In this document: positions 1-35,621 of the stretch, one piece after another | Position numbering within the stretch: position 1 is the stretch's first letter | How the letters are laid out: the number at the start of each line of letters is the position of its first letter | Assembly (NCBI GenBank): GCA_937902115.1 | Contig: CALGSR010000446.1 | Location: 1 to 35,621, forward strand | From: an uncultured Bacillus sp. | GTDB taxonomy: Bacteria; Bacillota; Bacilli; Bacillales; Cytobacillaceae | DNA: 35,621 nucleotides | Reading direction: 5' to 3' | Notes under the pieces: generated by a model | What the model saw: the letters and a program-made list of their open reading frames with translations, nothing else | What the model was told of the DNA's origin: nothing | Databases searched by the model: none | Position numbers and translations under genes: made by a program

Positions 1-14
1 GTATCACTGTGGAT

Positions 15-103
15 TGGATCACCTTTGTCTCAAATGGATCATTTTCTTGTCACAGCTGGATCAAAAAGATGGCACAACTGGGTCAATTGGATGGCTGTAA
101 TCA
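15..103. mobile_element. Probable terminal end of an IS21-family insertion sequence (body lies left of the window)
   Basis: Four TGG(A/G)TCA-cored repeats start at 15, 35, 57 and 79 (20-22 bp spacing) and the segment ends in ...GGCTGTAATCA. The reverse complement begins TG and carries tandem GCCATC-N4-TGA(C/T)CCA units. Multiple subterminal repeats plus a TG...CA end are typical of IS21-family ends. Confidence 0.6.
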
Positions 104-184
104 TATAGATAATGTTAATTAGTATATCGTGTTTGGAATGTGTTTTTTAATAGACTGAAAAAGGAAAGATGAAAAGTGAAATCT

Positions 185-671
185 ATGAAAAAATCAGATA
201 TTTTAAGTGGTGATACCTTTAGTTATTATGAGGTATTTGGGGATAGAAAGGGCTTGTTCTAAAGACGAAAGTGAATGATCTAAATTATTATATTTGATCA
301 GTATTGTATGAATCCAAGCTGCAAGTGTGATGATGTCATTCTTATCTATACGGAAAGCAAGAATAATGATTCGGAGTTTGCTATCAGATTAACATTAAAA
401 AAGAAAAAATATGAAATTCTTGATCTTTACGGTATTTCTAGAAGACAAGTGGATGAGATTGTTAAGGATTCATTAGAAGATAGTGGAGATGCAATGTGGC
501 TATTAAAAAACGCTATGAAGAGTTGAAGGAAGCAGGAAAGGTCGTTCTAAAAGAAGAACAGGGAAAAAATAAAATAAAAGTGTAATTAAAACGCGGGAGA
601 AAACTCCTGAAAGAAATGATCCGTGTCCATGTGGAAGTGGAAAGAAGTACAAAAAGTACTGTAGTGTATAG
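185..671 (+). pseudogene. Fragmented SEC-C (SecA-type Zn-binding motif) domain protein
   Basis: Short ORF pieces (ATG at about 185 with an early stop; ORF 308-526) are followed in another frame by [19 protein letters not shown] at 612-671, a SEC-C motif with one Cys replaced by Tyr. Confidence 0.6.
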
Positions 672-861
672 TTGATTGATAGCATTAATAAAAAGAACTT
701 TATAGTATGCAGGAACTCCTTATAGAAGTGGAGAACAATTTTTAAATATAGAATTTGCAGAAAAAACTTGTTGACGAAATAAGTATCTTTCGTAGTATTT
801 AAACTCGTTATGGAAAGTTATCTGGATTTGGCTGCAATTTCATTTAAATTAATTAAAGAAG

Positions 862-1629
862 GTGAATCTATTGGATTTTAAGGAACTCTCTGCATTGAAG
901 GATGAAATCGATAAGAAGCGGCCAATTGCAGCGGATAAAATGGACATATTATCTCAAAAATTTAGAGAAGAATGGACCTATCATAGCAATGCATTGGAAG
1001 GAAATACGTTAACACTAGGAGAAACAGCATTTTTCTTGCGCGAGGGTCTGACGATTAAAGGAAAGACGTTACGTGAACATCAAGAAGTTGCTAATCATGC
1101 GGAAGCGATTCTCTATTTGAGTGAGGCACTAGAAGACAAGGAAATTTCAGAGAGACTTATTAAAGACTTACATGCGATTATTTTTATAGGTGTGAAAGAT
1201 GAAAAAGGGAGATTATTCAAGGGCGGTAGTTACAAAACAGAAGATAATTTTGCTATTACTCTTAGTGGGATCATCAAAAAATATACACCAGCAATCGAAG
1301 TGCAACAAGAAATGGAAGGATTAATCACTTGGTATCAGCGTAGTAAAGAATCATTGCACCCAGTAGAGTTAGCGGCTACATTTCATCATAAGTTAGTTTC
1401 TATTCATCCTTTCCAAGATGGAAACGGAAGAGTATGTAGGCTATGTATGAATTTGATTTTAATGAAGTTCGGTTATCCTCCAGCTGTGATTCGAAAAGAA
1501 GAACGAGAAGACTATTTGCTATCTTTGGAATCAGCTGACAATGGAAATCTAACTCCACTTATTGATTTGGTAGCAAAAGAATTGAAAAAAGGTTTAAAAA
1601 TTATGAAGGAATTTTTGGATGATAATTAA
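862..1629 (+). CDS. Fic-family protein (class II, N-terminal autoinhibitory helix)
   Basis: Fic catalytic motif HPFQDGNGRVCR and inhibitory motif SNALEGN; GTG start after AAGAAG. Confidence 0.93.
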   Translation: MNLLDFKELSALKDEIDKKRPIAADKMDILSQKFREEWTYHSNALEGNTLTLGETAFFLREGLTIKGKTLREHQEVANHAEAILYLSEALEDKEISERLIKDLHAIIFIGVKDEKGRLFKGGSYKTEDNFAITLSGIIKKYTPAIEVQQEMEGLITWYQRSKESLHPVELAATFHHKLVSIHPFQDGNGRVCRLCMNLILMKFGYPPAVIRKEEREDYLLSLESADNGNLTPLIDLVAKELKKGLKIMKEFLDDN

Positions 1630-1647
1630 TCAAATATAATACTGTAA

Positions 1648-1871
1648 AATGCTAACATTTTGCTAACGCAATCTCGTGAAAAATGGTAAATCCCCGTTAA
1701 AGATGTTACAGTAAAAAATATCCAAAACGTTGATTTACCGCACTTATTTCACCTCACGTTAACGATATTACACACTCTCATCTTACGGGCGGCATGATGT
1801 AATAAGCCGCCTCGCCCCTTGATATACAAGGGTCTTTGGGTAAGATGTGAGTGTAATGCTAACATTTTGCT
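1648..1871 (+). repeat. 17-bp direct repeat AATGCTAACATTTTGCT flanking the att core (possible integrase arm-type sites)
   Basis: Identical copies at 1648-1664 and 1855-1871, each with an internal TGCT(A/C)AC tandem. Confidence 0.7.
1787..1806 (+). mobile_element. Probable attR: duplicated 3' end of groEL
   Basis: GGC GGC ATG ATG TAA TAA encodes G-G-M-M-stop, the GroEL C-terminus, in otherwise non-coding DNA. The window ends in yeaC/yeaD, which lie downstream of groEL in Bacillus. Confidence 0.7.
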
Positions 1872-1890
1872 CACATAGAGGATATTAATC

Positions 1891-1933
1891 AAGGCTTCTC
1901 ACAAGTTGAATAAACTTGTGAGAAGCCTTTTTT
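1891..1933. terminator. Long hairpin, bidirectional terminator-like; member of a local palindrome family
   Basis: AAGGCTTCTCACAAGTT-gaata-AACTTGTGAGAAGCCTT followed by a T-run. Confidence 0.8.
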
Positions 1934-1996
1934 GTGTTTCATAATTTTCGCTGGTTCCGGTATCACATTTGCAAACTATTGATTGCAGCATTGCAT

Positions 1997-3400
1997 TTAC
2001 ACTTTTTCAATAACAGGAATTGATATCACAGTTTTTAATCCACTTTCACTTGGGGTCGATAGATTCACTTTTCCTTTATGAATAGCAACTATTTCTTTTA
2101 CAATTAATAATCCCAGACCCTTTCTGTTTTTTGGGGGAGAGATGTTTTGTTTATCATTAAAAAGGCTTTTGATTTCCTTAAATTGTTCCTGGGTTATACC
2201 TTTCCCTGTATCTTCTACAACGATATCTATATGTTCCATTTGTTCTTTAATGGATACATAAATTTCACAACCCTCTGGATTATGTTTCATACTATTTAAA
2301 ATCAGGTTACTTATGGCTCTTTTTAATAAACTTTCTTCACCTAAAACTTGGGATTCAGCTGTTATTCCCTCTGCATTGAAGATAATTTGGTATTTATCAT
2401 CTAGGTCGCTGTTTAATATTTCTGTGATGATTTGTCTGACTATTTTTAATGGGAAAATAGAGGACAGTGGTATATTTAAACCTTTACTCTCCAAGTGCGA
2501 CACTAAGTTCAAGTTTTCAATCAATTCTTTTATGATGATACTCTGCTCGGCCATAACATTCACTAGCTGCCTATCTGTTTTACTTAAAGAACCTGTATTT
2601 TTTAGTTTCTCAGAGTAACCTAAAATGATCGATAGAGGTGTACGAATATCATGTGAAATTCCCTCGATCCAATTTTCCCTATTTTTTTCTTTTTCAATTA
2701 GGAAATTATTCTTTTGCTGTAATTCAGCGGAAGTTCGGTTTATACTTTCAGCAATTTCCGAAAATGCTCCTGTTTTCATTAATGCAGCAGGTTTGCCTTC
2801 AGACAGATTCGTGATCCCTTCAATAATTGGCGAAATGGAGCGGTTCATTCGTTTCGTCAGATATAGGTAGACAAATAGTAGAATAAGTAAATCAATTGCA
2901 GCAATGAATAGAAACAGATAGAAGATTTTCTTCATTTCCCCCATTGTATATTCGAGATTAATTTTTACGTAACTATCCTTTGGATACGCTAACACTAAAA
3001 GTCCATCATGATGTTCCCACGTAAATACGGGGTAATCTTCCAAATAGTATCTAGAGAACTGGGAAATATCGGTTAGATTAAATTGCAGAGGAATCCCTGT
3101 TGGTACATTAAGTCCCCAAACCACTTTACCTGTTTCGTTATCTATTAACATTCCCCAAATATTATCATTCGTTAGTCTTGCTTGTAGGTTTGCATCTATA
3201 TGATATTCACCATCTTTATCCTTTTTCAAAGAAGCCGTGGTTTGTTCTAACATGGAAACTGGCAAATCAGCATCCTGATAGTTTTGCACAGTTTGATAAG
3301 TTAATAGAACATAAACTGAAATGTTGATGGAAATTAACAGGAAAAATAAAATGAGGATGAAAAAAATAAACTTTTTAAAGAGCTGTGTAATTTTTTTCAT
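1997..3400 (-). CDS. Sensor histidine kinase (2 TM, HAMP, HisKA, HATPase)
   Basis: H-box ISHDIRTPL, N-box NLILNSMKHN, G-boxes DTGKG and GLGL; overlaps the response regulator stop codon. Confidence 0.95.
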   Translation of the reverse strand: MKKITQLFKKFIFFILILFFLLISINISVYVLLTYQTVQNYQDADLPVSMLEQTTASLKKDKDGEYHIDANLQARLTNDNIWGMLIDNETGKVVWGLNVPTGIPLQFNLTDISQFSRYYLEDYPVFTWEHHDGLLVLAYPKDSYVKINLEYTMGEMKKIFYLFLFIAAIDLLILLFVYLYLTKRMNRSISPIIEGITNLSEGKPAALMKTGAFSEIAESINRTSAELQQKNNFLIEKEKNRENWIEGISHDIRTPLSIILGYSEKLKNTGSLSKTDRQLVNVMAEQSIIIKELIENLNLVSHLESKGLNIPLSSIFPLKIVRQIITEILNSDLDDKYQIIFNAEGITAESQVLGEESLLKRAISNLILNSMKHNPEGCEIYVSIKEQMEHIDIVVEDTGKGITQEQFKEIKSLFNDKQNISPPKNRKGLGLLIVKEIVAIHKGKVNLSTPSESGLKTVISIPVIEKV

Positions 3401-4107
3401 CTAACTTCACGTCTATTCTTGGTTAGTAATTTATAGCCTAATCCCCTTACTGTTAATAAAGATTCAGGTTTAGATGGATTATCTTCAATCTTTTCACGAA
3501 TTCTTCTAATGTGGGCCATTAAAGAGTTCTCATATCCAAAATTATCACCCCAAACAGCCTCGCACAATAAATCAATCGTTACGATCCGGTTGGAATTTTG
3601 GTTTAATGTCTCTAATATTCTATATTCTGTGGCAGTTAATGGGAGCACTGTATCCCTTTTTGTTACAAGCCCTTTATCAAAATCAATTGAACTATGCTGT
3701 AAAAGTACACTTAATTCTTCTGGATAAACTCTTCTTAAAATAGCTTCGATACGTAATATTAATTCTTTCGGTAAAAAGGGTTTGGTGATGTAATCATCAG
3801 CACCCAAAGAAAGTCCTTTTAATTTATCTTTATCTTCCCCTTTGGCTGTCAAAAAGATAACAGGTATATCGGACTTTCGCTGAATAAACTCAAATAAATC
3901 GTAACCGGTACCATCGGGTAACATAATATCCAATATCACTATATCTGGTTCAAAAATCTGTAAAACTTCTTGGGCTTCAATGACAGATTGTGCAGTTTGA
4001 ATATTATTGAAACCATTATCATTAAGAATGGAAACAATCATTTTTAGTAAGGTTCCTTCATCATCGACAATTAGTACCTTCCTGGCATACCTCCCTATTA
4101 CATTCAT
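3397..4107 (-). CDS. OmpR-family response regulator
   Basis: Receiver motifs LIVDDE, ILDIMLPD and GADDYITKPF; C-terminal winged helix HIRRIREKIE..TVRGLGY. Confidence 0.96.
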   Translation of the reverse strand: MNVIGRYARKVLIVDDEGTLLKMIVSILNDNGFNNIQTAQSVIEAQEVLQIFEPDIVILDIMLPDGTGYDLFEFIQRKSDIPVIFLTAKGEDKDKLKGLSLGADDYITKPFLPKELILRIEAILRRVYPEELSVLLQHSSIDFDKGLVTKRDTVLPLTATEYRILETLNQNSNRIVTIDLLCEAVWGDNFGYENSLMAHIRRIREKIEDNPSKPESLLTVRGLGYKLLTKNRREVR

Positions 4108-4173
4108 AATCTACCACCCCCTCTAATGAATTTATCATAATGAAAATGAAAAGTTATTTCCACTTAAGAAAAG

Positions 4174-4211
4174 TAAAGTAAATGTAAGGTAGGAAGAAGG
4201 AGAGTGTAAGG
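4174..4211 (+). promoter_or_regulatory. Four 11-bp-phased direct repeats, probable response-regulator boxes
   Basis: TAAAG at 4174, TAAGG at 4185, GAAGG at 4196 and TAAGG at 4207, between the divergent regulator and ABC genes. Confidence 0.6.
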
Positions 4212-4255
4212 AAGGATTGTTAAATTAATAGATAATAGCGAAGGGGGAAATAAAG

Positions 4256-5005
4256 GTGAACATAATCGAAACAAATGATTTAACAAAAACATATAAAAAT
4301 TTCACTGCCGTCAACAAAGTGAATTTGCATGTAAAAAAAGGCCGTATCTATGGTTTTCTAGGGCCAAATGGTGCTGGAAAATCAACAACTATGAAAATGC
4401 TATTAGGTTTAACAGAACCAACATCAGGTAGTTTTCATATTAATAGTAAAACCTTCCCGAAAGAACGAGAGCTTATATTAAAAAATATTGGTTCCATTAT
4501 TGAAGCACCGTCTTTCTATGGCAATTTAACAGGGCGAGAGAACCTTGATATCATTCGGAAAGTATTGGATTTACCGAAGGAATCAGTCGATGAAACGTTA
4601 AAATTAGTTGGGTTGGATGAATTCGGGGATAGATTAGCAAAAAAGTATTCATTGGGAATGAAGCAAAGATTGGGAATTGCTTCCGCTTTGATTGGAAGCC
4701 CCCCTATATTAATTTTGGATGAACCGACAAATAGTTTAGATCCAGTAGGAACACATGAAATTCGGAATTTAATTATTTCATTACCCAAACAAACAGGCTG
4801 CACGATTATTATATCATCCCATTTATTATCTGAAATGCAATTAATGGCAGAGGATGTTGGCATTCTCAATAAGGGAAGGCTTTTATTTGAAGGCAGTATG
4901 AAAGAATTATATTTAAAAGCAGAAAAGGAAGGGTATGGTTCGGAAAACCTTGAGGATATGTTCCTTGGGATGATTGATAAGGATAACCGAGAGGGAAGAG
5001 GGTGA
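4256..5005 (+). CDS. ABC transporter ATP-binding subunit, LanF/BcrA-type
   Basis: Walker A GPNGAGKST, E-loop IIEAP typical of LanF, signature YSLGMKQRLG, Walker B LILDEPTN. Confidence 0.92.
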   Translation: MNIIETNDLTKTYKNFTAVNKVNLHVKKGRIYGFLGPNGAGKSTTMKMLLGLTEPTSGSFHINSKTFPKERELILKNIGSIIEAPSFYGNLTGRENLDIIRKVLDLPKESVDETLKLVGLDEFGDRLAKKYSLGMKQRLGIASALIGSPPILILDEPTNSLDPVGTHEIRNLIISLPKQTGCTIIISSHLLSEMQLMAEDVGILNKGRLLFEGSMKELYLKAEKEGYGSENLEDMFLGMIDKDNREGRG

Positions 5006-5010
5006 AATAG

Positions 5011-5742
5011 GTGGGGATGCATTCACTAAGTATTGAAGTACAAAAACTACGCAGAGCAGGAGTAATAGGAACACTCATGCTGGCAGGAGCCGCGGGTTCA
5101 ATCTATGCTGTGATGAATTGGGTAGGTCGCAAGGAAGTCTTGCTTGCTGCAGACATCAATCCAATGTCAGTTTTATTAACCCAGTTATACGGTGTTATTT
5201 GTTTGTTAAACATCTTTGCGATCATCGTGATCACTAGTAACATTTATTATATTGAGCATCAAAACAATGGATTAAAAAGGATGCGGACGCTGCCTATTAA
5301 AATTTCAGAAATCTTTACTAGTAAACTGGTTATTTTAAGTGGAACGCTTTTGATAGCGTATGTAATAGAATTTACTACTTTGGCATTGTTAGGGAATCTT
5401 TACTTACCTAAAGAGACATTTGATTTCATTGTACTTATTCAATTTGCATTTTATGTTTTTTTAATATCACTGCCTTGTTTAACCTTAATGTTAATGGTAT
5501 CTATGCTTTCCGCTAATCTTTGGATTACTATTGGAATTGGCGTTGTAGGATTTTTTAGTGGTATGTCGATGGTGGCGATGGATACTGCCGTTAATACACT
5601 AAATCCATTTGCCTTAATATTAAAACCTGCTATGAGTTTATCGGCAGAGGTAGATCTCATTATGTTAATGATTTCTGTTATCGAAACTATAATTTTTGTT
5701 GCGATCGGGATTTTTATTGCAAATAAGAGGAAAGAGGAATAG
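5011..5742 (+). CDS. ABC-2 permease, LanE-like lantibiotic-immunity type
   Basis: About 6 TM segments; N-terminal E-x2-KLRR and EHQNNG..TLP motifs. Confidence 0.85.
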   Translation: MGMHSLSIEVQKLRRAGVIGTLMLAGAAGSIYAVMNWVGRKEVLLAADINPMSVLLTQLYGVICLLNIFAIIVITSNIYYIEHQNNGLKRMRTLPIKISEIFTSKLVILSGTLLIAYVIEFTTLALLGNLYLPKETFDFIVLIQFAFYVFLISLPCLTLMLMVSMLSANLWITIGIGVVGFFSGMSMVAMDTAVNTLNPFALILKPAMSLSAEVDLIMLMISVIETIIFVAIGIFIANKRKEE

Positions 5743-5753
5743 GAGAATGAATT

Positions 5754-6518
5754 ATGACATTTATTCAATTAATTCAAATTGAATTTCAGAAAATAAAGAG
5801 GGCAAAAATAATGCCAATATTAGCTATATGTCCCTTACTTATCATTATTTCGGGGATTAATAGTTTAATGAATTATATTTCTCCGGAAACAGAAGGAGCT
5901 TGGCAGGCTATGTTTGTACAAAGCTGTCTTTTATTCGCTTATTATTTATTACCTTTTACGATGATAGTCGTATCAATATTAATAACCCAACGGGAAAAGG
6001 AAAATAACGGGATTGTAAAAATGCTATCGCTGCCTATCAAAAGGCAAAAGGTGGCTCTTGCTAAGTTTATTGTATTTTTATTTTTCTTGTTCATAGAGGT
6101 TTTGTTGTTTTTCATATTCTTTGTCATTTCCGGCTTATATGCTGCAAACAGGATTGGATTACACGAATCTGTGCCATACGGATATATTCTAGAATGGAGC
6201 GGTATCATATTTTTCACGGCAATCCCTCTTGTTTCACTGATATGGATGTTAGCAATCCTATTCGAAAAGGCAATATTAACGATTGGTATAAGTATGTTAA
6301 TGGTTATAGCTTCTGTATTTATTGCCAATACAAGCTATTGGGCACTTTTCCCTTTTAGCTACAGTGGGATATTCGTAACTGCTGAATTAAGCAGAATCTC
6401 CAATGGAGCAACGAGTTTAAACGTAGATTTATTCCCGTTTATACCAGTGGCACTTCTAATAACAGCTGCTTCTTTATATATTTCTTCCAATAGATTTGGA
6501 AAGATAGAAATAAGGTAA
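5754..6518 (+). CDS. ABC-2 permease, LanG-like lantibiotic-immunity type
   Basis: About 6 TM segments; IEFQKIKR and EKENNG..MLSLP..AK motifs; paralogous to the preceding permease. Confidence 0.85.
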   Translation: MTFIQLIQIEFQKIKRAKIMPILAICPLLIIISGINSLMNYISPETEGAWQAMFVQSCLLFAYYLLPFTMIVVSILITQREKENNGIVKMLSLPIKRQKVALAKFIVFLFFLFIEVLLFFIFFVISGLYAANRIGLHESVPYGYILEWSGIIFFTAIPLVSLIWMLAILFEKAILTIGISMLMVIASVFIANTSYWALFPFSYSGIFVTAELSRISNGATSLNVDLFPFIPVALLITAASLYISSNRFGKIEIR

Positions 6519-6716
6519 AATACCAAATGATGAACATGGAAGGTTTTGCTGCGATAACACGAAAAATGTATGGTATAGTCTCTCGCAAGTTGTATAAACT
6601 GGTGAGAGGCCTCATTTGTATTTCGGACTTTTGGAAAATGCCTGCTTGGATAGATGACCGCCATTCATTTTTCTACATGACATCTTTGATGCTATATAGA
6701 TGTATTTTGTAGATAT

Positions 6717-6821
6717 GATTGTTTAGAAGCCCAAGGATTCATTGGGAAAAGCCCAAGGGAAACGATTAAACAGGCGTTTCAAATTGGAATAATTGAAGAC
6801 GGTCATCTTTAGATCGAGGCT
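6717..6821 (+). pseudogene. Fragment of an HI0074-family (HEPN, nucleotidyltransferase substrate-binding) gene
   Basis: Translates as DCLEAQGFIGKSPRETIKQAFQIGIIEDGHL*IEA. The SPRExIKQAFQxGxIEDG pattern matches my recollection of this family, and TAG stands where a Trp codon (TGG) is expected. No start codon or RBS. Confidence 0.7.
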
Positions 6822-6858
6822 TCCTATGAGTTAAATAGACTTGTGAGAAGTCCTTTTT
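6817..6858. terminator. Degenerate hairpin related to the one at 1891
   Basis: AGGCTTCCTATGAGTTAAATAGACTTGTGAGAAGTCCTTTTT. Confidence 0.55.
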
Positions 6859-7236
6859 GTATTTCTTGTTTTTTCGCACCGTTGTCGGCAACTCCTCCCT
6901 GATGGTGCCTAGTATCACATTCACTTCCGAAGTCAGTAAATATCAGGACTTTTTGGATTACTGCATCGAGAACTATGTGTTATTAACCACCTAAGTTTTA
7001 AATCAATTAGAAATCTACTTTATTACAAGACAAACCAAAAAATGGGTGGTAATAATGGATATGTATAATTCTAACAATTATATAGTTGTAAAAATTATTT
7101 AATTTTTTAAAAATTTGGGAAATTTGTAAAAATTTGTTGTACCCGGTATATTTTTACATCATTATGATGGTAATAGAATTTATTATTGTAGATTAAGAGA
7201 AAATTTCTATACAAAGATAATATAGAGTTCAGATTA

Positions 7237-7360
7237 GGGATAAAAGGTGAAACTTCCATCAATGGGTTTTTTGACGCACAGGAAGTGCTAGTGCAGACAA
7301 AGACATAAGGACATAACGCTACTTAATCGACCTGCTCGTTAAGAGTGGGAAAAATGCTGA
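7237..7360. repeat. Possible degenerate Bacillaceae interspersed repeat
   Basis: GC-richer patch (GGGATAAAAGGTGAAACTTCCATCAATGGG...GACGCACAGGAAGTGCTAGTGC) inside very AT-rich DNA. Resemblance to Bacillus intergenic repeats is from memory only. Confidence 0.3.
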
Positions 7361-7459
7361 ACATGTTAATTGATCAAATGCTTTTAGAAAAATCATATAC
7401 TTTCATACAGAACAAAAGACGTTCGTATGGCATTTATCAAATAGCTTTGAAGGGGGGGA

Positions 7460-7672
7460 ATGACAAACACGCTAGACTTAGCAACGTATAAAATGATGAA
7501 TCAATTTTATAAACTGCAAGAAAATAAGGCTGCTCTCGTATTTATCATTGTATTAATCATTTTATTAGTCTTTGCTTATGATTTTTATTGTACTTCAAAC
7601 GGAATGAACTTCGCAGGGGAACAAAATGTGAAAAAAACAGGCGCATCTTATAAAATCGGTTGTTATACATAG
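7460..7672 (+). CDS. Putative bacteriocin precursor: leader, TM helix and Cys-x23-Cys tail (cluster 1)
   Basis: Strong RBS GAAGGGGGGA; 70 aa; hydrophobic ALVFIIVLIILLVFAY; tail CTSNGMNF...KTGASYKIGC resembles the peptide at 16173. Confidence 0.7.
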   Translation: MTNTLDLATYKMMNQFYKLQENKAALVFIIVLIILLVFAYDFYCTSNGMNFAGEQNVKKTGASYKIGCYT

Positions 7673-7678
7673 CAATAT

Positions 7679-7712
7679 CCTGCACAAACTAGAAAAAAAC
7701 GGCTTGTGCAGG
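7679..7712 (+). promoter_or_regulatory. Stem-loop directly after the precursor gene, without a U-tract
   Basis: CCTGCACAA (7679-7687) pairs with TTGTGCAGG (7704-7712). Confidence 0.55.
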
Positions 7713-7735
7713 TTCAAAAGGTGGATGAGTAAAAG

Positions 7736-8500
7736 ATGAATGAAATATTACAAGTACTAGATTTGAAAAAGTCTTACCATGGCAAACCAATTATCAAGGA
7801 TTTTTCGATTACATTAAAAAAAGCACATATTAGCACATTACTAGGTCACAATGGTGCTGGAAAGACTACTGCAATAAGAACAATACTTGGTCTAGAGGAA
7901 AAGATTAATGGAGAAATTTTATTTAAAGGAAAGAATATTAAGGAAGATTATAATGATTATAAAAGTAAGCTAGGTTTTATACCAGATGATGAGTTATTTG
8001 ATGATCTTACAGCAATGGAGTATTCGAACTTTTTAGGTAAGGTGAGGAAAATTCCCAAGAAGGACTTTGATAATATAACAAATCATCTAATGGATATACT
8101 AGATTTATATTCATTTAGAAATAATCTACTAAAAACCTATTCGCATGGAATGAGACGGAAAGTACAAATTATCTCTGGAATTATCCACAATCCAGAAATT
8201 CTCATTATTGATGAACCTACAAATGGTTTGGACCCAGATATGATTATCACCTTTAAAGAATTAATTAAGATCCTGCGTGATTTAGGTACAGTAATCTTGT
8301 TAAGTACACATAATTTGGAGTTTGCTGAAAATATAAGTGATAGCATTACAATTATAAAAAAAGGTGAGATAAAAATTAGTGGACTTAAACAGCATATGCT
8401 TAAAGAACTTCAGGTAAAAAATCTCGAAGAGGCCTATATAAAAGTAAACTTGGATTCGCAAAAATTGCAAAGTATAAGGGATATATTTAATTATGCATAA
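7736..8500 (+). CDS. ABC transporter ATP-binding protein (cluster 1)
   Basis: Walker A GHNGAGKTT, signature YSHGMRRK, Walker B LIIDEPT, H-loop STH. Confidence 0.93.
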   Translation: MNEILQVLDLKKSYHGKPIIKDFSITLKKAHISTLLGHNGAGKTTAIRTILGLEEKINGEILFKGKNIKEDYNDYKSKLGFIPDDELFDDLTAMEYSNFLGKVRKIPKKDFDNITNHLMDILDLYSFRNNLLKTYSHGMRRKVQIISGIIHNPEILIIDEPTNGLDPDMIITFKELIKILRDLGTVILLSTHNLEFAENISDSITIIKKGEIKISGLKQHMLKELQVKNLEEAYIKVNLDSQKLQSIRDIFNYA

Positions 8501-9929
8501 TACTCTATATTTAAAAATATGGAAAAATAAATTTATACACCAACTAAGGAGAAATCCGATATTTATCGTTTTCCCTATTTTATTTATTGCAATCATTTCC
8601 ATTGCATCGATTAAAATTACAAATGCAAACATTTTAATGATAAAAGAGGTAGGAGATAATCTAGTTGTGAATCAAATACTATCTCAAAGTCTAATGGCCT
8701 CAAATTTATTTTCGCTAATGATTGCTTTATTATTGTTCTTTATCTTTAAGGATAATTTTAATCGGTCAAATTTATTGCGGATTTTGCCGATGGCTAATTA
8801 CCAACTGCTAATGATTGAGTTATTACCATTCATCTGTTTGATAATGGGCTTTGTTTGCGCACTATACACGCCAACGTATATCTATCTATTTATCCAATCC
8901 ATGAATGAATATATTTTCCTGGATTTTCTTTTTATGACGCTCTTCCTATTAATGAATTGTAATGCGATTTTCTTTTCTTTTATAAACGTGTATTTTTTTA
9001 ATAATATTTCAGCATATATTGCGCATAAAATAAGGAAGGAGTTTCTACAGGAACTATTATTTTTTTCGATGATAATGGGGTGTGGCTATGTATACTATCA
9101 GATTTTCAAAAAGACCAATTTCTACGGAATAGTGACAAATAATATTTTTGTAGAAGGAGAGACCCTCGCAACATTATTTAATTGCCTACCGATTATTATA
9201 TTATCTGCTATTATTTTATTCCTATTTTGTATCATTAGTTTTATGCAAAAGATACCATTACAAAATGGGTCGACTGCATTTCTATTCATTCCGTTTTCGA
9301 AGTTCTTTCCTTTAAATGTTGTTGTATTAGAGTTTAAAAGAGTTGCTCGAGATTATCAACGAATTATGACCATTAACTTTTTATTTTTATGTCTTTTACT
9401 ACTCAATTGGTTCGCTCTTAAAAACCCGGAGAATAATGAATTGCTAATGATTTCGCAGTTTATCCCTATGTTTGTGATTGAAATCGTCATTTTACTTCCA
9501 TTAGTCGCTAATTCAAGGGATTATAAGAAAGAAAACCTAATTTATTTATTACCGACTAAATACGATTATTTTATTATTCTAAAATTAACATTCTATCTGG
9601 TTTTATCGCTCCTTTTAGCGGGTACTTACTTTATTCTCCATTCATTATTTGGTTTAGATCAATCTGCCATTCATTTAGCATTGTTTTTTGAAATTTTGCT
9701 CTTTACAATAATTGCTTTTCTTGTTGGAACATTTTTACCTTCTGACAAAAATTCTGGACTTCAAGAGGGACTAGGATTAATCATTTTATTTATTCTATAT
9801 TTCACTTTAACCTATACAATGAACTCTTTGGGAATTTACAAAATTGAATATTTAGTATTGCTTTGTTTCCTCCTTTTTCTCCTTTCCCCATTTGTCATTA
9901 AAAGAGTTTCAGTGGGAGTTCATAAATAA
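8493..9929 (+). CDS. Multi-pass membrane protein, probable fused ABC-2 permease (cluster 1)
   Basis: 478 aa with about 12 hydrophobic segments; mid-protein LEFKRVARD typical of ABC-2 permease halves; overlaps the ATPase stop. Confidence 0.75.
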   Translation: MHNTLYLKIWKNKFIHQLRRNPIFIVFPILFIAIISIASIKITNANILMIKEVGDNLVVNQILSQSLMASNLFSLMIALLLFFIFKDNFNRSNLLRILPMANYQLLMIELLPFICLIMGFVCALYTPTYIYLFIQSMNEYIFLDFLFMTLFLLMNCNAIFFSFINVYFFNNISAYIAHKIRKEFLQELLFFSMIMGCGYVYYQIFKKTNFYGIVTNNIFVEGETLATLFNCLPIIILSAIILFLFCIISFMQKIPLQNGSTAFLFIPFSKFFPLNVVVLEFKRVARDYQRIMTINFLFLCLLLLNWFALKNPENNELLMISQFIPMFVIEIVILLPLVANSRDYKKENLIYLLPTKYDYFIILKLTFYLVLSLLLAGTYFILHSLFGLDQSAIHLALFFEILLFTIIAFLVGTFLPSDKNSGLQEGLGLIILFILYFTLTYTMNSLGIYKIEYLVLLCFLLFLLSPFVIKRVSVGVHK

Positions 9930-9930
9930 G

Positions 9931-10428
9931 ATGATTACGGAGATAAGCCCCACGAAATTTAACATTTTTCTAGTTGCTAACGTATTTTATGGTATGAGAA
10001 ATTTTCTTGTTTTCCATTTGTTTTTTTGTTTGGCGGTATTTATGATTTTAGTCTTATTCGCAAGTTCTTCTTTAGGGAACTTATTCTTAATGATTTACGC
10101 GAACTTTATAATAAGTATGGTTTTACATAAGTTTGGACATCTCATTCCATATCTTCTGTTTACGAAATGTAGGCAATTTTTCATTATTAAGTCAAGTTTA
10201 TTCGAATTGTCGATTATTACAAAGGAAAATTCAAGGCTGCAACATGTAATCATTGCCTTTTCAGGGCCAGCAATTTGTTTATTCGTAGGGGTTGCTGTCA
10301 TACAAGCCAATCCACTAATCGGACTTGTATACTGCCTTCATATCGTGAACTATTATCCAACATTGCAAGATGGTGAAAATATACTAAAAAATATAATAAG
10401 GAGTCGAAAAAAGCATGGAAGTATTTAA
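9931..10428 (+). CDS. Small site-2/M50-like intramembrane metalloprotease with degenerate HExxH (HKFGH)
   Basis: LHKFGH, IAFSGP and NYYPTLQDG match the M50 pattern HExxH...AGP...N-x-P-x-DG. ATG at 9931 follows GGGAG. Confidence 0.7.
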   Translation: MITEISPTKFNIFLVANVFYGMRNFLVFHLFFCLAVFMILVLFASSSLGNLFLMIYANFIISMVLHKFGHLIPYLLFTKCRQFFIIKSSLFELSIITKENSRLQHVIIAFSGPAICLFVGVAVIQANPLIGLVYCLHIVNYYPTLQDGENILKNIIRSRKKHGSI

Positions 10429-10696
10429 AAAAGTATCTACAGGTTTTTTTATTTTTGTTCTTCTTTATGCGTTATTGGTTATGTTTATTCCATTGCTCTT
10501 AGATTTTATGAATATAACAATGAATGTAAAAATAAAACTATTCTCATTAGAACTTGGTGAAATTGTTAATAATTCAAAAGAAATGTATGGAATATTAACT
10601 ATTAATGGTCTCTTACTATCTGGTATAGTTGGTGCATTATTAAATATCTCATTTTATTATATGTTTAGAAGAAGAACCCACCATTCACCGCTTTGA
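10415..10696 (+). CDS. Small 2-TM protein with a beta-rich loop (immunity or accessory, possibly LlsX-like)
   Basis: 93 aa, two TM helices, RBS AGGAG, translationally coupled; counterpart of 18319-18606. Confidence 0.65.
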   Translation: MEVFKKVSTGFFIFVLLYALLVMFIPLLLDFMNITMNVKIKLFSLELGEIVNNSKEMYGILTINGLLLSGIVGALLNISFYYMFRRRTHHSPL

Positions 10697-10710
10697 AGAA
10701 GCGGTGTTTT
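10686..10710 (+). terminator. Rho-independent terminator ending cluster 1
   Basis: CACCGCTT-tgaag-AAGCGGTG-TTTT. Confidence 0.75.
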
Positions 10711-11005
10711 CTCTTATAATGACTTCTTCCACAATTGGAAAGTGATCGGTACGGGGCCTGACTTCATGATGTTGGGCTGCCTTTTCTTTTTATCTTTAGT
10801 AATCGTTCAAACGAAAGGGTATTTATATGAGAAACAATCATAACATTATAGAAAAAACCTGATATTTTATGCTTTGGATAATAAAAGATAGAATCTATAT
10901 GTTATTTTTTCGCTTTTTTATAACGTAACGTTTAAAATTGTAATATAATGTACAAAAATATATAGTATATAAAACAAAATTTTTGATGAATGGGAGGTAG
11001 GAGAT

Positions 11006-12226
11006 ATGGTTAGGCATTTATATAAAATTTTTAGAGAAAAGGAACGTTTAGAATTCGATCATATTTTTAAAGAAAGACAGAATTATGAAAGTTTGATGAA
11101 ACTTCCGTTTAAAATAAAACCATTAGATCAACCTGAAAATTTCACACTGTATTATATACCGACTCAAAATATCATTGAACTTATTGTTAAGATTTATAAA
11201 CAAGATAACCAATTATTGAAACTAAGTAGTGAGTTGCCGTCAATTGCGAAAAAAAATCTAATTTTAGAATTGTTGGTTGATGAACTGCACAATACAAATG
11301 ATTTAGAAGGTGTAAGAAGTACAAAAGAAGAAATCATTAGAAGTGCGAGAGAAGTAGAGGCAAGTCCGGATAAAAAGACTAATCACAGATTCAGCAGCAT
11401 GGTTTCTACTTATTACAATTTACTCAGGGATGAAAAAGTAGTGATAAATGAACCGAGAGATATCAGGGAAATTTATGATGACATTACGGAAGATGAAATA
11501 GAAAAGAATGAGATTCCTGATGGTAAAATGTTTAGAGTTGATACCACTTACGTTTATAAGAAAAGCGGATCAGGGAAAGTAATTCATAGAGGAATTACTC
11601 CTGAAGATAAAATTATCGAGGCAATTGAACAATTGATCAATTTTATGAATGAGGGAGATTTTCCTTTTTTGATAAAAATCGCTGTTGGACATTATTATTT
11701 TGGATATATACACCCTTTTTACGATGGCAATGGAAGAACATCTAGATTTATAAGCAGCTTATATCTTAATAATGAGTGTAGTGAATTAACTGCTCTTTCT
11801 TTATCAAGAGGATGTAATAATTTTAGAAGTAAATATTTACATTCGTTCGAAATAGCTAATAGCTTTGCTAACAGAGGTGAAATGAATAACTTTATTGAAA
11901 ATTTTTTAGCAATCATTTCTGAAACTCAACAGGAAATGATTTTACAGGTTAAGGAAAAAGTACATTTATTTGATAATCTTTGGGAAATACTTGATAGCGA
12001 CCACCGACTGGATGAACGTTGTAAAGGAATTATGTTTATATTAGCTCAGAATTATTATTTTGCACTTGATGAAAAAGGATTAACAGTTAGGGAATTAGCC
12101 GAAATTACCAAGAAATCCTCACAGTACATTAGGAGTATTTTAAAAGAGTTAGGCAACTATGACATAATCAGTCAAAGAGGAGAACGTCCAATTATTTATT
12201 CAATTAGCGAAAAGTATTTTGATTAA
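11006..12226 (+). CDS. Fic-family protein with C-terminal winged HTH
   Basis: HPFYDGNGRTSR, inhibitory motif TNDLEG, C-terminal LTVRELAEITKKS..IRSILKEL; RBS GGAGG. Confidence 0.93.
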   Translation: MVRHLYKIFREKERLEFDHIFKERQNYESLMKLPFKIKPLDQPENFTLYYIPTQNIIELIVKIYKQDNQLLKLSSELPSIAKKNLILELLVDELHNTNDLEGVRSTKEEIIRSAREVEASPDKKTNHRFSSMVSTYYNLLRDEKVVINEPRDIREIYDDITEDEIEKNEIPDGKMFRVDTTYVYKKSGSGKVIHRGITPEDKIIEAIEQLINFMNEGDFPFLIKIAVGHYYFGYIHPFYDGNGRTSRFISSLYLNNECSELTALSLSRGCNNFRSKYLHSFEIANSFANRGEMNNFIENFLAIISETQQEMILQVKEKVHLFDNLWEILDSDHRLDERCKGIMFILAQNYYFALDEKGLTVRELAEITKKSSQYIRSILKELGNYDIISQRGERPIIYSISEKYFD

Positions 12227-12316
12227 TATTACACTCCTTCTCAATTGGAAAGCAAGTAAGCCCTAGAATACAGTTAATGAGTTCTCTTCGGAGTGGGGAC
12301 TGGATAAATAATCTAA

Positions 12317-12348
12317 AAAGCCCCTTACTCTTTTGAGTTTGGGGCTTT
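12317..12348. terminator. Hairpin terminator after the second Fic gene
   Basis: AAAGCCCC..ACTC-tttt-GAGT..GGGGCTTT. Confidence 0.65.
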
Positions 12349-12552
12349 AAGGAATTTTAAGTCTCAATTTATTTCTGGACAGGGAAATTATTAAATCGAT
12401 AGTACTCGTATTCAGCTCTTAAAACAATATTAATCGAATTCGTTTCTACTGGTTTATGGAAAAAAATATATGAAATGAAAAAGATGACTAATAAGAAGCT
12501 GCTATGGCCTTTGATGTTTTCGATGGTGGACTCTACGCGAAAGGGGTATAAA

Positions 12553-13688
12553 ATGGGATTAAATAAAGATAAGAGCCAAAGGAATAAAATTACAGGAATA
12601 GTTACATTAAAGGAGGGGCTATCCGCCTTGAAAGCCGCTGAACTTCATGACATCCGGAAAAATCTGCAAATCGGAAATATAAGCTCCTTAAAAAAGCGGA
12701 GTTAATTCAATATTTGGCTGAAGCAATTCCTTACATATTGAGCGATATTATCAGACAGTTCGATGAGCAGCGATTATTACTAATAAAAAGTATCATTGCC
12801 AATAATGGTGTCATTAGTGTAAAGAATGTAGAAATTGAGGCGATGGAGTATTTCGATAAAACCGGCTTTATGTTTACTAGTTTTCAGAATGACAATCTAC
12901 TCGTTATGATTCCTTTGGACTTATTGCCTGCTCTAGAAGGGATCGTTCGGGATGAAAAGATACTTGCAGAGGTTAAGCGGAATACGGAATGGATCAAGAT
13001 CACCCGCGGGTTACTCTATTATTATGGAACAGTGCCGTATGATAGGTTAGTGGATTTAGTTGAGAAATATACGCCTATTCATCCAAGTTATCTTGCCTTT
13101 AATCATGTCATTTTTGATGCGATGGAGTACTACCAGGAAATATATATTGATAAGTACGGTTATTCCTATTGGGAAGTGATGGAGCCTTTGGCGGTTTTAG
13201 AAGGGCAGGCCTCGAGAAATAATATTGACTACTATCCCTTTGCGAAGAAACAGCTCCTTGAAGCGGGCGAAATTTACTTTGTGGAGCGTCCAAAGGGTTC
13301 TATAAAACTACTAACGCTATTTACGCAGGAGTATCGGATGCCAAAACAAGAGGCGATAGAGCTTATTGAAACTTGTATCATGCAGGTGAAATTAGGCGAT
13401 CAACCTGGTCAACTTCATCAATTTTTACAAACGCAACTGACATTCGATAGCTTAGAAGCTATTCAGAGACTGACGGATGCTGTTATTGTTCTTATGAATA
13501 ATACAAGGGAATGGTATTTAAAGGGATATACCTCAGTAGGGTTATCCGCCCAAGAGAAGAAGTCATTATTGCCACTGCCTAATAAAAAAGGAGAGGTTGT
13601 TAATCTCCAAACCCGGCAAAAGATAGGCAGAAACGACCCTTGTCCATGTGGGAGCGGGAAGAAATTTAAAAAATGCTGTGGGAATTGA
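12553..13688 (+). pseudogene. SEC-C motif protein split by a -1 frameshift at A_AAA_AAG (12690-12696)
   Basis: RBS AAGGGG before ATG 12553. A -1 shift joins ...ISSLKK to [12 protein letters not shown]..., giving a Rho-N-like SSLKKAELI motif. C-terminus [21 protein letters not shown]. Confidence 0.75.
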
Positions 13689-13828
13689 AAATCTTATATT
13701 GGGGTACCTGCACTTGTCGAATTTTCCCCTGGGTACATTATTTATTAGGTACATTTGTTTTGGTATGTAAAGGAGCAAAGTTACTACCCACTTTATATTT
13801 TTCAATATAGTAAAAAGGATGATACAGT

Positions 13829-14128
13829 GTGGCAACAAAAAGAGATGCAGAGGCATGGGCAACGGCAAAAAAACGCTGCCGTTTAAATGAGGCGGATATA
13901 CAAATGGCAAAGGAATTAGGCATGACACCAAAGAATTTAATTAAAAATATCCCTGCTTCTAACCAACAATGGAAAGCTCCCGTAAAGGTATGGATTCGTA
14001 ATTTATATGAGGAGAAGTTTAATCGGGTTCTGACAGTTAAAGCTGTTCCTGGTGTAGAAACAAAAAGTAAAGCCAAAAGGAAAGAAAAACCGATCAAGGG
14101 GATTGTTGAGGATGACTTGCCGTTTTGA
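13829..14128 (+). CDS. Hypothetical basic protein, 99 aa
   Basis: RBS AAAGGA, GTG start, protein-like sequence (AKELGMTP..WKAPV..WI) ending in DDLPF. Confidence 0.75.
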   Translation: MATKRDAEAWATAKKRCRLNEADIQMAKELGMTPKNLIKNIPASNQQWKAPVKVWIRNLYEEKFNRVLTVKAVPGVETKSKAKRKEKPIKGIVEDDLPF

Positions 14129-14408
14129 CGCCGAGCGGGGTAAACAAAATCTTGATATGAGTTATTTAAAAGATCGTAATAGGAAAATGATCTATAGGAG
14201 AGGTTAATGGACCAAAAACCAAGGAAATTGTCAGGAAAACGGTCCAATGAAGGAATTCTTAAGGAATACTTAATAAAAAAAGGGGGTACTATTGGATATA
14301 ATTGTAAACGGGATAATGAAAGGAGAGATCTATAGTTTTCTAGATATCCAAAAAGAGCAAAAAACAGCTAATGTGTATGCAAGTAAAAGAGTTCTGGAGG
14401 GAAAATGC

Positions 14409-15302
14409 TTGAAAAAAGTGGTGATAGGTATTGTGGGGTGCCTGCTGCTTATTATGTTGTATGTAGCAGGTACATTTGTTTATCAGTCTACATTTGCCAG
14501 GGAGAAAATAGATGAAGAGAAAACAATTGAGCTAGGTCAGATTAAGTCTATCGATGTTAGAACGTCTTCTGCAAATATTAGGGTCTTATCAAATACAACC
14601 GATCAAATAAAGATTAATGTGGATGGAGAAATGAATAAAAAGCTTAAAGAGCAATATCAACTGATTGTAGAAGAAGTGAATGGTCAATTAGTCATTGAAT
14701 ATCTTGCAAATGAAAATACGGTTGGGATTAAGTTTGGGAGCGAAAATGATATCACGATAAGCATTCTTTTACCGGAAAAGGATTATCAAAGATTTAATAT
14801 GGTAACATCTTCGGGAAATATCGAAGTGGAGAATCTGGTTGCAGATAATATAGAGATAACTACAACTTCCGGCTCTCAATCACTGATTGATTCTGAAATA
14901 AAGGGAGATGCTATGATTCAATCAACTAGTGGTGATATCGTATGGGAAAGTAGTATACTAACAGCATTTCAGGTCAATACAACGAGCGGAAAGGTCAAAA
15001 CCAAGGCCTTGGCCGCAAAAAATGGACGAATTGAAACAACTTCTGGTAATGTCACATTAAATATGGGAAGTGAGATGGAAGAAATACAAATAGAAACGAC
15101 AAGTGGGGATGTTGCGGTAGATTACGAAAAAAATCCAGACTCGCTTAAATTAACCTTTGCTGGAAGCTCAGGGAAATCAGATATTAATTTGCCTGGTATG
15201 ATGTACGATGAAGAGAGTGAAAATTCAGCCATTGGGGTGCTTGGAGATGGTTCAAATATATTGGATGTAAAAACGACTTCGGGGGATTTAGTCGTCCATT
15301 AA
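14409..15302 (+). CDS. DUF4097/LiaG-like membrane-anchored beta-repeat protein
   Basis: TTG start after GGAGG; N-terminal TM; many T(T/S)SG(D/N)(I/V) repeats. Confidence 0.85.
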   Translation: MKKVVIGIVGCLLLIMLYVAGTFVYQSTFAREKIDEEKTIELGQIKSIDVRTSSANIRVLSNTTDQIKINVDGEMNKKLKEQYQLIVEEVNGQLVIEYLANENTVGIKFGSENDITISILLPEKDYQRFNMVTSSGNIEVENLVADNIEITTTSGSQSLIDSEIKGDAMIQSTSGDIVWESSILTAFQVNTTSGKVKTKALAAKNGRIETTSGNVTLNMGSEMEEIQIETTSGDVAVDYEKNPDSLKLTFAGSSGKSDINLPGMMYDEESENSAIGVLGDGSNILDVKTTSGDLVVH

Positions 15303-15423
15303 ATGGTTCGGACATCTTTTTATAGATAAGACTGTACAATTAAAGTAAAATGAGTGAGTAGGGGTGGAAATAAATTCCACACCCTTGCTTGCACGATAAT
15401 CTTGTAAAGATGGAGGCGTTAAT

Positions 15424-15744
15424 ATGTTTGGTTCCCCTTTTCAGTACTTTACGATCGATCCAATTACCAACTGGTCTAGATTTTTTAACTTCACCATTAA
15501 CAACAACTATGATGATCATGAAATAGAAGAATATGTGTTAAGAAGAGTTGGAAGCTATGGAAAACAAATTGGAAAAATGATGGATGTCATTGGAATTCTT
15601 CTTGATGCACTGCCGCAGGAAACGTTGGAGAATCTTACCGAAGAACAGAAGGGAAAAATACGCGATCTCCAAGTGTTGTATCACAATGTTGAGGATGCAA
15701 AAGGTCATTATAAAAAGACACATTATCCTCCATCTTGTCAGTAG
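15424..15744 (+). CDS. Hypothetical protein, 106 aa
   Basis: RBS GGAGG and a plausible helical sequence; family not recognised. Confidence 0.7.
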   Translation: MFGSPFQYFTIDPITNWSRFFNFTINNNYDDHEIEEYVLRRVGSYGKQIGKMMDVIGILLDALPQETLENLTEEQKGKIRDLQVLYHNVEDAKGHYKKTHYPPSCQ

Positions 15745-15811
15745 TTTTGTGTGGATCCGCTATTGAGTTTGTGAATAAAAGCTGTAATTGTTGCTTTTTG
15801 TTTTGCCAAAA

Positions 15812-15853
15812 GAGGTCTCTCGTGAGTTCAGTGAACTTTATGGGAGGCTTTTT
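15812..15853. terminator. Hairpin of the 1891 palindrome family
   Basis: GAGGTCTCTCGTGAGTTC-agt-GAACTTTATGGGAGGCTTTTT. Confidence 0.6.
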
Positions 15854-15965
15854 AATATTATCATAACCTAGTTAATTATCGATTTCGGTAGGTGACAGCG
15901 CCTAAGCTCTACATATAATTTCTGAGTGACTAGGCACTTCTGAACAAGTTTTCGCCAAGCATACG

Positions 15966-16030
15966 TGGGACAATGAACCCGTCCCCTTGTCCCTAAGAAT
16001 AATTGGGACAATGAACTTGGAACCTTGCCC
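15966..16030. repeat. REP-like palindrome with a degenerate tandem copy
   Basis: TGGGACAATGAAC at 15966 and 16004 (38 bp apart); the first copy folds as GGGACAA...TTGTCCC. Confidence 0.6.
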
Positions 16031-16172
16031 TTAAAGTAAGAATAATTAAAGTGTTAAAATTACATTATATTGTTAATATTTGGTAAAATACATTTACTAG
16101 GATGGCAAGATATGTAATATTCTAAAGTGATAGAAGGTTATGAAAGAATAGAAGGCGAGGAGAGATAAGAAA

Positions 16173-16439
16173 ATGAGTTTATCGTTAGAGAATACACTTA
16201 TTCTACTTTACACACGAGTACTTTTATTTATTGGAAACGTAAAAGAAAGTTTGGTAAAACAGAGTGATAATCAAAAGTTAAAATTATTTGCTGGTCCACT
16301 TGTATTCATTGTAGTTGTTATTGCAGTTGTATTTGTGGCATGGGCACTTGGTCAAACGATTTGCTGGGCAACAACAGGCAAGGACTTTGTATTCGCTACA
16401 AAGTTAAAAGAAGGAGAATTCCGTTTAGGTTGTCAATAA
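16173..16439 (+). CDS. Putative bacteriocin precursor: leader, TM helix and Cys-x22-Cys tail (cluster 2)
   Basis: RBS GAGGAG; 88 aa; TM PLVFIVVVIAVVFVAWALG; tail CWATTGKDF...KEGEFRLGC. Confidence 0.7.
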   Translation: MSLSLENTLILLYTRVLLFIGNVKESLVKQSDNQKLKLFAGPLVFIVVVIAVVFVAWALGQTICWATTGKDFVFATKLKEGEFRLGCQ

Positions 16440-16485
16440 TAAACTAAAACCTTTCATAACCTTCTGTTCTCTTAATGGATTTGGA

Positions 16486-17865
16486 GTGGAAAAGATGGTA
16501 AGAGACTTCATTTTATTGTTAACGGTCTTATTGTATAAAGTAAAGAATCGAATCCTAATATTTGCATCACAAAGGCCAGAAGTGTTTTTTTCGTTTTTAC
16601 TCATCGTATTGGTAGGAGGAAGTGCGGCTCTATTCCTTCCAATGTTGCTAGATTTTCAAGTCGAGATGACAGAGGAACAGTTTCCTAGAATATCTTATAC
16701 TTTTATCACGGCTTCCCTGTTTCCTTTTATTGTTTGGGTATTAAGACAGAACCATGAAGAAACACAGTCTTTCACGATATTGGACTACATGTATCGAGGG
16801 TATTTTGTTTATTTTAAGTCTGTATTTCAGTATATAGCCCCTGCTTTTTTGTCTTTTGTTTTTCTTTATCTGATCCTATCCATCTATTCAAATCTATCAA
16901 TCTTGTATTCTTTGCTATTCTGGCATATTGTGGGTTTAAGTATTATGGTGATCAGTTATTCTTTCGCATTATTGATAAACAACAAGGGAATAGACTGGAG
17001 GCTTATTAAACATTCTCATACTTTTTTAAAAACTGTAGTCGTGATTTTAGTTTTACTTATTATGATGCTTCCGTTTCATAAAGGATTAGGTACACTATGG
17101 TTATCCAAATCTGTGCCTTTTGAATTCTTAATAGTTTTATTTATAGGGTTAATGTGCTTGTATATTTTTCTTATTTCTCAAAAAGTTCGATTTGGAAAGG
17201 GACACGATGGGCTGGAAAGCAGCCGCACTCGATTTAAAGACCAGGACTCTATTTATTCCTTTCTTCTATTGGTAGATAGTGGGAAGGTATTCCTTTTTCA
17301 TTTCTTATCGATCTTATTTTTGTTCATTTTATCTTTGATTACCGAACAGCCTTTTGTTATGATGGAACTTTTTCAGATTATTATCATTATAGGAAACATC
17401 GGTTTGATCTTTCATAAAGTAGAAAAAGTAGCAAGGCCGTTATATGCATTACGCGCTTCTAATTTTACCTTTTCCATATGGCTTTTACACTTTTATGTAC
17501 TGATTTCGATTGTATCCGTTCTGATCTTTTACATTTTGATTTCTATATCTAGTGAGTATTCCTTATTCTTTTTATTAGAGAATACGGAACCTCTCGTGAG
17601 CGGAATCGTTCTTTATTTTTGTATTTTCTTATCCATTGTGGTGAGTTACTTATTCGGTGACTATTTTGGACCAATTGTTCAATCAATTTCTAGTGGGGTC
17701 ATTTTAATTATTAGCTATAAAATTGTCCCTGAGATTTTCCTTAGAGTAACGATGATTCACAACATTTTTTTAGAAGGGGTTGTATGGTTATTCCTTGTGT
17801 GTGTCATGTTTCTTATTAAATGGCTGACCATACAAGATTATAGTAAATATGACTTTACTGCGTAG
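16486..17865 (+). CDS. Multi-pass membrane protein, probable permease (cluster 2)
   Basis: 459 aa with about 12 hydrophobic segments in two halves; same size class as 8493-9929. Confidence 0.75.
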   Translation: MEKMVRDFILLLTVLLYKVKNRILIFASQRPEVFFSFLLIVLVGGSAALFLPMLLDFQVEMTEEQFPRISYTFITASLFPFIVWVLRQNHEETQSFTILDYMYRGYFVYFKSVFQYIAPAFLSFVFLYLILSIYSNLSILYSLLFWHIVGLSIMVISYSFALLINNKGIDWRLIKHSHTFLKTVVVILVLLIMMLPFHKGLGTLWLSKSVPFEFLIVLFIGLMCLYIFLISQKVRFGKGHDGLESSRTRFKDQDSIYSFLLLVDSGKVFLFHFLSILFLFILSLITEQPFVMMELFQIIIIIGNIGLIFHKVEKVARPLYALRASNFTFSIWLLHFYVLISIVSVLIFYILISISSEYSLFFLLENTEPLVSGIVLYFCIFLSIVVSYLFGDYFGPIVQSISSGVILIISYKIVPEIFLRVTMIHNIFLEGVVWLFLVCVMFLIKWLTIQDYSKYDFTA

Positions 17866-18322
17866 TTATCTTCATTTGGTGTTATTCTGCTTGTCGCACT
17901 CTAAGGTGTTTTTATTGGTGTGTTTTCTTATTATTTGGCTGATGTCAACGGATTGGTTACTGTCAATAGGGCTTGTGCTATTATTTCTATTGTATACGTG
18001 TTTTCATGAATTCGGTCATCTAATATTTTTGAAAAAATATCAGTTGGATTATCAACTTGAGGTCACTTATTTACTATTGAATGTTTCTTTTTGTGCTGCT
18101 TCCTTTAGGAAGCTTACATTCTCCCAAAAACTACAGATTGTTTTAGGTGGTCCCCTGTTTGGTTGTTTATATGGGGGGAGTCTATTATTCCTATTGGAAT
18201 CATCTAGCTATTTGATATGGCTTGTCGTTCTTATCATTCTATCGGAAGGGATGAACCTACTCTTTGGTCAAGATGGTAAGTTACTAGAAAAAGTAATAAA
18301 AGAAAGGAAGAGAACAAAATGA
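17849..18322 (+). CDS. Small site-2/M50-like intramembrane zinc metalloprotease (cluster 2)
   Basis: FHEFGH within a TM segment, IVLGGP and NLLFGQDG. Confidence 0.78.
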   Translation: MTLLRSYLHLVLFCLSHSKVFLLVCFLIIWLMSTDWLLSIGLVLLFLLYTCFHEFGHLIFLKKYQLDYQLEVTYLLLNVSFCAASFRKLTFSQKLQIVLGGPLFGCLYGGSLLFLLESSSYLIWLVVLIILSEGMNLLFGQDGKLLEKVIKERKRTK

Positions 18323-18606
18323 GAAATATTCGAGTGTACTTGATTTGTACCATTCTCAATCTTTTACTGTTAGTTTTTTCAAGCTTTTATTTTTTTGCTA
18401 AAAACTTAAGTGAGCCTGTGAAAGAGAATACATACATTCCTTTTGAAGGGTTATATCTGTACGAGTTATTAGAGAATGGTGAAGTCTCTGTCCACATTAT
18501 TAACATTTTGATTTATTCTGTCGTGCTTGCGATTCCTGTTTTCTTTCTATTGAAATTTTTTAGTCAAATAATAACGAAAAAATTAATCAATAAAGGAAAT
18601 CTGTAA
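18319..18606 (+). CDS. Small 2-TM protein (immunity or accessory, possibly LlsX-like; cluster 2)
   Basis: 95 aa, two TM helices flanking YIPFEGLYLYEL; ATGA overlap with the protease gene. Confidence 0.65.
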   Translation: MRNIRVYLICTILNLLLLVFSSFYFFAKNLSEPVKENTYIPFEGLYLYELLENGEVSVHIINILIYSVVLAIPVFFLLKFFSQIITKKLINKGNL

Positions 18607-18607
18607 G

Positions 18608-19339
18608 ATGCTTTCAGCTATTTCGGTCAATCATTTAACGAAAACTTTTGGAACGAATCGCGCTTTGGATGACATTCATTTAACCTTTGATAAGAACAAG
18701 ACCTATGCGGTTTTAGGGCATAATGGGGCTGGGAAAACCACTTTAATAAGAGAAATTTTGGGTTTTGGCAACAAGAGGAATTCAGCTATAGAGTATCGAA
18801 CTGAAACGCAAACGATTCAAAAAGTGAAGCTTCATATGTCTTTTTCACCTGAGAAATATGAATTGTTAGAGGACTTAACAGTTTATGAATATTTACAATT
18901 TGTAGCCAAATTATACAAACAGTATAACGATCAGGTTCTAATGAAAATGGAGGAATTACTCGAGTACTTTGAATTAGAGGATAAAAGAAATAAATTTATC
19001 TTCACATTATCGAATGGAATGAAGAAGAAGCTATGTCATATTTCCGCATTAGCAGTGGAGACCGATTTTGTTTTCCTAGATGAACCTTTCGCAGCTTTAG
19101 ATCCTGTTTCCATTTATCACTTAAAAAAATATATTGTTGACCATTCCGGTTCAAGAGGCTTTATTATTTGTACGCACCAATTGGACATAATCGATAAAAT
19201 GGAATTTCAAGAGGATACATTGGAGATTATTTTACTGAATCAAGGAGAACTGAAATTTAAAGGAGATAAAAAGTCTCTTTTTGAATCTACTAGTAAGCAT
19301 TCGATTGAAGAGGCATATATTGATTATCATAAGAGGTAA
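18608..19339 (+). CDS. ABC transporter ATP-binding protein (cluster 2)
   Basis: Walker A GHNGAGKTT, LSNGMKKK, FLDEPF, CTH; C-terminal IEEAYI like the cluster 1 ATPase (LEEAYI). Confidence 0.93.
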   Translation: MLSAISVNHLTKTFGTNRALDDIHLTFDKNKTYAVLGHNGAGKTTLIREILGFGNKRNSAIEYRTETQTIQKVKLHMSFSPEKYELLEDLTVYEYLQFVAKLYKQYNDQVLMKMEELLEYFELEDKRNKFIFTLSNGMKKKLCHISALAVETDFVFLDEPFAALDPVSIYHLKKYIVDHSGSRGFIICTHQLDIIDKMEFQEDTLEIILLNQGELKFKGDKKSLFESTSKHSIEEAYIDYHKR

Positions 19340-19382
19340 GAATAGATGTAATTGACATCATTGAATCCTTAATCAAGGTGTT

Positions 19383-19414
19383 AAAGGTCACGAGTTATGC
19401 TCGTGGCCTTTTTT
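19383..19414 (+). terminator. Terminator ending cluster 2 (short member of the palindrome family)
   Basis: AAAGGTCACGAG-ttatg-CTCGTGGCCTTTTTT. Confidence 0.8.
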
Positions 19415-19557
19415 AACTATGAATCTGTCAATCTTTTTCGGGTTTTATCAAAATGTATTTGCCCCCTTATTTTTTGCTAAAAAGGGTAAACAGTTGACAG
19501 TTTAACCAATTTCCCCGTAAAGTTGCATAGGATACAAATTATAACGGAGGAGAAAAG

Positions 19558-20826
19558 ATGCAATTTATTAATGATCTACTTCTGGATATGGAGCTCAATC
19601 CTAAATTAGTAGAAACTCTTTCGATTATCATCAAGATTTTGCTAATAGGGATCCTCTGTATCGCAGCAAATTTTATTTCAAAGAAAATAGTGATGAGGAT
19701 TATCACTCGTATCGTAAAAAATTCCAAGGTCCAGTGGGCGAAAATCTTTTTGGAAAGAAAAGTGTTTCGAAGGTTATCCCATCTTGTGCCTGCGCTCATT
19801 ATTTATTCGTTTTCTTCCACTTTTCCAACCTATCAATCAACCATCGAGAAATTGGCCACTGCCTATATCATTATTGTTGCGTTGGTCTTTATTCAAAGTT
19901 TGCTAAATGCACTTAATGATATTTATCAAACCTATGAAATATCTAAGGTGAAGCCGATTAAAGGATATATTCAGGTGGTTAACATCATTATCATGATTAT
20001 CGGGTTCATTATAATTATCTCGAATCTAATTGATAAGAGTCCTCTTATTCTCTTAAGTGGTCTTGGTGCACTCTCAGCAGTTTTAATGTTAGTATTTAAA
20101 GATTCAATATTAGGATTAGTGGCCGGAATTCAGTTAACAGCCAATGATATGGTTCGGGTTGGTGATTGGATTGAAATGCCAAAGTATGGAGCGAATGGGG
20201 ATGTGATTGATATTTCACTAAATACCGTAATGGTGCAAAACTTTGACAAAACGGTAACGATGATCCCAAGTTATGCGCTTATTTCCGATTCTTTTATTAA
20301 CTGGAGAGGGATGCAAAGCTCAGGCGGCAGACGAATCAAGCGCTCCATGTATCTGGATACGAGCAGTATCACGTTTTGCAGCGAGGAAATGATTGCGGAA
20401 TTTATGAAGATTCAGTACCTTTCAGACTACATCGTGCAAAAGGAAAAGGAAATTGCTGCGTACAATGCCAAAAATGAAATTGATCGAGATAATCGCGTGA
20501 ACGGCAGGGCTCTTACCAATATCGGTATTTTCAGGGCGTATATCAGCAATTATCTTAAAAATCACCCTGGAATCAATCAGGATATGACCTTAATGGTTAG
20601 ACAGATGGAAGCCAGTGAACATGGGGTGCCTTTAGAAATATATGCATTTACCAATAGTGTACAGTGGGCAGTGTATGAGGCTGTACAATCTGATATCTTT
20701 GACCATTTATTTGCAGTTGCACCAGAGTTTGGACTTAGAGTATTCCAGAATCCAACTGGGGCTGACGTAAGAAACATAGTAGATGAATCAGGCAACAAAG
20801 CCTTGATTGGTGGAAGAAGCAATTGA
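19558..20826 (+). CDS. Mechanosensitive channel, MscS family (YbdG/MscM-like)
   Basis: N-terminal TMs; RVGDWIEMPKYGANGDV, NWRGMQSSGGRRIKRS and YEAVQSDIFDH. Confidence 0.93.
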   Translation: MQFINDLLLDMELNPKLVETLSIIIKILLIGILCIAANFISKKIVMRIITRIVKNSKVQWAKIFLERKVFRRLSHLVPALIIYSFSSTFPTYQSTIEKLATAYIIIVALVFIQSLLNALNDIYQTYEISKVKPIKGYIQVVNIIIMIIGFIIIISNLIDKSPLILLSGLGALSAVLMLVFKDSILGLVAGIQLTANDMVRVGDWIEMPKYGANGDVIDISLNTVMVQNFDKTVTMIPSYALISDSFINWRGMQSSGGRRIKRSMYLDTSSITFCSEEMIAEFMKIQYLSDYIVQKEKEIAAYNAKNEIDRDNRVNGRALTNIGIFRAYISNYLKNHPGINQDMTLMVRQMEASEHGVPLEIYAFTNSVQWAVYEAVQSDIFDHLFAVAPEFGLRVFQNPTGADVRNIVDESGNKALIGGRSN

Positions 20827-20843
20827 ACTAACCAAGAACCGAA

Positions 20844-20881
20844 ACAAAACCGACTGTGTTAAATAACATAGTCGGTTTTGT
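20844..20881. terminator. Bidirectional terminator between convergent genes
   Basis: ACAAAACCGACT...AGTCGGTTTTGT. Confidence 0.85.
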
Positions 20882-20885
20882 CTAT

Positions 20886-21740
20886 TCATATACGCATTAA
20901 TGCGCCATCAGGCTCTGGTAGCTCTGCTTCCACGATCCGATTCATTTTACAAAAATGCTCAAAAAAGTTCTGTGCTTGTTCTTTTTCCTGTACATCACTT
21001 TTTACAGAAATGATATCGCGTAAAATTTGCGCCATCCATACATTATCAAAATAGCGGAATTTCCCTGTATTCCAAGTCATACTTTCTGGGGCTTTTTCAT
21101 TTACATAATACTTCCAAAAGGGTACCCTGTCCGATTCCTGTTCTGTAAGTTGCAGTTTGTATTCTGAATGAGCAGGAATGAATCCATCCTCACAAAACTT
21201 ACCGATAAACTCTTCATTCGCCATATAAGCCCCTAAGATACGTCTGTCTTTCTCAGGCGTATTGGAATCTCTTTCTGTTAAAAGGACAACGCTATTTTGA
21301 TAAATACGGGTAGGTTTTTTTGGCATGCCTTTGTTATTCCCGCTTTTTATGACGCCGATAAAAACCTTCCACTCAGCAAAAACACTGCTTAGTTCTTCGG
21401 CATCACACCAAAAGACCATTTGTGATTCAGGATGAAGCTTATGATTTTTCATAAGTTTTTCGTGTTCTAAGCGAAGTTGTTGTTCTTGAAGTTGAAGTTG
21501 TTTTGCTTCTTCTCTTTCGCGTTCTTTCTTCTCCCGTTCTAATTTCCTTTTTTGTAGAACCTGTTCAAGTGAATCAGCAGCATTTTTATCATGCAGCTTT
21601 AGATGTTTTCCAAATGCATCAGGAAAAACAAACTTTTTATTTTCTGTTGCGAAATGTATTTCGATGATAGAATCATTATGTTTCACAACACTTCCCTTGC
21701 CAAAACGCGTGTGTGTTACTTCTTTATTGATTAGATTCAT
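20886..21740 (-). CDS. Hypothetical protein: N-terminal Tudor/KOW-like module, coiled coil and uncharacterised C-terminal domain
   Basis: RBS GGAGG; VTHTRFGKGSV...KKFVFP resembles the UvrD/PcrA C-terminal module; charged coiled coil follows. Confidence 0.8.
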   Translation of the reverse strand: MNLINKEVTHTRFGKGSVVKHNDSIIEIHFATENKKFVFPDAFGKHLKLHDKNAADSLEQVLQKRKLEREKKEREREEAKQLQLQEQQLRLEHEKLMKNHKLHPESQMVFWCDAEELSSVFAEWKVFIGVIKSGNNKGMPKKPTRIYQNSVVLLTERDSNTPEKDRRILGAYMANEEFIGKFCEDGFIPAHSEYKLQLTEQESDRVPFWKYYVNEKAPESMTWNTGKFRYFDNVWMAQILRDIISVKSDVQEKEQAQNFFEHFCKMNRIVEAELPEPDGALMRI

Positions 21741-22198
21741 TATTTTGTCCTCCCTGTAATAATAAAACCTGCTTCATTTTAAAGAAGGGATATAAAAAAC
21801 CGCACCCAAATTCTAACGGTAAAAAGAGTACATAAGAATTTGAAATACGATTTAAAAAACAGTTGTGATATTATTTTAACATATTTTTGAAAATAACACA
21901 AATTTACTGTTGACAACATAATTTAGCGTAATGTAAAATAAAAGATTATTTTAATTGATATGCTTATGTTTTTCTCCATATTCGAGCAACTGGTATAAAA
22001 AATATTTACATTAGAGAATGAAAAAACAGCAGGGGAATAGTGTCCCGGTCACAATTTTACGTTTAGTAAGTTTCCATTATTAGTTGTATTTGAACATTTT
22101 CCACTTGCCAAATATTGGTCAAATATAGTACGTTATTGGTTCATAATTCAATCAGACCAAAATATTAATATCGAGTCAGTGCTTAAAGAAAGTGAGGA

Positions 22199-24268
22199 AT
22201 GATTATGCATCTCCCACTACAAGAACCCGTTCTCATATTTGGTTTTGCTGTGTTAGTTTTTTTGTTATTTCCTATTCTAATGAGGAAACTAAGAGTACCC
22301 GCTATTATTGGTCCCATTATAGCAGGAGTTATCGTTGGTCCAAACGGGCTGGAAATATTAGCACGAGATTCGACCATTGAATTGCTTGGAACCGTCGGAT
22401 TATTGTTTATCATGTTTATCGCAGGGCTTGAGTTGGACCTTGATGGATTCAAGAAACATCGAAATCGCAGTATTTTATTTGGCCTTCTTTCGTTTGCAAT
22501 CCCATTAATACTCGGTACACTAGTAGGGCTATGGCTTGATCTCAGTATGCTCTCAGCTGTTTTATTTGGTGCCATTTTCTCTACCCATACTCTTTTAGGG
22601 TATCCTGCTATCAGCCGGCTTGGCGTTACGAAAAACAAAGCTGTCACAACAGCAGTTGGTGGTACATTAATAACAGATAGCTTGGCATTGCTTGTTCTTG
22701 CTGTCATAGCTGGGGCTTCCCAAGAGAAATTAACACTTGGGTTTTTTGTATCCTTGATTATTGCAACAATCCTTTTTGCTGTAGTCGTTTTAGTTTTAAC
22801 CCCCTATCTATCAAAGTGGTTCTTTCAACGTTCTAATAATGAAGGAACGTTAGAATTTAACTTTGTTCTGGCTATTTTATTTGTTGCAGGGGCAATCTCA
22901 TTGTTTGTCGGATTAGAACCGATTATCGGGGCATTCTTGGCCGGTCTGGCCTTAAACAGGTACATTTATGATCATGGCCCATTAATGAATAGAATCCGTT
23001 TTACGGCAAACGCCTTATTTATTCCGTTTTTCTTGTTATCTGTAGGGATGTTGATGGATCTACGTGTTCTTATATCCAGTCATAGTGCATTGCTACAAAT
23101 CATCCTAATTACCATTGTAGCGGTTGGCAGTAAACTACTGGCCAGTTGGGTGACGAGTAAAGTATATGGTTATTCCAAGACAGAAAACAAAGTCATGTTT
23201 GGACTTTCTACTACCCATGCGGCGGCAACATTAGCCATCACCCTTGTTGGATATCAATTTGGCTTATTTGATCAGCAAATCATAAATGCTGTTATTGTGA
23301 TCATTTTAGTTACTTGTATTTTAGGTCCATACCTTTGTGAAAAATATGGCAGGAAACTGGCTGTTGACGAAGAGCAAACGGTATTGGACGATACGCTTCC
23401 TGAACGGATATTAATCCCGATTGCGAATCCGAATACAATGGAAACCTTGCTGGATTTAGGGTTTGTCTTAAAAAGAGCGAAAAAGACAGATGAACCGCTT
23501 TATCCATTAACAATCGTGCAAAAGGATTTAAAACAAGCGAGCAATGAGGTAGCACAAGCGGAAAGAATGCTTGGACGTGCGATCATGTATGCATCAGGGG
23601 CAGATGTTTCTGTTAAAATATTGACGCGTGTGGATCACAATATCGGATGGGGAATCGAACGTGCCGCTACAGAAGAACGAATCACAACGATCATTGTAGG
23701 GTGGGATGGTGCTGGTGAGGGGGGGCAAAAGGTCTTCGGGAAAGTGATTGATAATTTCCTTGAACACACCTATCAGCGTTCACTCATAACAAAGATTAGG
23801 CAACCGTTGAGTACGATGGAACGGGTGACCCTTATTCTGCCAAATAATGTCGTTCACAAGCCGGGTTTTGAAGATTCAATCTCAATTATTAAAAGTATTG
23901 CTTCCCAACTCAGTGCAACACTGAGAGGTCTTGTCATTCGCGATAACTTAGAAGCTTATAAAAAAGTTTCTGAACATGTACATCCCCATGTTAAAGTCGA
24001 GTTCCAATTGATTGATGGCTGGAATTCCCTCTATGAAAATGACTTGAATGATGTAAAATCAACCGATCTTGTGATTTTATTAAGTGCTAGAAGAGGGACT
24101 GTGGCATGGCATCCAAACTTAGAAACGATACCAAAAAAACTAGCTTCAATGAATCTTGAGAACTTCATCGTGTTCTACCCTACGGAAATAAAAGAAACGG
24201 ACATTCGTGGTTCACGCGGTACTGAAGTCCCGAAAGACTTACTTTTTAAAAATGATTATGAAGACTAA
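22199..24268 (+). CDS. Cation:proton antiporter (CPA2) with C-terminal USP-like domain
   Basis: About 12 TM; GVIVGPNGL, MFIAGLELD and IIGAFLAGL; cytoplasmic RILIPIANP..IIVGW. Confidence 0.92.
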   Translation: MIMHLPLQEPVLIFGFAVLVFLLFPILMRKLRVPAIIGPIIAGVIVGPNGLEILARDSTIELLGTVGLLFIMFIAGLELDLDGFKKHRNRSILFGLLSFAIPLILGTLVGLWLDLSMLSAVLFGAIFSTHTLLGYPAISRLGVTKNKAVTTAVGGTLITDSLALLVLAVIAGASQEKLTLGFFVSLIIATILFAVVVLVLTPYLSKWFFQRSNNEGTLEFNFVLAILFVAGAISLFVGLEPIIGAFLAGLALNRYIYDHGPLMNRIRFTANALFIPFFLLSVGMLMDLRVLISSHSALLQIILITIVAVGSKLLASWVTSKVYGYSKTENKVMFGLSTTHAAATLAITLVGYQFGLFDQQIINAVIVIILVTCILGPYLCEKYGRKLAVDEEQTVLDDTLPERILIPIANPNTMETLLDLGFVLKRAKKTDEPLYPLTIVQKDLKQASNEVAQAERMLGRAIMYASGADVSVKILTRVDHNIGWGIERAATEERITTIIVGWDGAGEGGQKVFGKVIDNFLEHTYQRSLITKIRQPLSTMERVTLILPNNVVHKPGFEDSISIIKSIASQLSATLRGLVIRDNLEAYKKVSEHVHPHVKVEFQLIDGWNSLYENDLNDVKSTDLVILLSARRGTVAWHPNLETIPKKLASMNLENFIVFYPTEIKETDIRGSRGTEVPKDLLFKNDYED

Positions 24269-24294
24269 TAATATAATTGTAACGTGACAATAAA

Positions 24295-24346
24295 AAACGG
24301 AATTCAGTCCCTTATTTATCGGGGGGATGAATTCCGTTTCTTTTTT
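24295..24346 (+). terminator. Rho-independent terminator
   Basis: AAACGGAATTCA...TGAATTCCGTTT followed by a T-run. Confidence 0.85.
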
Positions 24347-24393
24347 AATTTTAGGGTTTTTAGCTCAAGTTTAATAATATTTTTATAAAAGGG

Positions 24394-24518
24394 TTGACAT
24401 ACATAACGGAAATATGATAAATTTATCTCGAATTAGAGATAGTGTGTTTGGATATATTTGATTTAATTATATATGAGTTCCTTTTATATTTTTTGCATAA
24501 TATCTCGAAGTAAAGATA
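24394..24518 (+). promoter_or_regulatory. SigA-like promoter followed by two MhqR-like operators
   Basis: TTGACA at 24394 and TGnTAAATT; TATCTCGAATTAGAGATA at 24424-24441 and TATCTCGAAGTAAAGATA at 24501-24518. Confidence 0.65.
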
Positions 24519-24567
24519 AGATAATTCAAAAAACTCGAAAATCAATATTTGTAGGGAAGTGAAATGA

Positions 24568-25161
24568 ATGGGTTTTTTAAATAAACTATTTGGAACAAAA
24601 AAAGAGGAGGAAGAAACAATGGCAAAATTAAACATCGGAATTATTTTAGGATCTACACGTGAAGGACGTGTGAGTCCACAAGTAGGTGCATGGGTTAAAG
24701 AAATAGCAGATAAACGTGGCGATGCGAACTATACAATCATTGATATTGCAGACTACAAACTGCCATTACTAGGTGAAGAAGGAGCAGACGCTTCAGGTGC
24801 AGCGGGATGGTCTGAAATTGTTGCAGCTCAAGATGGGTTCGTATTTATTGTTCAAGAATACAATCACTCGATTACAGGAGCACTTAAAAATGCTTTAGAT
24901 TATCTTCGTGATGAGTGGAACAACAAGGCAGCTGGAATTGTCTCTTATGGTTCTGTAGGCGGGGCACGTGCAGCTGAACATTTACGTGGGATTTTAGGTG
25001 AATTGTTAGTGGCTGATGTTCGTGTTCATCCAGCATTATCATTATTTACTGATTTTGAGAACGGTACTGAATTTAAACCAAATGCGGTACAAGAGGATTC
25101 CGTTAATCAAATGCTGGATCAATTAATTCCTTGGTCAAAAGCATTATTCACAATCCGATAA
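24568..25161 (+). CDS. NADPH-dependent FMN reductase (azo/quinone reductase-type flavoprotein)
   Basis: GSTREGRVS, EYNHSITGALKNALD and SYGSVGGARA; second in-frame ATG at 24619 with RBS GAGGAGG. Confidence 0.93.
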   Translation: MGFLNKLFGTKKEEEETMAKLNIGIILGSTREGRVSPQVGAWVKEIADKRGDANYTIIDIADYKLPLLGEEGADASGAAGWSEIVAAQDGFVFIVQEYNHSITGALKNALDYLRDEWNNKAAGIVSYGSVGGARAAEHLRGILGELLVADVRVHPALSLFTDFENGTEFKPNAVQEDSVNQMLDQLIPWSKALFTIR

Positions 25162-25173
25162 ACCAGAAAAGTG

Positions 25174-25217
25174 GAAGCTTCTCATGAGTTGATAAAACCC
25201 ATGAGGGGCTTCTTTTT
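25174..25217. terminator. Hairpin of the 1891 palindrome family
   Basis: GAAGCTTCTCATGAGTT-gataa-AACCCATGAGGGGCTTCTTTTT. Confidence 0.7.
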
Positions 25218-25293
25218 ATTTCTTAATAGTTAAAAAATGAGAGCTATATTTTCACCATAGTGGATGTCCACTCGCTTGTGAAAAAAGAGGTAG

Positions 25294-25710
25294 TTATTTT
25301 ACTTCCCTTAAACCTTTCCCTTCAAGGATTTCTTGAATTCCTTCCTCGCAAACCCCATATGAACGCCAGGAACATGTTTTACATATTGTTTGAATATCCG
25401 AGGGGATAACATGCTGTTGGATTTGAATTTCAATGTCTTCCCACTTTAGGATTTGTCCGATTTCAAGTCCCAATTTCTCTAAAATAGCGGTATCCATGTC
25501 ATAAATATTTTTGTTTTGGCAGTGGTATTCCCTTGAGTTGGGGTATTTTTCGCACAACTGATCCGGGCCTTTTATAAGTTGAATCCATTGTTTTGGATTG
25601 TCTCTCAAGGTTTGATGCAGAAATGTCATATTTTCAACGTATTCTTCTGAATAGCCCATGCCCCGATATCCGAGCAGGCAAAAAATATGATGACCTCGCA
25701 GCTTAATCAT
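25294..25710 (-). CDS. DUF1284-family Cys/His metal-binding protein
   Basis: LRGHHIFCLLGYRGMGYS, GPDQLC and ICKTCSW..GVC; ATG after GGGGAG. Confidence 0.88.
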   Translation of the reverse strand: MIKLRGHHIFCLLGYRGMGYSEEYVENMTFLHQTLRDNPKQWIQLIKGPDQLCEKYPNSREYHCQNKNIYDMDTAILEKLGLEIGQILKWEDIEIQIQQHVIPSDIQTICKTCSWRSYGVCEEGIQEILEGKGLREVK

Positions 25711-25961
25711 AATACTCCCCCATTCGGCAGATGAATTAAATTTATTGTTAACCAAAATAATATGATGGTTAACCTTTATTATGCATGTTCAGCTTAACTG
25801 ATTACAGTAAGAGGATTCATTACCCTGCCTGTAGGTAAAGTTTGAAATAAAATTTTGGATTCGATATACTTGTATTATAAAATATTTTTTTTAGTATTTC
25901 TTAGACAGTATTTTATAATAATTGAAGTTTAGGATTTAAATAATAGGAAGGTGGAAATAGA

Positions 25962-26555
25962 ATGTCTTCACTAGCAGCAAAAGAAAGAACAAGTTTTAAA
26001 AAATCTACATTAAAAAAATTGAGAAGTAATGGGGAAATCCCTGCGGTTGTTTACGGAAGAGGAATTGATACAGAATCTATTACGATAAAAAATACAGATC
26101 TATCAAAAGTGATAAAAGATGTTGGTAGAAACGGTATTTTATCACTGGATGTTGATGGAAAAGCAAAAAATGTTATGTTAAGAGATTATCAAAATGACCG
26201 TATAACGAAAGAGATCCTTCATGTTGACTTTCTTCAAGTAGACAAAGATACAGAGGTCACTACAAAAGTTAGCGTCATTCTAAAAGGAACATCAAAAGGC
26301 GAGAAAATCGGTGGCGTTGCTAAACAATATCTTCATGAACTAGATATAACAGCAAAAGCAAACGACATCCCTGATACGATTGAAATTGACATCACTGATT
26401 TTGAAATCGGTCATGCTGTAAGAATAGAAGATGTTAAAAAAGAATATAGTAATTGTACGATCAACCATGAGGATGAAGAATCAATTGTCATGATCGACTT
26501 TGTGAAACCTGAAGCAGTAGAAGAGGAGACTGAAGTCGAAGCTTCTGAAGTTTAA
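25962..26555 (+). CDS. ctc: 50S ribosomal protein L25 / general stress protein Ctc (extra copy)
   Basis: LRSNGEIPAVVYG, ILHVDF and IPDTIEIDIT; acidic tail. Confidence 0.92.
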   Translation: MSSLAAKERTSFKKSTLKKLRSNGEIPAVVYGRGIDTESITIKNTDLSKVIKDVGRNGILSLDVDGKAKNVMLRDYQNDRITKEILHVDFLQVDKDTEVTTKVSVILKGTSKGEKIGGVAKQYLHELDITAKANDIPDTIEIDITDFEIGHAVRIEDVKKEYSNCTINHEDEESIVMIDFVKPEAVEEETEVEASEV

Positions 26556-26820
26556 TTTTCATTTAGTTCTTCACCTGTTCAATTCAATTCCAATAAATAA
26601 GGTAAGTTGAAAAGAATGAGGTTAAATTTGCATGTTTAGCGCCATGCTAATGCTCTATTAATCTTAGCTTCTTTTAGACTTTCAATGTCTTTTTCTGTTT
26701 ATAAGTGTAAACAAATCGGTAAAAGATTTCAATACTTTTTTTTGAAAAAAATGTATCTTTTTTTGTCTGTAGTAGAAGCGCTCATTCGTTCCTCTGCTAT
26801 AGACTTATTTTTGTTCTATA

Positions 26821-26869
26821 AAAGGCCTTTCATGAGTTCACTTTGGGAACTTGTGGAAGGCCCTTTTTT
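26821..26869. terminator. Hairpin of the 1891 palindrome family
   Basis: AAAGGCCTTTCATGAGTTC-actttgg-GAACTTGTGGAAGGCCCTTTTTT. Confidence 0.65.
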
Positions 26870-26948
26870 GATGTCTTTTTCCTAAACATACTTATAATAG
26901 GGATAGTAGCAAAAGAACTTTTATCATAATGAAGCAGGTGAATGATTT

Positions 26949-27479
26949 TTGAAGAAAAGCAAAACATTCCTCAAGTCTAAAAAGGGTCAAATAACAGTAC
27001 TAGTTGTTCTAATCTTGTTTAGCTTTCTGGGATATCGGTTTTGGGCTGTAATTTCTAATAATTCAGAGCAAAGAAGAATAGCTGACATTATAAAAGAGAG
27101 GGATGAACGGGGAGGAGTTACAAATGATGAAGGTGCAGTGGAAAAATTATTTCCTTTAACTATGAGTGAAGAAGAAATTCAATATGCGATCCATCATATG
27201 AGCCACCAAAAGGTCAAATCAGATAAGAAATGGGGGAATTTGCAAATAACATCGGAAAGAATTGAGCGTCTAATCCAAGTAGTGCAAGCGAATGAACGAG
27301 AATTTGCTCATTCGGGTTTATACATAAATATATTGAATCGATGGCAGGAGAACGACTTTACTTCAGCGGTGTCTGATCATAATAAAATATGGAAGCTCCA
27401 AGGGGGAAATATAGGAGAAGCGAAGCGTTTGCTATCTGCGAAAGAAGAAAAGAAATACGTTGAAAAATATTTTGAATAA
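26949..27479 (+). CDS. DUF6241-like membrane-anchored protein
   Basis: Single TM followed by IHHMSHQKV..KWG and ILNRW..DF..DHN.IW.LQGG.IG.A. Confidence 0.82.
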   Translation: MKKSKTFLKSKKGQITVLVVLILFSFLGYRFWAVISNNSEQRRIADIIKERDERGGVTNDEGAVEKLFPLTMSEEEIQYAIHHMSHQKVKSDKKWGNLQITSERIERLIQVVQANEREFAHSGLYINILNRWQENDFTSAVSDHNKIWKLQGGNIGEAKRLLSAKEEKKYVEKYFE

Positions 27480-27612
27480 GGTGATATAAAAAAGTCCTTT
27501 CATAATCTTCATACAAAATTAATAAATAGGAGTGACAAAGGTCATAATGGTTTTCGCGCCTTTTGGAATACAATTTACTTGATGGAAAGCTTTTGGAAGG
27601 TGTGATTTTTAA

Positions 27613-27861
27613 ATGTATCGCTTGCAAATTGTTGATGCGGAGAGTAAAACAAGAATTATGGAGCAGGAATTCGATGATGCAGAAACGATTTCTTTATTTC
27701 TAAAGAGCTGTGAGAGTCCAGAGGATTCCTACTATAGCATGGTAAATGAAGATAATCGCTACGTCAGCTGTGAATATGTTAATCATGTGATGATGACGTG
27801 CGGTGGGGACACATTTTATCGTGTGTATCTAAAAACAGAATTAGATAATGTATATGCATAA
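27613..27861 (+). CDS. Hypothetical protein, 82 aa
   Basis: RBS AAGGTG; acidic protein of unknown family. Confidence 0.65.
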   Translation: MYRLQIVDAESKTRIMEQEFDDAETISLFLKSCESPEDSYYSMVNEDNRYVSCEYVNHVMMTCGGDTFYRVYLKTELDNVYA

Positions 27862-28075
27862 GCGAATGGCTGAAAGGGTCATTCTTTTTTTTTCTTTGGG
27901 TCTCCAATAATTTTGCAGGCGGTTTTTTTAATTGACAGCTTAAATAATCGAGAAAAGGCTTTTCATTTGTTTGTGAGATGAATAAAAAGCCTTTTCTTTT
28001 TTTGGTTTTTGATGTGTGTTATGATAAAAATAACAGATATGTGTAAAAAATCAGATAATAAGGGGAAGTCAATAA

Positions 28076-29047
28076 ATGGGGATTCCGGAAAAATTGCAAC
28101 AAATTCCGCTGCTTGAGCAAGTTGCGGAGGATATTTATAAACTGTCTGTTCATTTTCCATTCGGAATGCGGCAGGTCAACAGCTATTTATTTAAAGGGGA
28201 TAAAGGCTATACTATAGTAGATACGGGGAGCTGCGCAAAGGAATCAAAAGCGATATGGGAGCAGGTGATGGCTGCCGGCATAAGGATAGAAAAGCTTGTC
28301 TTTACTCACACCCACCCTGATCATATTGGTCTCACTAGCTGGTTTCAAAAAGAATATGGTACACCCGTTCACATTTTTAATTTGGGTTACAAAGAAGTAC
28401 AAAGAGTACGGAATTTAAAAGCGAGCTGCAAATGGATGTGTAACTTTTTAAAACAACATGGGGGACCTGAAATCTCAGAAGATCTTTTATTATTAGAATC
28501 AAAATCCTTTGAATTTGAACCGGATGCCATATTCGAAGCGGATGATACAATAAAGCTGGGAAATGACAGTTATGAGATTATCAGGACTCCAGGGCATGCG
28601 CCGGATCATATCTGTTTCTATAGTCAAGAACGGCAGATCTTGGTATCAGGGGATCATGTACTCGGTAAAATATCTCCGATTATTGCGGTTTGGTCAGCGG
28701 AAGACCTTAATCCGTTACAGGATTATTATGATTCATTAGATTTAGTCAGCCGTTATGAGGTGAAACTGGTACTTCCGGGACATGGTGACGTCATCACCGA
28801 CCTCTCGGGACGGACAGAAGAAATCAAATTAGGTCATAATCGCCGTATACAGCAAATCTTTCATTCGATTAAGAATGAGGCGAAAACGGCGGGAGAGATT
28901 TATCAGGACATATATGGAGAATTGAGTATATATAAGTTTTTTTCACCATTAATGACAACCATCTCACGTCTAATCTACCTTGAATCTATCGGGAAGGTTC
29001 GAAGCGAGATTAAGAATGAAGTATACTATTATCATTTAATTGACTAA
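28076..29047 (+). CDS. MBL-fold metallo-hydrolase with C-terminal winged helix
   Basis: VDTG, THTHPDHIG, TPGH, SGDH and LPGHG motifs. Confidence 0.93.
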   Translation: MGIPEKLQQIPLLEQVAEDIYKLSVHFPFGMRQVNSYLFKGDKGYTIVDTGSCAKESKAIWEQVMAAGIRIEKLVFTHTHPDHIGLTSWFQKEYGTPVHIFNLGYKEVQRVRNLKASCKWMCNFLKQHGGPEISEDLLLLESKSFEFEPDAIFEADDTIKLGNDSYEIIRTPGHAPDHICFYSQERQILVSGDHVLGKISPIIAVWSAEDLNPLQDYYDSLDLVSRYEVKLVLPGHGDVITDLSGRTEEIKLGHNRRIQQIFHSIKNEAKTAGEIYQDIYGELSIYKFFSPLMTTISRLIYLESIGKVRSEIKNEVYYYHLID

Positions 29048-29320
29048 TATCGGCAAGGTCTTTTCCTGGTTGCTGTAATACGAATCAATCAGGAAGGGCG
29101 TTTTTTTGTTTTTGGCTATAATAATAGGAAGAAATATATTTCTGGATTTAAGAAAACCTCATCTAGAAGAAAATCGACTATATTTGTTAGATTACAATTT
29201 CATTTAAATTATTAAAAAAAATAGTATTATATTCCTATGTAATATTACGTCCAAAACTAGAGATATGGTGAAAATGTATTAGATGGGAAATGGCAGACCA
29301 AAAACAGGGATAATTATTCA

Positions 29321-29344
29321 ATTATACTAAAACTTTAGTATAAT
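29321..29344. promoter_or_regulatory. Perfect 11-bp inverted repeat, operator-like, upstream of the surface-protein locus
   Basis: ATTATACTAAA-ac-TTTAGTATAAT. Confidence 0.5.
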
Positions 29345-29479
29345 GAAACGGGATAAGGTTATGAGTCTTATTATCCAATTTGTAATGTTACAACTTTTTG
29401 AACTATTCGTAAGGTATTGATTTATTTAGCGAGTTTTGTCACTATTATGTATGGGTTGTAATATTTTGGATGAGGGGAG

Positions 29480-30697
29480 GTGAAAGGGATGAAAAAAGGA
29501 TTTATTTCTGCGCTATTCGTTTCATTGTTGATTGCAGTACCTGCTATTGCCCAAGCGGAAGAAAATGAGAAGTCTTTGCTTCCTTTAGAATTGACTAATG
29601 TTCTAACTGAAGCTGTTCAAGAATTAGAGTCTCCGAAGGTAGAATCTAATACAGCTACAGAAGTAGAAGCAGCTGCGGCAGTAATCACTCCAGTCGAAAA
29701 TAAAGGTCAATCTAAAACGAAAGAAAGTGGATTGCTCAATGTCGGTTTAGGTTTGCCTATTATTGGAGAGGTTAAAATTGATTTACTTGCTGGGGGAAAA
29801 GCTGAATCAGAATCGGGAAATACAACCTCATCAGAAAAACGATTATTAGGGGTAGAGATTAAAGACTCTGAACTTTTAGGTGATGTGAATCTGGAAGTGC
29901 TAAAAAGTAATGAACAGGGTGAAAGAGAGGCCTCTTCATCCGGTTTAGTATCTCTTGATGTAGACAATGCTCTTTTAGGTAAAACACATGTTGGAGTTCT
30001 TGAGGGAAACAAGAGTGGCTCATCTGATAAAGCGAGCATTTCTGCTAACCTTATAGTAGTAGAATCAGAGGATTCATTGCTAGGTAATAAGCGTGTCGGG
30101 GTAGGAGAATATACGAGCAATAACGGTCAGAAAAAGGTTGAACTGGCGGATGTTCGTGATGTTGGATCCTCTCGCGTAATTTCTAATCCTGATACTCCGT
30201 TTGATCAAGTAGGAAATCAGGAACTATCGGCTGGTCGAGACAATGATACTTCAAATAAAAACACAGTAGTCAGTGATTTAATCGTTGGAAATAGCAATAT
30301 AGAAAACGAGGAATCCGCGCTGGATAAAAAAATCCTAGCCGCTGCTGATGTGTCTGATGCTCGCAGTAGTACGGTCTTGGGTCAACAAAAAGAAAACGAC
30401 TTAGATGATTATAAAAAGGTAATAAATCAAGTAAATGATTCGGAAACAAATACTATCAAACTAGTATCCTCATCAGCTGTTGCTCCAAGCAACGGGCCTT
30501 CTGGAGGAAGTAGTGGTTCTAGTGCTGCTAATTCAAGTGGTGGTGTTACCGGATTAGCCGCGTATTTGGCAGTAGATTACTGGAAGGAAATAGAAACATG
30601 CTGTCAAATTTTCGACGGAGCTGATAAATTATCCGATCAATGGCAAAAGTCACCACCAGGCGATCCACCCAAAGCACCCTTCTTCTTAATAGCATAA
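29480..30697 (+). CDS. Secreted repeat protein with C-terminal DQWQKSPPGDPPK motif (candidate arrest-peptide leader)
   Basis: Sec signal ending AQA; four ~35-aa beta-type repeats shared with the next gene; Ser/Gly linker; Pro-rich end; no wall anchor. Confidence 0.8.
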   Translation: MKGMKKGFISALFVSLLIAVPAIAQAEENEKSLLPLELTNVLTEAVQELESPKVESNTATEVEAAAAVITPVENKGQSKTKESGLLNVGLGLPIIGEVKIDLLAGGKAESESGNTTSSEKRLLGVEIKDSELLGDVNLEVLKSNEQGEREASSSGLVSLDVDNALLGKTHVGVLEGNKSGSSDKASISANLIVVESEDSLLGNKRVGVGEYTSNNGQKKVELADVRDVGSSRVISNPDTPFDQVGNQELSAGRDNDTSNKNTVVSDLIVGNSNIENEESALDKKILAAADVSDARSSTVLGQQKENDLDDYKKVINQVNDSETNTIKLVSSSAVAPSNGPSGGSSGSSAANSSGGVTGLAAYLAVDYWKEIETCCQIFDGADKLSDQWQKSPPGDPPKAPFFLIA

Positions 30698-30719
30698 AAA
30701 AATAATTTTAAGAAGAGGG
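30678..30719 (+). promoter_or_regulatory. Hairpin sequestering the RBS of the LPKTG gene
   Basis: CCTTCTTCTTAA (30678-30689) pairs with TTAAGAAGAGGG (30708-30719) with one G-U pair. SD GAGGGAG is at 30715-30721 and the ATG at 30731. Confidence 0.65.
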
Positions 30720-30730
30720 AGAATAAAAAC

Positions 30731-32002
30731 ATGAAAAAAAGCATTGTTAAATCGTTAAAAGGTATGGCATTCACTGGAGTATTAGCTACTGGATTATTAT
30801 TTGCAGGTACAGGTGCATTTGCAGCTGAAGCAGGACCGGTTACACAAGTAGGCGGAGCAGCAATCGGAGCAGTTTCAGAAGTCAACGGTGCTGTAAACGG
30901 AGTGGTAACAGGTGTAGCACCAGTTGTTCAAGGTGCTCCTGTAGTTGGCGACACAGCAGTAGCTGTAGTTGGACAAGTTGTAGGTGTTAAAGATAGTGCA
31001 ATTGGAACAGTAGCAGCAGCTGCTGTACAAGTAGCTGGAGTGGCTGATGGAGTAGTTGGAACAGCTCTTGGACAAGTTGGAGGAGTAGCAGGCGTAGCTG
31101 GAGTAGCAGCACCAGTACTTGAAACAGTAACAGGTGCAGTTGGAGCAGCGGGTGCAGATGTAACAGCATCAAGCTCAATCATTCCTAAAGAGCCAAAGCT
31201 TATGACTGGTAATCCTGGAAGCTTAGAAGGCGTTAAAAGCTATGAAAAATCTTCATTACTAGATGTAAGCCTTAAAAGCGACGTTTTAAAACCAATCACT
31301 GGCGATGTTCAACTTGATGTACTTACTGATAAAAACATCGTAACTAAAGACGGTTCTTTGAAACAAGACGGTCTAGTTATTGCTGACTTAACTGATTCTA
31401 AATTACTTGGCGATACACATGCAGGTGTTCTTGAAAATAAAGAAGTTAAAACAAAAGACTACACTCACACTTACTCTGCTTTAGCAGTTGTTGATGCTGA
31501 CGGTACTATCGTAGGCGATGCACATGCAGGCGTTCTTGAAAAAGAAAAAGTTGAAACTGATTCTTACACTTGGGAACACAGCGGTGTTGTAGTTGTTGAT
31601 ACAAAAGGTACTCCAATCGTTGGTGATTTACATGCAGGTGTTTTAGAAGATGAAAACTATGTTCCAAAAAACACTACTAACCCAGTAAAAGATCCAGTGA
31701 AAGATCCAGTAAAAGATCCAGTAAAAGATCCAGCTAAGGACCCAGTAAAAGACCCAGCAAAAGATCCGGTAAAAGATCCAGCGAAAGATCCAGCTAAGGA
31801 TCCAGCAAAAGATCCGGCTACCAACCCTGGATCAAGCGATAAAGACAATGGAAGCAAAGATAATGGCACTAAGCTAACAGATAACAAAGTGAATAATTCA
31901 CTTCCAAAAACTGGTTCTGCATTTGATACTTCAATTCTATTAATTGCTGCCAGCTTAATTATGGTATTAGGATTCGTTTTCAGAAAACTTAATCGTGCAT
32001 AA
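30731..32002 (+). CDS. LPXTG cell-wall-anchored protein with Ala/Val/Gly-rich region, GDxHAGVLE repeats and KDP(V/A) stalk
   Basis: Signal peptide ending AFA; LPKTG, hydrophobic segment and RKLNRA tail; sortase gene downstream. Confidence 0.92.
   Translation: MKKSIVKSLKGMAFTGVLATGLLFAGTGAFAAEAGPVTQVGGAAIGAVSEVNGAVNGVVTGVAPVVQGAPVVGDTAVAVVGQVVGVKDSAIGTVAAAAVQVAGVADGVVGTALGQVGGVAGVAGVAAPVLETVTGAVGAAGADVTASSSIIPKEPKLMTGNPGSLEGVKSYEKSSLLDVSLKSDVLKPITGDVQLDVLTDKNIVTKDGSLKQDGLVIADLTDSKLLGDTHAGVLENKEVKTKDYTHTYSALAVVDADGTIVGDAHAGVLEKEKVETDSYTWEHSGVVVVDTKGTPIVGDLHAGVLEDENYVPKNTTNPVKDPVKDPVKDPVKDPAKDPVKDPAKDPVKDPAKDPAKDPAKDPATNPGSSDKDNGSKDNGTKLTDNKVNNSLPKTGSAFDTSILLIAASLIMVLGFVFRKLNRA
31688..31819 (+). 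repeat. 11 x 12-bp coding tandem repeat (KDPV/KDPA)
   Basis: AARGAYCCRGYN repeated 11 times with synonymous variation. Confidence 0.95.
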
Positions 32003-32091
32003 TTAATTTTCGGAAAGTTTCATAGTCTCATAATTATTTGGTTAATTTTCACTTTTTTCATCTGAATCATTGCGTATAAGAAATTTTGGTT

Positions 32092-32120
32092 GGGAGGGCT
32101 CATCACCCTCCCTTTTTTTT
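32092..32120 (+). terminator. Terminator between the LPKTG gene and the sortase
   Basis: GGGAGGG-ctcatca-CCCTCCC-TTTTTTTT, 24 bp before the sortase ATG. Confidence 0.8.
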
Positions 32121-32143
32121 ACAGTAAAGGAGTGAATTTTAAC

Positions 32144-32764
32144 ATGAAGAAATTGGGCAATCTTTTTTTAATAATTGGAATGGCTCTGATACTCTTTGTT
32201 GTCTACGCAAAAGTCCAAACTTATTTAGAGCAAAAGAAAATGATAGAAGAGTATACATCGCTGAATCTCGCTGCGAATGAGGATGATGCCACGGATTCAG
32301 AGGTAAAAAGAGGCGAAACCATTGGGATGGTTGAAATTGATAAAATCGGTTTGAAAACAGCCATGGTAGAAGGAGCTGAACAAGATAACATTAAGTTTGC
32401 CGTCGGTCATCTTCCTTTCAGTTCTTCATTGTATGAATTAGGCAAGGAAAATCATAACTTTGCGATTGTTGGACATCGTTCTTATACGTATGGAAAGTTC
32501 TTTAACCGTTTAGACGAGTTAGAAAATAATGATGAAATTATTGTCTACGCGAGAAATAAGGTGCTGACCTATAAAGTATTCGATAAGAAGATTGTTCAGC
32601 CGACCAATGTTGATGTTGTAAATCCGATAGAGGGGAAATCAGTCGTGACACTGATTACTTGTTATCCTGAATATTCAGATGCCCAAAGACTTGTTCTGTT
32701 TAGTGAATTAGTCGAGGAAAAAACTCTTGATGGCAGTGAATTCGCTGCACTGCTAAAAAACTAA
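32144..32764 (+). CDS. Sortase (class D-like)
   Basis: N-terminal TM; AVGH, IVGHRS and TLITCYP..R catalytic motifs; ATG after AAAGGAG. Confidence 0.93.
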   Translation: MKKLGNLFLIIGMALILFVVYAKVQTYLEQKKMIEEYTSLNLAANEDDATDSEVKRGETIGMVEIDKIGLKTAMVEGAEQDNIKFAVGHLPFSSSLYELGKENHNFAIVGHRSYTYGKFFNRLDELENNDEIIVYARNKVLTYKVFDKKIVQPTNVDVVNPIEGKSVVTLITCYPEYSDAQRLVLFSELVEEKTLDGSEFAALLKN

Positions 32765-32917
32765 TCGAAAAGTCGAGGAGCGAAGAGGTTTTATGCTGTT
32801 TTCCTCCTCTTGTATTTTTCTTGTAATATTTACAATCTGATTCCTCGTCGTAGCCGCTGTTCCATCTAAAAACCTTGTATTTCCGCAGGAACCCCCTTGT
32901 TAAAAATAATTCGTGAT

Positions 32918-32934
32918 TGTAATATATTTGAAAT
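32918..32934 (+). promoter_or_regulatory. WalR-like box upstream of the autolysin
   Basis: TGTAAT-N5-TGAAAT, one mismatch from TGTWAH-N5-TGTWAH. Confidence 0.45.
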
Positions 32935-33058
32935 GAAACGTGTAAAATGAACTATATTTTTCTAATTTTCGTCGTTTTTTGTATTGAGAATTTAATAATC
33001 TTGTAATCTAACGACCTTTTTCTTGTGTCATAATAAAACAGTAGAAAGGGGTCGTTTT

Positions 33059-34192
33059 ATGCGTTTTATACAGAGAGTAGTTGCTGTATCTATGACTAGC
33101 GTGATTTTGCTGTCGACTACAATCATGGCAAATGCAGAAACAAGTCAAGCAGCTAGTAGTGAACTACAACAAAAAGCTGATTTGATTAGCCAAAAACAAA
33201 CTGAAAAAGACAACATTACAAATGAGTTGCAAAGTCTGCAAACTGAATTAAATTCCTTTGAGAATGAAGTAACAAAAAATAAAGAAAATATGGCAGCTAT
33301 CGAACAGGATATAGCTGATATAAAATCAGAGATAGAAAAGAAAAAAGAAGAAATCGTCATTTTAGAAGATAAGGTCCATGCCCGTAAAGACGTTATGGAG
33401 GAAAGATTGGTTTCTCTGCAACATCAGGATAATGCAAGCTTAGTCATTGAATTGCTAATCAACTCTAAAAGTATTGATGATTTTATTCATCGTGCCAGCG
33501 CTGTATCAACCATCATGAATGCTGATAAAGAACTATTACAGCAGCAAAAGGATGATTTAAAGAAGATTGAAGATGAGAAAGCAGTCATTGATCAACAAGA
33601 GAAGAAGCTAGACCAACAATATCAAACATTAGCTGCAGCTCAAGTAAGTTTAGAGCAAAACCTGCAAAAGAGACAGGATATGGTGGCGGCTGTTCAAGAA
33701 AAATATAATAAAGTTGTAAACGAATTGGCGCTTGCGGAGCAGGAGAAAGCAGCGATACAAGCGCAGCTGGCACAGGCACAGGAGCGAATTGCCCAAGAAA
33801 GACAAGCGGTTGAAGTGAAAACAAATCAAACGGCTGAAGCAAGAACAAATCAAGTGGCACAGCCAGCCTCGCAGCCGGCTGCAACCAATACAAACACAAA
33901 CAATGGCAAAGAATTATATGTGACAGCAACTGCGTACAGTCACGAAGAATCTCGTACAGGAATGACTGCTAGAGGATATAATATTAAAGCAAATCCACAT
34001 ATGAAATTAATTGCTGTTGATCCATCTGTGATTCCATTAGGTTCAAGAGTTTGGGTAGAAGGCTATGGTGAAGCCGTTGCCGGAGATACTGGCGGGGCAA
34101 TTAAAGGACATAAAATTGACGTACTCATGCCATCTGGTGCAGATGCCCGGAACTGGGGACGTAAAACAGTAAAAATCGTAATCTTAAATTAA
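33059..34192 (+). CDS. Secreted peptidoglycan hydrolase: CwlO/PcsB-like coiled coil plus 3D domain
   Basis: Signal peptide ending ANA; long coiled coil; ATAYS, IAVDPSVIPLGS and AGDTGGAIKGHKIDV. Confidence 0.92.
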   Translation: MRFIQRVVAVSMTSVILLSTTIMANAETSQAASSELQQKADLISQKQTEKDNITNELQSLQTELNSFENEVTKNKENMAAIEQDIADIKSEIEKKKEEIVILEDKVHARKDVMEERLVSLQHQDNASLVIELLINSKSIDDFIHRASAVSTIMNADKELLQQQKDDLKKIEDEKAVIDQQEKKLDQQYQTLAAAQVSLEQNLQKRQDMVAAVQEKYNKVVNELALAEQEKAAIQAQLAQAQERIAQERQAVEVKTNQTAEARTNQVAQPASQPAATNTNTNNGKELYVTATAYSHEESRTGMTARGYNIKANPHMKLIAVDPSVIPLGSRVWVEGYGEAVAGDTGGAIKGHKIDVLMPSGADARNWGRKTVKIVILN

Positions 34193-34326
34193 GGCTCTGT
34201 TAACTTTCAATGTTGATATCAGCCTTATGTGTATGGCGTGAGCGGGTTTTTCTTGGTAACAAGGAACTTAGCGAACCCATGCACATAAGCGGAGTTTTGA
34301 TAAACAACCAGATTTAACAGTACTTA
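34190..34326. repeat. Bacillus-type MITE-like intergenic repeat
   Basis: Imperfect terminal inverted repeats TAAGGCTCTGTTAA / TTAACAGTACTTA enclose a nested hairpin CTTATGTGTATGG...CCATGCACATAAG. Confidence 0.6.
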
Positions 34327-34338
34327 AATTAAATAAAT

Positions 34339-34392
34339 AATGCCTGACTTCCGGTCTGTTATGTTGAACAACGGTGAGTCAGGCATTTTTTT
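34339..34392 (+). terminator. Rho-independent terminator
   Basis: AATGCCTGACT...AGTCAGGCATT followed by a T-run. Confidence 0.8.
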
Positions 34393-34508
34393 CGTGTGAG
34401 TGCAGAAAAAGATTTTGGAAAAGTCTATATTTAGCGACATATAACATTTGAAATTGATAGAATAGAAAAGAGAAATGTTCTATTGTTTGGAGAAGCTTAG
34501 GAGGTCTT

Positions 34509-35453
34509 ATGATGAATCCGATTATTCAAAGGATTATTTATAATATAGAAAAAGTAATGATTGGCAAGCGCGATATCATTGAATTAAGTTTAACTGCCTT
34601 ACTTGCGGAAGGACATGTACTGCTCGAGGATGTACCGGGTGTTGGCAAGACAATGATGGTTAGGGCGCTGGCAAAGTCCATTGGGGCAGATTTTAAAAGA
34701 ATTCAATTTACACCGGATTTACTGCCTTCAGATGTAACAGGGGTTTCGATATACAATCCGCAGGAGATGGAATTTCAATTTCGACCGGGGCCGTTGATGT
34801 CGAACATCGTCCTCGCAGATGAGATTAACCGGACATCCCCAAAAACGCAGTCTGCGCTTCTCGAGGCGATGGAGGAAAAGAGTCTCACAATTGATGGAAT
34901 TACCTACATGCTAGAAAAGCCATTCTTTGTGATGGCCACACAAAATCCAATTGAGTATGAAGGGACCTATCCTCTTCCTGAAGCGCAGCTGGATCGATTC
35001 CTTTTAAAATTAGAAATGGGCTACCCTGATCCGGAGGAAGAAATCGAGATCTTAAACCGGGCGCAGAAAGAACCGCCAATTGATGAATTGAGTTCTGTCA
35101 TTACGTTAGATGAATTAAGAGATTTACAGAAGCAAGTGAAAGATGTCTATGTTTCCGAAACAATCAAACGCTATATTGTTGACCTATCCCAAGGCACAAG
35201 GGAGCACGGTAGTATTTATTTAGGGGTAAGTCCGCGCGGTTCCATTGCTTTAATGAAAGCGGCCCAAGCGAAAGCATTTATGTCGGGACGTGATTTTGTC
35301 CTGCCGGATGATGTTAAGTTGTTAGTCCGGCCTGTATTTGCTCATCGAATGGTCTTAAATACGGAAGCCAGATTTTCCTCCATCCCAATCGATGAAATCA
35401 TTAACCGTATTGTTGAGCTTGTAGCGGTACCGATTCAGAGGGTGAAAAGATGA
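34509..35453 (+). CDS. yeaC: MoxR-family AAA+ ATPase
   Basis: LLEDVPGVGKT, RIQFTPDLLPSD, LADEINR and ATQNPIEYEGTYPLPEAQLDRF. Confidence 0.95.
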   Translation: MMNPIIQRIIYNIEKVMIGKRDIIELSLTALLAEGHVLLEDVPGVGKTMMVRALAKSIGADFKRIQFTPDLLPSDVTGVSIYNPQEMEFQFRPGPLMSNIVLADEINRTSPKTQSALLEAMEEKSLTIDGITYMLEKPFFVMATQNPIEYEGTYPLPEAQLDRFLLKLEMGYPDPEEEIEILNRAQKEPPIDELSSVITLDELRDLQKQVKDVYVSETIKRYIVDLSQGTREHGSIYLGVSPRGSIALMKAAQAKAFMSGRDFVLPDDVKLLVRPVFAHRMVLNTEARFSSIPIDEIINRIVELVAVPIQRVKR

Positions 35454-35621
35454 GCAATAAATTCCAGGTTATCGGCAATGTCTGGAAGCTTATCATTTTA
35501 GTTTTTTTGCTGTTAATCACATTTGCCTATGCGATGTTCCAAGGGGGATTTGTGAGTTGGTTCTTATTTTACAGCTTTCTGCCTTTTGCCCTTTATGCGG
35601 TGTGTCTTTTCTTTTATCCTT
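35450..35621 (+). CDS. yeaD: DUF58-domain membrane protein, 5' part (runs off the window)
   Basis: ATGA overlap with yeaC; MSNKFQ...AYAMFQGGFVSWFLFYSFLPF. Confidence 0.85.
   Translation, partial: MSNKFQVIGNVWKLIILVFLLLITFAYAMFQGGFVSWFLFYSFLPFALYAVCLFFYP

What the first reader, a model, noticed from the sequence alone, without database searches (positions are those of the whole stretch)
7460..10696. Cluster 1: transmembrane-helix peptide with disulfide tail, mini site-2 protease and ABC exporter (TMcin-like bacteriocin locus)
Seen: a tightly coupled operon of a 70-aa peptide (amphipathic leader, ~17-residue TM helix, C-x23-C tail with alternating beta-like pattern), a post-peptide stem-loop, an ABC ATPase, a ~12-TM permease, an M50-like protease and a 2-TM protein. 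There are no modification enzymes and no double-glycine leader. Known: precursor plus intramembrane protease plus ABC exporter is peptide-toxin logic (e.g. YydFGHIJ, which additionally has a radical SAM enzyme). Inference: a membrane-anchored, disulfide-closed beta-hairpin pore-former. From memory this resembles the recently described TM-helix bacteriocins (TMcins); I have not verified homology.
Basis: partly seen in the sequence, partly recalled or inferred. Interest (0 to 1): 0.85.

Follow-up and report, generated by a model that had tools for sequence, protein, structure and literature searches.

The report
Short-helix TMcin bacteriocin operon, likely crippled
A five-gene operon encodes a small two-cysteine membrane peptide with an exporter, a membrane protease and a likely helper, distantly related to the TMcin bacteriocin machinery; it likely belongs to a shorter-helix branch of pore-forming antibacterial peptides, but this copy's protease has lysine in place of its catalytic glutamate and is likely inactive.

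Summary
The permease (HHalign 97%), protease (97%) and ATPase are homologues of those in clusters of the published TmcA type. The peptide is linked through intermediates: a profile of 22 related peptides ranks it first, then all 9 canonical TmcA, ahead of the genome's other ~24,900 frames. It is not a canonical TMcin: no Trp pair, and a helix about five residues shorter. It belongs to a 'YC' branch (26 representatives at 50% identity, 25 with both Cys) absent from the published 142-sequence list. The window copy also has a one-residue loss in the ATPase Q-loop region, Asp in the helix, a shortened RBS spacer, a weakened hairpin and no upstream regulator, so it is probably decaying. Cleavage, disulfide, pores and killing are inferred from TMcin-G1905, not shown. 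A second such cluster with an intact motif lies at 16173-19339. Verdict: new variant of a known kind; interest 0.5.

The parts
7450..7458 (+). Ribosome-binding site of the peptide gene, only one base from the ATG; relatives have a 5-7 base longer spacer
   Evidence: (table 4)
7460..7672 (+). Precursor peptide (TmcA-like, short-helix 'YC' type): predicted helical leader 4-19, membrane helix 23-46, Cys44-Cys68 loop predicted as beta-hairpin 50-58/61-69; private Asp41 in the helix
7679..7712 (+). Stem-loop between peptide and ATPase genes (likely stabilises the peptide mRNA or damps read-through); conserved in relatives, weakened here
7736..8500 (+). ABC ATPase (TmcB-like); Walker A, signature and Walker B intact; one Asp codon missing at 7984 in the Q-loop region relative to relatives
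8493..9929 (+). 12-helix single-chain permease (TmcC-like)
   Evidence: HHalign 97.4%, 439 columns; E 4.5e-24, rank 1
9931..10428 (+). Small site-2-type intramembrane protease (TmcP-like, divergent DUF3267), His66, His70, Pro143, Asp147 kept; no PqqD/RRE extension
   Evidence: (rank 1, E 8.5e-8)
10129..10131 (+). Lys codon at the place of the catalytic Glu of HExxH; private to this copy
10415..10696 (+). 93-aa two-helix protein (TmcE-like by size, topology and place; direct homology to canonical TmcE not shown)
10686..10714 (+). Terminator-like hairpin and T tract closing the operon; the block shared with relatives ends at about 10720

Best explanation
The operon is a divergent, short-helix relative of TMcin bacteriocin clusters whose peptide is predicted to be cut, disulfide-closed, exported and to form pores in other Gram-positive bacteria, but this copy is likely crippled because its protease has Lys in place of the catalytic Glu. 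Shown: gene content and order, homology of ATPase, permease, protease and (by intermediates) peptide to TMcin clusters, conservation of both Cys, and the private lesions. Inferred from TMcin-G1905 (PMC13712780, PMC12328743): the 70-aa precursor inserts in the membrane, N-terminus inside; the host's DsbA/DsbB-type enzymes join Cys44-Cys68 outside; the 2-helix protein stands in for the protease's missing gate helices and escorts the peptide; the protease cuts near residues 22-24 (by alignment; mature form about 46-48 aa, 5.1-5.3 kDa); the ABC exporter lifts it out of the membrane; in a target cell many copies assemble, hairpins lining a beta-barrel and helices anchoring it. In this copy the precursor would stay uncut in the membrane, as in the tmcP catalytic mutant of TMcin-G1905. 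Split of my confidence: TMcin-superfamily homology about 0.95; antibacterial pore-former in intact relatives about 0.8; this copy impaired about 0.7.
For: Profiles from 9 canonical clusters rank the window protease 1st (E 8.5e-8), ATPase 2nd and permease 3rd of 24,906 frames of the genome; with 7 further loci added and the window's family left out, permease and peptide both rank 1st (E 4.5e-24, 1.3e-7). HHalign window family vs canonical: permease 97.4%, protease 96.9%; peptide vs second-tier peptides 96.3%, 0 of 100 segment-wise shuffles as high. A profile of 22 related peptides scores the window peptide, then 9 of 9 canonical TmcA (E 9e-10 to 3e-4), then the second window peptide, above all other frames; HHalign to canonical 97.4% with both Cys and the F-x-G aligned. 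25 of 26 representatives keep both Cys. AlphaFold2 with a 17-row alignment gives helix plus hairpin, pLDDT 71.5, and both strands alternate polar and apolar residues. The genome has one DsbB and one DsbA-like gene. Cassette behaviour fits a competition locus: 29.7% GC against 39.5%, 0 of 268 genomes of the own family hold the permease, flanks differ in all three copies. Decay: HExxH in 25 of 26 loci, only the window has Lys; Q-loop codon present in runs X2, X3, X5 and in L023, L024; Asp at Cys-3 in 0 of 26 representatives; pN/pS 0.28 on the window branch vs 0.10 and 0.19 (Fisher p 0.003 vs L023).
Against: Direct peptide-to-canonical similarity is weak (E 1.8; HHalign 25-72%, 4 of 100 shuffles as high). 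No Trp in the peptide and a helix about five residues shorter than in 9 of 9 canonical TmcA. With only the 4 close sequences AlphaFold2 gave no hairpin (tail pLDDT under 50), so the hairpin model leans on the canonical rows. The 2-helix protein shows no direct homology to canonical TmcE (2%). The 22-peptide profile came from a search seeded with the window peptide and holds one long-helix member (P0042). All five frames are still open and pN/pS is below 1, so decay is recent or partial; the Lys codon was not confirmed in an independent contig. Only one TMcin has been studied experimentally in the papers found.
Confidence: 0.6

Rival explanations
1. Same machinery, but this copy is active: the Lys codon is an assembly or minority-strain error, or the protease of the second cluster (17849-18322, HEFGH) cuts both precursors, and the peptide's private changes are diversification of the toxin.
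For: All frames intact; 7 of the 8 private peptide substitutions lie in the predicted mature part, some needing two base changes; permease has no more private changes than relatives (18 vs 29 and 11); the genome is a fragmented assembly (533 contigs).
Against: Lesions of several kinds coincide (RBS spacer, hairpin, ATPase codon, Glu, missing regulator); the two proteases are only about 20% identical and the peptides 25-27%, so cross-processing is doubtful.
Confidence: 0.2
2. The copy has become an immunity-only cassette: production is switched off while exporter and 2-helix protein are kept to clear incoming peptide from relatives.
For: Lesions concentrate on production (RBS, peptide, protease); immunity is encoded on the TMcin plasmid (PMC12328743, Fig. 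1d text).
Against: The ATPase also carries a lesion and the 2-helix protein has 4 private changes; the immunity gene of TMcins is not identified in either paper.
Confidence: 0.1
3. The short-helix branch is not a pore-former but a released signalling or surface peptide that uses TMcin-type processing.
For: Shorter helix, no Trp anchors, loop charge from -3 to +5 across the branch; a response regulator lies upstream in both close relatives; site-2 proteases make pheromones (established knowledge).
Against: Loop length, Cys pair, F-x-G and polar/apolar alternation are kept as in pore-forming TmcA; patchy, low-GC, multi-copy distribution is typical of bacteriocins; no sensor kinase in the shared block.
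Confidence: 0.1

Closest known systems
TMcin clusters (tmcA, tmcB, tmcC, tmcP, tmcE; TMcin-G1905 of Staphylococcus aureus; PMC12328743, PMC13712780)
   Same: Five core genes with matching sizes and topology; homologous ATPase, 12-helix permease and DUF3267-like site-2 protease; precursor with leader, one helix and a Cys-closed loop (x23 here, x23-24 in canonical); no DsbA gene in the cluster, as in most non-staphylococcal clusters; order A-B-C-P-E as in the Bacillus and clostridial canonical loci fetched.
   Different: No Trp pair; helix about 18-20 instead of 23-25 residues; Tyr-Cys and Gly-Cys in place of Trp-Cys and Glu-Cys; not in the published list; protease without catalytic Glu in this copy; protease lacks the PqqD-like extension of the canonical A-B-C-P-E loci.
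Epipeptide locus EpeXEPAB (YydFGHIJ) of Bacillus subtilis
   Same: Peptide plus intramembrane M50 protease plus ABC transporter (PMC10885120, passage read).
   Different: No radical SAM epimerase; hydrophobic Cys-looped peptide; 12-helix permease and 2-helix protein.
Class II double-glycine bacteriocins with a disulfide (pediocin-like; recalled)
   Same: Small unmodified peptide with a Cys pair, exported by an ABC system.
   Different: No GG leader, no C39 peptidase domain on the transporter, helix N-terminal and hairpin C-terminal.

Membership tests
TMcin | Precursor with leader, one transmembrane helix and a C-terminal loop | tested here: met
TMcin | Two conserved Cys closing the loop | tested here: met
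   Cys44/Cys68 in 4 of 4 close sequences, 25 of 26 representatives
TMcin | Sequence homology of the precursor to TmcA | tested here: met
   Through intermediates; direct comparison weak
TMcin | Helix flanked by two highly conserved Trp (23 residues from first Trp to Cys) | tested here: not met
   No Trp in the helix; uncharged run 20 in intact relatives vs 24-26 in 9 of 9 canonical. Six Bifidobacterium entries of the published list also have Tyr before the Cys (read by eye)
TMcin | Amphipathic two-stranded beta-hairpin after the helix | tested here: inconclusive
   Present with 17-row alignment incl. 7 canonical rows, absent with 4 rows; alternation seen
TMcin | TmcB ATPase and 12-helix TmcC permease | tested here: met
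   ATPase has a one-residue loss near the Q-loop
TMcin | TmcP: DUF3267-type site-2 protease fold with distal Pro and Asp | tested here: met
   intact relatives hit PF11667 below cut-off, the window protein does not
TMcin | Intact HExxH in the protease | tested here: not met
   HKFGH in the window; HEFGH in P0003, P0009, L023, L024
TMcin | TmcE two-helix escort protein | tested here: inconclusive
   Size, topology and place fit; HHalign 93.8% to second-tier loci, 2% to canonical
TMcin | Leader removal, disulfide, secretion, large pores, killing of Gram-positive bacteria | not testable with these tools
   Needs expression, mass spectrometry, bilayer and killing assays
Epipeptide (YydFGHIJ) | Radical SAM epimerase in the cluster | tested here: not met
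   none among 35 window proteins
Class II double-glycine bacteriocin | GG leader and C39 peptidase-containing transporter | tested here: not met

The most novel reading that the evidence does not exclude
TMcins are a much wider superfamily than published: a short-helix, Trp-poor 'YC' branch (at least 26 clusters at 50% identity, across Bacilli) uses the same five-gene machine to make pore-formers with a thinner hydrophobic belt and other pore sizes or target ranges, and the superfamily splits into two leader-recognition modes, a PqqD/RRE-fused protease with a [YF]xxP leader (14 of 14 loci) and a bare protease with a leader lacking that motif (10 of 10 loci, this one among them).
Probability: 0.55. 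Interest if true: 0.68.

Novelty: new variant of a known kind. Interest (0 to 1): 0.5.

Why it matters
TMcins (2025) are the first small bacteriocins reported to form large stable barrel pores, and only one member is characterised in the papers found. A branch with a shorter helix and no Trp anchors gives natural variants to test which features set pore size, solubility and target range, and shows that mining by the precursor alone misses much of the family while the protease finds it. The RRE/leader pairing offers a direct test of how an intramembrane protease picks its substrate. The window copy itself is a poor candidate for production; the intact relatives and the second cluster are better.

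Tried and rejected
Pfam and NCBIfam name none of peptide, permease, window protease or 2-helix protein. Word-index searches found only close relatives (2 hits each). Metagenome scan with the permease: 311 pattern matches, none confirmed. A pattern scan with the protease alignment could not be built. The pCT545 record is not in the held collections, so TMcin-G1905 itself was not compared by program; canonical stand-ins were two plasmid clusters whose TmcA accessions are in the published list (L002, L007) and Bacillales loci found with one of them. Of five ATPase-hit plasmid regions fetched, three (L003, L004, L006) were unrelated. Phylum-wide search with a 52-aa canonical fragment gave 1 real hit and 3 marginal ones among 401 genomes. 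PDB by sequence profile and by fold: nothing significant. ESM Atlas: best scores 0.87 (peptide; unnamed 68-91-aa clusters of Actinomycetota and Bacillota) and 0.85 (2-helix protein; DUF5963/LlsX), leads only. Complex prediction of protease + 2-helix protein + peptide: no answer, score 0.20 against a mark of 0.32. No RNA holder listed. Laid contigs did not bridge the Lys codon in a near-identical strain; run X1 matches the window without differences in 8 listed pieces but may share its source, and its pieces end under 31 bases from the RBS and Asp41 sites. Promoter scan: 25 sites, as many as in shuffles. Tree of permease + protease for 26 loci: canonical loci do not form one clade in FastTree, but the AU test is borderline (p 0.046) with a time-cut free search and a fast constrained one, so inconclusive. 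Earlier scan notes: nothing bearing.
Full report
Observation. The five frames, their coupling, the two hairpins and the C-x23-C tail are as described. The block has 29.7% GC in a 39.5% genome, and its permease was found in 0 of 268 other genomes of the host's family: a mobile cassette. Two corrections: the protease starts at 9931, and its motif is HKFGH.

What is published. I read parts 1-4 of 10 of PMC12328743 (abstract, results, discussion, first methods), passages and the whole Fig. 3a source sheet, 142 TmcA sequences; its four supplementary PDFs I did not read. I read parts 1-4 of 6 of PMC13712780 and passages; its supplements I did not read; the bioRxiv version I saw only as a listing. 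TMcin-G1905 has a 45-residue leader, a helix between two conserved Trp, and a disulfide-pinned hairpin; TmcP (DUF3267, site-2 clan) cuts it, 2-helix TmcE is needed for the cut, TmcBC (12 helices) exports it, and tmcD is said to be missing outside staphylococci. By eye, no entry of the sheet resembles the window peptide; all have the long helix, six Bifidobacterium entries have Tyr before the Cys. Searches for TMcin (3 relevant of 10 listed), DUF3267, Lederbergia lenta with bacteriocin, S. pseudintermedius with bacteriocin/pore/disulfide, and four branch motifs found no description of the short-helix branch; the library lacks most subscription papers.

Homology test. The ATPase led to two plasmid clusters whose TmcA accessions are in the published list (L002, L007); their TmcA found canonical loci in 10 of 401 Bacillales genomes (plus 4 marginal hits), 8 of which I fetched and 7 used. 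Profiles of these 9 clusters, run over 24,906 frames of the genome, rank the window protease 1st, ATPase 2nd, permease 3rd (E 0.044) and peptide 5th (E 1.8, not significant); the 2-helix protein is not found. A protease profile matched 19 of 401 genomes; of 9 new loci fetched, 7 show the operon with non-canonical peptides, 1 is an unrelated M50 protease and 1 (L059) is of the close type and was not counted. Adding these loci, still without the window's family, ranks permease (E 4.5e-24) and peptide (E 1.3e-7) first. HHalign: permease 97.4% and protease 96.9% to canonical; peptide 96.3% to the second tier (0 of 100 shuffles) but 25% to canonical (4 of 100); 2-helix protein 93.8% to the second tier, 2% to canonical.

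The branch. A 7-row peptide profile matched 11 of 401 Bacilli genomes, own included; of 7 loci fetched, 6 carry a short-helix peptide beside ATPase, protease and 2-helix gene (the permease passed the profile in 4 of the 6; in L083 a 458-aa frame stands in its place) and 1 is canonical. Against 1.84 billion representatives it gave 26 hits: 25 keep both Cys, 20 have Tyr before the first, median uncharged run 21 against 24-26 in 9 canonical; where an N-terminal Trp is present it mostly lies 16-20 residues before the Cys, against 23. A profile of 22 of them (window-like rows P0012, P0021, P0032, P0036 left out) scores the window peptide, all 9 canonical TmcA and the second window peptide above every other frame.

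Fold. AlphaFold2 gave two helices and a disordered tail with 4 rows, and leader helix 4-19, membrane helix 23-46 and strands 50-58 and 61-69 (pLDDT 71.5) with 17 rows, 7 of them canonical. This agrees with TMcin but is not independent of it. No solved relative was found.

State of this copy. Glu of HExxH is described as activating the attacking water, and motif mutations lower site-2 protease activity (PMC10202637, passages). 25 of 26 loci have it (most were found with a profile that favours it, but the four close relatives were not). Further private changes: one Asp codon lost near the ATPase Q-loop (present in L023, L024 and runs X2, X3, X5); Ala41Asp in the helix (0 of 26 representatives); RBS spacer 5-7 bases shorter; hairpin weakened; the response regulator upstream in both relatives is absent, best genome hit 28% identity in an 88.5% complete genome. 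Private changes are 41 synonymous to 43 non-synonymous, against 59:23 and 193:137 (simple three-way counts). Against decay: no stop or frameshift, pN/pS 0.28, permease not enriched in changes, 7 of 8 peptide changes in the mature part, and the Lys codon unconfirmed by independent contigs.

Mechanism and verdict. It most likely works like a TMcin cluster; each chemical and pore step is inferred from TMcin-G1905. It is not filed as a canonical TMcin because the Trp-flanked long helix and, in this copy, the catalytic Glu are not met. It is a new variant of a known kind. The family extension is the value; the window copy is probably a decaying example. Interest 0.5.

Noticed in passing
window 16173-19339: Second TMcin-like cluster, order peptide-permease-protease-2-helix-ATPase, with intact HEFGH; 88-aa peptide (C-x22-C) has relatives P0032 (44% identical) and P0036; protease 97% by HHalign to the family, permease not detectably (4%).
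   Followed up: partly
G000 contig C361, about 6500-9600 (L058): Third, degenerate cluster in the same genome: ATPase, permease split in two frames, protease with HELGH, 2-helix gene; only a leader-like fragment of a peptide upstream.
   Followed up: partly
24 loci (L002, L007, L023-L031, L060-L062, L065, L066, L080-L085, both window clusters): 14 of 14 loci whose protease has an N-terminal extension (PqqD hit in 6 of 6 scanned) have a [YF]xxP-x-hydrophobic leader; 10 of 10 with a bare protease lack it. Motif chosen after seeing the sequences; kin not independent; L063, L064 left out. Neither TMcin paper's main text has the words PqqD or RRE.
   Followed up: partly
L002:7389-8637, L007:3973-5206, L025:9520-10128, L029:9619-10227: Several non-staphylococcal canonical clusters do carry a thioredoxin-domain gene (no CxxC pair obvious in the clostridial ones), and the two clostridial ones a second, DUF3267 protease.
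   Followed up: no
L063 upstream of 8822; L064:2767-3132: Same machinery beside more divergent peptides: two tandem Cys-looped peptides with an amphipathic rather than hydrophobic helix (L063), and a 121-aa longer form (L064).
   Followed up: no
P0040 cluster (P0052-P0065), P0033 cluster: Short-helix peptides are common in Staphylococcus pseudintermedius (one member on 575 contigs) and Streptococcus sobrinus (147 contigs), annotated hypothetical; context not checked.
   Followed up: no
window 6527-6990: Broken remnant upstream of the operon that reads like a nucleotidyltransferase substrate-binding gene (label recalled; no Pfam hit for the 61-aa piece; frames).
   Followed up: no
window 862-1629 and 11006-12226; 1997-6518: Two Fic-domain genes flank the region, and a two-component system with a lantibiotic-protection-type ABC-2 transporter lies just upstream: an island of defence and competition genes.
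   Followed up: no
window 10415-10696: ESM Atlas nearest clusters for the 2-helix protein are LlsX/DUF5963 proteins (score 0.85, lead only), hinting that 2-helix escorts may be shared with other peptide clusters.
   Followed up: no

What the first reader, a model, noticed from the sequence alone, without database searches (positions are those of the whole stretch)
16173..19339. Cluster 2: apparently intact TM-helix bacteriocin-like locus
Seen: an 88-aa precursor with a ~40-aa leader ending near FAG-P, a Val/Ile-rich TM helix and a C-x22-C tail, plus a permease, a protease with intact HEFGH/GGP/DG, a 2-TM protein, an ATPase and a terminator. Inference: the best candidate here for a functional new antimicrobial peptide that standard RiPP/bacteriocin rules may miss.
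Basis: partly seen in the sequence, partly recalled or inferred. Interest (0 to 1): 0.85.

Follow-up and report, generated by a model that had tools for sequence, protein, structure and literature searches.

The report
Divergent TMcin-like membrane bacteriocin operon
Five intact neighbouring genes likely make, cut and export a small membrane-spanning antibacterial peptide of the recently described TMcin kind, from a distant branch that the published family list does not include.

Summary
Five unbroken, closely coupled ORFs encode an 88-aa one-helix precursor (Cys64-x22-Cys87), a 12-TM permease, a HExxH protease, a 2-TM protein and an ABC ATPase, followed by a strong hairpin. This is the parts list of the TMcin bacteriocins (tmcA/C/P/E/B; PMC12328743, PMC13712780), so the class is known. 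The locus is a distant branch. Six other loci keep the order A-C-P-E-B, among them Priestia, Evansella and Bacillus sp. N13C7; permease homologues occur in the B. subtilis group. The AlphaFold2 model gives helix plus beta-hairpin. Homology to canonical TMcins is moderate by profile-profile comparison (precursor E 5e-5 with bridging sequences, protease E 1.6e-4), and undetected for the permease, the 2-TM protein, or by HMM search. Differences: no N-terminal flanking Trp, CW instead of WC, and a protease lacking the S2P proline but with an invariant Glu. One relative (G877) keeps only permease, 2-TM protein and ATPase, a candidate immunity cassette. Activity and cleavage are untested. Verdict: new variant of a known kind.

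The parts
16173..16439 (+). tmcA-like precursor, 88 aa: predicted leader 1-39, TM helix about 40-63, Cys64, beta-hairpin, Cys87
   Evidence: ORF; hydropathy; AF2 model H2-30, H37-67, E72-75, E84-87, mean pLDDT 66; C64, F72, G81, C87 invariant in 11 aligned precursors including 5 canonical TmcA
16290..16436 (+). predicted mature peptide Ala40-Gln88, 49 aa, 5,295.8 Da monoisotopic with one disulfide, 61% hydrophobic (inferred cleavage F39|A40)
   Evidence: Ala40 aligns without gaps with mature +1 of canonical TMcins, 24 residues before the first Cys (TMcin-G1905 mature sequence); mass; core 46-71% and tail 52-68% identical to four relatives, leader 8-28%
16495..17865 (+). tmcC-like 12-TM ABC permease, 456 aa
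   Evidence: 12 TM segments; no Pfam/NCBIfam family over cut-off; 11 homologues among 1.84 billion representatives; sequence link to canonical TmcC not detected
17849..18322 (+). tmcP-like site-2-type intramembrane zinc protease, 157 aa; HEFGH at 18005-18019, GGP at 18146-18154, E-x2-N-L-x4-DG at 18245-18277, without the usual Pro
   Evidence: Pfam Peptidase_M50 E 4.3e-4, below cut-off; hhalign to canonical TmcP prob 51%, E 1.6e-4, score 32.7 vs shuffle max 17.9; motifs
18319..18606 (+). tmcE-like 2-TM escort candidate, 95 aa, with a conserved loop between the helices
   Evidence: 2 TM segments; 33-52% identical in 4 relatives; same size and place as canonical TmcE; sequence link not detected
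18608..19339 (+). tmcB-like ABC ATPase, 243 aa, catalytic motifs intact
   Evidence: PF00005 E 1.3e-21; motifs; branch clade 100/100 in ATPase tree
19383..19415 (+). likely intrinsic terminator: 13-bp stem, 3-nt loop, U run
   Evidence: -23.7 kcal/mol, z -6.26, 0 of 200 shuffles

Best explanation
This is an intact five-gene operon that likely makes a TMcin-type pore-forming bacteriocin inside the producer's own membrane. Inferred steps, each by analogy with S. aureus TMcin-G1905 (PMC13712780): (1) the 88-aa precursor inserts by its single helix; (2) Cys64-Cys87 is oxidised outside the cell by the host's own thiol-disulfide oxidase, since the operon has none but the genome carries a DsbB/BdbC gene; (3) the 2-TM protein escorts the precursor to the 4-TM-type zinc protease, which would cut near F39|A40; (4) the ABC ATPase dimer and 12-TM permease extract the roughly 5.3 kDa helix-plus-hairpin peptide; (5) the peptide would oligomerise into helix-anchored beta-barrel pores in Gram-positive competitors. 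Shown here: gene set, intact frames, motifs, conserved operon order and Cys register, predicted fold. Not shown: cleavage, disulfide, export, binding between parts, pores, killing.
For: Parts list equals the TMcin core operon tmcA, B, C (12 TMH), E (2 TMH), P (S2P). Canonical loci fetched here show the same five genes in orders B-C-E-P-A and A-B-C-P-E. Six other loci have A-C-P-E-B: L001, L033, L034, L036, L038, L039, with L039 nearly identical to L036. Of 5 other loci that carry a clear permease homologue and were found or confirmed by it, 4 are complete. Leader diverges while core and Cys tail are conserved. AF2 gives helix + two-strand hairpin with the Cys at each end, the published TMcin fold. 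Precursor profile vs canonical TmcA plus two bridging precursors: hhalign prob 67%, E 5e-5, score 25.7 vs max 18.4 in 40 column shuffles. Protease vs canonical TmcP E 1.6e-4; it falls outside the starred clade (96/93) of 24 classical M50 proteases, in an unresolved group with TmcP. The Priestia plasmid copy is followed by thioredoxin and MauE genes, as expected if the disulfide matters; G000 has PF02600 DsbB over cut-off. Patchy spread, varied flanks and low GC (32.8% vs 39.5% genome) fit a mobile competition locus: 0 of 268 family genomes by the protease, 2 clear hits in 400 order genomes, 1 of 49 genomes in the genus of G325. One RNA-run contig (243 nt, 0 differences) spans the protease/2-TM junction, a weak hint of transcription.
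Against: No experiment. An HMM of 7 canonical TmcA ranks the precursor only 29th of 14,367 genome ORFs (E 9.4) and the protease 63rd. The branch's precursor profile does not find the canonical TmcA in G325 or G481. hhalign against canonical TmcA alone is weak (prob 8-10%, score within or at the shuffle range). Permease and 2-TM protein show no detectable link to TmcC/TmcE. The ATPase tree groups them with TmcB only at 87/40, with one unrelated genome ATPase inside. The conserved N-terminal flanking Trp is missing. All 6 branch proteases lack the Pro that PMC13712780 calls an S2P hallmark, and do not hit DUF3267 where scanned (window and Priestia). G877 keeps permease, 2-TM protein and ATPase with no precursor or protease found.
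Confidence: 0.75

Rival explanations
1. The operon processes and exports the same helix-hairpin peptide, but it serves as a signal or membrane-modifying peptide, not a pore-forming antibiotic.
For: Site-2 proteases also release signalling peptides (established knowledge). The branch lacks the N-terminal Trp and has a different hairpin sequence; net charge is near neutral (4 K/R, 3 D/E). No regulator is tied to the operon across relatives.
Against: Same fold and Cys register as a peptide shown to form pores. No cognate receptor or kinase gene is conserved next to the seven loci. Patchy, mobile spread is typical of bacteriocins.
Confidence: 0.1
2. The genes are intact but the locus is functionally dead or silent here; for instance the Pro-less protease does not cut.
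For: The protease lacks the S2P Pro and has a shorter Asn-to-Asp loop. The neighbouring cluster 1 has HKFGH in place of HExxH and the C361 locus has a stop in its permease, so decay happens in this genome. Evidence of transcription is one short contig.
Against: The Pro-less motif is shared by all 6 branch proteases at 32-35% identity, with H, E, H, N, D and an extra Glu invariant: a conserved variant, not decay. All five frames and the ATPase motifs are intact.
Confidence: 0.1
3. The ABC transporter with the 2-TM protein is a stand-alone resistance or efflux module, and the peptide and protease are dispensable passengers.
For: G877 has intact permease, 2-TM protein and ATPase (46%, 55%, 64% identical to L038's) with no precursor or protease found in the genome (95% complete). 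Its permease cluster has 26 members.
Against: 4 of 5 permease-bearing loci examined keep all five genes in one order with overlapping or abutting frames. The G877 state is explained as simply by loss of production genes with retention of immunity. Only one genome of that cluster was examined.
Confidence: 0.05

Closest known systems
TMcin family, model TMcin-G1905 of Staphylococcus aureus (Dickey et al. 2025, PMC12328743; Nur, Antwi, Dickey 2026, PMC13712780)
   Same: One operon of precursor, ABC ATPase, 12-TM permease, short S2P-type HExxH protease and 2-TM escort. Precursor with leader, TM helix, and C-terminal two-strand hairpin closed by two Cys. First Cys at mature position 25 by alignment; C, F, G, C register shared. 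No oxidase gene in the operon, as in non-staphylococcal TMcin clusters.
   Different: Gene order A-C-P-E-B, not seen in the 6 canonical loci fetched (the paper's Fig. 3b with three arrangements could not be viewed). N-terminal [AG]W[FYW] replaced by A-G/N-P; CW instead of WC with a further W at +18; C-x22-C (canonical 23-24); ends F[RK][LI]GC instead of [EQ]C. Protease lacks the Pro and the DUF3267 hit and has an invariant Glu; no PqqD-like domain as in Bacillus-type TmcP. Not in the published homologue sheet: 0 hits for Priestia, Evansella, debilis, subtilis or the ICWA motif.
Site-2 protease clan (MEROPS MM; Pfam Peptidase_M50; DUF3267/PF11667)
   Same: HExxH in a TM segment, GGP, distal Asn and Asp; a joint profile pulls classical M50 proteases across the phylum.
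   Different: Only about 157 aa; NLxxxxD with no Pro, where 24 of 26 outgroup sequences show NxxP...DG; own clade 95/96 on a long branch.
Cluster 1 of this window (7460-10696) and L081-type TMcin-like loci
   Same: Same five-gene set; their precursors end in [IM]GC and bridge canonical TmcA (hhalign prob 89%) and this branch (prob 22% alone, 67% pooled with canonical).
   Different: Order A-B-C-P-E; shorter helix; cluster 1 protease has HKFGH; identities to cluster 2 are only 21-31%.

Membership tests
TMcin bacteriocins | Precursor with leader and one full TM helix kept in the mature part | tested here: met
   Hydropathy peak 38-56; AF2 helix 37-67 with pLDDT 75-85; leader divergent, core conserved
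TMcin bacteriocins | [quoted passage not shown] | tested here: met
   C64 and C87 invariant in 11 aligned precursors; strands 72-75 and 84-87 in the model at low confidence, pLDDT 54-58. The disulfide itself is not shown.
TMcin bacteriocins | TM helix flanked by two conserved Trp | tested here: not met
   The N-terminal Trp is replaced by Gly/Asn in all 6 branch precursors; a Trp follows rather than precedes the first Cys
TMcin bacteriocins | Sequence homology to TmcA (family was defined by PSI-BLAST) | tested here: inconclusive
   HMM search not significant (E 9.4); hhalign E 0.003-0.004 to canonical alone and 5e-5 with two bridging precursors, above 40 shuffles. Only 5-7 canonical sequences were in hand.
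TMcin bacteriocins | Core operon with tmcB, tmcC (12 TMH), tmcE (2 TMH), tmcP | tested here: met
   All present by size, topology and motifs and conserved in six other loci; for C and E the match is by anatomy only
TMcin bacteriocins | TmcP is an S2P protease with HExxH plus distal Asp and Pro (DUF3267) | tested here: inconclusive
   HExxH, Asn and Asp present; Pro absent; no DUF3267 hit, but 2 of 4 canonical TmcP scanned also miss it; hhalign to TmcP E 1.6e-4
TMcin bacteriocins | Leader removal in the membrane, ABC export, oligomeric beta-barrel pores, killing of Gram-positive bacteria | not testable with these tools
   Needs expression, MS and membrane assays
Peptidase M50 / site-2 proteases | HExxH and NxxPxxxxDG zinc site in TM segments | tested here: inconclusive
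   PF02163 20.1 bits, under the 27.2 cut-off; Pro missing; single-sequence fold too poor to compare (pLDDT 57.5)

The most novel reading that the evidence does not exclude
A separate sister lineage of TMcins, invisible to the searches that defined the family and reaching the B. subtilis group, uses a new proline-free, glutamate-bearing site-2 protease active site. Its natural precursor-less, protease-less form (G877: permease + 2-TM protein + ATPase only) reveals the still unidentified TMcin immunity mechanism: escort plus ABC transporter pulling incoming peptide out of the membrane.
Probability: 0.3. Interest if true: 0.62.

Novelty: new variant of a known kind. Interest (0 to 1): 0.42.

Why it matters
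TMcins are the only small antimicrobial peptides reported to form large stable pores, and only one member has been purified in the papers found. This branch widens the family beyond its PSI-BLAST boundary and shows which features are dispensable (the N-terminal Trp, the protease Pro) and which are not (the Cys pair, F and G of the hairpin). It offers non-pathogen Bacillus hosts for study. The first TMcin paper shows immunity is encoded on the plasmid without naming the gene, and the word does not occur in the main text of the 2026 paper; the natural three-gene cassette in G877 makes that question directly testable in a laboratory strain.

Tried and rejected
The search for homologous proteins with the precursor and with the protease returned only themselves. 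The protease found nothing in 268 family genomes. The permease alignment found nothing in metagenome contigs, and the precursor alignment nothing in viral contigs. The weak order-level hit G711 (E 9e-4) has no such operon around it and was dropped as chance. Single-sequence fold of the protease was too poor to use. Foldseek of the precursor model against PDB gave no match at E <= 0.001. Complex prediction of protease + 2-TM protein + Zn + precursor: no answer; score 0.64, but the control with the protease replaced scored 0.56; not used as evidence either way. ESM Atlas: precursor's nearest clusters are unnamed 80-92 aa proteins of Bacillota and Actinomycetota (0.91, 0.88, 0.88), compatible with TMcins but unverifiable; the 2-TM protein's hits are all under 0.9. 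Promoter scan at chance level (16 vs 15.0 expected), so no promoter is claimed. Of 20 matches to the motif used to fetch canonical loci, 7 (in 6 genomes) were TmcA and the rest were dropped. The split permease of L026 was left out of the canonical permease profile. The HKFGH codon of cluster 1 was not covered by any listed contig. Earlier scan findings held no look-alike. Considered and rejected: circular bacteriocin (no DUF95 hit), lactococcin 972 (only a generic ABC hit far under cut-off), daptide protease (12.8 bits vs 300).
Full report
Observation. The window is the whole contig C446 of a 4.05 Mb, 88.5% complete genome. Hydropathy gives 1, 12, 3 (by a crude cut-off) and 2 TM segments for A, C, P and E. 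A 13-bp hairpin with a U run follows (z -6.3). Only B has a Pfam family over cut-off; P has a sub-threshold M50 hit. Contigs of three DNA runs from three studies (biogas fermenter and compost metagenomes by their records) match across the cluster at 99% or more, and one 243-nt contig of an RNA run spans the P/E junction; none spans the whole, and DNA in an RNA library is not excluded.

What is known. A search for 'TMcin' gave three relevant papers. I read parts 1-4 of 10 of PMC12328743 (abstract, results, discussion, start of methods), passages, and parts 258-260 of its source-data file, which hold most of the 142 listed TmcA homologues (the first rows in part 257 were only term-searched). I read parts 1-4 of 6 of PMC13712780 and term passages; the preprint only as a listing. 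Figures, including the three gene arrangements of Fig. 3b, could not be seen, and one supplementary PDF had no text. These papers define a core operon tmcA/B/C/E/P: the precursor is cut in the membrane by the S2P protease TmcP with the 2-TM escort TmcE, oxidised at two Cys, exported by TmcBC (12-TMH permease), and forms large beta-barrel pores. A second search on general terms found no other system of this kind among 4 papers listed.

Relatives. Searches with A or P alone returned only the window's proteins. A weak plasmid hit led to a full five-gene copy on Priestia megaterium plasmid NZ_CP117691.1 (28-52% identity, same order), followed by thioredoxin and MauE genes. The permease has 11 homologues among 1.84 billion representatives; named members include Evansella vedderi, Caldibacillus debilis and B. 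subtilis, B. halotolerans, B. inaquosorum and B. vallismortis strains (context not seen for most). Loci with order A-C-P-E-B: L001, L033 (E. vedderi), L034 (Bacillus sp. N13C7, just after groEL), L036 (G923), and L038 and L039 from metagenomes, the last nearly identical to L036. L038 and L039 were found by the precursor, so they are selected for it. G877 (L035), whose permease is identical to P0019 of the cluster named C. debilis, has intact C, E and B, but neither A nor P was found beside them or elsewhere in the 95% complete genome. The branch is rare: 0 of 268 family genomes by P, 2 clear hits in 400 order genomes, 1 of 49 in the genus of G325.

Relation to TMcins. I fetched six canonical loci with a short motif; by eye several precursors match entries of the published list. 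Aligned with them, the branch precursors share C64, F72, G81 and C87, and Ala40 falls on mature +1, predicting a 49-aa, 5,295.8 Da oxidised product. The leader is 8-28% identical among branch members, the helix 46-71% and the tail 52-68%. AlphaFold2 with four sequences gives leader helix, TM helix 37-67 and strands 72-75/84-87 (mean pLDDT 66, hairpin weak). Statistical links are modest. A canonical HMM ranks A 29th and P 63rd of 14,367 ORFs, neither significant. hhalign gives P prob 51%, E 1.6e-4 (shuffle max 17.9 vs 32.7); A prob 8%, within the shuffle range; nothing for C or E. Adding two bridging precursors (cluster 1 of this window and L081) raises A to prob 67%, E 5e-5, score 25.7 against a shuffle maximum of 18.4, while HMM-to-sequence searches stay non-significant. 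In trees the branch is a clade for P (95/96) and B (100/100). P lies outside a starred clade of 24 classical M50 proteases, unresolved with TmcP on long branches; B groups with TmcB only weakly (87/40).

Differences. By eye nearly all published TmcA read begin the mature part with [AG]W[FYW] and have WC or YC; the branch has A-G/N-P and CW. All six branch proteases end in E-x2-N-L-x4-D without the Pro seen in 24 of 26 outgroup proteases and in canonical TmcP. Because this is conserved at about one-third identity with all zinc ligands kept, I read it as a variant active site, not decay. No oxidase gene is in the operon; the genome has a DsbB-family gene next to a CxxC protein on C498.

Mechanism and rivals. 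The best-supported reading (0.75) is TMcin-type membrane biosynthesis and pore formation, every biochemical step inferred. Rivals: a non-lethal signal peptide (0.10), an intact but dead or silent locus (0.10), a stand-alone transporter (0.05). 'Works like a TMcin' is well supported. 'Is a member' is only partly met: one descriptive feature (two flanking Trp) fails and sequence homology is borderline, so I file it as a variant branch, not a plain member.

Novelty. What is new is a distant, unlisted branch with an altered protease motif, in tractable hosts, and a natural three-gene remnant that suggests where TMcin immunity lies. Interest 0.42.

Noticed in passing
window 7460-10696 (+): Cluster 1: a second TMcin-like operon in the canonical Bacillus order A-B-C-P-E. 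Its protease matches the canonical TmcP profile best in the genome (E 2.4e-5) but reads HKFGH, lacking the catalytic Glu. Its 70-aa precursor links to canonical TmcA through L081 (E 6.8e-6). The K codon was not covered by laid contigs.
   Followed up: partly
G000:C361 6525-9319 (-): A third related cassette in the same genome: ATPase, permease with an in-frame TAA, HELGH protease with N..P..DG, 2-TM protein; no precursor seen next to it. Its ATPase pairs with cluster 1's (94/87).
   Followed up: partly
L035 4402-7121 (G877): Permease, 2-TM protein and ATPase intact; precursor and protease not found; about 330 bp without detectable remnant between permease and 2-TM gene. Candidate immunity-only cassette.
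   Followed up: partly
L024 8447-9406, L028 2826-3710: Bacillus-type canonical TmcP carries an N-terminal PqqD-like (RiPP recognition) domain (E 2.7e-6 over cut-off; 7e-4 under). 'PqqD', 'RRE' and 'recognition element' do not occur in the main text of PMC13712780.
   Followed up: partly
L081 3392-6871 (G1087) and L082 9-4410 (G1224): Two further TMcin-like operons in distant Bacillota families: A-B-C-E-P-thioredoxin-like with a 118-aa protease, and A(cut by contig end)-P-B-C-E; the superfamily is wider than listed.
   Followed up: partly
window 18319-18606: ESM Atlas places the 2-TM protein near the LlsX family (PF19388; feature score 0.85, TM 0.62) and YfzA, both under the tool's bar; a lead that escort-like 2-TM proteins recur in other peptide clusters.
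   Followed up: no
L001 9680-10505: Thioredoxin plus MauE/DoxX-like gene directly after the Priestia plasmid operon, a possible dedicated disulfide-forming pair.
   Followed up: no
window 1-19400: Lower-GC stretch (30-35% vs 39.5% genome) with two Fic-domain genes (862-1629, 11006-12226), a two-component pair and a three-gene ABC set at 1997-6518 that by recall resembles lantibiotic-immunity transporters, and a LiaG-like gene: looks like a competition and defence island.
   Followed up: no
window 15966-16030: Short repeated element upstream of the precursor; loose contig ends in other runs pile up here, suggesting a dispersed repeat.
   Followed up: no
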